A stretch of 64,000 nt of DNA from Euglena gracilis. Its lineage: Eukaryota. This document shows positions 1-64,000 of this stretch, one piece after another. A model generated the notes under the pieces. It ran no database searches. It saw only the letters and a list, made by a program, of their open reading frames with translations, and was not told the DNA's origin. A program made the translations under genes and the position numbers. The DNA lies in NCBI GenBank assembly GCA_039621445.1, contig CP154954.1:48401847-48465846 (forward strand), written 5' to 3'. The first letter of the stretch is position 1, and each line of letters starts with the position of its first letter.

Positions 1-139
1 TGCAAAAGATTGCAAATTATGCAAGTTGCATATTGCCCCCCTGTCTCCATTCAAATTACATCACTGCAGACCATGTCCTTTTTGCTCCCCCCCCCCCCCC
101 CCCCCGTTGCTTCTCCCCAATGCTCCTCTTCCCCCCCAG

Positions 140-3100
140 GGGCCCACCGATCACGCTGCACAACGGCCACCTGGAGCTGTTCAACAAGGGCTGAGGCAGG
201 GGTCGGGCATGTCTCCAAACGAGGGTGACATGCGCAGAGAATCCGCGACCGAAAGTCCCCATACCTCCCCCAGGGTGCGTCCAAGCGTGATGGCAAACGT
301 CACAAAGCAAGAAACAGACGAGGGGGGGTGAGGGCAGGAAGGTGGGCCCAACCCCAAGCGCAGCCCGATGGGAGGCCTCCGCCAGCTGCTTCTCATGCTT
401 GGCGTCCTCAGGCGGGGCCACTCTGGAAGGTACCCGCACTTCGTGGGAGGATGGGCAATAGACCCCACAAGAGGCAGGGGGAAAGAATGAGGAAAGTATG
501 GACACTCCAAAATTGCGACACAAAAAAAGGGGGAAAAATGCAAAAAAGGCACACAAAAAAAAAGAAAATCAGACCTAGGTGTAAAATCTTTTCAAATACG
601 TAAACATTAAGATTGGTGGTGGGAATTGGCTGATTCTGAAACTACACATTTTTGGGCCAATATGCACAGAAAATGCGAAGATTTGGTTTTAACAAACTTT
701 GGCCACAATATGTTGCTTCCCAAACAAGAATAAAAATTTTTTTGGGGAAAAGGCAAAAAAAGCAAAAAAGACAAATTTGATCAGAATCAAAAAAGACAAA
801 AAAACCCACATGTGTACTCCCCTGCAAGGGGGCCTGGCCTGGCCGGCCTCTCCCTCGCTCTGGCCTTGCCGCTTCTCCGCCACGTCCATCGCCCGCCGCA
901 GCGCCGCCGCCTCCCCCTGCAACCCCGCCGCAGTCTCCAAGCCGTCCGCCCCCCACTGCACCGCTGCCCGCACCGCCCCACCCTCACGTCGTCCAACCAC
1001 TCCCAACCTCACAAATCCGTACCAAATCAAAGTCCAAGGACTGAAATCTCTGTCCTCTGACAGGGGGGTGGTCGTTGGACATCATTTTCGGACCAAAAAG
1101 AAGGGCCTCCGACGGGGGGTCGTTAGGCCGAGGAGGGTGAGGGGTTCCAAGGACAAGCGGCATCCCCACCGCAGCCAATCCCGGCAGAGGAAGTGGGACA
1201 ATCGCCTCCGGCTCCCCGGCACTGGCAAATCAACAGAAGGGTGACCCTGCCCACGGGCAAGCTCACACTTGATACTTGGTACTGTGACCCCACCAGGGGA
1301 TTTCACTTGTCCGCCATGTTTTATGCGAAAAAATAGACACTCAGAAAGGGCGGCCCATTGAATTAGGAATCACCTTCTTGATTTCCGCGACATTTTTTTG
1401 ACAGTTTTTGACATACCCAGAGGCTGTTTTCTCCGACACTGCGTCAAAAAAAATCAAAACCCCGTCATGAACCCATCCCTGCCCCATGGGCAGCGCGATG
1501 ACCTGTCGGGAGGCAAACAACAAAATCAGTACATGAGAAAAATCACGCTTTCTTGGGCATCCAAAAAGTGAGAACCAACGCTTGTCTGCCAAAGTCAAGG
1601 TGGGCGATACTTTGAGTTCAGCCTGTGCCCAGACACAACAACCACTGGTTGGAAGGTCGTCTCTGGGGATGGGGAATTGGCAACTCGCAGACATTTCTGG
1701 GGTTGTTCTGTCACCGAGGGTGGCTGGAATGTGGACTGGGGGGGGGGGGGGGGGGGGGCGCCTGCCAGCACTCCAGCATCAGCGCGACGCGGCCCTCCGC
1801 CTCCTCCGCCGCGCACCGGTCCGCCGCCCTCCGGCACTGGTCCGCCGCGCGGTCCTTCTGCTCCCGCAGCTCCCGTCTGAGGCGCTGCTCCGCGTCAGTC
1901 CGGCCGAGCCGCTCTTCCGTCCCCAGAGCGGTGCGCCCAGCCTGCTCAGCGTGCTGCAGCCACCGGAGGCACATGGCATGTGCATCGTTGGCGTCAGCGA
2001 GCTGTGTCATGGGAATGGGGTGCCCGCCTTCACCAGGCGCATGGCGTGTACGTTGTGTGGGTCGGGGGGGTGGGGTATGTGTGCGGTGATCTGTGCATGA
2101 AGTGTGCAGCCAGAGCTGGGTTTTGAGGTGCTGAATGTGGTGCAAGACACAGTGGGCTGGCCCACGCAGCCATCAAGAACGGAGGCACGCTGGATCGCTG
2201 CTTCCCTCTCGCCTACAGTGCTCCGTCATATGAGCCAGAGGTTTTTTAAGGACCCCCAGGGGAAGGGGGGGATCCGGACCCACACCACGCCCCTTAAATA
2301 TCTGATGTGAACACAAGCACCAAAAAAATCACTTACAGATGATTCTCCCAAGCAGGGTTCAGACCCGGGGGGGTCCCCCAGCCCAGCCAGCCCGGTCCCC
2401 CCCCCAGGGGGGGGAGGCCAAAAATCGGGCCGTCTGAGACCATTTCCCAAAAAAAAATTCGGCGTTACGCGCCGAAACCTACACCTCGCCTCCAGACCAG
2501 GACCCCGAGGGAGGTTTCTTTTGACTCTAAAGAAGCCTGATTGATCCCAACCACAAAAATACAAAAAAAAATCGAAATTCCACACTGGCACCCTGGAGAA
2601 AAATGATGAAGAAATACATAGACAAAAATCACGCAGACCAGCCACAAAAGGAGGAGGAAGGTGTTGAATTCCCGCATGACTCCTTGAATGGATCACCATG
2701 TGCACGCTGTCGAGGTTCCCAAATCTCGAGCCTCCTTCGAAGTTTGTCATCCCATCGATCCCATGACGTTTTTAACCTTCCCTTTGCTTGCTCAAGCATA
2801 TGGCGTTGGTTCAGCTTCCTCACCAAAATGCATACATAGCTTTGCCCAACGGAGGACTGCCCAGTAGTGACCACTTCAAATTCAGTCTGCAGATATTGGA
2901 GGCGATCATTGGCTGGTGCCAGAAACCCTCTGGTGACTTCCAAAAAAAATCTATACCTCCCTATGCTCAATACCCCCCGAAAAAAATCTTCTCAGCTATC
3001 CCTGGACTTGGCTGAAACAATGCAGGAAAAAGACTTGGCAACCGCATCATGAGTGCGGTGGCCAAGGCTCTTTTTTGGGGGCACCTGCTTGCATGTCCGT

Positions 3101-6100
3101 ATGGTAGGGACACAGACGATCCGGCTGCGCAATCACACCACCTCCGATGAAGCCGGTTGGTGCAGGGGACCACGGATGGCAGTATCCCGCCGCCCACCAG
3201 CCCGCCGGCTGAAAGTTCAGCACGCCACGCCCCCCCCCCCCGGTCACCTGTGGGGACCCTGGGGCGACGCCAGCTCTCGCAGGGCGGCGGTGTGCTGCGC
3301 CTCGAGGGCCGCCAGCCGGCTCTGCAGCGCCGCCCGCTCCTCCGCCGCGGCGGCGTCCCGCTGGTCCCGCAGCGCGGCCGCCTCCGCCGCCTGCCGGCCC
3401 TCCTCCAACAGCTGCGGGCCCGCCACCCGGCGGCCACCGTCAAGAGGGGGGGAAGGTTTTTTTTTTGGGACCGGGCACACCCACCCCATATGGGGCCCCC
3501 AATGGCGTGGCTGTGGGGGCCCCACACCCACTTTGGGGGGGGGGGGTTGTATTATAGGGTCACTGAGGGGTCCTGTGGGCCGGCTGCAAAAAGGTGCTGG
3601 CTGGACCCCCGCCTCTGATTCCGGCCGGCCGGCAGACAGTTGGACCCAAAAAAATGCCCTACAAAGCCCAAATCCATCTGGGTGTGCATTTTTCGGCCAA
3701 ATTAGGAGGTCAAAATGGCCATTTCTGGCCATTTTGACCCCATTTTCAAAAACTTCCCGCACTTGCGCCGAAATTTTTTTTCCTGCCCTGCTTCGCCAGG
3801 CTGGACCCAACTTTTGTTTCAGCAGGCCACGGGGGGGTGCCGGCTGGAAAAAAAAGTGATGGCTGGCTGGACCCCCTCCGGGGGGTAAGGTCCCCTCCAG
3901 GAAGAAAGACCCTGCTGTCACAGTACATTGTACAAGCCGCAGAGCGTCCCAGAATGCCACTCAAGAGGTTTCTTCAGACTTTTTGAAGGGGATGGAGCGT
4001 CAAGAAAATCAAGCAGTCGATTGTGGGCCAAAACGCATATGCACAGATGGTCTGACTTTCTGCCCTTCAAAACGATGCCCGTTAGTTGCATAAAGGTCTG
4101 TGCACTCGCACACACTGCAAAAGGGGTCGTGTGGGCCGTTTGGCTCTGTGTGTGGGTGTGGGGGTGTGGGGGTGAGCGAAGGCTTGAACCCAATCCTGCC
4201 AGCGAGCAGAATGGCGGTCGCCACAGTGCACTGTAACTCGGAGGCCTCTGCCACGAGAGGGCCGGGGCTGCGCTCAGCGTTCCCCGTGTTAAAAAAAATA
4301 CAGTTTTAAACTGCAAAGAAACGCAGTGCAGTGCGGCTCAAAAGAGTGAACGTTGGGCGACGTGGGCAATTAATAACAACCGAGTGTGGTGAAATTTTGG
4401 GACGGATTTCAGTCCGGGAGTCGAGGGCCGGAAACAACGGGCTGGACCACAAACCCACCCTCCGTGGACACGAACCGGGGGAGGGGGGGTTGGGCGACAG
4501 CACCGCCCCGGGCGCGGCCGTTGCTCTGCCGCAGCTCCGCCAGCGCCGCCGCAGCCGCCTCGCCGTCCCGCGCAGCAACATCCAGCCGGCGGTGCAGCTC
4601 CGCCAGCGCGTCCCCCGCGGCGGCGCGCTGGGCCTCCCCCGCCTCCCGCAGAGCGCTGGCCTGCCCCTCCAGCGCCGCCCGCAGCGCCTCCGCCTTGGCC
4701 GGGGGGAGGCCCTGGCTCAGACAAGCTTGGGGGCAGGGTTCGATATAAGGACAGGTGGGGGGGGGTGGTCCGGACCCCCCCCCTGCGGGCCAGGGGGGGG
4801 GGGGGGGGGGGGGCCCCCCCCCCCCCCTAAACAGCTGCGCGGGCAGGGTGGCCGAATTTCGCGCGGGGCCGAAAATTTTTGACCCCCCAAAACGACCAAA
4901 AGTGCCACTTTGGGCACTTTTTGGGCAAAAATGTGCCAAAAATGCAAAAAATTTCTGCGCGAATCGCCGGAGGAAAAAATTGACCCTTTTTGGGGGGGAG
5001 GTCCCGGGAACCCCCCGAGGGTCGGTCCGGACCCCCCTTGCAGGTGGGGGTGGGGGGGTGGTCCGGACCCCCCCCTGCGGGCCAGGAGGGGGGGGGGGGG
5101 GGGGGGACACCCCCCCACCTAAACCATGTACGCCCTCCTTATATCAAACCCTGCTTGGGGGGGGTAGGGCAGGGGAGGCAAAGACGTGCCGCGCATGCAA
5201 ATGGCGTTCTTGCTTGAGAGCTTGCGTGACAAGTGTTTTCTCTGTTTGAATCCACACGAGAAAAGTGTAGTCGCAAATGCTGCTCCCATTCCACCCATGC
5301 CTGAAAACAGGTGGATAATACCTCCGGCACAGCCCACGCAAACCGAGGACTAAAGACGCGCGGGGCCTCGCCAGGTCCTCGCGCAGGTCGGCGATGGCGT
5401 GTTGCAGCCCCGCCACCTGCGCCTCCTGCCGAGCCCGCGCTGCCAGCAGCTGCCAGCCCTCCGCCACGCCACACCACCCGAGCTGCTCCTCCACCGCCAG
5501 CCGCCCCCGCTCTGCTTGCTCCCAGTGCTCCAGCCGCCGCACACCCGCAAGCCCCGGGCCACCCCTGAGGGGGGGGAGGAAGGGGGCGCAAGTCGGTAGT
5601 GGCTATCAAAACGATTCGCTGACACCCCAGCACGATCAGAGGCTCCAGTCGGACCCAAAACCCAAGCTGTCGAGGTCTCGGGCGGGCGGTTGCTCTGTGC
5701 AAGTGGTGGAATGGCATTAGGAATTCCCACCTCTGAGAACTACATCCCGTCGGTCCGGTAGCAAGGCAGACTGGCAGATGAAGCACCGAAAAGGAGGGAG
5801 CTGGCTAAGATGTCTCAGGCAAAATATGCTCTGGAGGTGCAAGGCTTGGCCGTGCTCAAGCCGCAGTGCAACGGAGCCAGCCCAGGTCCGGAAAGTCAAA
5901 AGTAAACAGGAAATTTGACCTCTAACAATTTAGGCTCTTAGTGTCAACGTTTCTTGGATGTACACTGTGTCCAAATGGCACATCAAAAACACCAGCTGTG
6001 TACCACAAAAGAGTTGAACTACTGTCTGTCCTGACTCGATGCCCACCGACATGTTACCGGCGCCAGACCCCGGCTCCGGGCTGCCCCAGTTCCTCCTCCA

Positions 6101-9100
6101 GCCGCTCCACGGTGGACGCCTTCGCCGTCGCCATCGCCTGCAGCTGGTCGTGGGCGCTGCGCAACTCCTCCGCCGCGCTGGCCAGGCGGTCCTGGCGCTC
6201 CTCCGCCACCGCGTGCAGCGCCGCCGCCTGCTCCCGAAGCGCTGGGGCCGCAGGCCGGCCGGCACAGGGGGGGGGGGCGCTGTGGCCATTCATGACAACG
6301 TTGGCACAAAGCAAGGCCCCGGCACCCCGTGCTGGGTCAAACCCCGCCGAGCCCAGCCGGCCGCATGGGGGGGCATTCACCTGAAAAACGGGCCACCCAC
6401 TGGAGGAACAGAATGAACACCCCATGAAGGAAAATGCAAAAAAAAAAAGTAAGTTGGCACGTTGATGGGCCCACGCCTCGAGGGAACATTTAGAAGCACG
6501 TTGTGAATCACGAAGTTTGGGGCGAGAGGGCAACCGCAGAATTGCAATCCTCCCATTGGCTTCGCATCTGGCTTCAGCCTTTGCGTCCATCCCCTCACTG
6601 ACACACCCATTATAGGGGAGGAGGGGGATGGGGGATGCAGTCCTTTGTGGGACTTGCGTTTGGCAGGGGTCTCATCAACAGCCGGCTGGGCCGCGCACTC
6701 CATCTCCTCGTGCAGCGTTCGCGCCTCTTCCCCAGCGGTCTGCACCCGGCTCTGGTACGCTGCAGCGTCCCGCGCGGCGTCGAGCGCCCGCTGCTCCGTG
6801 TGCCGGCAGTGAGCCTGCAGCGCGTGCAGCTCCGCATGCGTGGCGGCGAGCTCGCCCTCGAGGCCCCGCTGTGCCGGCACGGGCCGGGGCGCCGGCGGCA
6901 GACAGGTGGCCAACGCCGAGGTTGGACGCCTGCCACCTCCGTCATCGAACCATGGCTGGTCGGAATGGCGGCATTGAGCCCCCCCCCCCCCCGGGCCGAG
7001 GGTGTCTCCTGCAGCCGGTGGCACTCTGCGGACCGCGTGTGCAGTGCGGACTGCAGCCCGACACACTGCTCCCGGGCGTCGTCGCGCTGCGCCTCCAGTG
7101 CGCTGCGGGACTCGTCCCACACCGCCTGCTGGGCTCCCGGCAGCGCAGGTGGACGGAAGGCGGGGTTGGGCTCCCAAAGCCCCTGACAGCCTTCCTCTCT
7201 GATGGAATTGGGGACCTTGTGCAACCAAAGTGTCGCTTCCTGAAAATCCCATCTGGTGCTGCAAAACTTGGGCTGAATAAAAAAAAAGGGTGACCCCTCC
7301 CCAAAAGCAGACGCAAACCCGAGAATCGAACCTGCCCCTCAAAAATCAATCCGAAATGAAGCCGAATCATCAAAGGTGGCTCCCCTTCCGCTGCAGCGAT
7401 TTCCCCCCGTCCCATACAGCCACCAGCGGTTCATTTGTCACGACCTGCTCATCAACTTTGCTGAGTGGTAACCCCCAGCGGGGGAGGGGCAAAGGGCAAT
7501 GGCGGGGGAGGACAGCCGAACCGGTGCTGGGCGCAGTGATGTGCTGGTGGGCTGCCAGCTCCTCCCGCAGCCGGGTCTGGCCCTGCCCCAGCGCCCCCAC
7601 TTCGAGCTGCAGCCGCCCCGCCTCCGCCTCCAGCCGCTCGTTGCGGACCGTGACCGCCGCTGGCTGGGCAGTCCGCGCTGCCCATGCCCGCCCCTCCCAT
7701 CAAGCGGGCCCTGCATTGCCCGTCCCTGAGGGTTGGTTGTTGGAAGCCACGGCCGTGTCGTGGCTTCCAGGCTTCAGGGAATTTAATAAGACCCCCGGGG
7801 GGTCCAGCCGGCCGGCTGAAAAGAGGTTCTGGCTGGACCCCCCCCCCCCCCCAGGGAGTGGTGGTCCAGGGAGGTGGTTCGAACCCAGCTGCCGGGCTGG
7901 GCCTGGCTGGCACCCCAAAGCAGGCAAAACAGCCCAAAACCTACCTGGGATGCATCTTTGAGGTGAAAACCCCCCAAAAAGTGCAAAAAATGGCCTTTTT
8001 GGCCATTTTTGACCACTCTATTTCAAAATTTTCGGAGCTTTGCGCCGACTTTTTTCGGTCTAGTCCTTTGCCGGGATGTGAAAACTTAATTTTGACCCGG
8101 GGGAGTCCGCGACCCTGCTGGGAGGTGCTGGCTGGCTGGACCCTTCCCGTCCTGCCTAAGAGATTACCTGTTGCCATTTTTCAACCAGGAGCCAATTACG
8201 CCCTGTGTGGTCTGCTGGCTCCCCCCCAAAAAAAGAAAGGAAAGGACCAAGTAAGAACAAACCACTTTTGGTGGACGTTGCAAAAAAAATCCGGCGCCAC
8301 GAATGGCACACTGTGGCGCTCCCAGCCACTCCTCCCGGCGCTGGACCCCCCTGGGCGCCAGCTGCTCCGTGAGCTGCGCCGCCGTCCACTCCGCCTCCCG
8401 CCGCTGCCCCTCCAGCGCCTCATCGTACCTGGCAGCCCGGCCCTCCAGCTGCCGGGCACTGCACCGTGCAGCCAGTCGGCCCGTAGCCTCGCCGGCCACC
8501 GCCGCCGGACGGGGGCTGCGCGCCCCACCCGTGCTTTTTGGTGGCAGCAGGCCCCCCCACCGTGAATTGACGGAGGGGGGGGGGTGGGGGCGACCCGACC
8601 AGTGACCCCCCTAACGTTGTGGGGGTCCACTGGGGGGGGTCCACTGGCGGGTCGGTGGCGATGGTCGCCGACGCGGCCAGCTGTCACTTTGCGAATGGTT
8701 TGGCAGCAGCCCAACCACTTCCGGTTTGGCGGGCGGCCGGTGATACAATTAAAATGAGTTGTAGGCCCGATCAAAAACAGGTCCTGGCTTGCCGCTTGCT
8801 GTTCGGGGGGAAAAAGGGGCGGCGCAACCCCACACCGTGCTGGGACCAGAGGCGACGGTGCTTTCCCGCAAACTAAGCCACAGCAAACTAAACAATAAAA
8901 CTCTGCCAGTGCCATTAGGGGGAGGTAAGAGACAGGCCACATGGCCCCCCGGAGTTGGTCACGACGGGTGGTCCACGGCAGCGTACGTAACCAGGTGCGG
9001 TCGGAAATCGTCGGCTGGGAGGGGGTGTCTGCAATCCGGTTCGGCGCCGATGTTTGCGTGGGACGAGTGTGTCGGGCGCCGGGGGTGGTGTCATTCGATA

Positions 9101-10190
9101 ACTGCCATGGGCGGCGTATGGGTGATCCGTGCAGAGGGGTGCCACGGGTGGTGGGCGTTTCGGAGCACCCGCCGGGTTCTAGTCCTGCTTCGGTCCCGTC
9201 TGACTTTCAGCCCCCACACTCCCCCCACACTCCCCCCCCCTGTCACCCCCCACACTTAACCCTCCCACACCCCCCCCCACTGTCCTCCACACTCCCCCAC
9301 CCCCACCACCCACTGACAACTGTTTTGGGCATGACAAGCCAGAAGGGTCACCACAACAACTTTAAATCCAGCGGTGAACTCAGGATAGAATTGAGATGGG
9401 GCGATCCTTTTGATTGATGGAGTCTCAGGTAGTTTAGCCGGGGGTAGGGGGGTGCTTATCTAGATGGGGGTGCCTGCCCTAGCACCGCCCCCCCCATGGG
9501 GTTGGCACCCGACTGAAAAAAAAGTGAAAAAAAGTTTGGTTTGGGAAGCACGGGTTGCAATTGGGGCCACCAAAAGGGGGGGGTCTCTGCTTTGGGAAAA
9601 TCAACGCCACATCTCCTCCGTTGGGTGTTTGCCAACTAGTTGAAAAGTTTGAGACTCCGTCAGGCTCCACCTCCAAAACGCTCGCTATCACAGAGGGAGT
9701 GGTCTCAGACCTGCACAATGTCAAAAGCCACCAGCCTCAGACACATCGGAGAGGTAACAGCACGATAATCCACCAGTTGCCATCTCCAGCTGGAGGGTGG
9801 ATTGAAAATTGGTCAGCTGCTGACCGGGCGTCGCAGTTCAAGAATGCAAAGCACAGAAACCATGAATTGGAGCACAAAAAAAAAGGAAAAGAAAAAGAGA
9901 AACGAGGACGGTGGAAAAAACTTCTGTGGAGAGTTCAAAGGCTCCAGCAAAGAAGCCTATTTGGTTGGGTGGTGCAGCAAAAAGTGAAGTGAATGGCGGA
10001 AAGCAAATTTGTAAAACTGTTTAACAAGAGGAAATGTGAAAAAAGCAACAGCCGGGGCGAGAATCAGCGAAATGGAGTTGCTTTGTCGCCTCTGCCAGTG
10101 CAGCAGTCAGTCGTGCACACTCCTCCCCCTGGGCTGCGAGATGCCACTTCAGCTGCTGTATCTGCTCTGCCGCTTCACTGTAACCCACTG
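140..10190 (-). CDS. Cluster of downstream exons (~10050-10190, 8317-~8500, 7533-7663, ~7005-7135, 6692-~6875, ~6080-6245, ~5365-5545, ~4510-4700, ~3265-3420, ~2690-2920, 1768-~1960, ~1160-1220, ~845-975, ~370-450, ~140-260)
   Basis: Coiled-coil peptides on the minus strand. Junctions 7664-8316, 7136-7532 and 6246-6691 splice in frame under the +4 CAG/-8 CTG rule; the rest are approximate. Confidence 0.65.
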
Positions 10191-13100
10191 TTCATAGCCT
10201 TAGATCAAGATTTCCAAATTAACATATGAGAGGAGGAGAAATTGATATCAGAGGCGAGCGGAAAAATACAGATAATTGCAGGTGAAATTCTGAAAGCTGC
10301 AGCAAAATTACGGGATAGTTGCAGATATTCATTTCTATCCTGCCAAAACAGAAGCAGCAGGTGACCAGAGGTGGAATATCGAGGTAAATCTACACTTGGT
10401 ATGCAAAGAGCAGGAAAAAGAACTCGAACAAAAAAAAATTGGACGGGTGACGGAAAAACCCTTTCGGGTTAGACCAGCAGGTGGTCAACTTTCGCTCCTT
10501 CCATCGCCTCGCACAAGCGACGCTGCTCCTCCGCCGCCTGCCCCTCCACCGCCGCAAGCGTCTGCCGAGCTGCTTCCGCCGCAGCGGCCATCTGCTCCTC
10601 CAGACCCGCCAGCTTGTCGCTCAGCAGTGCTGGCAGCCGGCCCCTTCACCCTTTGCACGTCCCCCCTGCGAGGTGCTGGAACCCACCGAGGGGCCACGTG
10701 AGGGCCTGCCCACTGCCCTGAGCCTGCTTTGAGCCCCACCCTCGCTGTGACCGCCGGGGGACCCTGGGTCGCTTTTCGTTCAGGGGAAGCACCCCCACCG
10801 GCCCGCCCACACCCGTGCTTTGGTGCTTGCAGCAGGCCAGCCCAAAAACGTCGGCAAATAATTCAAGGGGGGGGCAGTGCAGGACGGGGGGCGGGGGTTG
10901 TTCGAAAGAACCAGGGGAGGGAGGGATCGCCCCACCCAGCCCACCCCAACCCGCACTGGCAGCCCGCCCTCACCAGTATTGCCAGCGGCGAAGGGGCTCG
11001 GCTGGCCGTCGCCTCCTCCTCCAGGCGTCCCTTCTCCGCCTCCATCTCGTGCAGCTGCTCCCGCAGCGCCACCATCTCCCGCGCCACGTCCGCCCCCTGC
11101 GAGTGCGACGCTGCCAGCAGCCCCTTCAGCTCCGCCACCTGCGCCTCCACCGCCGACTGTCCCGCCGTGGCCTCCGCCAGCGCCGCGGTCAGCCGTGCAC
11201 ACTCCTCCCCCTGGGCCGCGAGCTGCCGCGCCATGTCCTGTGTCTGCTCCTCCGCTGCGCCGGCACCTGCCGGTCCAGCCAACCCCCCCTCCCCAACCAT
11301 CCTCCAAAACCCTCAACTCCCACGCGGGCACGTTGTGGTCCTCAAACTCTATAGAAGCCCGTCTCCCCACCCCCGCCGAGCACCAGCAAACAACCTCCCA
11401 ACGACCCCGGCACTCCCACCTGTCCCACAACGCGCGAGGGCACTCCGACCCCCACCCCAACTTCCTCCCGTGGCAGCTCTGGCCGTCCCATGCCCCCGCC
11501 CCCCCCCTCCCCAAGCAGAAAATGTTGGGCCCTCGGCAGTGGATCACCACTCACGCATTGCGGCTAGCTGGACGGTGGGGAGTGGGTTTTGGGACGGGCG
11601 TGGCAAGGCACCCCATCCCTGGACCAGCAGGTGGTCAACTTTCGCTCCTTCCATCGCCTCGCACAAGCGACGCTGCTCCTCCGCCGCCTGCCCCTCCACC
11701 GCCGCAAGCGTCTGCCGAGCTGCTTCCGCCGCAGCGGCCATCTGCTCCTCCAGACCCGCCAGCTTGTCGCTCAGCAGTGCTGGCAGCCGGCCCCTTCACC
11801 CTTTGCATGTCCCCCCTGCGAGGTGCTGGAACCCACCGAGGGGCCACGTGAGGGCCTGCCCACTGCCCTGAGCCTGCTTTGAGCCCCACCCTCGCTGTGA
11901 CCGCCGGGGGACCCTGGGTCGCTTTTCGTTCAGGGGAAGCACCTCCCCCCCCACCAGCCCGCCCACACCCGTGCTTTGGTGCTTGCAGCAGGCCAGCCCC
12001 AAAACGTCGGCAAATTATTCAAGGGGGGGCAGTGCAGGACGGGGGGCGGGGGTTGTTCGAAAGAACCAGGGGAGGGAGGGATCGCCCCACCCAGCCCACC
12101 CCAACCCGCACCGGCAGCCCGCCCTCGCCAGTTTTGCCAGCGGCGAAGGGGCTCGGCTGGCCGTCGCCTCCTCCTCCAGGCGCCCCTTCTCCGCCTCCAT
12201 CTCGTGCAGCTGCTCCCGCAGCGCCACCATCTCCCGCGCCACGTCCGCCCCCTGCGAGTGCGACGCTGCCAGCAGCCCCTTCAGCTCCGCCACCTGCGCC
12301 TCCACCGCCGACTGTCCCGCCGTGGCCTCCGCCAGCGCCGTGGTCAGCCGTGCACACTCCTCCCCCTGGGCCGCGAGCTGCCGCGCCATGTCCTGTGTCT
12401 GCTCCTCCGCTGCGCCTGCACCTGCCGGTCCAGCCAACCCCACCTCCCCAACCATCCTCCAAAACCCTCAACTCCCACGCGGGCACGTTGTGGTCCTCAA
12501 TCTCTATAGAAGCCCGTCTCCCCACCCCCGCCGAGCCCCAGCAAACAACCTCCCAAAGACCCTGGCACTCCCACCTGTCCCACAACGCGCGAGGGCACTC
12601 CGCCCCCAACTTCCTCCCGTGGCAGCTCTGGCCGTCCCATGCCCCGCCCCCCCCCCCCTCCCCAAGCAGAAAATGTTGGGCCCTCGGCAGTGGATCACCA
12701 CTCACGCATTGCGGCTAGCTGGACGGTGGGGAGTGGGTTTTGGGACGGGCGTGGCAAGGCACCCCATCCCTGGACCAGCAGGTGGTCAACTTTCGCTCCT
12801 TCCATCGCCTCGCACAAGCGACGCTGCTCCTCCGCCGCCTGCCCCTCCACGGCCGCAAGCGTCTGCCGAGCTGCTTCCGCCGCAGCGGCCATCTGCTCCT
12901 CCAGACCTGCCAGCTTGTCGCTCAGCAGTGCTGGCAGCCGGCCCCTTCACCCTCTGCACGTCCCCCCTGCGAGGTGCTGGAACCCACTGAGGGGCCACGT
13001 GAGGGCCTGCCCACTGCCCTGAGCCTGCTTTGAGCCCCACCCTCGCTGTGACCGCCGGGGGACCCTGGGTCGCTTTTCGTTCAGGGGAAGCACCTCCCCC

Positions 13101-16100
13101 CCCACCAGCCCGCCCACACCCGTGCTTTGGTGCTTGCAGCAGGCCAGCCCCAAAACGTCGGCAAATTATTCAAGAGGGGGCAGTGCAGGACGGGGGGTGG
13201 GGGTTGCTCGAAAGAACCAGGGGAGGGAGGGATCGCCCCACCCAGCCCACCCCAACCCGCACCGGCAGCCCGCCCTCGCCAGTTTTGCCAGCGGCGAAGG
13301 GGCTCGGCTGGCCGTCGCCTCCTCCTCCAGGCGCCCCTTCTCCGCCTCCATCTCGTGCAGCTGCTCCCGCAGCGCCACCATCTCCCGCGCCACGTCCGCC
13401 CCCTGCGAGTGCGACGCTGCCAGCAGCCCCTTCAGCTCCGCCACCTGCACCTCCACCGCCGACTGTCCCGCCGTGGCCTCCGCCAGCGCCGTGGTCAGCC
13501 GTGCACACTCCTCCCCCTGGGCCGCGAGCTGCCGCGCCATGTCCTGTGTCTGCTCCTCCGCTGCGCCGGCACCTGCCGGTCCAGCCAACCCCCCTCCCCA
13601 ACCATCCTCCAAAACCCTCAACTCCCACGCGGGCACGTTGTGGCCCTCAATCTCTATAGAAGCCCGTCTCCCCCCCCCCGCCGAGCCCCAGCAAACAACC
13701 TCCCAACGACCCCGGCACTCCCACCTGTCCCACAACGCGCGAGGGCACTCCGACCCCAACTTCCTCCCGTGGCAGCTCTGGCCGTCCCATGCCCCGCCCC
13801 CCCCCCTCCCCAAGCAGAAAATGTTGGGCCTTCGGCAGTGGATCACCACTCACGCATTGCGGCTAGCTGGACGGTGGGGAGTGGGTTTTGGGACGGGCGT
13901 GGCAAGGCACCCCATCCCTGGACCAGCAGGTGGTCAACTTTCGCTCCTTCCATCGCCTCGCACAAGCGACGCTGCTCCTCCGCCGCCTGCCCCTCCACCG
14001 CCGCAAGCGTCTGCCGAGCTGCTTCCGCCGCAGCGGCCATCTGCTCCTCCAGACCCGCCAGCTTGTCGCTCAGCAGTGCTGGCAGCCGGCCCCTTCACCC
14101 TTTGCACGTCCCCCCTGCGAGGTGCTGGAACCCACCGAGGGGCCACGTGAGGGCCTGCCCACTGCCCTGAGCCTGCTTTGAGCCCCACCCTCGCTGTGAC
14201 CGCCGGGGGACCCTGGGTCGCTTTTCGTTCAGGGGAAGCACCTCCCCCCCCCCACCAGCCCGCCCACACCCGTGCTTTGGTGCTTGCAGCAGGCCAGCCC
14301 CAAAACGTCGGCAAATTATTCAAGGGGGGGGCAGTGCAGGACGGGGGGCGGGGGTTGTTCGAAAGAACCAGGGGAGGGAGGGATCGCCCCCCCCCCCCCC
14401 ACCCAAACCCGCACCGGCAGCCCGCCCTCGCCAGTTTTGCCAGCGGCGAAGGGGCTCGGCTGGCCGTCGCCTCCTCCTCCAGGCGCCCCTTCTCCGCCTC
14501 CATCTCGTGCAGCTGCTCCCGCAGCGCCACCATCTCCCGCGCCACGTCCGCCCCCTGCGAGTGCGACGCTGCCAGCAGCCCCTTCAGCTCCGCCACCTGC
14601 GCCTCCACCGCCGACTGTCCCGCCGTGGCCTCCGCCAGCGCCGTGGTCAGCCGTGCACACTCCTCCCCCTGGGCCGCGAGCTGCCGTGCCATGTCCTGTG
14701 TCTGCTCCTCCGCTGCGCCGGCACCTGCCGGCCCAGCCAAACCCCCTCCCCAACCATCCGAGAGATGGCGTAAGTGGAGCCCCACAGTACCCCCACGGTA
14801 ACTGTGGGGTAAACCCACAACTCCACCCACACGTCACCCCACACTTCCTCCGGCCCCCACACTCCCCCCCCCCCCCCCACTGGCACCCCCACCACTTACC
14901 CCACACTCCACCACTGTCACGCCCACACTCCCCCCCACACGCCACCCCACTGTCACCCCCACACTTAACACCCCACGACTCCCACCCAATGTCAAACCCA
15001 CACCCCCCAACACTCCACCCCACTGTCCCCCCACTACCAACCACCACACTCACCCCCCTGGCCACCGCCCACAATTAACAACCCCACAAGCCCCCCATGT
15101 CACCCCACAGCCCCCCCCAACTCCCCCCCACTGTCACCCCCACACAGAACCCCCCCCGCTTTCCGTTGTTGTGTGAATGGAAATTGCCGAAGATCCCTTT
15201 GTATGGTTACGTACCAAGCCCAATTGATGTGCGCACTGTTCGGAGGGTTTGTCCAATTTTTTTGACTTTACTCGGCCGTCGGCCTCGTCGCGCCGCTGCC
15301 GTCGCCGCGTCCCGGGGGGTGGTAGCGGCCCCCGCCTCCCGCCCCCCTCCCCCAAGAACCAAAATAGCATCATCCCCTTGTGTGTGCAAGGCAAGGGGAA
15401 CAAATTCCATTTCATCGGATTTGGCACACTCCCCCCCACTGTCACCCCACACGTACCCCCCACACTCCCCCTCACTGTCACCCCACACTTACCCCCCACA
15501 CTCCCCCCCACTGTCACCCCCACACTCCCCCCCACACGCCCCCCCACTGTCCCCCCACACTTACCCCCCACACTCCCCCCCACTGTCACCCCACTCACTC
15601 CCCCCCCCACACTCCCCCCCACTGTCACCCCACACATACTCCCCACACTCCCCCCCCCACACTTACCCCCCACAGTACCCCACACTCGACTGTGGGGGCT
15701 CCACTTTATGCCATATGTGAACCATCCTCCAAAACCCTCAACTCCCACGCGGGCACGTTGTGGTCCTCAATCTCTATAGAAGCCCGTCTCCCCACCCCCG
15801 CCGAGCCCCAGCAAACAACCTCCCAACGACCCTGGCACTCCCACCTGTCCCACAACGCGCGAGGGCACTCCGACCCCCACCCCAACTTCCTCCCGTGGCA
15901 GCTCTGGCCGTCCCGTGCCCCCGCCCCTCCCCCCTCCCCAAGCAGAAAATGTTGGGCCCTCGGCAGTGGATCACCACTCACGCATTGCGGCTAGCTGGAC
16001 GGTGGGGAGTGGGTTTTGGGACGGGCGTGGCAAGGCACCCCATCCCTGGACCAGCAGGTGGTCAACTTTCGCTCCTTCCATCGCCTCGCACAAGCGACGC

Positions 16101-19100
16101 TGCTCCTCCGCCGCCTGCCCCTCCACCGCCGCAAGCGTCTGCCGAGCTGCTTCCGCCGCAGCGGCCATCTGCTCCTCCAGACCCGCCAGCTTGTCGCTCA
16201 GCAGTGCTGGCAGCCGGCCCCTTCACCCTTTGCACGTCCCCCCTGCGAGGTGCTGGAACCCACCGAGGGGCCACGTGAGGGCCTGCCCACTGCCCTGAGC
16301 CTGCTTTGAGCCCCACCCTCGCTGTGACCGCCGGGGGACCCTGGGTCGCTTTTCGTTCAGGGGAAGCACCCCCCCCCCCACCAGCCCGCCCACACCCGTG
16401 CTTTGGTGCTTGCAGCAGGCCAGCCCCAAAACGTCGGCAAATTATTCAAGGGGGGGCAGTGCAGGACGGGGGGCGGGGGTTGTTCGAAAGAACCAGGGGA
16501 GGGAGGGATCGCCCCACCCAGCCCACCCCAACCCGCACCGGCAGCCCGCCCTCGCCAGTTTTGCCAGCGGCGAAGGGGCTCGGCTGGCCGTCGCCTCCTC
16601 CTCCAGGCGTCCCTTCTCCGCCTCCATCTCGTGCAGCTGCTCCCGCAGCGCCACCACCATCTCCCGCGCCACGTCCGCCCCCTGCGAGGGCGAGGCGGCC
16701 AGCAGCGGCTTCAGCTGCGCCACCTGCGCCTCCACCGCAGACTGTCCCCGTGGCCTCCGCCAGCGCCGTGGTCAGCCGTGCACACTCCTCCCCCTGGGCC
16801 GCGAGCTGCCGCGCCATGTCCTGTGTCTGCTCCTCCGCTGCGCCGGCACCTGCCGGTCCAGCCAACCCCACCTCCCCAACCATTCTCCAAAACCCTCAAC
16901 TCCCACGCGGGCACGTTGTGGTCCTCAATCTCTATACAAGCCCGTCTCCCCACCCCCGCCGAGCCCCAGCAAACAACCTCCCAACGACCCCGGCACTCCC
17001 ACCTGTCCCACAACGCGCGAGGGCACTCCGACCCCCACCCCAACTTCCCCCCGTGGCAGCTCTGGCCGTCCCATGCCCCCGCCCCTCCCCCCTCCCCAAG
17101 CAGAAAATGTTGGGCCCTCGGCAGTGGATCACCACTCACGCATTGCGGCTAGCTGGACGGTGGGGAGCGGGTTTTGGGACGGGCGTGGCAAGGCACCCCA
17201 TCCCTGGACCAGCAGGTGGTCAACTTTCGCTCCTTCCATCGCCTCGCACAACCGACGCTGCTCCTCCGCCGCTTGCCCCTCCACCGCCGCAAGCGTCTGC
17301 CGAGCTGCTTCCGCCGCAGCGGCCATCTGCTCCTCCAGACCCGCCAGCTTGTCGCTCAGCAGTGCTGGCAGCCGGCCCCTTCACCCTTTGCACGTCCCCC
17401 CTGCGAGGTGCTGGAACCCACCGAGGGGCCACGTGAGGGCCTGCCCACTGCCCTGAGCCTGCTTTGAGCCCCACCCTCGCTGTGACCGCCGGGGGACCCT
17501 GGGTCGCTTTTCGTTCAGGGGAAGCACCCCACCAGCCCGCCCACACCCGTGCTTTGGTGCTTGCAGCAGGCCAGCCCCAAAACGTCGGCAAATTATTCAA
17601 GGGGGGGCAGTGCAGGACGGGGGGTGGGGGTTGCTCGAAAGAACCAGGGGAGGGAGGGATCGCCCCACCCAGCCCACCCCAACCCGCACCGGCAGCCCGC
17701 CCTCGCCAGTTTTGCCAGCGGCGAAGGGGCTCGGCTGGCCGTCGCCTCCTCCTCCAGGCGCCCCTTCTCCGCCTCCATCTCGTGCAGCTGCTCCCGCAGC
17801 GCCACCATCTCCCGCGCCACGTCCGCCCCCTGCGAGTGCGACGCTGCCAGCAGCCCCTTCAGCTCCGCCACCTGCGCCTCCACCGCCGACTGTCCCGCCG
17901 TGGCCTCCGCCAGCGACGTGGTCAGCCGTGCACACTCCTCCCCCTGGGCCGCGAGCTGCCGTGCTATGTCCTGTGTCTGCTCCTCCGCTGCGCCGGCACC
18001 TGCCGGTCCAGCCAACCCCCCTCCCCAACCATCCGAGAGATGGCGTAAAGTGGAGCCCCCACAGTACCCCACAGTACTGTGGGGTACCCCACACCCCCCC
18101 CCACTGTCAGCCCACACTTACCCCCCACACTCCCCCTCACTGTCACCCCACCCTTATCCCCCACCCTCCCCCCCACTGTCACCCCACCCTTACTTCCCAC
18201 ACTCCCCCCCACTGTCACCCCACCCTCCCCCCCACACTCCCCCCCACTGTCACCCCACACTTCCCCCCCACACTCCCCGCCACTGTCACCCCACCCTCCC
18301 CCCCACACTCCCCCCCACTGTCACCCCACACATACTCCCCACACTCCCCCCCACACTTACCCCCCACAGTACCCCACACTCGACTGTGGGGGCTCCACTT
18401 TATGCCATATGTGAACCATCCTCCAAAACCCTCAACTCCCACGCGGGCACGTTGTGGTCCTCAATCTCTATAGAAGCCCGTCTCCCCTCCCACCCCCGCC
18501 GAGCCCCAGCAAACAACCTCCCAAAGACCCTGGCACTCCCACCTGTCCCACAACGCGCGAGGGCACTCCGACCCCCACCCCAACTTCCTCCCGTGGCAGC
18601 TCTGGCCGTCCCATGCCCCCGCCCCTCCCCCCTCCCCAAGCAGAAAATGTTGGGCCCTCGGCAGTGGATCACCACTCACGCATTGCGGCTAGCTGGACGG
18701 TGGGGAGTGGGTTTTGGGACGGGCGTGGCAAGGCACCCCATCCCTGGACCAGCAGGTGGTCAACTTTCGCTCCTTCCATCACCTCGCACAACCGACGCTG
18801 CTCCTCCGCCGCCTGCCCCTCCACCGCCGCAAGCGTCTGCCGAGCTGCTTCCGCCGCAGCGGCCATCTGCTCCTCCAGACCCGCCAGCTTGTCGCTCAGC
18901 AGTGCTGGCAGCCGGCCCCTTCACCCTCTGCACGTCCCCCCTGCGAGGTGCTGGAACCCACCGAGGGGCCACGTGAGGGCCTGCCCACTGCCCTGAGCCT
19001 GCTTTGAGCCCCACCCTCGCTGTGACCGCCGGGGGACCCTGGGTCGCTTTTCGTTCAGGGGAAGCACCTCCCCCCCCCACCAGCCCGCCCACACCCGTGC

Positions 19101-22100
19101 TTTGGTGCTTGCAGCAGGCCAGCCCCAAAACGTCGGCAAATTATTCAAGGGGGGGCAGTGCAGGACGGGGGGGGGGGGGGTTGCTCGAAAGAACCAGGGG
19201 AGGGAGGGATCGCCCCACCCAGCCCACCTCAACATGCACCGGCAGCCCGCCCTCGCCAGTTTTGCCAGCGGCGAAGGGGCTCGGCTGGCCGTCGCCTCCT
19301 CCTCCAGGCGCCCCTTCTCCGCCTCCATCTCGTGCAGCTGCTCCCGCAGCGCCACCATCTCCCGCGCCACGTCCGCCCCCTGCGAGTGCGACGCTGCCAG
19401 CAGCCCCTTCAGCTCCGCCACCTGCGCCTCCACCGCCGACTGTCCCGCCGTGGCCTCCGCCAGCGCCGTGGTCAGCCGTGCACACTCCTCCCCCTGGGCC
19501 GCGAGCTGCCGCGCCATGTCCTGTGTCTGCTCCTCCGCTGCGCCGGCACCTGCCGGTCCAGCCAACCCCCCCTCCCCAACCATCCTCCAAAACCCTCAAC
19601 TCCCACGCGGGCACGTTGTGGTCCTCAATCTCTATACAAGCCCGTCTCCCCACCCCCACCGAGCCCCGGCAAACAACCTCCCAACGACCCCGGCACTCCC
19701 ACCTGTCCCACAACGCGCGAGGGCACTCCGACCCCCACCCCAACTTCCTCCTGTGGCAGCTCTGGCCGTCCCATGCCCCCGCCCCTGCCCCCTCCCCAAG
19801 CAGAAAATGTTGGGCCCTCGGCAGTGGATCACCGCTCACGCATTGCGGCTAGCTGGACGGTGGGGAGCGGGTTTTGGGACGGGCGTGGCAAGGCACCCCA
19901 TCCCTGGACCAGCAGGTGGTCAACTTTCGCTCCTTCCATCGCCTCGCACAACCGACGCTGCTCCTCCGCCGCTTGCCCCTCCACCGCCGCAAGCGTCTGC
20001 CGAGCTGCTTCCGCCGCAGCGGCCATCTGCTCCTCCAGACCCGCCAGCTTGTCGCTCAGCAGTGCTGGCAGCCGGCCCCTTCACCCTTTGCACGTCCCCC
20101 CTGCGAGGTGCTGGAACCCACCGAGGGGCCACGTGAGGGCCTGCCCACTGCCCTGAGCCTGCTTTGAGCCCCACCCTCGCTGTGACCGCCGGGGGACCCT
20201 GGGTCGCTTTTCGTTCAGGGGAAGCACCCCCAACAGCCCGCCCACACCCGTGCTTTGGTGCTTGCAGCAGGCCAGCCCCAAAACGTCGGCAAATTATTCA
20301 AGGGGGGGCAGTGCAGGACGGGGGGCGGGGGTTGTTCGAAAGAACCAGGGGAGGGAGGGATTGCCCCACCCAGCCCACCCCAACATGCACCGGCAGCCCG
20401 CCCTCGCCAGTTTTGCCAGCGGCGAAGGGGCTCGGCTGGCCGTCGCCTCCTCCTCCAGGCGTCCCTTCTCCGCCTCCATCTCGTGCAGCTGCTCCCGCAG
20501 CGCCACCATCTCCCGCGCCACGTCCGCCCCCTGCGAGTGCGACGCTGCCAGCAGCCCCTTCAGCTCCGCCACCTGCGCCTCCACCGCCGACTGTCCCGCC
20601 GTGGCCTCCGCCAGCGCCGTGGTCAGCCGTGCACACTCCTCCCCCTGGCCCGCGAGCTGCCGCGCCATGTCCTGTGTCTGCTCCTCCGCTGCGCCGGCAC
20701 CTGCCGGTCCAGCCAACCCCCCCTCCCCAACCATCCTCCAAAACCCTCAACTCCCACGCGGGCACGTTGTGGTCCTCAATCTCTATACAAGCCCGTCTCC
20801 CCACCCCCGCCGAGCCCCAGCAAACAACCTCCCAACGACCCCGGCACTCCCACCTGTCCCACAACGCGCGAGGGCACTCCGACCCCCACCCCAACTTCCT
20901 CCTGTGGCAGCTCTGGCCGTCCCATGCCCCCGCCCCTGCCCCCTCCCCAAGCAGAAAATGTTGGGCCCTCGGCAGTGGATCACCACTCACGCATTGCGGC
21001 TAGCTGGACGGTGGGGAGCGGGTTTTGGGACGGGCGTGGCAAGGCACCCCATCTCTGGCCCAGCAGGTGGTCAACTTTCGCTCCTTCCATCGCCTCGCAC
21101 AACCGACGCTGCTCCTCCGCCGCTGTCCCCTCCACCGCCGCAAGCGTCTGCCGAGCTGCTTCCGCCGCAGCGGCCATCTGCTCCTCCAGACCCGCCAGCT
21201 TGTCGCTCAGCAGTGCTGGCAGCCGGCCCCTTCACCCTTTGCACGTCCCCCCTGCGAGGTGCTGGAACCCACCGAGGGGCCACGTGAGGGCCTGCCCACT
21301 GCCCTGAGCCTGCTTTGAGCCCCACCCTCGCTGTGACCGCCGGGGGACCCTGGGTCGCTTTTCGTTCAGGGGAAGCACCCCCAACAGCCCGCCCACACCC
21401 GTGCTTTGGTGCTTGCAGCAGGCCAGCCCCAAAACGTCGGCAAATTATTCAAGGGGGGGCAGTGCAGGACGGGGGGCGGGGGTTGTTCGAAAGAACCAGG
21501 GGAGGGAGGGATTGCCCCACCCAGCCCACCCCAACATGCACCGGCAGCCCGCCCTCGCCAGTTTTGCCAGCGGCGAAGGGGCTCGGCTGGCCGTCGCCTC
21601 CTCCTCCAGGCGTCCCTTCTCCGCCTCCATCTCGTGCAGCTGCTCCCGCAGCGCCACCATCTCCCGCGCCACGTCCGCCCCCTGCGAGTGCGACGCTGCC
21701 AGCAGCCCCTTCAGCTCCGCCACCTGCGCCTCCACCGCCGACTGTCCCGCCGTGGCCTCCGCCAGCGCCGTGGTCAGCCGTGCACACTCCTCCCCCTGGG
21801 CCGCGAGCTGCCGCGCCATGTCCTGTGTCTGCTCCTCCGCTGCGCCGGCACCTGCCGGTCCAGCCAACCCCCCCTCCCCAACCATCCTCCAAAACCCTCA
21901 ACTCCCACGCGGGCACGTTGTGGTCCTCAATCTCTATACAAGCCCGTCTCCCCACCCCCGCCGAGCCCCAGCAAACAACCTCCCAACGACCCCGGCACTC
22001 CCACCTGTCCCACAACGCGCGAGGGCACTCCGACCCCCACCCCAACTTCCTCCCGTGGCAGCTCTGGCCGTCCCATGCCCCCGCCCCTGCCCCCTCCCCG

Positions 22101-25100
22101 AGCAAAGAAAATGTTGGGCCCTCGGCAGTGGATCACCACTCACGCATTGCGGCTAGCTGGACGGTGGGGAGCGGGTTTTGGGACGGGCGTGGCAAGGCAC
22201 CCCATCCCTGGACCAGCAGGTGGTCAACTTTCGCTCCTTCCATCGCCTCGCACAACCGACGCTGCTCCTCCGCCGCCTGCCCCTCCACCGCCGCAAGCGT
22301 CTGCCGAGCTGCTTCCGCCGCAGCGGCCATCTGCTCCTCCAGACCCGCCAGCTTGTCGCTCAGCAGTGCTGGCAGCCGGCCCCTTCACCCTTTGCACGTC
22401 CCCCCTGCGAGGTGCTGGAACCCACCGAGGGGCCACGTGAGGGCCTGCCCACTGCCCTGAGCCTGCTTTGAGCCCCACCCTCGCCGGGGGACCCTGGGTC
22501 GCTTTTCGTTCAGGGGAAGCACCCCCACCAGCCCGCCCACACCCGTGCTTTGGTGCTTGCAGCAGGCCAGCCCCAAAACGTCGGCAAATTATTCAAGGGG
22601 GGGGCAGTGCAGGACGGGGGGCGGGGGTTGTTCGAAAGAACCAGGGGAGGGAGGGATCGCCCCACCCAGCCCACCCCAACATGCACCGGCAGCCCGCCCT
22701 CGCCAGTTTTGCCAGCGGCGAAGGGGCTCGGCTGGCCGTCGCCTCCTCCTCCAGGCGTCCCTTCTCCGCCTCCATCTCGTGCAGCTGCTCCCGCAGCGCC
22801 ACCATCTCCCGCGCCATGTCCGCCCCCTGCGAGTGCGACGCTGCCAGCAGCCCCTTCAGCTCCGCCACCTGCGCCTCCACCGCCGACTGTCCCGCCGTGG
22901 CCTCCGCCAGCGCCGTGGTCAGCCGTGCACACTCCTCCCCCTGGGCCGCGAGCTGCCGCGCCATGTCCTGTGTCTGCTCCTCCGCTGCGCCGGCACCTGC
23001 CGGTCCAGCCAACCCCCCCTCCCCAACCATCCTCCAAAACCCTCAACTCCCACGCGGGCACGTTGTGGTCCTCAATCTCTATACAAGCCCGTCTCCCCAC
23101 CCCCGCCGAGCCCCAGCAAACAACCTCCCAACGACCCCAGCACTCCCACCTGTCCCACAACGCGCGAGGGCACTCCGACCCCCACCCCAACTTCCTCCTG
23201 TGGCAGCTCTGGCCGTCCCATGCCCCCGCCCCTGCCCCCTCCCCAAGCAGAAAATGTTGGGCCCTCGGCAGTGGATCACCACTCACGCATTGCGGCTAGC
23301 TGGACGGTGGGGAGCGGGTTTTGGGACGGGCGTGGCAAGGCACCCCATCTCTGGCCCAGCAGGTGGTCAACTTTCGCTCCTTCCATCGCCTCGCACAACC
23401 GACGCTGCTCCTCCGCCGCTTGCCCCTCCACCGCCGCAAGCGTCTGCCGAGCTGCTTCCGCCGCAGCGGCCATCTGCTCCTCCAGACCCGCCAGCTTGTC
23501 GCTCAGCAGTGCTGGCAGCCGGCCCCTTCACCCTTTGCACGTCCCCCCTGCGAGGTGCTGGAACCCACCGAGGGGCCACGTGAGGGCCTGCCCACTGCCC
23601 TGAGCCTGCTTTGAGCCCCACCCTCGCTGTGACCGCCGGGGGACCCTGGGTCGCTTTTCGTTCAGGGGAAGCACCCCCAACAGCCCGCCCACACCCGTGC
23701 TTTGGTGCTTGCAGCAGGCCAGCCCCAAAACGTCGGCAAATTATTCAAGGGGGGGCAGTGCAGGACGGGGGGCGGGGGTTGTTCGAAAGAACCAGGGGAG
23801 GGAGGGATTGCCCCACCCAGCCCACCCCAACATGCACCGGCAGCCCGCCCTCGCCAGTTTTGCCAGCGGCGAAGGGGCTCGGCTGGCCGTCGCCTCCTCC
23901 TCCAGGCGTCCCTTCTCCGCCTCCATCTCGTGCAGCTGCTCCCGCAGCGCCACCATCTCCCGCGCCACGTCCGCCCCCTGCGAGTGCGACGCTGCCAGCA
24001 GCCCCTTCAGCTCCGCCACCTGCGCCTCCACCGCCGACTGTCCCGCCGTGGCCTCCGCCAGCGCCGTGGTCAGCCGTGCACACTCCTCCCCCTGGGCCGC
24101 GAGCTGCCGCGCCATGTCCTGTGTCTGCTCCTCCGCTGCGCCGGCACCTGCCGGTCCAGCCAACCCCCCTCCCCAACCATCCTCCAAAACCCTCAACTCC
24201 CACGCGGGCACGTTGTGGTCCTCAATCTCTATACAAGCCCGTCTCCCCACCCCCGCCGAGCCCCAGCAAACAACCTCCCAACGACCCCGGCACTCCCACC
24301 TGTCCCACAACGCGCGAGGGCACTCCGACCCCCACCCCAACTTCCTCCCGTGGCAGCTCTGGCCGTCCCATGCCCCCGCCCCTCCCCCCTCCCCAAGCAG
24401 AAAATGTTGGGCCCTCGGCAGTGGATCACCACTCACGCATTGCGGCTAGCTGGACGGTGGGGAGCGGGTTTTGGGACGGGCGTGGCAAGGCACCCCATCC
24501 CTGGACCAGCAGGTGGTCAACTTTCGCTCCTTCCATCGCCTCGCACAACCGACGCTGCTCCTCCGCCGCCTGCCCCTCCACCGCCGCAAGCGTCTGCCGA
24601 GCTGCTTCCGCCGCAGCGGCCATCTGCTCCTCCAGACCCGCCAGCTTGTCGCTCAGCAGTGCTGGCAGCCGGCCCCTTCACCCTTTGCACGTCCCCCCTG
24701 CGAGGTGCTGGAAACCCACCGAGGGGCCACGTGAGGGCCTGCCCACTGCCCTGAGCCTGCTTTGAGCCCCACCCTCGCCGGGGGACCCTGGGTCGCTTTT
24801 CGTTCAGGGGAAGCACCCCCACCAGCCCGCCCACACCCGTGCTTTGGTGCTTGCAGCAGGCCAGCCCCAAAACGTCGGCAAATTATTCAAGGGGGGGGCA
24901 GTGCAGGACGGGGGGCGGGGGTTGTTCGAAAGAACCAGGGGAGGGAGGGATCGCCCCACCCAGCCCACCCCAACATGCACCGGCAGCCCTCGCCAGTTTT
25001 GCCAGCGGCGAAGGGGCTCGGCTGGCCGTCGCCTCCTCCTCCAGGCGTCCCTTCTCCGCCTCCATCTCGTGCAGCTGCTCCCGCAGCGCCACCATCTCCC

Positions 25101-28100
25101 GCGCCATGTCCGCCCCCTGCGAGTGCGACGCTGCCAGCAGCCCCTTCAGCTCCGCCACCTGCGCCTCCACCGCCGACTGTCCCGCCGTGGCCTCCGCCAG
25201 CGCCGTGGTCAGCCGTGCACACTCCTCCCCCTGGGCCGCGAGCTGCCGCGCCATGTCCTGTGTCTGCTCCTCCGCTGCGCCGGCACCTGCCGGTCCAGCC
25301 AACCCCCCCTCCCCAACCATCCTCCAAAACCCTCAACTCCCACGCGGGCACGTTGTGGTCCTCAATCTCTATACAAGCCCGTCTCCCCACCCCCGCCGAG
25401 CCCCAGCAAACAACCTCCCAACGACCCCGGCACTCCCACCTGTCCCACAACGCGCGAGGGCACTCCGACCCCCACCCCAACTTCCTCCCGTGGCAGCTCT
25501 GGCCGTCCCATGCCCCGCCCCCCCCCCTCCCCAAGCAGAAAATGTTGGGCCTTCGGCAGTGGATCACCACTCACGCATTGCGGCTAGCTGGACAGTGGGG
25601 AGCGGGTTTTGGGACGGACGTGGCAAGGCACCCCATCTCTGGACCAGCAGGTGGTCAACTTTCGCTCCTTCCATCGCCTCGCACAAGCGACGCTGCTCCT
25701 CCGCCGCCTGCCCCTCCACCGCCGCAAGCGTCTGCCGAGCTGCTTCCGCCGCAGCGGCCATCTGCTCCTCCAGACCCGCCAGCTTGTCGCTCAGCAGTGC
25801 TGGCAGCCGGCCCCTTCACCCTTTGCACGTCCCCCCTGCGAGGTGCTGGAACCCACCGAGGGGCCACGTGAGGGCCTGCCCACTGCCCTGAGCCTGCTTT
25901 GAGCCCCACCCTCGCTGTGACCGCCGGGGGACCCTGGGTCGCTTTTCGTTCAGGGGAAGCACCCCCACCAGCCCGCCCACACCCGTGCTTTGGTGCTTGC
26001 AGCAGGCCAGCCCCAAAACGTCGGCAAATTATTCAAGGGGGGGGCAGTGCAGGACGGGGGGCGGGGGTTGTTCGAAAGAACCAGGGGAGGGAGGGATCGC
26101 CCCACCCAGCCCACCCCAACCCGCACCGGCAGCCCGCCCTCGCCAGTTTTGCCAGCGGCGAAGGGGCTCGGCTGGCCGTCGCCTCCTCCTCCTCCAGGCG
26201 TCCCTTCTCCGCCTCCATCTCGTGCAGCTGCTCCCGCAGCGCCACCATCTCCCGCGCCACGTCCGCCCCCTGCGAGTGCGACGCTGCCAGCAGCCCCTTC
26301 AGCTCCGCCACCTGCGCCTCCACCGCCGACTGTCCCGCCGTGGCCTCCGCCAGCGCCGTGGTCAGCCGTGCACACTCCTCCCCCTGGGCCGCGAGCTGCC
26401 GCGCCATGTCCTGTGTCTGCTCCTCCGCTGCGCCGGCACCTGCCGGTCCCGCCAAACCCCCCTCCCCAACCATCCTCCAAAACCCTCAACTCCCACGCGG
26501 GCACGTTGTGGCCCTCAATCTCTATAGAAGCCCGTCTCCCCACCCCCGCCGAGCCCCAGCAAACAACCTCCCAACGACCCCGGCACTCCCACCTGTCCCA
26601 CAACGCGCGAGGGCACTCCGAACCACCCCAACTTCCTCCCGTGGCAGCTCTGGCCGTCCCATGCCCCCGCCCCTGCCCCCTCCCCGAGCAAAGAAAAAAT
26701 GTTGGGCCCTCGGCAGTGGATCACCACTCACGCATTGCGGCTAGCTGGACAGTGGGGAGCGGGTTTTGGGACGGACGTGGCAAGGCACCCCATCCCTGGA
26801 CCATCAGGTGGTCAACTTTCGCTCCTTCCATCGCCTCGCACAAGCGACGCTGCTCCTCCGCCGCCTGCCCCTCCACCGCCGCAAGCGTCTGCCGAGCTGC
26901 TTCCGCCGCAGCGGCCATCTGCTCCTCCAGACCCGCCAGCTTGTCGCTCAGCAGTGCTGGCAGCCGGCCCCTTCACCCTTTGCACGTCCCCCCTGCGAGG
27001 TGCTGGAACCCACCGAGGGGCCACGTGAGGGCCTGCCCACTGCCCTGAGCCTGCTTTGAGCCCCACCCTCGCCGGGGGACCCTGGGTCGCTTTTCGTTCA
27101 GGGGAAGCACCCCCACCAGCCCGCCCACACCCGTGCTTTGGTGCTTGCAGCAGGCCAGCCCCAAAACGTCGGCAAATTATTCAAGGGGGGGGCAGTGCAG
27201 GACGGGGGGCGGGGGTTGTTCGAAAGAACCAGGGGAGGGAGGGATCGCCCCACCCAGCCCACCCCAACATGCACCGGCAGCCCTCGCCAGTTTTGCCAGC
27301 GGCGAAGGGGCTCGGCTGGCCGTCGCCTCCTCCTCCAGGCGTCCCTTCTCCGCCTCCATCTCGTGCAGCTGCTCCCGCAGCGCCACCATCTCCCGCGCCA
27401 TGTCCGCCCCCTGCGAGTGCGACGCTGCCAGCAGCCCCTTCAGCTCCGCCACCTGCGCCTCCACCGCCGACTGTCCCGCCGTGGCCTCCGCCAGCGCCGT
27501 GGTCAGCCGTGCACACTCCTCCCCTTGGGCCGCGAGCTGCCGCGCCATGTCCTGTGTCTGCTCCTCCGCTGCGCCGGCACCTGCCGGTCCAGCCAACCCC
27601 CCCCCCCAACAACCATCCTCCAAAACCCTCAACTCCCACGCGGGCACGTTGTGGTCCTCAATCTCTATACAAGCCCGTCTCCCCACCCCCGCCGAGCCCC
27701 AGCAAACAACCTCCCAACGACCCCGGCACTCCCACCTGTCCCACAACGCGCGAGGGCACTCCGACCCCCACCCCAACTTCCTCCTGTGGCAGCTCTGGCC
27801 GTCCCATGCCCCCGCCCCTCCCCCCTCCCCGAGCAAAGAAAATGTTGGGCCCTCGGCAGTGGATCACCACTCACGCATTGCGGCTAGCTGGACGGTGGGG
27901 AGCGGGTTTTGGGACGGGCGTGGCAAGGCACCCCATCCCTGGACCAGCAGGTGGTCAACTTTCGCTCCTTCCATCGCCTCGCACAAGCGACGCTGCTCCT
28001 CCGCCGCCTGCCCCTCCACCGCCGCAAGCGTCTGTCGAGCTGCTTCCGCCGCAGCGGCCATCTGCTCCTCCAGACCCGCCAGCTTGTCGCTCAGCAGTGC

Positions 28101-31100
28101 TGGCAGCCGGCCCCTTCACCCTTTGCACGTCCCCCCTGCGAGGTGCTGGAACCCACCGAGGGGCCACGTGAGGGCCTGCCCACTGCCCTGAGCCTGCTTT
28201 GAGCCCCACCCTCGCTGTGACCGCCGGGGGACCCTGGGTCGCTTTTCGTTCAGGGGAAGCACCCCCACCAGCCCGCCCACACCCGTGCTTTGGTGCTTGC
28301 AACAGGCCAGCCCCAAAACGTCGGCAAATTATTCAAGGGGGGGCAGTGCAGGACGGGGGGCGGGGGTTGTTCGAAAGAACCAGGGGAGGGAGGGATCGCC
28401 CCACCCAGCCCACCCCAACATGCACCGGCAGCCCTCGCCAGTTTTGCCAGCGGCGAAGGGGCTCGGCTGGCCGTCGCCTCCTCCTCCAGGCGTCCCTTCT
28501 CCGCCTCCATCTCGTGCAGCTGCTCCCGCAGCGCCACCATCTCCCGCGCCACGTCCAGGCACCTATGGTCACTTCCCATTTTGGTGCTCTGGTCGGCCCT
28601 GGTCGGCCCTGGTCGGCCCTGGTCGGCCCTGGTCGGCCCTGGTCGGCCCTGGTGTGCAAATAGTCGGCCATAGGTGGGGGTATCCGTCACAGAAAAAAAA
28701 GATTGTGAAAAATAACCCAAAATTACCAAAAGAGCACAAAATGGCCAAAATGCCATAAAATATGCTCATATTGACCCAAATTAGCCCAATATTTGCCAAA
28801 TCAGTGACTGCGGTCAGCTGAAAATGGTTAAAAATGGCCAAAAGTGGGCAAAGGCCAAAGAAAAGCTGTTTTGGCCACTGTTTTTGCAAATCCAGAAGCT
28901 GCACCTGGGGCAAAATGCTCAAAAATGGTCAAATTGGACCAAAAAGAGACCAAAAAAAATGGGCAAAATAAAAAAAAAGGCCGAAAATGGCTTTAAATGG
29001 TCAAAAATGGCCCAAGAGCAGGACAAAATGGCCCAAAATTACAAGAAGTGCGCAAAAAATGGCCAAAAATGGTCAAAATAGGTCAAAATTGGTGAATTAT
29101 GGTGACAAATGGGCCAATAGGGGACAAAAGCGACCTAAAATGGCCAAAAGCGACCAAAAGCAGCCAAAAGTGACAGCATGAGCCAGATGAGCCAGAAAAA
29201 TCTCAAAATCTGGGATAAAAATGAGCCTAATTCCTCACTCTCACTGAAAAATTGACATCAATTAGGAAAAAGTTGCGCGGTCGGGTGCGTTCGGGTGCGT
29301 TCGGCTGCGGTCGGCTGCGGTAACCCGCGGTCGATGCTGCCGGGCCAGCATCGCCCTGCATCGCCCAGCATCGCCCAGCATCATCAGAGGTGCTTGGTCC
29401 AGAGGGAAAGCTGCTGAATTCCTTCATCCATTCCCCTTCCGTCGCCAACCACATGCAAGTCGGCCCTGGTCGGCCCTGGTCGGCCCTGGTCGGCCCTGGT
29501 CGGAACCCCCACCTACGGGGGTCCTGAAACTCATAGTCGGCCCTGGTCGGCCCTGGTCGGCCCTGGTCGGCCCTGGTCGGCCATAGGTGCCTGGCCACGT
29601 CCGCCCCCTGCGAGTGCGACGCTGCCAGCAGCCCCTTCAGCTCCGCCAGCTGCTCTTCTGCCATTGTTCTTTCGTTCTTTCCTCTTTCCAGATCAGCGGC
29701 GTGCACCTGCCTTCCTTGGCGTGCGGATTTTCATCAGACCTTTCATATATGTATTTCTCTGAATTTTATTTTGGTTCATTTCCTCGGTACTGGTTAACTT
29801 ATTGGTACTGTGAAGGATCTAGAGTATTGAGACCAACTTCCTTACTTCCTGACTGTCAGGTCTATTTTGAAATATATTTTTGCTCAAATTAATCGACCTT
29901 AATCTTAAACCACTTGAAACATTGCGTATATTTAAAAAAAATGATAACGGTTATTGCTAATATCCGATCTTGCCTTTTGCAAAAATGGTAAGCCATTGAC
30001 ATATTATAAGCTCCGATGGTTTATTTGGCACAATCAGCCATTTTCGGACAATTTCGACCATTTTTGAGCCATTTTGGACCCTTTTTTTTTTACCACTTTC
30101 TGGTTACTTCGTCCATTTTCAACAAATCGGTTTGATTTTATGATGAAAAATGGCCCCAAATGACAAAAAAAATATGCCAAAAATGCCAAAAAAAAATAAC
30201 CAATGGTCGTCCAAACAGGGCCAAAATTGGCCCATAGTGTCTGAGAGTGGCATGAAAATGGTTGGAGAAAGCCAAAAATGGCCCCCAAAAAATAAATGGT
30301 CAAAACATACGGGAATGGAAGAGGCAGCGGGAAAATCCTGAAAAGACGTTCAAATGTGAGCTAAATATGCGTAAAATATGCGAAATGTGCACATGGCAAA
30401 ACCTTCAGAAATACTACATGAAACCTCACACACTTGACTTGAAAAAGATGGGTATCGGCCGTAAGGGTTTGAGCAAGCGTAGCAAACTGCAGTCATACGG
30501 CAGCCGCCTGGTCAGCCAGCAGCCGGCACCTTTCCTTTGCTGCCTCACGGATCTCCCCCTGCACCCCTTCCTGGCGCCGCTGCAGGCCCTCCACCGTGGC
30601 GGAGAGCCCGTCGACGGTGCGCCGCAGCTCCTGTGCCTCCCGCTGGGCGTGGCTTGCCGGCAGGGGTCGCCGCGGCAGGCGACCCCCACTCCGACAAATA
30701 CGTGGCGGCACACTTCCAGAAACGGTCACGTGTTAGGACGGGAACAAAAATCACCCCCCCAAAAAATGGGACAAAACTGTACAAAAAAAAATGGTGAAAG
30801 TGGCCCAGTCTGGTCAAAAACTGGGTCGAATTGCCCAAGGTTGGCCAAACTCTGTATAGGCGGCCCAAAATTCCCCAAAATGGTCAAAAAAACGGAAGCA
30901 GGCGTAATCCCAGTTGGGCGGTGCGGTGCGCACTTTTCAGGGAGGAAGCTTCGGACCCCCGCAGTGCACACTCATCGGGGGGGGGGGGGGGGGTACAATT
31001 GCGACGGTGCGCATTCATTTCGGGGGGTCCATCAGGGCGGGGCCCGCTCTCCACCCCCCCCCTGAACAGTTGCCCCCATCGGGGCGCCCCCTGCGCAGCC

Positions 31101-34100
31101 GGTCCGTCAGCCGGGCCCTCTCCTGCTCCCAAGCCGCTGCCTCCTGCGCAGCGCGCCCGGCGGCGGCCGCCAACTGTCGGGAGAGGGCCGGCGCCGCAGG
31201 GCCGCCGTCGCTGGCCTGGCCGGGGGGGGCAGGGTTGGGGCGGGAAGGCGGGGGCGGGCCAATCAGAACTTCCAGGCCACGAGCGTCCCCGAATCTTTTC
31301 CAACTCTTTGGGTTGATTGCTGATCACCGTAGGGCTTCGGGGGTGGTTTGATGCATGGTTTAGGTGTAAGGCATATGCGCACAGCTGGGGGGGGGGGTCA
31401 GGGGTTTTTTTAAGACTGGGGGGGAGGGGGGGGGGTCCCGCCCCGGCCCCCCCCCTTGGGCGGGGGGCCGCCCCGGGGGGGGTCCCGGGGAAAAAAAAAA
31501 TCGCGATGAAAAATAGAAAAATGAATTGCTGCGCCAAAAGCTGATCCCCCCCCCTCCGGGGGGGGCCCCCCCGGGGGGGGGGGGGGGGAACTGGGCGGAA
31601 CCAACCCTATCCCTCCCCCGGGGACTTAAATCCCTGGGGGGGGTGCAAGGGGTCTGAGTTGGTCGGTGGGGTTTTTGAAGACGCAGCGCGGGGGGAGGGG
31701 GAACAGGAGCAGGGGGTGCTTCAGACACAGCATTGTGTGAGAGTTCCAAGCCACAAAACACTGTGGCTTTGCTTCAACTGAACCCCAGCCTTCGATGGTG
31801 AGTCACTGTTGCGAGGGTGGGGTGTGCTGTGGATGCATGGGACCATAACCCTTGCCCTTTGGTGCATGACCTCATCAGGGGAGGGGCTTGTCCCAGTCAG
31901 AATCTTCCAAATTATGAAAAAGAGTTTGCCAAAAAAATTTCGATTTTTGAGAACAATCGACAGGGTGGTCCATAAGCAAAAAAAAAACTCTGATGTCCGA
32001 CCACGACCACATGATGAATGAAAAATATTCAGAGGAAGAATGGCCAAAAAAATGGCCATATTTTGGCAAAACAGGTCCACATCTGGAAAAAAAAAAGTGA
32101 TTTCTGGCATCCTTGGACAATCGCCAAACCAGCCAGAGACTCAAAAAATGAGTTTTTCGACTTTTAATTTTTGACACTGTTTGAGTCCCAGTTTGGCCTT
32201 GGTGGCTCCTTTCCAAGAAAAAAGCCCTGTCCCTCTTGGAACGCCCTGGGGCGAATGACCCATTTTTGTGCAAGCCTCGCGAGAGAAGGGGTTGTGTGCC
32301 CTCCAAAACTATTTAATCCAGAGTGGTCCAATTTGTTCAATGACAGTGGTCCCGCGAGTGCCGCACGCTCCTCAGCCTCCTGCAGCCGCGCCGAGGAGGA
32401 GTGATGGGCACCCGCAAGCTGTTCCTCTGCGGCCTGCAGGCGGCGCCACCGTGTTGCTGTGGTGGCTGTGAGCCTTGCCAGGGAAATGGGGAAATTGGAG
32501 GGCATTTTGATATTGAGAGCCAAAAAACAATATTACAGAGCCATGAGCGTGAGGCGAAGGAGTTGTGCCACAAAATAAATGCTCTTTTAAATTGTAAATT
32601 CTCAAATTAAAATTGTAAATTTTAAATTCAAATTCAAATTCAATTTTATAAATAACGTTTCAATTTAAATTTTCTTTCACAGGTAGGATGCAAGCAAGCT
32701 GCCTTTAGATGTGGTGTGAAAATGCTTTCCAGTCAGCATGACCTTCACGTGTCGCACAGGCGAACTCATCATTCGGGAAGGAAAACAAAACATTGCGGGA
32801 TATTCTGCTGCACTTTGCATCGAGGAAACATGGGTGCCGTGGCTTGCAACTGTGGCTGCACACCCAGGTCACTTCAATTTTCCTTGCAGCACACATCTTT
32901 CATACAAGGGGGGGGGGGGTGAAAATGCTTCAATGTATTCCGCGCTTACACAGTTTGAGGTGATCAAACTTCGGGGATGGTCAGTGACAAACGGTGAATT
33001 CGAAAAATTCTTCATTGTTCGGAATTGCTTCTTTTTGCATTTTAGCAACATCTCGGCAGATCGGCAGAAGGGGGTCCCTTCAACCCTGCCTCAATGGGCC
33101 GCCCCCAACCATCCACCACCCACAGGGTTTCGGGGATCCCCGTTCAGCCCTGCGCCCGCCCACCACGCCGTCCTTGGGGAGCAACGCGGCGAGTGGGCCC
33201 GAAGGTCCGCCACCGCGGCCTCGCGGGCGGCGGCCGTCATCTCCGCCTCCCCGAGCTCGTCCTGCAGCGTCCCCCGCAGCCGCTGCTCCCCCGCCAGCTC
33301 CGCCTCCAGCGCGCGGCACCGCTCCGCCGCCGGCAGGGCCGTTCGCGGTGGCCCCGCAATGCCAACCCCCCAAACTGTAATATGTGCCGGATGGACCCCG
33401 ATGGATCGCCGGGGCCGCACAAGCCATCATCGGAGTACGGAGGGCAGCGTGGGAGACGATTGCAACATCGGGAGCGGCCCCGGGCATGTCCGCCAGCCGC
33501 TGGTCGGCCTCGGCGTGCCGGCCCTCCGCGGCCGCCAGCTGGGCGGCGTGCTGCGCCGCAGTCGCCGCCTGCAGTGCCGCCCACTGCGCCTCGTGGGCCG
33601 CGAGCCGGTCGGCGGCCTCCCACCCGCCAGCCCGCTGCGCCAATGGGAGAACACAACCTTTCGCACTGGGGACCCGACCGTGGCCAGAGGACCAAAACTG
33701 CAATTGTGGCGGTCTTGTGTTGCTGGTACTTTCCAGACGGGCATTTTGTAGGGCCAAGTGACTCCAGTCTGGAAAAAAAAAGTGCCGGCAACCGCGGGGG
33801 CTCTCAAAGATCGAAAGAAAAAAATGAAATAAAATCACAATTTGGGCTGCGGGAAACCAAGGCGAAACGGACGGCTCCGGCGGTGTGAAATTAAGTGTGA
33901 AATGGGCAACATTGTGAGGTCTTTTTAAGTCGTCGTTTTCACCCCCCTTTGTCTGAGCACTGGAAATGATGGGTAAGAACCGGGGGGTGCTCAATTTTCC
34001 AAACATGGGGGTGGTGCTTAGACAAGGGGGAAATTTTTGACAGCAAAAAAATCTGGTGTTTCGCGCCGAAAAGGAAATGTTTCTCCTATTTTGATGGTCC

Positions 34101-37100
34101 ACTGCTGCACTTGGATGCAAAAATCAACCATGTCCCACCAAATCAGGCTTCAAAAGCTTCTAAATTTTCAAATATTTCGAGAAACTTTCCCTAAAGCGCG
34201 CACAAAATAAGTCTCCCCGAGAAGATGACCTTTGAGAAGATGGGTAAGAACCAGGGGGTGGTGCTTAGACAAGGGTGGTGGTTAAACAAGGGGGGGGGAG
34301 GTAAATTGGTCCTCCGCCATGCCCCGTGCCCCCCCCCAACAGCAAACCAACCAGGGGTCCATACCCGCAGGAGGCCAGGGGCCTGGCGGTCTGCATGCGC
34401 CCGCTCCCTGGCTTGCGTGGCGCCGGCCGCCTCCGCTGCCGCGAGGGCCCGCAGGCGCTCCCGCAGGGCGGCCGCCTCGCGCTGTGCCTCCGCGAGCTGT
34501 CCCCGCAGTCCGCCCGCCTGCCGCTCCGCCTCCCGTTGGCCCCACTCCGCCTCGTCCCGCTGCTGCTCTGCCCGGCGGAGGGCGGCGGTGCGGGCACCCG
34601 GGCTGGCGGAAGGGCAGGGGGGGGGGGTCTCTGGTGCCTAACGGCACATCCGAAACTGGCAAAAAAAGATGGGACAAAAAAGTGGGCTGCCAAAGCTGTT
34701 CTTCGACAAAAAAAAAAAAAAGGAAAAATGCCACCCAGCAGCATGGAAGAGGAAAAGGGAGGGGGTACGTTGTCTGGCCGGTACCCCTTCGCAGGTTCAC
34801 CCCCCATCCACGGTCAATAAAGGGGGGGTATCCTGGCTGGGGACTGGCGCTGCAGAGCGTGGCCAGCCCGGCCTTCAACGCCTCCAAGCCCCTCCCCAAC
34901 GGCCCCCCTCCCCGGTGGGGGGTCCACCGCCAGCCGGGTGGGCGGTCGCGCCGTGCGCCTCTGCCTGGGCCAGCAGCTCCACCGCCTGCCGCTGGGCGGC
35001 CGCCAGCTCCTCGCGCAGGATTGCTGTGCAGGGCGGAATGGGGAGGGGGGAGGGCGGGCCGGCGCCCCCCGCAAGGCGATCCGGGGGTGACCGAAGCAAG
35101 CAAGCCTTGCCATCCCCGGATCTTCGTTGGTGTTGGGGGGGGGGGGAAATATTTTTGACAACGGCAGATCAGCACCGGGGACAAAAGTGGTTTCTGGTGC
35201 CCTTCGAACACTTCTCATCCAATGAAAAAAGGGGGGGGACTGGTTTGCGTTTCCTGTTTGGGATTTTGACCCAGCCTCGGGTCGCCCGTTTTTCTTTGCT
35301 TCTTTTGGTTTATGGAGAACATTAAGGAATACCTTTGAGAAGATAAAAAACCTCATTCCCTTAACTGCATGCCAAACGGGGATCCCATGCCGGTCCCATT
35401 GGGCCCTGGCGTTGCCGCCTGCTCCGCAGCTGCACGCCGGGTCTCAGCTGATTGCAGGCAACTGCAGCCACCCTGGGCAGCAGATGGGCGTCCCCATGCC
35501 ATTGGGTGCAAGCCCACCCCCTGTGTGCACTGTGGCGGTTTGTGTGGTGCCTTTCGTAGCCCTCTTTGGCCTGGCTGGATTCCGCCTCTGTCTGTGGACT
35601 CCGTCTTGTTGGCTGTGTGCGTGGAGGGGGCCGGGGCAGGGCAAGACCTCTTTTTTCCTGCACCAGCCACCAAGCGGCTACCAGACACATTCCCCACTGT
35701 GTGCATGCCCTTCCCCCCCCCCAAGACAAGCAAACCCTCGCTGGAAGACAAAAACTGACCCCTCAAGGCAGGGCTGCACGGGAGGGCTGGCGGGGGGGGG
35801 GGGGCAGACTCCCCATCCAGGCGGAGGGTGGAGGTGGAGGCGGGAGGGGGTCGCACTTCACAAAAAAATTGATTGGTGAGGAAGGTGCCAAGGAGATTCT
35901 GGACACAAAAATAGGGCCCTTGAAAATAGGAAGGGTGGGGGGTCGACCCCACCCACACCCAAAGGGTTTCCGGCTTTCACCCTAGTCAGCCCTAGTCAGC
36001 GAGTTCTCAGTCATCCTCCCACACACATGCCATTCAGAATGTTTGGCTGATCTTTTGTGTCAAATTTCAAAATGCACAGTGCCAACAGTTGCGTCGGATC
36101 GCCCTGCAAGACAACGCAAACCATAGCAACCCTTGCCACCCGTTGCCGCGATCCAAAACTAAACCATTGTGGGCGAAGGGCTGGCTGGCCGACCCGTACA
36201 GGCCGCCAGCTCCCGGGCGTGCGCCGCCACCTCCGCCTCACCATCGCGGACCTTCGCCTCCAGGGCCCCGATTTCCTTCGCCAACGTTCTCTCCTTCACC
36301 ACCGTCAGCTCCTTCAACTGGAAGCCAGTGCTCTCCCAGAGTCCACGTCACGTGACAAACGGCACACGGCGCGCGTGGAATTCACCGTCTGTTGCTCATC
36401 ATTCCACGGACGACGTTTGTCCGTTGAAAGAAAAAGGGAACCGGCGTTTCAACACAAATCAGCCTGCCGCGTGGGCACACAGCTTCCACTTCACACTCGC
36501 AACGCAGGCAGACAACCTATACCACCAATGCAATATACAATTGTATACACAATTGTATATTGTATATACAGTTGTATTTCCAATATGTGTGTTTATATTA
36601 TAATACAATACATGCATATATAATTGTAATATGTACGGCAGCGAGATTCCACTGGGCCACCCTGGAGGAGCCAAATAGAATCTCCAGGGGGGTTTCGCGA
36701 AAAGTTTTGCGTTATGAATGGAATGGGGTTAGGGTTTGGAGTTCGGCCTAACTTTAGGCCTAACTTATGGACGGGTGTTAGGTGTACAAGTCAGGCCTAA
36801 AGTTAGGCCGAACTCCTAACCATACATCTCTTTAAGGACCCGGGGGGGGGGGGTTGCTGGGCTAGGGCTAGAAATTTGGGCCGGCGAGCCCCCCCCCGGG
36901 GGGGGGGGGGGGGCTGGACCCCGGCTGGACCCGAACCGGGGCGAGCTGGACTGAAATCGGAAAAATGCCCAAAAATGACCTGCAGAACACAGTTTTGAAA
37001 AAAATGATGCATCTGAAACCCCGCAAAAATGCCCCAAACGCCCCCCAAACCCCATTTTTGGCCACTTTTGAACACAGTTTTTCAAAAAAATTTCGGCGCT

Positions 37101-37424
37101 TTGCGCCGAAAACTTTTGGGCTGGACCCCCAAAAAGGGCTGGCTAGCTAGGGCTAGCAGCACCCCCCCCCCCCGGGGGGAGGGGGCTGCTGCGGCTGGGC
37201 TGGGCCCAAATCGGGGCTGGCTGCAGCCGCCCCCCCAGGGGGGGGGTCGCAAAACCTCAGAGAGATGTATGCTCCTAACCCTAACCCTGCTCCATCGTTA
37301 ACGTAAAAAGAAATTTGGACCCCCTGGAGATTCTACTTGGCCCCCCGGGGGGGGGGGGTCAAGTAGAATCTCGCTGCCAATCTCGCTGCTGTGTGTGTGT
37401 GTGTGTGTGTACACACACACACAC

Positions 37425-37489
<65 letters not shown>

Positions 37490-37854
37490 GTGTGTGTGTG
37501 TGTGTGTACACACACACACACATACATATATATATATATGTATTATATATATATATATATGTACATATATATGGCAAGTGTTACGTTTAGTACCCCCCGG
37601 GGGGGTACTAAACTTGACACCGGGTTGGGCACCCCCGTTATTGAAGGTATAGGGTTAGGTGCACACATGCTATGTTGCGCTAATTGGCTATGTTGCGCTA
37701 ATCGGCAATGTTGCGCAACATAGCCGATTAGCGCAACGCAGCCATGTAACTCAAATTAGCATGTGCGCACCTAACCCTATACCTTTCATTAAGGGGGTGC
37801 CCAACCCGGTGTCAAGTTTAGTACCCCCCCCGGGGGGGTACTAAACTTAACACT

Positions 37855-37929
<75 letters not shown>

Positions 37930-38449
37930 ATGTATATGTATATGTACATGTATATATATATACATATTGAATATACAATTGGTGTGTGGACCCCCAGCAC
38001 ACAGCCGGGGCCCCGGCGGAGCGGCCGTGGCAGGATCGGCATCGCCAGCCCTGGCTCCGCCGCCACGCCCGCATCGCGCTGCAGCCGCTGCAGGGCGGAC
38101 CGCAGGTCGCGGCACTCCTCCTCCGCCTGGCGCAGCGCCGCCGCCGGCCGCTCCCCTCGCCGCGCCGCTGCCTCACGGTCCGCCGCCGCCGCCGCCGCCG
38201 CCGCCGCGACGCCCTGTGCCGCGCTCTGCCACTGCAGCGTGTGGTGTGCGGCGAGGGCCTCCGCGGAGGCGACGGCGTCCGGCAGGGGCGGTGGGGCCGG
38301 TGCGACGGGGGGGCGGGAGAGGGCGGCACACGGGGCGGTTTGTGATGATGGACGGGGTGGGGTGACGGCGAACACAAAAAACATCAAATCATGCCAAAAA
38401 ATAAAATAAAAGTTTGTTTAACTGTTTGCTTGCGTGTTAATTTATTTGC

Positions 38450-38493
<44 letters not shown>

Positions 38494-41400
38494 TTGCTTT
38501 TTTGTATGTCTGTCTGTTTGGTTGCTTGTTTGTTTGCTTGTTTGTCTGTTTGTCTGTTTGATTTTCGAATCAGGACACGAGGGCAGCAAGTGCCCATAGC
38601 AAACAGACCCGTGGCTGGCCCAGGCTGGGGTGGCGCCTTCGTCGTCGGTCTGCGGCGCGGCCTCCGGGGGCCCCGCCGCCCCCGGGGTCTGCCGCCCCCC
38701 GCGGCTGACGGACCGCCGGAAGTCGGCGGCGTCCCGGCCGCACTGCTCCAGCTTCCGCTGCAGCGCGTCGAGCTCGGGCCATACCAATGCTTTGCTGACA
38801 GCCTCCCGAGGAGTGTCCTAGTGAAAACTTCAGATTTTCACTTCAGACCCGACCCTGCCACCACCAGGCCTCTTTTCACCAACGCCAAGGTCGGTGGGGG
38901 GGGGGGGGGTGCCTTGTTCTAAGGGGACCCATGGCAGGCACAACCCCCCTGAGGGGATTGTTTTGGATCCTGGCCCAAAAACAACCTCAGTCCAGTCTGG
39001 ATGAAGTTGCCCAAATTCGACGGCGTCAATGAGGAAGTTCCTTGTCTGTTTGACACTTTCGGCGATCCTGGCCAACCTCACCTCCATCTTCTCGGTGCAA
39101 ATAAAAAAACCCAGCGACCAAAAATTACACACATGAGTTCACATGATTTTGCATGGGTTACCTCTCCCACCCCTCCCCGGGCCAACTGCCAAGTGCCTTA
39201 CCTTCATTTGTGGCCCGGGCCAAAGGGCCACAAATGAAGGTAAGGCCAGGAGGCCAACCTTAAGGGGCCAAATTTGCATGTTAAGAATTTTGGCGGCCAT
39301 GTGCAAAATTGAAGGCCAACTGTAGGGGGGCCAAAATTGCATTTCAGGAGGAGAGGGGCCAAACGCCCCGGGGCCAAGCGCCCGGGGGGGGGGGGGGGGG
39401 GGGGTAGCTGTACGCGACTTTTTGCCAAGACAAAAAATTCCAGTTTTGCAGAAAAACGAAAAAACTTGTATAAACCCCCCCAATTAGAAGCCCCCCCCAA
39501 ATAACTTTGTCTAAAGGGAAAACCTTCGGCCGGCGGTCGATCCGGGGATCGAACGGGGTCCAAGTTTAAAAAATTGCAGAACGCATTTATTCTAGTTTTT
39601 GGGTGGATAGGCCATGTTTCAAGGATACCAGATATCACTTTTGTTCCCAATGTCGACCTTTTTTTGTGGAGAATTTTCGAGTTTTTCACCATTTTCCGGA
39701 AATTTTTCCGTCAAATTTTCCCCCGGCTTCGCCGGGGGGGGGGGGGGCTGTTATTTGGATTTTTGGCGGGAAACCTGGGGGGGGGGGTTCTATTTGGGGG
39801 GGGGGGGGGGGTAAAGGGTACCCAATTAGAAGCCCCCCCCCTCGGGTTTTCCGCAGAGTGACCGAATAGTAGCCCCGGGGGGCTTCTAATTGGGGGGGGG
39901 GGTTAATTTTGCTACAAGTATATCATTCAGAACATTAATTTTTTCAAAATACTATGGCATGATCTCTGATGTGCGAGGCTGAAAATTAATAAGCAATGCA
40001 CGTGGATCACTGGCGTGCTGATAATTCTGATAATTTTCAGTGCATATACACCTTCCCTGGCTTGAGAGAAGAAAGAAACTTGGGATTGAGGCGAATTATT
40101 ATTATTGGTGTGGTTCGAGCAACACAAACACGTACAGTGTGGGAATGCTATGGGGAGTACTGCAGTACTCTCACTGGCAAAAAAAAATGTCCCTCAACTT
40201 CTCCATTTTAAATCGGGGACTTTGGCAGTCCCTGACCCACAACTCAAGCAACCAAACTAAAATAAAAAAGCGGTTTCCTCAATAAGAAATGAAAATTTCC
40301 TTGAGGGTGAACACATTCTGACCAACATTCCTGTACATTTTTGTGTGTGATTTACGTGGTTTGGTGTCCTGTTGCACGATTTGGCATGCTTTTACTGAAA
40401 AGAACTGTTTTACCAAAACGAGGCCAATTCGTGATAGTGCGTGATCCATTCTAAATGATTGTGTAAACAATTTCAGTTATTCTTTGTGAAAAGATTGTTC
40501 ATGTGTGAAACGATTGTTGATGTGGCCAAGCGTGATAATTCAGGTGATTCCACTTGCCACGTTGTTGTGGACCTGCGCAATTCCCCGCGGCATGGGGCAG
40601 GCCCACGGCAAGCAATCGTCTGGCTCTGAGGCCAACGCCGCATTCTGCTCCGTGGTCACCGCCAGGTGGCGCAGCAGGTGCTCCGTGTCGCCGGGGGAGC
40701 CCTTGCCCGGGCCGGGGCCTGTGAGTGGCAGCCCAGGTGGACAGCGACCTTCCATCCCGATTCATACACAATAAACATGTTTGATTGCTTTTCATTTTTT
40801 GGAGGCAGGTGGAGGCTGCAGTCCACATACGGAGATGCCCCTTCAGACGCTGCCTCGGCTGACATTGTTGGGCCGATACCGCAAAATCAGCAGCCGCAAA
40901 ATGCCCAAGATCGTGAAGCCGCCACTTGCCCAAGGTGCTTTAAAGAAAGGCAATACTGAATGAAGGGGGAGGGGAGGATGGGTCTGAAATTCTCTGGCAC
41001 AAAGCATTGAGGAAGAGGAAAACTTTTTCTTTTGATTCTCGTCCAACCCCTGCCCAGGACCCAGTGCCCTGGGGGGGGGGGGCTCAGCTCAGGAGTGAGA
41101 GGTTGTCTGCAGACAGGGGGGGGGGTCACAAATGCACTACAATGATGACCTCGGCGGAAAGAGGGCACCACACCGGGTGTTGCATTTTGAATGAGATGGC
41201 CGTCGACAGAGATGTCGGGAGTGAACAGTTGGCTCTATGGCAGGGGGCCAGCTTCTTGACAAAATACCGTGAAACCATAAACTGTGACATTTGTTCAGAA
41301 AGCGTGATCATTTGTGACATCTGCAGGATGTATTTGAAGCAAAACAAGGGATTCACAAATGAATTAAAAAAATCACCGAAATCACACATCAGTTCACATG

Positions 41401-44400
41401 CCATATTCCATTTCAGTTGAGCCTGGTTCAGTGGACATAACAAGGAAGTGATCCACAAAATATGTATGTATAAGGGTGTCGAATTTTCCCACAAAGTTTC
41501 AAGTTCCCTGGGTTGAATGCGGTCTGCTGAGTGATGTTCACCAAGAGAGGCGTGCTGGATGCCTGAAACGATTTCAAATGTCAAACAACACATACATGGC
41601 CTTCAACACATTCTGGAACGTGCTTCTTAAAGACCAGGTGGATTCGATCAAAGAGTGAAGGCCTCGAGGCCTTTAGGTCATGAAGTGAGGCAAGACCATT
41701 TAAAAGAGTTGTTAAACTTAACAAATTGGCAGCACAGCCAAAGGGACTCAATTCAAAATTCAAACAGCTGTAAGCAGTGTGGATTTCCCAATGCTTTAAT
41801 CTCAATAACTTCCACCACAAATCAAACTCAGCTCACCTCCAACTATTGCACTCTGGACAAGTGACGGCAAAGGAAAATTGTCCTTTTTTCCTTTGAAAGA
41901 CTTTCTGTCATGTCTTCTGTGTTACGTACCACCTTTGTGAGGAGCTTCAAGATGTCGGACTGCAAGCACAAAGAGAATGGGTGCATTGAGTAGGTTCGAA
42001 TTCAAAACACACCAGGTGGAAAGGCAGAATGAAATATCCAGATGGGAATTCCCTGCAATACAGTTTGAGATAAATGCATTATTTGCTTTTGCAAAATATT
42101 CATTTCTGGACATTTTCCAATCCTGAGTCATTTTTGGTTCCCACACATCGCCCAGAGGGGATATTGTTTGTGATCCTTTCCAATGGGCAGTTGAAGCAAC
42201 TTTACCTGTAAAACCCTCACACGACCCAGTGTGCATCCCACACCAGCAAGAAAACGAGGCAGAAGGTTCTCCATGGTGCCTTGCAGCCGTTCGACCTGCC
42301 CTCCGCGGCATCTCCGGGCCACACTTTTCCTCAGGTGAGTCAGCTCAAAATTGATTACCAACACCGAAACACAAAACTCCTTCAAATTGTAGGGTTCGGT
42401 CTCGAACTTAATTCTCCAAGGCAGCCACCTGTGTTTTCGGGATTCACACGGGAGATGTCCCGGACAAATGCGGAAAATGGAAAGCCCACTCCCACTCTTG
42501 GGTTAGGGTTAGGCTTCCTTTTTAAGACCCCCGGGGGGTCCCGCCCCACCCACCCAGTCCGGCGCGGGACCCCCCCCTCCGGGCCGTCTGAGGGCATTGC
42601 CCCCCCAAAAAATTCGGCACTTCCCGTCGAAAGGGGGGGGGGTCGGCCTTGGCCTTGGTCAGGGTTTGGGCTATTTGAAAAGGATAGGGCGAGGGTCAGG
42701 GTTCGGGAATAGGGCTAGGGTTAAGATTTAGGGTTAGGCTTAAATGAAGGCAAAAATTGGGCGGAATTCAAATTTAAAGTTTGGCCGATTTCGGCCCAAC
42801 TTCCTGACTTGGGGCCTAACCCTTACCCTAATCCCCTTTCTTAACGAAAATTGTAACCATATCCTACTCCTAAGAATAAGATTTTTTCCACACACACACA
42901 CACACACGTACATTGTAGACACTTTTTCTGGGTAGACACCATCTGCATTAAACCCCCCCTGAATAGAAGCCCCCAGGGGCTACCATTCGGAACGTTGGTC
43001 GAAAACCGAGGGGGGGGGTGCTTCTATTCGGGGGGAGGGGGGGCACTATTCGGAAAAGTGGTCGAGAACCAGAAGGTCCGAGAATTATCGAAGAACTTTC
43101 TTTGTGGGTCTACATGTCCCACCTTTCCAAACCATGTCAAATTTGCTGCAAATATTACTCTTGTGGATGCATTGGATCATTAAACATAAAACCACCTAAC
43201 GCTCATTTAACCAATGGCTGCCCCCTCGGTTTTCGACCAACGTTCCGAATAGTGCCCCCCCCCCCCCGAATAGGGCGCTCTCCGAGAGTTGTTGCTCAAT
43301 TGAGACGGCAAGTGCTTGCTTTGGCTGCTTCGGGGGGCTTCTATTCGGGGGGCACTGTTCGGGGGGGGGGAGCTTCTATTCAGGGGGGGGGGGTTAAAAA
43401 AATGCAATATTGAGGAAAGTAGAAGATTACAGTGGGAAGAGATAAATGGGCGATTTTGGAGACAGTTGGAAAATACTTTGAGAAAAACAGTTGACAAATT
43501 GAGAAAAATTGGAAAAATCGATCTCGCAGGTCGCTTCTTTCCACAACCTGCTGTCAGGCTTCTTTTACCCCGGGGTCCCAGGGGCAGGGACCCCGGGGGG
43601 AGGGGGGGGCAGGGACCCCCCAAAAAAAATCAGGCCATTTCCCAAAAACCCCAAGAAAATTGCCGAAACCCAAACCCAGAACCCGGATCCACCCACCAAC
43701 CAACCCAACCCCAGGGGGTCTGACTTAAAAAGAAGCCTTCCTGCCGTTTGTGTCTGATCAGCCGTACCACAATTGCATGTGCACAAAGAAAGAAATGGTG
43801 TGTTCATCACCTCCTCTACCATCTCAACTGCAGTGGAGAATTCTGCCCGACATTGTGCCCACCGCTGCAGCTGGGTTCGCTCCCGATCCAAAGCAGCAGC
43901 CAAGCGAGCGGACAGTGCAGCATTCTCATCTTCAAGCTGCTCATTGAACACTGGCGCTCGTTTGGTAACTTGGGGCGTCACTTGATGAATTTCCAGATTG
44001 TGATTGCTTTGTCCCAAGAATTTGCCCTTCCTCGGGATCAATGTGAATTGAACTTTGAAATTCAGTTATTTGGGGAAACAGGGCAAAGATTTGCAGATCA
44101 AAATCATTTTGGGTGAGGAAATTTGCAGCGAAGTTGAATTAAAATTGACAAAATAAAGCCAGCAAGCACCAGGAAACGTGATTTCAATGCATCACCTCGT
44201 TTTCGCAGCCGTTTTGTCTCGCGAGCCTGGCCCTCCAGCTCCAGCAGCATTTCATGCAGCTGTCGGGCGCGACTGCGGAGGTGTGACCCTTTGGAAGGGT
44301 CGGCCTGGGAGAGAAAATGATGGAGGGGCGGAAAAGGAAAGCGACTGGGGGAAGGGGGATCTTTCAAGGGAGAAAAGCAGTACACCTCAGCGCCGGTCTC

Positions 44401-44523
44401 CAACACCTCGTCATCCCAATCCACCCCACGTGTTTGCTGTCCATCACGAATGCCCTCCAGAAAGATGGCTTCCCGGGGCGAACCCACGGGGTAGAACTGT
44501 CTCGAATCATCGACTGCGTCCAT
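140..44523 (-). CDS. Very large multi-exon gene for a coiled-coil (Ala/Glu/Gln/Arg/Leu-rich) protein; putative ATG at 44523 ([12 protein letters not shown]...), 3' end unresolved and probably beyond the window start
   Basis: Dozens of GC-rich 60-270 nt islands on the minus strand all translate to heptad-like helical peptides (e.g. [21 protein letters not shown] ~43.9k, [19 protein letters not shown] ~33.3k, [20 protein letters not shown] ~6.2k, [17 protein letters not shown] ~3.4k). Where tested, most adjacent islands join in frame across introns. No recognisable enzymatic domain. Confidence 0.8.
1326..1348 (-). other. Genomic relic of the Euglena-type spliced leader inside an intron
   Basis: Minus strand reads CTTTCTGAGTGTCTATTTTTTCG, matching the Euglena SL as I recall it (...CTTTCTGAGTGTCTATTTTTTTTCG) except for T-run length. 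It is followed by CATAAAAC-ATG rather than the GT of an SL RNA gene. Confidence 0.85.
4734..5153. mobile_element. hAT-like MITE, 420 bp
   Basis: TIR CAGGGTT(C/T)GATATAAGGA (17/18 match); 8-bp TSD CTTGGGGG (4726-4733, 5154-5161); internal GGTCCGGACC repeats. Confidence 0.88.
11008..11270 (-). CDS. Representative array exon B ([24 protein letters not shown]...GRLEEEAT)
   Basis: Bounded by CTGGACCG| upstream and |GGCCAG downstream; in frame with exon A. Confidence 0.8.
11271..11624 (-). other. Nonconventional/intermediate intron, array A-to-B type
   Basis: 5' GTCCAG pairs with 3' CTGGAC-CG; spliced product [13 protein letters not shown] is in frame. Using the nearby AG as a canonical acceptor would shift the frame. 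Confidence 0.8.
11625..11778 (-). CDS. Representative array exon A ([22 protein letters not shown]...AKVDHLL)
   Basis: Bounded by intron end CTGCCAGC| upstream and |GTCCAG downstream; joins exon B in frame on both sides. Confidence 0.8.
11779..12162 (-). other. Nonconventional (euglenid-type) intron, array B-to-A type
   Basis: 5' GGC-CAGCCGAGCCCCTTCGCC pairs with 3' GGTGAAGGGGCCGGCTG-CCAGC; CAG at +4, CTG at -8; spliced product EEEAT/LLSDK is in frame; no GT-AG. Confidence 0.8.
14760..15719. mobile_element. 8-bp-TSD MITE (960 bp) in one array intron, with an internal C-rich minisatellite
   Basis: TSD AACCATCC (14752-14759, 15720-15727); imperfect ~30-bp TIR (..ATGGC(G/A)TAA(A)GTGGAGCCCC..ACAGT); absent from 12 sister units. 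Confidence 0.88.
18035..18413. mobile_element. Shorter (379 bp) copy of the same MITE at the homologous site
   Basis: Same TSD AACCATCC (18027-18034, 18414-18421) and same termini as 14760-15719. Confidence 0.88.
28556..29593. mobile_element. hAT-like MITE (1038 bp) inserted in a coding exon; predicted to be spliced as nonconventional intron 28551-29596 (-)
   Basis: Perfect 13-bp TIR CAGGCACCTATGG; perfect 8-bp TSD GCCACGTC (28548-28555, 29594-29601); subterminal GGTCGGCCCT arrays. The flanks match the uninterrupted exon B copies. Confidence 0.93.
30500..38780 (-). CDS. Cluster of coiled-coil exons (~38620-38780, ~38010-38285, ~36200-36335, ~35405-35470, ~34850-35025, 34389-~34590, 33486-33622, ~33195-33328, ~32355-32460, 31097-~31200, ~30500-30655)
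   Basis: Helical peptides on the minus strand. Junctions 33623-34388 (AD/WEAAD), 33329-33485 (DM/AERC) and 30656-31096 (RL/SHAQ) splice in frame under the +4/-8 rule; other boundaries are approximate. Confidence 0.7.
36636..37391. mobile_element. Probable TA-TSD (Tc1/mariner-type) MITE hosting a nested element
   Basis: Left TA-CGGCAGCGAGATT, right AATCTCGCTGCTG; inverted subterminal AGAATCTCCAGGGG motifs. The right flank merges into a TG microsatellite, so the TSD is imperfect. Confidence 0.55.
36821..37271. mobile_element. hAT-like MITE, 451 bp
   Basis: TIR CATACATCTCT (11 bp perfect, extending imperfectly); 8-bp TSD CTCCTAAC (36813-36820, 37272-37279). Confidence 0.88.
37390..37970. repeat. 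Compound (TG)n/(CA)n/(TA)n microsatellite, interrupted by a palindromic element
   Basis: Dinucleotide runs seen directly. Confidence 0.95.
37573..37858. mobile_element. Near-fully palindromic foldback MITE (286 bp) inside (TA)n
   Basis: Both ends read GGCAAGTGTTA(C/A)GTTTAGTACCCCCC...AAACTTGACACCGGGTTGGGCACCCC in inverted orientation, with >100 bp arms; flanked by TA repeats. Confidence 0.85.
38440..38560. repeat. Degenerate (TCTG/TTTG)n microsatellite; similar tract at ~57700-57775
   Basis: Seen directly. Confidence 0.85.
39474..39903. mobile_element. TAA-TSD MITE (PIF/Harbinger- or Tourist-like by TSD)
   Basis: TIR ACCCCCC(C)nAATTAGAAGCCCCC; TAA on both sides. Confidence 0.7.
42952..43394. 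mobile_element. TAA-TSD MITE related to 39474-39903
   Basis: TIR ACCCCCCCTGAATAGAAGC; TAA at 42949-42951 and 43395-43397. Confidence 0.72.
43555..43739. mobile_element. hAT-like MITE, 185 bp, slightly decayed
   Basis: TIR (C/A)AGGCTTCTTTT; TSD CCTGCTGT / CCTGCCGT (7/8). Confidence 0.75.
43806..44523 (-). CDS. Putative exons 1-3 of the coiled-coil gene (44386-44523, 44196-44304, ~43806-43950)
   Basis: ATG at 44523. Candidate GT-AG introns at 44305-44385 (81 nt, pyrimidine-rich) and 43951-44195 give ...ETGAE/ADPSKG...[15 protein letters not shown] in frame. Confidence 0.6.
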
Positions 44524-46973
44524 GGGCGAGGTGCGATGGGCACCCGCACGATGTAAGAACGACGTCGGCTGCTCCGCCAAATGCACCGGTGGCCGCACCG
44601 CATAGATATGGGATGCTGAACCTGGTGGAGTGAACAGTTTAGATTCTCATCACTGACGCATAGCATAGGGAGGGGGAGGTGCTTTCCCCCAAGGAAGAAG
44701 AACCAACTTCACAAATTAACCTGGGAAATTTACAATTTGCAGGGAGGGCAGGGAAGGTGGGGTTCCAAAAAAGTGGTTGGATGGGTTTGCGCCTTCCTCC
44801 TCCAGGGATTTTACTAAGATCGGGGGGGAGGGGGGGCTGGCCACTCACCACACAGCAAGCTGGGCCAGAAGCGAAATTAGCGCCGGCCATAAACAGACAA
44901 GAAGCCTTAGTGCAACTAAGGGGGGGGGGTCCTCCACCCACCCACCCCTTGGGGGCGGGCGGGGGGGGGTCCCAGGGTGCCCACTAACTAACGGTTTTTT
45001 GAAGTTTTTTGATAAAAGGTCAAGACCATCGGTATGAAAACAGTCATTTCGGAGGGAAAAAAGAACAAAATCTCACACGGCAAAATTTGATGGTGAACTT
45101 CATTGGTGAAATTCACCGGCCGAGGGCATGGTGGGATGAACGTTTTTCTTTTCCTGAAGAAATTGCTTGATGCCAACCATTGGGGGCCATGGGGGCAGGC
45201 CAGGCATATACAGTATTAGCCAAGATTGCATCATTGAAATGTGCTTCTTCCTTCTGCAAAATGCTCATCTACCTCCAACGGCACTTTCTTGAAAAATCCC
45301 GTTAGACAAGCATTATCCAATACAAAATAGATGATTCTCCAAGCTGAGAAGGCACAAATTTCATTCCAATTTCATTCCATACTTCATTTAAGGGGGAGCA
45401 TGCCATCGGTCAGCCGTGTGACTCACAAGAAAATGACCCGTGCTACATCCTTGCGATGCAGAAGCAATTCTCTGTCAACATCCCTTCAAGGTGTTATCGT
45501 TGGTGGAGGCTGCATTTTTGCCCATTTGAAGTCATTTTTCGCCAATTTTTGTCAATTTTGCCAATTTTGGTTGTTTTTTTAACAATTCTGACCGTCTTGG
45601 ACTATTTTTGGGTCATTCTATGGTCACAGTGACGGATTTCATCAAAAAAAAGGTCTTCAAATGACCAAAAATTGCACAACTGGTGTTGCATTTTCAACGA
45701 ATTGGAAAATTTTATCTTAGAAATGGGCGATAGTGGATGCAAAAAAAACCTCAATTTTTGTGTGAAACGGTTTCAAGTGGCCAAAAATTGCCCAAAGAGA
45801 CGTCTATTGTAGAATTCAAAAGATAATTTAAAATGAATGGCCGAAATAAAGATTCGGTAACGCAACGTGTAAAGCACAATGTACCTGACATCAAATTCAA
45901 AAAAAAAGTTGTACGGTGGTTTAAAAAAAAAAATGGCCTAAGCACCCAAGCACTCAAGGATTCATTTCACCGATTTTTTTATTAAAAAAAATAAAATCCG
46001 CTTTTAGGACCCCTGGAGTGACGCCCGAGCCTGTTTTTATAAACGCAGTTCTTGCGCCCGAGTCTGTTTTTATGGGAGTCTGTTTTTTTTTCTGGAGTAG
46101 TGAATGTGGGGAAAAGTTCTTTCCATGCCATCTTATTTTTTAAAACTAATTAATTAAAAAATTGCCTTTCTGCATCTTTTGATTTTAGGCGAAACAAAAT
46201 GAATTTTCTTTGAATGCTCAAAAAAATGACGTAGACTGGGGGGAGTAGGTACCACCCCCCCCCCCCTTATTGTCCCACCGACCTGCCCCCGGGAGGCCCG
46301 ATCGGACAATAAGGGGGGGGGGGACAATAAGGGGGTATCAAAGGAATTTCATTGGCCGGGCCAAAAAATCCCCCGTCGGCCGGGGCCCAGGGACAATAAG
46401 GGGGGGGGGGGGGAAAAAAGGGAGGGGGGCTCCTCAATTGGTTAGCCGACCAGGATTGGTCGGCAGCTAATTGACAAGATGGGGGGGGGGGTTGGTAAAT
46501 GCAGAAAAATAGTCAATTTCAAGCAACAGTTGCCAAAATAACTTTTTTCAGAACGTTCGAAACGTCAATTTAAAAAAACAGAAATCAAACCAATTTTTTT
46601 GTGTGTTCTTCATAAAAAAAAGTTCTCTGGCAGTGAGCTATTCTGTGGGAATAGCTCGGGGGGGATTGGTTTGGGGGGGGGCATGGTATGTAATTTGTCA
46701 AAAGTTTGGTCTTTGGGAAAAAGTTGTCCAAAATGTGGAAGTTTCCAAGCCAGAAAAAACATTCCAAGCAAAAAAATCATAAACTTTCCAAGGAAAGAAC
46801 ACAAAACAAACAAAACAAAAAAAATCCCAATCAAAAAGCTCAAAAAAAAGGTGCATTTGCGTTTCCCCCATGTTTTAACAACCTTTCCATTCTCAAGCCA
46901 AGGTTGTCTTGGCCACTTGATAACTAGGGAACAAATTGTCCACACCCCTCTGTTATTGTCCTTGGACCACAGG

Positions 46974-47498
46974 GAATTCAGGATTCTTTTAGCCACACCT
47001 TTGTTTTCCCCTCATTGTCCGTTTTTGGGGTACCGGAGGCAGTCAGCTCCCCCCCCTTACCATCCCCCCCCTAAATGACCCCCCTCTTGTCCCGGCCGGG
47101 ACCTCAGATGGTCACTTAGGGGGGGGGGGGTCATTTAGGGGGGTGGGGGGGTCGAGAAAAAGGGTCCCCCCCCCCCCCCCCCAAAAGAAAACCCCCCCCC
47201 CGACTCCCCCCCCCCCCCCCCTCCCCCCCAAAAAACCCACCCCCTCTTGTCCCGCCGGACCTCAGATGGTCACTTGGGGGGGGGGTCATTTCGGGGGGGT
47301 CGAGAAATTGTGAATTCAGGATTCTTTTAGCCACACCTTTGTTTTCCCCTCATTGTCCGTTTTTGGGGTACCGGAGGCAGTCAGCTCCCCCCCCTTACCA
47401 TCCCCCCCCTAAATGACCCCCCTCTTGTCCCGGCCGGGACCTCAGATGGTCACTTAGGGGGGGGGGGGTCATTTAGGGGGGGGTCGAGAAAAAGGGTC
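46974..47498. repeat. Local direct duplication (~190 bp copies at 46974 and 47312)
   Basis: GAATTCAGGATTCTTTTAGCCACACC...GGTCGAGAAAAAGGGTC occurs twice, 338 bp apart. Confidence 0.85.
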
Positions 47499-49688
47499 TG
47501 GGATACACTGGCTTGATTGGAACTGCTTCCTCACTTGCGATTGACACACCTCGTCGAGCATCAAACATATTTGCAGACGTCATAGCTGATGGATGTCACA
47601 AAAAACCACTGTTTCATGTCAAGAGGGACCCATTGTGTAATGAAAAATACACTGCAAACAAAACAAACTTGTTTTCAACATTCATCATCCGGTAATCAAC
47701 TAACAGGTCCAGGTCTGAATTCTGGCCAATTTGAAAAAGCAGTTGATGAAAGCAAGGTTGTTTTTGATAAATCGATATTTTTGATTACACCTAACACTCA
47801 CAATTTTGGGATGTCCCGCCAAAATTGTTGACCACTTTTGCCATAATTTTGGGCTCTTTTGCCAAAATGCCTGGGACCTTTCGCCAAAATTTTTGGGACT
47901 GTTGCCAAATTTTTGGGATTCCGTTGCAAAGACTTTGGTACTCGGCGGTCAAAATTTTTGGGACTTTTTGCAAAAGCTCTCTAAATCCAACAAATCGCTC
48001 TCTGAACAAAGCACTGCAACCCCACGGCCTTCAGAGCAACCCAGTTGATGTAAATCAGATCATACCCAGTTGAAAGGCCTCACCCCTCTCAGTTTCCCCC
48101 CAAAGTGACCAAAGCGTTTTGCCAAATTTGCCCTCATGGACAGTGGCCATTTGGCTTCGGCGCCGAAGGCGCCGAAAGAAAAATTGACCCCCCAAAAGTA
48201 GCCAAATCTCTTCACCTGAAGGGTGGGGGGGTGAGATATTAGGGGGGGGGGACAATCGGGGGGGGCTCAAAGACTCCCCACTGTTTACCTGTGCAAAATT
48301 GCTTGATTTTCTTGTGCACAGTGGGATTCGCCATAACTTTCCTTATTCGGCAAATATTAAAAATGTCGAAACAGACTTTTTTGGAGGCTTTCTGAGCCCT
48401 TTTGCAGGCTTGCTGAATATGGTCTGCCTTGTCCCAGAGGCCAATTAGCCAATTGGGGGGTGAGGGAGGCAAGGGAAATGTGTTTTTGGCTGATTTTGTG
48501 CCAAAATGGGCACTTCAAGCAAGTGGGTACAAATTTTTTTTTTGACTGGCAAGCCCTGCCAGCAGACCCTCCGCCCTGAGTCCTGTGTTTAAAACGTAGG
48601 ACTCAGGGTGGAGTATGCGTCTAAGTAGCAGCTTTTGCCACAGAAAATGTCCTCCAGCTTATCCTCGGTCAGACGGCGATAACACCCTCTTGGTCGATGG
48701 GCTGCATGCACAGCATTCAACCCGGCGCAGCTGGAGTTTTTTTGTTTTGAGAAAAACAAGTGTTTTTTGGAATTTTTTTTGAAAGAAACATATTTTTTGG
48801 CTTCGTTTTGAACAAGCTGCCAGTTATATCGGCGTTTGGATGGACAGGAATTCCAAAAAAACACACAGCAGGCAAAGGAGAACAAAAAATTGGCAAGTCC
48901 CAAAAACTTGCAAAAAAGTCCCAAAAGTGCCAGACCACGGAGTCCCAAATTTCTGAAAAAAGTACTCTTTTCATTTTCAAAAAGGTTCCAAAAATTTTGG
49001 CAAAAGTGTCCAAAATTATGGCAAAACGTACACAAATATTTTGCAAAAGGTTCCAAAAATTTTGGCAAAAGTGCCAAAAATTATGGCAAAACATCCCAAA
49101 AAATGTGAGCGTTAGGTGTAATCGTTCGCCGCGGCTCACCGACAGAGCCTGGGGGGGTCCTGTTGAGTCGACCGACAAGTTGGTGGTGCGTGGGGGTCCT
49201 GTTGATAAAAAGTCACCCGACTAGTCGGCCGACTAATTTTTGAGCTGACCGACTAGTCGGCCGACTCAACAATCTAATGTAGTTTTAAAAGGTGTGTTTG
49301 CAACAGAGAAGGGTGGGTGTTCTTGGGTATGTCGAGAGCCGACAAAGACAATTTGTGTGGACACACTGATTCATTCTTGATTCCCTTGTGCTAATCCCTT
49401 TTGTTTCTCAACTCCTCGAGGGCCCAAAATAACAAAACCCCTTGTGCTAGCGATGCGTTTTGGGGGGAATTTCTTCTGTTTCTCAACAGAATAACAAAAC
49501 CCTTGTGGCACCGAGTCGTTTGGAGTCCAATCCCTTTTGTTTCTCCATTTCTCGGCACAGTCCGTGGAACATATGCAGCATGGGATATTTTGTTGTCCTG
49601 CATGATCAAGAACTCAATTTTGACCCAAGGCATGGCAAGCTTTTACCCACCGACCCTGAATGACACCCCCCATATGGACATTAGACTA

Positions 49689-49840
49689 CCATGCCCCCCC
49701 ATATAAGACCCCCCCTCGGCCTCAGGAGCCAAAATCCCAAGGGAGGGGTCTTATAAAGGGGGGGGTCGGTCCCGGCCAAAGGGCCGGCCTTCGGCAGGGG
49801 GGGGGGTCTTTATGGGGGGGGTCGTATATGGGGGGCATGG
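49689..49840. mobile_element. TA-TSD MITE (152 bp)
   Basis: TIR CCATGCCCCCC(C)ATATA(A/C)GACCCCCCC flanked by TA. Confidence 0.75.
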
Positions 49841-50849
49841 TATTGAGTCAACCGACTAGTCGACCGAGTCCATTGTTGAGTCGGTCGACTGGTCAGTCGC
49901 CTAACGTGACCCCTATGACACCCCCCCCTTAATAGTCGAGGGGGGCGACAATTGGGGGGGGGGGGGGGTGCCTATCCTATGGACATGCAGGGCAAATTGA
50001 GTAACCAGGTTTGAAAAGTGATGAGCTCTTAATGGGACCTGCACGTAAAGGGAAGGCTGAAAAGACTAGCATTGCAAATTTCGCGTAATTTATAATTTAC
50101 AAATTGCACACTTGCAATTTACGGTAACTTTAATAATTTTTCAGTAACCCCGGCCATACACCCAGTACCCAATTTATTGGATTCTTTGGACTTTTTTGAC
50201 CCGTTATTAACCCAAACTCCATGGGTTTCGGGCCAAAACCAGAGCGCAGGGGGGTCGAAAAACACTCATTTTCAGCTCAAAAACAGTTTTTCCGAGTCTG
50301 GGAGGCAAAAAAAACATCGTTTCCGGCAAAAAAAATTCGATTTTTTTCCAACTTTTTTGACCTGTTTTTGACCCAAACTCCATGGGTTTCGGGCCAAAAA
50401 CGCGGCGCTGGGGGGTCAAAAAAACGCTCATTTTGGGCTCAAAAACAGGTTTTCCGGGTCCGGGAGGCTAAAAAACATGGTTTCGGGAAAAATAAATTTG
50501 ATTTTTTTGGACTTTTTTTTTGACTCATAATGACCGAAAACGGCTGCCATGACTCCCCCCCAATCAAATCGGAATGTTGTTCAAAATCAAAATCTAATAC
50601 CCCCACCCCCCCCCCCCCCCCCCCCACCCCCCCCCCCCCACCCACCACCCCCCCCCCCCACAACACCCCCACCGCACCCCCAACCCCCCCCCACCCCCCA
50701 CACCCGCCCCCCCCCCCCCCCCCCCCCCCACCCCACCAACCAGCACCCCCATCCCCACCACCCCCACACCACCTCCCCCACACTCCCCCCCCCTCCCCCC
50801 CCCCCCCACCCAACAAACGAAAGTGACCCCCCCCTAAAACCCGGGGGCC

Positions 50850-51185
50850 GTGGCTTGGGGGTTGTTGGCATCCCGGGGGGGGGGGGGGGGTCGCGGGGGG
50901 GGGAATGGGTTTTGCGGCAGGTCATGCGTGACTTGTGTGACGGCATTCCTTCATCAAATTTTAGACCCCAATTAGGAATTTGTGTGCTATTTGGTTCCAA
51001 AAATGGATCGATCCAAGGAATTTGGACGAATTTTTTGCATTTTTGATTCCTAATTGAGTGGCATATTCCCAATGGATGTGAATTTTTTGTACCTTTTGGA
51101 ATCATGAATCGGGTTCAGAGTGGGGTCGTAGGGGGGTCGCGGGAGGGGGGGTCGTAGGGGGGTTCGCAAGGGAAACACCCCCTAG
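50850..51185 (+). repeat. Dispersed repeat; second copy at ~56905-57256
   Basis: Shared GGCAGGTCATGCGTGACTTG...CCAATTAGGAATTTG...GATTCCTAATTGAGTGGCA...GGAAACACCCC in the same orientation. Confidence 0.8.
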
Positions 51186-51677
51186 GACAAAAGGGGGGTC
51201 ATTTAGGGGGGGTCATGGGGGTCAAAATAGGCCAAAGCTGTACAACATGGCCAAAATTAGCCAAAAAAACGCCCGTAACTCGGGCTAGGTGGGGAGTTGC
51301 GGGGAAATCAAAATACATTAGATAGGGCCTTCAATTCAGGTCTCCGGACTTTTCCTTTAATTTCCCACCATTTTTGAGAAATTTCAGAAAATTCAATTTT
51401 TTGCGCCAAATGACGGCCAAAAACAGCCTAAGTCACAAGCCTGCCGCGCCGTTTTGGGCCGTAAATCGGCCGAATTTTGGGCAAGGCGGGGAGTTGTGGG
51501 GAAATCAAAATACCGTTTGATGGGGCGTTCCAAGGGCTTCATTTTTGCTCTCCAAACATTTCCTTTGATTTTGCTTCATTGTCGAGATATTTTGGAAACC
51601 CCGATTTTTTTGGCCCAAAAAATGGCCCCCAAAAAAACCCAAAATGGCCGTTTTGGGCCGCAAAAGTGCACCGGAGC

Positions 51678-52819
51678 CAAGGTTCCCGTTTTTTTTTGTT
51701 TTAAAACAAAGCAAAAAAACTTTCATGAATAAAAAAACGGTTTTACTACAAAAAAAGAGGTCTCGGACGCCGGTTCTGTCCAAAGCCCGGCGTTCCAAAC
51801 GCCGGTTCCGTCCTTCGGACGGACCTTCGTTTGGAACGCCGGCGTTTGGACCCGGGACAGAACCGGCGTCCGAGACCTCTTGTTTAAGCCGGCGTTTTAG
51901 AGACACCGGGCTCAGGACAGAACCGGTGTCCCCACCCTTCGGCCAAAGGACACTCCCAGGACCAATCTACGACCACTTATCTGCAATGTCACACCACTTT
52001 GCACTTCACCAAATTCTGGTGATCGTGAGGGTATTTCTGGCTGTGTCAATCGTCCAGGTACAAAATCACCCCTCGATCGAAAGCTCTTTTCATCAGACGA
52101 CTGGCGGTCACCACCAAATTCAGCCACGTCGCCTGGAGCTCTTATTTTCTGTCAGTGGGGAATCCTAATTTCACAACTCTGGTGCCCCCCCAAGGCCCTC
52201 AGGTCGTTGATTCGAAGAGGAAAAACGTTTCTGTAAGGTTTATTAAGCATCTTAAACCAAAAATCACTGAAAATTGCGACAAATTTCGACTCAGATTCTG
52301 GCCGATCCGACGATCGCGAGCGTATCTCGGGCTGCGTGCAACGTTAGGGTACCAAGTTACCCCTCGATCGAAAGCTCTTTTCAATAGACGACCAGCGGTG
52401 CTCATCAGATCTTTCCACGCCGCACGGTACTCTATATCGAAATCTGGGCCAATTTTCACCAAATTTGGGCATCCACCCCACTGGTCCCCAAATGGCAAAA
52501 TTCATTGTCCTACATGGTTAAAACAGTCATACCAGGACCTTAGGGCCACTTTTGGGCACTTTTGGTGACATTTTTAGGAATGAAAATCGGACGCCGGGCT
52601 TTGGACAAAGCCGGCGTTCCTAACGCCGGGCTTTAGGACAGAACCGGCGTCCGGAAAGCCCGTGGGGGGGGACGCCGGTTCTGTCCTGAGCCCGGCGTCT
52701 CAAACGCCGGCTTAAAACGGTTTTTGGTTTAAAAAAAGGGTGTTTTTTTAAATAAAACACCACAAATAGGAAAAAAACCTGTTTTAAACAACGTGTTTAA
52801 AAACAGCCCGGGAACCTTG
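51678..52819. mobile_element. hAT-like MITE carrying a nested ~970 bp insertion (~51746-52711)
   Basis: TIR CAAGGTTCCCG; 8-bp TSD ACCGGAGC (51670-51677, 52820-52827). The body matches the 58195 element once the insert is removed. Confidence 0.85.
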
Positions 52820-53029
52820 ACCGGAGCACGGGCCAGCATAGTTGGCAGCTTGTTTTTTTTGGACGGCATTTTTTCTTTTTTCAAATTTTAACAATTTTTT
52901 TTAAAAAAAACACCCACGAGGTTTTGCATGGAAAAAATTTGACTGCATATTTTCTATAAGATGTTTCGTGTTCTGATCCCGCTTTTTTACCAGGAAAACC
53001 GGGGGCGCCGAACAGAACACGAAACAATG

Positions 53030-54920
53030 TTGAAACCGTGTTAAGAGTCCACAATGCCGACGATTATAGTAAACACGTGTACAAAAATGGGGTACCTTGG
53101 TAAATGCAATTGTACCGTGTTACAAACACGGTACAATGCAAATGTACCGTGTTTGTAACACGTGTACGTTGTACGGAAAGCGTGTTTACTCCTTTTGGTA
53201 ACACGTGTACACTGCAGGAAAGCGTGTTTACTTTTTTGGTAACACGTGTACATTGTACGGAAAGCGTGTTTACTCCTTTTGGTAACACGTGTACACTGCA
53301 GGAAAGCGTGTTTACTTTTTTGGTAACACGTGTACATTTACGGAAAGCGTGTTAACACTTTTTTGTGACACGTTTGCATTATGCTAAAACGTGTTTCTAA
53401 AACGCCTTCACACCCTTCACAGCCATGATGCGCCTGGCTAGATCCGGGGGGTAGATTTGGCCTGGGGGGGGGGTTGTGGGCAGACCCTAGGGTCGCCAAA
53501 GGTCGCCATGGTCGCCAAAGGTCGTGGGCAGGTCGATGTCAAAAAATGCGCTCCACGGCAAATTAGCGCAACATACACACAAAAGGTGTTGCACACACAA
53601 GGGATTTTTTTTTTTAGGGCCCTGGAACAGTTGCCTACGCCGCTACAATGCAAAAAAGACTGAGTAGGAAATACCCATAGCGACCTTTGGCGACCTTTGG
53701 CGACCGTGGGCAGACCCTAGGGTCTGCCCACAACCCCCCCCCCCAGGCCAGATCCGGGAGCCCGCCTGGCTAACCTCGCTGAGGCCCGCATGCCTGCCCC
53801 TCCCACTGTTAAGCAGTTTGTGGAATCCCTCCAGAAGGTGAAATCTCCATCTGAGGAAATTGATGCCTTACTTGGTGAACTTCCCCCCCCAGATCTGGTC
53901 TCGGCAAAAGATTACCGTCGCGACCGCATGGCTGCCCTGAATTGTTTTACAGAATACATGGGGGTTTGCGCAGCCCCATGGGGTACAACACGCGACGTTG
54001 GACGACTGTTTTTTTGGGGTGGGCCCGCTGGTGCATTGATGCTCGGGTGTTGTATGCAACACCCGAGCAACAACTCGCCTGCGTTGCTGCCCGTACGGAG
54101 AGAGCTGGAACAGATTTTCGGGTTCGTTCGACGAACATGTCGACAAAGCGGGGAGCAGTGCGGCAACTGCCGCCCGCAACGTGGCGGCGTGGAGTCGGCA
54201 GCTAAACTGGGAGGCTCCTCCCGCCCCAGAACATTCCACCGTAAACCAACTTTTGGCAACTGTTCCGGCTCTGTTTCCGTCTCCCAACGGTGACATCTTA
54301 TGTCCCCGTTGTGGTGTGAAAGTTGGCTTCCCCACCACCTCCGACGTAGCTCGGTCTGTTTCCTGTGTCAGTTGTGCGGACACCTACCATTTTGTGTGTG
54401 CTGACCTGCGCCGAGCTCCCAAACGTCCCTGGAAATGCCCGGGATGTTTGTGATGCCTTTCGTGATGTGCTATTGTTCCTGGCCAACAGGCCACGAGGTG
54501 TTTGCAGCATGCGTCTGCGTACCCTCCCCCCCCACAATACGCCAACTTCCCGCCGCTGCGTTGCTTCTTGCATCCGTTGAGCAGTATGTCCATCGTTCCA
54601 TGCACTCTAGTTATGCTGTAACCCCACAAAATATTTTTCATTTATAACACGGAACAATGCAGATGTATCGTGTTTGTAACACGTGTACAGTGTATGGAAA
54701 GCGTGTTTACTCTTTTTGGTAACACGTGTACACTGCAGGAAAGCGTGTTTACTCTTTTCGTAACACGTGTACATTGTACGGAAAGCGTGTTAACACTTTT
54801 TCGTAACACGTGTACATTGTACGGAAAGCGTGTTACAAACACGTTTTCCACCGCTGTACACGTGGACTGAACACGTGGTTTTCACGGCCGGTGTACATCG
54901 TGGACTTAACACGGTTTCAA
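53030..54920. mobile_element. Putative TIR element with 41-bp subterminal tandem repeats enclosing a PHD-finger ORF remnant
   Basis: Ends TTGAAACCGTGTTAAG(AG)TCCAC(A/G)ATG are inverted. A 41-bp unit AACACGTGTACA..GGAAAGCGTGTTTAC.. is arrayed at ~53157-53375 and ~54677-54845. No clear TSD. Confidence 0.6.
53790..54453 (+). pseudogene. Frameshifted ORF ending in a PHD (C4HC3) zinc finger
   Basis: CPRC...CVSCADTYHFVC...PKRPWKCPGC fits PHD spacing, including the W before the last CxxC. The upstream ATG ORF (53790) is in another frame, implying a shift near 54120. Confidence 0.7.
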
Positions 54921-57536
54921 TCATTTTTGGCAACTTCTAGGTCATTTCTGCCAAAAAATTCTTACCACAAAAAATGAAAAAAAAATTGAAAATGGGGAGA
55001 GGTGTTCTTTTGCCAAAAGTGGCCCAAAATGGACATTTTCCCCAAATTTTTTTGCATATTCACCCCCGATTGAGGGGTTCTAGAGCCATTTGGGTGGGTT
55101 TTGACTGGTGTTGAGGTGATTTGGACAAAAAAAATTTCAGGGAGGGCGTAAAAGTCGGCGATACTGACCCATGAGTACATTAGAGTGGGTAGTCGGCCGA
55201 CTAGTCAGCCGACAACCCACTACCCCCCCCCACCCCGTCTCGCCGACTAGTTACCAGGCCTAGTCGGCCGACCAAATGGGTAGTCGACCGACTAGTCGGC
55301 CGACTACCCACTACCCCCCCCCCCAGTCTACCATCTGGCACTCTTCGCGGGTGAGTAACTTGGGTCTGGCGGGGAGTTGGGGGTCAAACGGAGGTGATTC
55401 GGAAACTAGAAATCCAGGAACGGAGCCGGGGTCATGGTGATAATCTGCGGTTTTCACGGTCTACCCAGAAGGGGGGGGGAGGGCGGGGGGATCAACCCTT
55501 TTCCCAGGGGTAAGCTTCGCTCTTACCCATAAAGGGATAAGAGCTCAGCGACCCCCCCCTAATTGTCACCCCCCCCCCAATTGTCACCATGGGGGTAAAA
55601 ACGTTCCCTGGGGGGTCCCATACAGTGGGGGGTCATGTTAATCAGTCGACTCGATCATTGAATCGGCCGATTCCGTTGTTGATTTGACCAGTTGGGGGTC
55701 CACCGTGGCGGACAGCCGGAATTTCCCAAAGGAATGGTATGGTTCGGCATGCTGTGCCGAGGGGGTCGGCTAATTGTGCCATGCAATCCACCTCCAACTG
55801 GTGCCTGGTTATAGTTTCATATAAAAAAATGTGTGAGAACTCAGAACACATTGTCTCAAAAAAAAAAACTACATAAAAATTGTCCATGTCACCCAGATAC
55901 ACTGTGTATCCGGGTTCTAAGCGCCGAACCGAAGGCACTTAGAACCCAGGCTCACGGTGTATCCGGGTTACAATGGACGATTTTTATATATATCCATGGA
56001 CTAAGAGGCCCAAAACACAGCCTGTGTTTCATGGAAACGCAAGGTCTACCCCATACGTTTTTTTCATTTTTTTTGGTCAAAATGGATGTCCCCGAAAACA
56101 GACCGTGTATCCGGGGACTCTCAGTCCATGAAACACAGGGTGTGTCCAGTCCACGAAAACACACCCTGTGTTTCGTGGACTGAATTTTTTTTAAAAAAAA
56201 ATTGAACAGAATCATAGAAAATATGTCCCTCTAGTCCTGGAAGGCGAGGAATAGCCTTTAGGCCAAGTTATTGGGGGCACTTTGGGGGGGGGGGGGGCGC
56301 CGAAGGCTCCCGGCCCCCTCCCAAATGACCCCACAATGCTTGGCCTGAAGGCAATTTTCGGCTCATAGCATGAAGGTGTGGCGTGGCGACGTTTTACCAC
56401 ATTTCGCTGCATGTCCTTGCAGTTTTCTCTGAAATGAAAAAAAAAACGGCAAACAGTGCGGACCGCTTGCTCCCCAAACCCGAAACCTGATGAACTGGTT
56501 GCCACATTGTAAAAGAATTTGGTTGATTTGCAGCAGGGCCCTGCTGTCGACCCAATACACGGTACGCTGTTGGCCACCGCGTTGGAAGCGAAACCATCAG
56601 GAAACGCAAAGGCTGAGCGTACAGCTGTTGCACGCCTGTTGGATTTCCATCAGGTGTGTACCCATCTGAACGCTCAGTATGAGGACCTGGATGGTTGTTT
56701 TTTCTGCATGGGCTGGTTGGGTCAATGACCCCATTTATTTGTTTGATGTGGTCAAACAGACAAGCTGAGCAACAGCGCCGAGTGTGGCAAGACGTTCAGT
56801 TTCGAGGCAAACCTGCCTTCCACTGTCCGGGGCTATTTCAACTCTCTCACACGAGTGTTCACATCCGTGTGTGTGTCCAGTTCACAAAAAACACCCTGTG
56901 TTTAGTGGGGGTGTTGGGGTCGCGGGGCGGTCGCGGGGGGGGGGGCGGGGGGGGTGGGGAGGGGGGGGGGGGGGGAATGGGCTTCACGGCAGGTCATGCG
57001 TGACTTGCGTGACATCATCCTGTCTTCTAATTTTAGATCCCAATTAGGAATTTGCATGCCATTTGGGTCCGAAAATAGGTCCAATTAGGAATTTGGGACC
57101 AATTTTTCATATTTTTGATTCCTAATTGAGTGGCAAAATCCTAATTAATTTGCATTTTTTGTACGTTTCGGAAGCCCGAATCGGGCTCAGGGTGGGGTCG
57201 CGGGGGGGTCGCGGGGGGGGGGGGGTCGCGGGGGGGTCTCGGGGGAAACACCCCCAGTCCCAGAAACACAAGGTGTGTTTTCATGGACATGGACTAGACA
57301 CACACTGTGTTTCGTGGACTCGGTCCACAAAACACAGTGTGTGTTTTGGGCCTCAGTCCACGGATATATGAAATTGTTTTGTGAATGTGATGGAGACATT
57401 TGTCAAAAAAAGATCGTTCTGAAATCCAAAATGCCTTAGAATAATACCCTGTGGGCCGAAGGTAAGTCTTCAAGCGGCGAAGGGTGGAAAAGGAGCGTTC
57501 AGCGGTTGCAGAGGTTACAGGAATGGTGAGACAGAG

Positions 57537-57684
57537 TCAAACCAGAAGGATACTCAAGGGTAGAACGGGCCGGATAGCTTTTGGCGGGGAATTCACTTTT
57601 TCTCCAAAAATCAAACCAGAAGGATACTCAAGGGTAGAACGGGCCGGATAGCTTTTGGCGGGGAATTCACTTTTTCTCCAAAAA
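57537..57684. repeat. Perfect 74-bp tandem duplication
   Basis: TCAAACCAGAAGGATACTCAAGGG...TTCTCCAAAAA occurs twice. Confidence 0.9.
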
Positions 57685-58029
57685 AAACAACAACAAACCA
57701 CTGTCTGTCTGTCTGTCCGTCTATCTGTCTCTTTGTCTGTTTGTCTATCTATCTATCTGTCTGTCTGTCCGTCTCACACACACCACTTGGAAAAAATTGG
57801 GAAGTGGACACCCAAACCATCCAACTTGACTTTAGCAAAAAAAAAAAAACAGTTCTACTTTACTTGACACTTGTCTTGAACACCCTGGCTCCTTTGCAAG
57901 TGCGGAGGAATTCAACAACATCAGCAAAACTCTTCAAGATGACATTCATTCATTCTTCAAGATGACATTCTTCTGCTTGCAAATGTCAACCAAACACCTG
58001 CCTTGTATCGAAATGTACCCCCCCCCCTA

Positions 58030-58453
58030 ATTCATTTACGGGGGATGGAAAGCAACTGCATAGACATGCACCATTTGCCACTCGAACTGAAGTGAAGTGG
58101 GTTGGTCGATGTCATGCCAACATCTTGTCCAATGACTCGGTGCCGCCAAACAGGAGAAACTTCTCCACGTCCACAATGTGCTTGGCTGCATGACTAGGGC
58201 TGCCGTTTTTTTTTTGTTTTAAAACAAAGCAAAAAAACTTTCATGCGTAAAAAAACGGTTTAAAAAAGGTTTTTTGTTTCAAAAAAGAGTGTTTTTTTTA
58301 AATAAAACGCTGCAAATAGGAAAAAAACTTGTTTAAAAACACTTCTTTTAAAACAATGCCTCAGCCCTGTGCATGACCCTCAATGAAACGTTCAGAGATC
58401 TTCATCAAAGTTGCATCCAAATATGCAGTGTATTTTTCATTGAACTCCTCGCT
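58030..58453 (-). pseudogene. Degenerate ORF remnant of unknown identity, interrupted by the 58195 MITE
   Basis: Removing the MITE plus one TSD gives SEEFNEKYTAYLDATLMKISERFIEGHAAKHIVDVEKFLLFGGTESLDKMLA*HRPTHFTSVRVANGACLCSCFP (one internal TGA). Confidence 0.4.
58195..58369. mobile_element. hAT-like MITE, 175 bp
   Basis: Termini TAGGGCTG / CAGCCCTG; perfect 8-bp TSD TGCATGAC (58187-58194, 58370-58377). Confidence 0.88.
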
Positions 58454-58614
58454 GTTGGGGGGGGGGGGGTATTATTTCGGCGGTCGAAGTTGGACCCCAA
58501 GGGGGGGGGGGTATTATTTTGGGGGGGGGGTTATTTGGGGGGAGGGTTTAACTCGGGGGGGGGGGGGGGCACGGTATCTTGCAAAATGAAGCAAAACCAA
58601 AGAAAATGTACATA

Positions 58615-61600
58615 CAGGAGGTAGTTAAAAGGCGCCGAGTACTTAATACGTAGGGATTAAAGGCGCGAGGATTAAATTCGGTTTGGGTACCAAACCTCGG
58701 CGGATTAAATTCGGTCCGGGCCGAGGTAGCCTGATAAGTGTTCAGGAGCCGACGTTTTTTTTTTCAATCCTTTTCAGCGGACCGAACGGCAGTATTTGTT
58801 CCTGGCCAGGAGGCGTTTTTGCACCCCCAATCCAACGGGACGGACGTTGCCCAGATTTGACGGACGTTGCCCAAACCCGACCACACAAATTCCTTTCAAA
58901 ACACCCCTTCACCACTTGACCCCCACTGAATGGAATGTTTTATGGAAAAAAAAACATCTTTTTTGCAACAAGCCGTTTTTCACAACGGCTCACTTTACTT
59001 TCTAGCACCAAAAACAATTCCACGATTCCACGACAGTCTGGCAAACGTAAAAACAGCAGCAATGTAACGTGCAAGGTGTGCAAACGTGAGAACACGTGGA
59101 GAGCACAGGCCTTCTTCATACAAAAGGGGGGGGAGGGGGGTCGTGACGCGGGGGGGGGGGGGGGGGGGGGGCGCCCCCCCCCCGAATCGGGCCCAGTAAA
59201 GGCAGTTTCCAAAAATTTTCGGCGCTTCGGGCCGAAAAGGTTTTCCCAGCGCCTCAGGCGCGGGACCCCCCCCAGGTCCTGCACCCCCCCGGGGGGGGGG
59301 GGTCTGCTGGGTCAACCCGCTTAAAAAAAATTTTTGAGTCACAAAAAAAACCCAAAAAAAATTTTTTGTTGTAAGACACACCGTTGTGAAATCCACAGGT
59401 GGGGGGGGGAGAGGAAAGCCTGAACACAGTAGCTGCCGGCTGTGTCGTGAACAAACAAACAATAATGCATCACTTCCCAAACTTCTTTGCCCGATCAACA
59501 CCAGCCCGTGGGGGCAGAAGCAAGGTTGCCCGGGCCATCGGGGGGGGGGGAGGAAAGTTTGTCCAGGGGGGGGGGGAATTGTGCACAAGGAGGGGGGGGA
59601 AGGACATTTAGTCCAAAAGGGGGGGACGAAATGTTGTCCACAGGGGGGGGGGGGCATTTTTTGCTGTTTGAAAGAAACACTTTCGTGTGTTTTTTTAAAA
59701 AAACAGGTTTTTAAAACAGAATTTTTTTAAAAAACACGGGGGGGGGCAAGAAAATATTGTCCACAGGGGGGGGAGGAAATGTTGTCCACAGGGGGGGGGG
59801 GGCAAACTTGAACTACAGTCGGCCACCACGTGCCAGCGATTTGGCAATGGCCTCATCCATCTCCAGTTGTCGGGCTGCCTCCACTTCTCTTGCAGCAGCC
59901 TCTTCTTCGGCAACCCCTTCTCCTTCCTCCACAACCAAATCGTCTGGGATCACTTCAGCACATGCCTGCACACCTGCCACCTGAACTTCGACGTCACTGT
60001 CGGATTCTTGTTCGTCTTCTTGTTCCACGGCTTGTTCTTGATTATTCCCATGTTCTTGTTCATGAATATTCCCAGGTTCTTGTTCTTGAATTACCCTTGA
60101 GGTACCCTCTCTCTGGGGTCCTCTTGATTTGAACTGGAAGCGGCGTCCCTGTGACAAAACAGAAAGGAAGGGGTGGCAGCGGCGAAAACAAAACTTAGGA
60201 GAGGATATAAAAAAAAGAAGGCATTTCATGAGGAAGCCCAACACACCCAGGTGGACAGTCGTTGACAGTGCGCCCCAATATAATTTCCCAGGACTTGCAA
60301 ATGAGAATTTTCAGAGTCGACTGGGAACACCATTCGGTGACCCACTGCATCAACAGGGGTTTCATCACTCCTTCACCCATGGGTAGCGGTTCCCCCTCAG
60401 CACCACCCTGTTTTGCCGCCAGGAAATGTTGGGCAATCCGCATCTTAGATCGTCTCCTGCAAATCCTTCTGAGCGACAAATTTATCAGCTGATCACCTGG
60501 GTTTTGCATGTGACTTCTGTTTTTCAAAGTTGTGAACAGCCACAGCCCTGGGAATTCTGTGGCAAGGAGGTGGCTGCAGGGTTTCGCTGGTGGTGGCGCT
60601 GCTTTGAATTCATTCATGCAGTGGGCTGGTGCGTTGTCCATGATGAGTAGTGCAGGATAATCTGGAGGCAATTCGTGCTCCCTGCGCCGCTGTGCCAGTT
60701 CTGTGGATATCTGCCCCAGAAGACGCTTGAAACTTAACCCCGTTTGCACCTTCTTCACAGCGTGGTCACTGTAAATCCGTCGGTCCCAGTGTGGTTGGGG
60801 TCTTGGGTGGCACTGTTTTGTTCTGCCCTTCCAGATAACTTGGAATGTGAGCAGTGTTCCGTCCAAGGAAACCACTGGTGTGCCAGTCACACTTCTCTTT
60901 TCGCGTGCAGCAACAATGGTGACTTGTTTTTGTTGCCCTTGTTCTTGATACGTGCCTTTCACCACAGGACAATACTGCAATGGTGTTTCGTCAGCAACCA
61001 CCATGGCTGGTGGTAGCTGTGCTGGAGCATCTTCTGCCAAATGTAGCCCGTAAGTTTTGGGCCTGTGTATAACATCCTGCAACGTTGCTCTCCAGGTGTT
61101 GTCAGCTGCAAGTTCCTCAGCACTGCTGATTCCACGGTCTGATGTTGCTCTGCGAAGCCTAGTTTGATGGAATAGCAGGGCTGAGGAACCTGTTGCTGGC
61201 AAACCTGGAGAGCTTCCATCTGCGTCTGAAGCTCTGAGCCCAATATCGTGACAGTGGTGGCAATTTGTCCAGTGGGATGCCTCTGATTTGGCTGGTTGTT
61301 TTCAGGCCAATTTCTTGAAGCACTTCCGTGTCAACGACTGCCCCCTTGTTTCTGAGGTGCCGCACTGCGTCAAAAATCATTTTTTCCTCGTCGTGAGACA
61401 GGAGTGTTGGCCTCCCTCGACTTTGAACTACAACTCCTGTTTTCCTCTTAAGCACCCATCCATTGAACGTGCTTGGGGGAACAGGAAAGTCCTGATGGTG
61501 CTGACCTTTCCACCACAGCTGAGGGGGGGGGTGGGGGGACCCACAGTGGGATGAGAAAGTACCTGAAATGCTGCGTAGGTCATCCCCTTCTGGATGGCCA

Positions 61601-62019
61601 TGTCCGCAATCTCCGTCTTCTTCTCGTCGGACCAGGAGGCCCACTCCTTCTTCACTTTTTGTTTCTTGGAGTTCCTGAATGAGAAGGCAAGCAGGGGAGA
61701 AATTTGGGAGGAAGTCAACCTGTTTTCCAACACATCTTCCGCATGATCGACAACAGCTTTAAAATCATCTTCTCGTTTCCTCTCTGGAGAAAGAAGTGAA
61801 TGTCAGTGATAAACGGAAGGAATATGGTACCTTGCTCCAAACTGTCCTTTTGCACCAGAAATCTGCGCATCCTGCCAATTAGTAACCTCGATAGCGGTTA
61901 AACTCGCTGGATTAAATCCGGTCTGACCCCCGAACCTCGCTGGATTAAAACGGATTTAATCCAGAGCGAGTTAAATGTCAAACCGAATTAAGTGTCCTAC
62001 GATTTAAAGCTACCCCCTG
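58615..62019 (-). mobile_element. pogo/Tigger-like (Tc1/mariner superfamily) DNA transposon, 3405 bp
   Basis: TA-flanked termini CAGG(A/G)GGTAG(T/C)T; GGATTAAA subterminal repeats at both ends. The joined empty site GTACA-TA-ATGGGGGGG equals the motif of the neighbouring MITE family. Encodes a transposase. Confidence 0.85.
60195..61870 (-). CDS. pogo-like transposase (HTH + CENP-B-type HTH + DDE_1-type catalytic domain); exons 61831-61870, 61720-61783, 61563-61674, 61205-61518, 60195-61158
   Basis: Four GT-AG introns of 47, 45, 44 and 46 nt restore one 497-aa frame. Motifs GRPTLL, SRYWAQSFRRRW, ADETP, QVIWKG, IMDNAPAH and QNPGDQ; 47 residues lie between the 2nd and 3rd Asp. A further acidic exon (59813-~60149) is possible. 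Confidence 0.88.
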
Positions 62020-62247
62020 TAATGGGGGGGGAGGTACACAATGGGGGGGGGTACCCATGTCCCATTCCCAGACCCGACCGAACAGCCCAAAAGGGGTCAT
62101 TTTTGGCAACTTTTTGGATGTTTGCAATAAATGGTCAATTTTCAGCACATTTGCCAAATATCACTTTTTGAAAACTTCCCAAAAACGTCGATTTTTGAGC
62201 ATTTTTTTTGGGAAATTCTTTAGAAAAAGCGTTGTGATATTGAGCTA

Positions 62248-62521
62248 CCATCCCCCCCCCCATTATGTACCTCCCCCCCAGGGGGTACATAATGGGGGGG
62301 TACATAATGGGGGGGGATGGTATGTACCCCCCCATTATGTACCCCCTGGGGGGGGGAGGTATATAATGGGGGGGCATGCACCTGGCCCCAAGAGGAATGC
62401 ACCTCGCCCGGCCATCCGCAGGCACGTCCCCCCGTTGTTTTCCTCGCCCCCCCCCCATTGTGTACCTCCCCCCAATTTCGGCCTCCCGGGGGAGGTACAT
62501 AATGGGGGGGGGGGTGGATGG
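62248..62521. mobile_element. TA-TSD MITE (274 bp)
   Basis: TIR CCATCC..CCCCCATTATGTACCTCCCCC flanked by TA; internal GTACATAATGGGGGG repeats. Confidence 0.75.
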
Positions 62522-64000
62522 TAGTCACCTTTGGGCCCCAAGCAAAAACAATTTTTTCGAAGGGAAATATTTTTCTTTGAAAAAGGGCCGATTTGGGCCG
62601 TCAGAATTTTTTGCTGGTTGCTATCCATGAAAAGTGCCCTGGAATGCCCAAAAACAACCTTGAAACCCCCAAGACTTGGGGCAGGGGGCAAAAGTTGGGC
62701 ATAAATTGCCCCCCCCCCAAGTACCCCCCTGTTAGTCACCCTTGGCCAAATTCACCTCCCAAGGGGGTGACTAACTGGGGGGGGGGGCACGGTAAGTTAA
62801 ATGGTCATAAAAAACCTGATTTTTTCCGAAAAAAATTTTGACCTGATGGGAAAAAGGGTGTAGATCACAAATTTCACACAAAAATTCCCCCCCAAAATGG
62901 TGGGGGTGCTATTGAAATTTTGTTTTCCGACCCCCCCCCCAAGTGACCCCCCAAGTGGCCCTCTGGGGCAGGGGTGTAGAAGTAATATTTTCTCGGGGGG
63001 CGAGATCCTTGACAAATGCCTAATGTAACCATTGTTGTTTTTTTTTCGCCGCCCACAGGGCGGCAAGACGGCAGTGCTTTTTTGAAAGATGGCATTGAAT
63101 GTGACAAAAAATGTGGTAATTTCTGTCATGGCACAATCCACCACAATTTCGACTTTCAAGCCGCTCAACGGGCAGCAAGAGACGGTGATGCCTTTTGTGG
63201 GGGTGGTTTGGGGGGAACATCACATTTTTGGTGGCAACATGAGGAATCACCGAGCTGGAATTTTTGGGGGTAAATTCACAAAGTAGGAATCCCCACACCT
63301 GAAATTAGGATTTTGACACCAAATTATAATCACCAAGCCCAAATTTGAAAAATTTACGCCTCAAAATCAAGAATCTGCCTGAGAATTTTATCAAATTAGG
63401 AATCACCGGCCAGAATCTTTCCCCACAAATTTCGTCGAAAAGGGTCCTTGTTCGAGGCACGGGGGGGGGGGGGTCACGGGGGAACACCCCCTGTGTCTTG
63501 GGATTTCCCCAGATTTCAGCCTGAAAACGTATACCTATATGCAACCCTGCGGGGGGGGGGGGGTAAAAAAACCTCCCCAAATTGCCGTTTTGGGCCACAA
63601 AAGCGCGATGACATGGGCTGGCGTGTTGGCGGCCAAAACGGCGAATGGGGGACGACAGAGGGCCTCTATGCAGGGCGGGATTGAGGTTGAGGATTTCAAA
63701 AAAAGTTCAACCTCAATGTCAACGACCTCATCCTCAACCTCAACCTCAATGTTACCTCAAACTCAAAAAAAATGAATTCCCAAAAAGCATGGATTGGACC
63801 ATCTCCTCTTCTAAAACCTTCCTCAAAGGCAATTTTGACAGCTTTTATGACAATTTACAACATATGTGGGTGGAAACAAGAAAAAATAGTGGGGTGCCGA
63901 TTAAAAACTTGAAATAAGTGACCAATTGCTATACATACTTTTTGGGGGGGTGGACTGCACGCAATCTGAACAGTGGGGGTGCCCCAGCCCAAAGACTATT

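Follow-up and report, generated by a model that had tools for sequence, protein, structure and literature searches.

Since the 1990s it has been an open question how the nonconventional introns of euglenids arose and why their offsets are +4/-8. The 2025 paper on their splicing code still calls the origin unclear (PMC12501133). A MITE origin was put forward in 2014 (PMC3935182), an 8-nt direct repeat was described in 2016 at gapC intron 4 of Euglena agilis ACOI 323, a new intron specific to that strain, for which the authors suggested double-strand-break repair (PMC4770533), and a 2024 review draws TSD-like repeats (PMC11282704); this prior art is stronger than in the preliminary description of the DNA studied here, according to which a transposon origin had been proposed in general terms. 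The locus raises the question whether a transposon that has landed in an exon may be, as it stands, a nonconventional intron. It lies in a 64,000-nt stretch of Euglena gracilis DNA (the window).

The host gene is read from the minus strand and is built of tandem units; its Pfam matches are limited to sub-threshold coiled-coil families. The parts needed here are:

10629-29664, minus strand: host gene, 15 tandem units of ~1150 bp, generic coiled coil (sequence, ORF reconstruction)
29597-29664, minus strand: first coding exon, part 1, 68 nt, candidate ATG at 29662-29664 (sequence, frame)
28473-28550, minus strand: first coding exon, part 2, 78 nt (sequence, frame)
28099-28472, minus strand: nonconventional intron I1 of unit 1, GGC-CAG...CTG-CCAGC/A (removed in RNA)
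27585-27944, minus strand: predicted nonconventional intron I2, GTC-CAG...CTG-GACCG/G (sequence and frame only)

The gene has 29 introns (15 I1 and 14 I2) whose end geometry is common to all, with RNA support for one, and when all 29 are taken out by the nonconventional rule the frame is open through 21 exons. I2 was also tried as a GT-AG intron, which was rejected as the frame breaks. For RNA, ~5-6% of three runs (X21, X22 and X24) and the X15 contigs were aligned to 27900-36700. The I1 joint 28098->28473 was found in 14 reads from the 3 runs (X21 11, X22 2, X24 1) and in one X15 contig; given this joint, I1 has CAG at +4..+6 and CTG at -8..-6, and its end duplex reaches -41.4 kcal/mol. That the host gene has nonconventional introns of this geometry is verified in RNA for I1. 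A +1 frameshift lies in the exon 16590-16853, which could mean decay of the gene or an indel in the assembly.

The first coding exon of this gene is split by a 1038-bp TIR element, with the following features:

28548-28555, unstranded: TSD, left copy, GCCACGTC (sequence; single copy at 14 sister-unit empty sites)
28556-29593, unstranded: TIR element, 1038 bp, non-coding, GC 0.51 (sequence; window-wide repeat and BLAST search)
28556-28568, plus strand: left TIR, CAGGCACCTATGG (sequence, repeat search)
28592-28653, plus strand: subterminal array of the 10-bp unit GTCGGCCCTG (repeat family search, BLAST)
28663-28676, plus strand: internal duplicate of the 14 nt adjoining the right tip, GTCGGCCATAGGTG (repeat family search)
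29581-29593, minus strand: right TIR, exact reverse complement of CAGGCACCTATGG (sequence, repeat search)
29594-29601, unstranded: TSD, right copy, GCCACGTC (sequence)

The TIR is perfect (13/13), or 14 bp long if one flanking pair is counted, and the inverted-repeat search returned the element ends as 14-nt arms that are 100% complementary and enclose 1012 nt. The direct repeat measures 8 bp, or 9 bp with the first C of the TIR included; the first and last bases of the TSD can pair, so the empty site is also compatible with a 6-bp duplication around a 14-bp TIR. The exact TIR pair and GCCACGTC on both sides bear out the 1038-bp insertion described earlier. A search of the window with the empty-site 15-mer GCGGACGTGGCGCGG gave 16 matches at up to 2 mismatches, namely 11 exact ones (GTG), three with one mismatch (GACATG) and the two split halves that flank the element. 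The site is thus uninterrupted in 14 of 14 sister units, with GTG in 11 and ATG in 3, just as the preliminary description had it. Shuffled controls gave a mean of 0.17 matches to GCGGACGTGGCGCGG, and none of 100 had as many as 16; the TIR 13-mers alone are unremarkable, with 2.16 chance matches expected at up to 2 mismatches. What is beyond chance is the exact inverted pair together with the adjoining 8-bp direct repeat and a site that is intact in 14 paralogous units.

The insert could also be filler DNA caught in double-strand-break repair rather than a product of transposition, such repair having been proposed for the comparable 8-nt repeat at the gapC intron (PMC4770533). This is very improbable in view of the perfect 13-14 bp TIR, of an apparent multi-copy family with another copy seeming to end at the same tip, and of three other TIR elements with exactly 8-bp duplications and no other length above 6 bp. 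Still less credit is due to an assembly artefact, a repeat misplaced into the terminal unit where a tandem array adjoins repeats: a chimeric join would not yield an exact 8-bp empty-site duplication beside perfect TIRs, and 14 DNA runs contain 56-62% of the sampled words of 28300-29900.

Within the element, arrays of GTCGGCCCTG are also present at 29459-29503 and 29536-29580, with identical orientation in all, and the duplicate at 28663-28676 could compete for pairing with the RNA 3' end. BLAST found no second copy of the element within the 64-kb window, and Rfam no match there. The read-through ORF (P0001) is without Pfam family, and the 40-aa read-through N-terminus gave 123 candidates in a protein database of longer proteins only, none of which scored.

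The experimentally defined splicing code reads N3-CDG...CH'G-N5-6/R plus end pairing; it was established by knock-ins, and fully synthetic 50-bp introns obeying it are spliced (PMC12501133). The E. gracilis consensus is CCAGG at +3..+7 and CCTG at -9..-6 (PMC11170887). With CAG placed at +4 and CTG at -8, as had been claimed, the minus strand reads GGC-CAG...CTG-GACGT from 29596 to 28551, which defines one further feature:

28551-29596, minus strand: predicted nonconventional intron, 1046 nt, GGC-CAGG...CCTG-GACGT, then exon G (geometry, ORF test)

This stretch equals 3 nt of one TSD copy, the element and 5 nt of the other copy; the 3+5 arithmetic claimed for it holds, and its removal restores GCGGACGT/GGCGCGG. 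The predicted intron has the 3-nt donor spacer and the 5-nt acceptor spacer that the code demands, a purine at the start of the downstream exon (G at 28550, minus strand) and 14 contiguous pairs beside CAG/CTG. The duplex of its two 25-nt ends reaches -30.1 kcal/mol and is with the best partner inside the predicted intron; the terminal 10+U7+10 fold gives -11.8 kcal/mol, that of I1, whose removal is seen in RNA, -13.7, and the published majority range is -10 to -2 (PMC11170887). The 1086-nt MFE fold, which covers the whole intron, leaves the termini unpaired, a 1-kb MFE being taken as uninformative either way. When the element and 8 nt are removed, 1487 codons are open; the ORF stops at codon 145 with the element retained and at codon 53 with the element alone removed. 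Read from its letters, the predicted intron fits every element of the published code and of the E. gracilis consensus.

Because a 3-nt and a 5-nt spacer add up to an 8-bp TSD, exon insertions of CAGG-ended elements would leave scarlessly where TSD position 6 is a purine. The preliminary description had such insertions scarless in any orientation and any phase; the purine at position 6 on the transcribed strand has to be added, and at this insertion position 6 is G on both strands. If this is true, removal would be scarless from the first generation after insertion, and the Y/R consensus at both junctions would be TSD positions 5/6 seen twice.

We consider it fairly likely that a CAG-ended, 8-bp-TSD non-autonomous transposon (hAT-like) in an exon constitutes a ready-made nonconventional intron, here a predicted one. 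In a nuclear genome of euglenid type, a non-autonomous hAT-like DNA transposon would have entered the first coding exon, its CAGG...CCTG ends would pair over 13-14 bp, and the 8-bp duplication would provide 3 nt upstream and 5 nt downstream, giving the intron 28551-29596 on the minus strand. A splicing activity that counts 3 nt back from CAG and 5 nt on from CTG would then be predicted to remove the element and exactly one TSD copy and to restore the frame. The spliced unit-1 RNA should read ATGGCAGAAGAGCAGC...GCGGACGT joined to GGCGCGGGAG; if the element were retained, the unit-1 RNA (letters 29649-29664) would run into CAGGCACC. The insertion, the empty sites, the code fit and the nonconventional splicing of the neighbouring I1 are supported by data, and we infer that the copy at 28556-29593 is spliced.

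The joint 28547->29594 across the element was found in 12 reads of X21, 2 of X22, 0 of X24 and one X15 contig, all of which the 14 sister units explain, so that none can be assigned to the unit-1 copy. In the exon part 29597-29664, unit-1-specific letters occur only from 29649 upward. The largest shorter side at this joint is 60 letters, ending where unit 1 diverges from its sisters (29653), and the joint-spanning X15 contig continues for 145 unaligned letters. No read or contig in the ~5-6% RNA subsample joins unit-1-specific sequence across the joint; the exon depth of ~8 (X21) is the sum of 15 units, ~1 unit-1 joint read is expected, and at this sampling its absence weighs little. Among the RNA joints listed, which come from libraries not designed for circles, no back-joint of ~1046 nt was found. 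RNA depth is 0 at 29664-29957 in 3/3 raw runs (~5-6% of each run). It also counts against splicing of this copy that the unit-1 letter at 28035 is so rare, with only one read in 24. A strong RNA signal at 30840-31721 was rejected as expression, being due to poly-G read tails that partly match G runs.

In the case of a plain disruptive insertion, left unspliced, unit 1 would be dead or could be spared, at the edge of a decaying repeat gene, or the mRNA would start downstream, and the code fit would be without consequence at this locus. The lack of unit-1-specific RNA across the site and the zero depth upstream of 29664 (~5-6% subsample) agree with this, as do the +1 frameshift at 16590-16853, the unpaired termini of the MFE fold, the internal pairing competitor at 28663-28676 and an in-frame ATG (codon of REMVAL) directly downstream of the insertion. 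However, the predicted intron shows every feature of the code for which it was tested, and synthetic introns of that kind are spliced (PMC12501133); the same machinery is used by the other introns of the host gene; and the unit-1 letter at 28035 in exon A is present in 1 of 24 reads, in an RNA sample without power for absence. We therefore regard an unspliced insertion as rather unlikely.

The RNA also bears on the element as a family. At 28654/28655 none of the covering RNA reads has the element's own letters (other letter at 28654 in 13/13 reads of X21, 10/11 of X22 and 8/8 of X24), and one 152-nt X15 contig matches 28556-28617 only and ends at the TIR tip. The summed X15 word depth is 4332-10215 in element bins versus 185 in one exon bin. 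The RNA letter differences and the contig ending at the TIR tip point to an element family with other copies, whose RNA is abundant. The introner system suggested in the preliminary description would require many such copies to serve as introns in unrelated genes. Exact-pattern scans of metagenome contigs with both element ends gave no match.

A start with CAG is typical of hAT ends, and T at TSD position 2 with A at position 7 is a trait of the Ac group, not of the whole superfamily. According to a partial text of PMC4316626, hAT elements have short TIRs (5-27 bp) and 8-bp TSDs, and yeast hAT families, too, are mostly without the Ac-type TSD preference. The present element has an 8-bp TSD and, at 13 bp, a TIR within that range; the Ac-group letters are absent in GCCACGTC / GACGTGGC, and among the 4 solid elements of the window the Ac-group preference fits CTCCTAAC only. 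The hAT-like label of the preliminary description agrees with TSD and termini. A cognate transposase would carry BED and hAT dimerisation domains; none was found among the scanned ORFs, the 10 longest outside the array (10 of 204 listed) being without Pfam family, and we infer the hAT assignment from TSD length and termini alone. As far as the same partial text goes, hAT MITEs share the 8-bp TSD, the short TIR and the lack of coding capacity, whereas the element's TSD is not nTnnnnAn, 1038 bp is long for a MITE, and a cognate transposase was not found.

The inverted-repeat scan of the window returned 2225 candidate pairs, the direct repeats beside them being exactly 8 bp long in four cases (poly-G in one) and 7, 9, 10 or 11 bp long in none; 30 dinucleotide shuffles gave a mean of 0.23 pairs with an 8-bp flanking repeat, against the 4 observed. 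Besides 28556-29593, the window contains three TIR elements with an 8-bp TSD, and one of the three has CAGG ends as well:

4734-5153, unstranded: second CAGG-ended element, 420 bp, TIR 17/18, 8-bp TSD CTTGGGGG (sequence)
36821-37271, unstranded: element, 451 bp, TIR 11/11 starting CAT, 8-bp TSD CTCCTAAC (inverted-repeat scan)
51678-52819, unstranded: element, 1142 bp, TIR 11/11 starting CAAGG, 8-bp TSD ACCGGAGC (inverted-repeat scan)

BLAST within the window gave no further copies of I1, of I2 or of the other four elements.

The insertion might be spliced and the equality 3+5=8 yet be coincidental, or its causality reversed: the enzyme would set the geometry, 8-bp-TSD elements would just fit, and most nonconventional introns would not descend from such elements. 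The two old introns of the host gene are without TSD trace (I1 2/8 matching positions, I2 3/8 predicted spacer positions), a 6-nt acceptor spacer is tolerated and conventional introns are also flanked by direct repeats (PMC12501133), and of the 4 elements in the window with an 8-bp TSD, 2 begin with CAA or CAT, which would be at odds with the code. Against coincidence stand the 8-nt direct repeats at the strain-specific new gapC intron of E. agilis (PMC4770533), a Y/R consensus common to both junctions, as expected if these are TSD positions 5/6 (PMC6221363, partial text), an intron consensus CCAGG/CCTG that equals the termini of the CAGG-ended elements here, and the 69.1% of nonconventional introns that are slidable (PMC12501133). 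On balance, we think coincidence or reversed causality doubtful, though a serious contender.

The wider proposal, that nonconventional splicing is a precise excision of hAT-like transposons at the RNA level and that most such introns are decayed insertions, is tentative, and we would give it a little less than an even chance. If it is true, the nonconventional introns (71.8% of E. agilis introns) are mostly decayed element insertions. An intact, code-compliant TIR/TSD element beside empty sites would be the kind of intermediate that the MITE hypothesis had been missing. The 3+5=8 reading would make that hypothesis sharply testable on introns already annotated, which number hundreds of thousands, predicts knock-in outcomes for 7-, 8- and 9-bp duplications and points to a transposon superfamily in which to search for the mobilising enzyme. 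Both the MITE origin and an 8-nt repeat beside a young intron have appeared in print before; neither an explicit link of 3+5=8 to the TSD nor a link to hAT was found in the literature searched, subscription papers and supplements lying mostly outside it.

The primary paper on the introners of Micromonas and Aureococcus is reportedly Huff 2016. These share with the present case a non-autonomous TIR transposon that becomes an intron and a TSD that gives part of the boundary; they differ in GT/GC-AG ends, the spliceosome, 3-bp TSDs and a single element-borne splice site (PMC11282704), which makes orientation matter, whereas the boundaries here are noncanonical and would be measured from a symmetric CAG/CTG stem. 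The introners of Amoebophrya, as described in a partial text of PMC7789003, are likewise noncanonical introns with TIR-like stems and boundary-overlapping direct repeats and are read as MITE-like; they belong to another lineage, and their repeats (8-20 nt inverted, 3-5 nt direct) are shorter and variable, with no fixed 3/5 offset in that text. In E. agilis, gapC intron 4 is a recently gained nonconventional intron that shares the 8-nt direct repeat, and its authors drew no connection from this length to a TSD or to 3+5 spacers (PMC4770533). Euglenid nonconventional introns in general share CAG at +4..+6, CTG at -8..-6, the 3- and 5-nt spacers, a purine-first 3' exon, paired ends and the CCAGG/CCTG context (PMC12501133, PMC11170887, PMC3935182). 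Those known were defined from mRNA; most are old, and their repeats are degraded. The present candidate, by contrast, is a transposon that is still intact and combines a perfect TIR, a perfect 8-bp TSD and paralogous empty sites, and its intron status is predicted.

The element of 1038 bp at 28556-29593, inside the first coding exon of unit 1 of the host gene, is bounded by the following features:

28548-28555 and 29594-29601: the two copies of the target site duplication (TSD), GCCACGTC, from a sequence reading of 28300-29900
28556-28568: terminal inverted repeat (TIR), CAGGCACCTATGG, directly inside the TSD
29581-29593: the second TIR, exact reverse complement of the first, directly inside the TSD

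A repeat search returned the inverted pair as 14-nt arms, 100% complementary, the arms measuring 14 rather than 13 nt because the last base of the TSD pairs with the first. The element is non-coding (51% GC), and a Pfam search with its read-through ORF found no family. Its interior carries arrays of the 10-bp unit GTCGGCCCTG close to either end, all in one orientation, around an A-rich core with a periodicity of ~10 nt. A sequence search of the 64-kb window found no second copy of the element.

The host gene lies on the minus strand and consists of 15 tandem units of ~1150 bp (10.6-29.7 kb). The 15-mer expected after loss of the element and one TSD copy is found in all 14 other units, exactly in 11 and with ATG replacing GTG in 3, as against 0.17 matches in shuffled sequence. 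This comparison of the filled site with the empty sites of the sister units bears out in full the TIR/TSD insertion described from the sequence in the preliminary description, and the locus is a genuine, well-documented transposon insertion.

We then considered the introns of the host gene, which fall into two types, I1 and I2. An RNA joint at 28098->28473 (slidable by 1) is present in the raw reads of three RNA runs (X21, 11 reads; X22, 2; X24, 1) and in one contig of a fourth, X15. On the minus strand, the I1 intron thus verified reads GGC-CAG...CTG-CCAGC followed by exon A, with CAG at +4..+6, CTG at -8..-6, a purine next and an end pairing of -41.4 kcal/mol. I2 reads GTC-CAG...CTG-GACCG then G; a GT-AG reading of it breaks the frame and was rejected. 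All 15 I1 and 14 I2 introns have a common end geometry, which is that shared by euglenid nonconventional introns (PMC11282704, Fig. 3D legend; PMC12501133), and 21 consecutive exons are in frame once introns are removed by the CAG/CTG rule. The organism splices nonconventional introns, I1 of the host gene among them, and this geometry supports the earlier assumption of a euglenid-type genome. In two I2 copies (26444-26453 and 14729-14738, minus strand) the acceptor-side end differs: one has CGG where CTG is usual, which the published CH'G rule does not cover, and the other a GGCCG spacer for GACCG. Two I2-type introns also contain 36-bp C-rich tandem repeats (15425-15656 and 18087-18354; 6.4 and 7.5 copies) and measure 1323 and 746 nt versus ~356 nt elsewhere. 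The exon B copy at 16590-16853 (minus strand) has 264 nt versus 263 in its sisters; this +1 frameshift, for which an indel in the assembly or genuine decay of the gene may account, ends the predicted ORF after 1487 codons and leaves the last four units out of frame.

The splicing code against which the insertion can be read was defined by knock-ins in E. gracilis, which report a strict 3-nt donor spacer, an acceptor spacer of 5 nt (6 being tolerated with reduced efficiency), CDG and CH'G motifs, a purine opening the downstream exon and pairing beside the motifs; five wholly synthetic sequences of 50 bp that obey these rules underwent splicing, and function was lost when the pairing was taken away (PMC12501133). 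On the transcribed strand the TSD is GACGTGGC. The last 3 nt of one copy, the element and the initial 5 nt of the other span 29596 down to 28551, i.e. 1046 nt, as the 3+5 arithmetic proposed beforehand had it, and the predicted intron reads GGC-CAGG...CCTG-GACGT then G. The insertion agrees with the code in all its items (spacers, motifs, purine and pairing) and with the E. gracilis consensus of CCAGG at +3..+7 and CCTG at -9..-6 (PMC11170887). In a 10+U7+10 end fold it scores -11.8 kcal/mol and the RNA-verified I1 -13.7 kcal/mol, the published majority range being -10 to -2 (PMC11170887). With the 1046 nt removed, the ORF from the ATG at 29664 stays open for those 1487 codons; it meets a stop at codon 145 when the element is retained and at codon 53 when the element alone is removed. 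In the minimum free energy fold of the 1086-nt RNA the termini are unpaired, yet the 3' end forms its best duplex with the 5' end; an internal duplicate, at 28663-28676, of the 14 nt adjoining the element's right tip could act as a pairing competitor. On paper the insertion makes a perfect nonconventional intron, and its splicing is predicted. An ATG just downstream of it could give an N-terminally shortened product without splicing.

The RNA sample covers about 5-6% of each raw run. The joint at the insertion, 28547->29594 (skipping 1046 nt, slidable by 9), was found in 12 reads of X21, 2 of X22, none of X24 and one X15 contig. The 14 sister units need no splicing to yield this sequence, the shorter side of the joints measures at most 60 letters, reaching 29653, where unit 1 diverges from its sisters, and the contig carries 145 further unaligned letters; these joints therefore say nothing on unit 1. 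Depth is zero over 29664-29957 in all three raw runs, which is uninformative because of the sampling and because the X21 exon depth of ~8 sums 15 units, so that ~1 unit-1 joint read is expected. The only unit-1-specific letter in a covered exon, at 28035, occurs in 1 of 24 reads, compatible with equal representation of the unit (1 in 15) but too few to carry weight. The description of the element as "caught becoming" an intron thus draws on the code rather than on transcripts. Elsewhere, hundreds of RNA reads partly match 30976-30994, 31418-31435 and 31558-31588 and continue as poly-G; they resemble poly-G tails from the sequencing that align to G runs of the genome, rather than transcription.

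RNA reads do cover both strands of the element interior. A letter other than that of this copy is found at 28654 in 13/13 (X21), 10/11 (X22) and 8/8 (X24) reads, and at 28981 and 29118 in 7/7 and 8/8 X24 reads. With the letters of this copy absent or nearly so at several positions, the reads derive from paralogous copies. One 152-nt X15 contig matches 28556-28617 only and ends at the TIR tip, and the summed X15 word depth is 4332-10215 in element bins versus 185 in an exon bin. The element family thus has other copies. In X24, element-family reads over 28488-29663 are one-sided by ~25 to 1 (first mate on +: 12, 7.97, 6.1, 4.44; on -: 0.43, 0.29, 0.24, 0.05), with the host gene's exon reads running the same way, so that the family RNA is almost only in the T-rich orientation; copies within genes lying mostly one way round, the dominance of a few loci or an effect of the library could be the cause.

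Duplications of 8 bp were also sought throughout the window. An unbiased scan (9-mer inverted-repeat seeds, outward extension) gave 2225 candidate pairs, whose flanking direct repeats show the expected fall-off up to 6 bp, none at 7, four at exactly 8 (one poly-G) and none at 9-11 bp; 30 dinucleotide shuffles gave a mean of 0.23 at 8 bp. A second scan, of CAG...CTG pairs only, considered 163,169 pairs, 12,106 with at least 5 paired terminal bases. Besides the target element, a solid case of the unbiased scan, the two scans returned:

51678-52819: TIR element, TIR 11/11, start CAAGG, 8-bp TSD (unbiased scan, solid)
36821-37271: TIR element, TIR 11/11, start CAT, 8-bp TSD (unbiased scan, solid)
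4734-5153: TIR element of 420 bp, TIR 17/18, start CAGGG, TSD CTTGGGGG (CAG...CTG scan)
31399-31636: weak low-complexity case (CAG...CTG scan)

The region thus holds several TIR element families with 8-bp duplications. The element at 4734-5153 is located at the upstream end of a further coding stretch, coiled-coil-like and on the minus strand, and would fit the nonconventional code in either orientation. CAG is a typical start of hAT ends. Structurally, hAT elements are recognized by short TIRs together with 8-bp TSDs (PMC4316626); no transposase was seen within the 64-kb window, and "hAT-like" is therefore used for the target element as a structural label.

The equality 3+5=8 holds exactly whenever an element has an 8-bp TSD, since the target is restored by any offsets summing to 8. 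Several observations are consistent with its wider use. A nonconventional intron of E. agilis gapC, strain-specific and hence young, has eight-nucleotide direct repeats, which exceed in length those of the other introns studied, the authors suggesting double-strand-break repair (PMC4770533). Both junctions of nonconventional introns tend to Y|R (PMC6221363), which would be expected if both were TSD positions 5|6, here T|G; flanking direct repeats make 69.1% of nonconventional introns slidable (PMC12501133); and the window's CAGG-ended elements with 8-bp TSDs have tips identical to the intron consensus CAGG/CCTG. Other facts lend it no help: 6-nt acceptor spacers function and conventional introns are also flanked by direct repeats (PMC12501133), and the two old intron types of the host gene keep no TSD trace. 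Two of the four window elements, starting with CAA and CAT, lie outside the code, and the enzyme geometry could have come first, elements with 8-bp TSDs being merely those tolerated in exons.

A MITE origin of euglenid nonconventional introns was proposed in 2014, in a paper stating that no transposable elements were then identified in euglenid genomes (PMC3935182), and was repeated in 2018 and 2025; a figure of a 2024 review draws TIR and "TSD" labels on such introns (PMC11282704), and for introners elsewhere it is established that TSDs help to form the boundaries (PMC11282704; PMC7789003). In the openly accessible papers searched, we found nothing to say that spacers of 3 and 5 nt add up to the TSD length, no link of these introns to hAT and no intact element with empty-site paralogs; this simple rationale for the offsets is apparently unpublished. 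The insertion, its splicing predicted, would belong among transposon-derived introns and euglenid nonconventional introns.

The window further contains a palindrome of ~500 bp at 37390-37975 (82% arm identity, shorter inverted repeats nested within) and a 193-bp direct repeat (46974-47166 and 47312-47498). Rfam gave no match in the window, and the sole RNA gene call is an 84-nt tRNA-Arg (CCT) at 43570-43653 on the minus strand, from ARAGORN.
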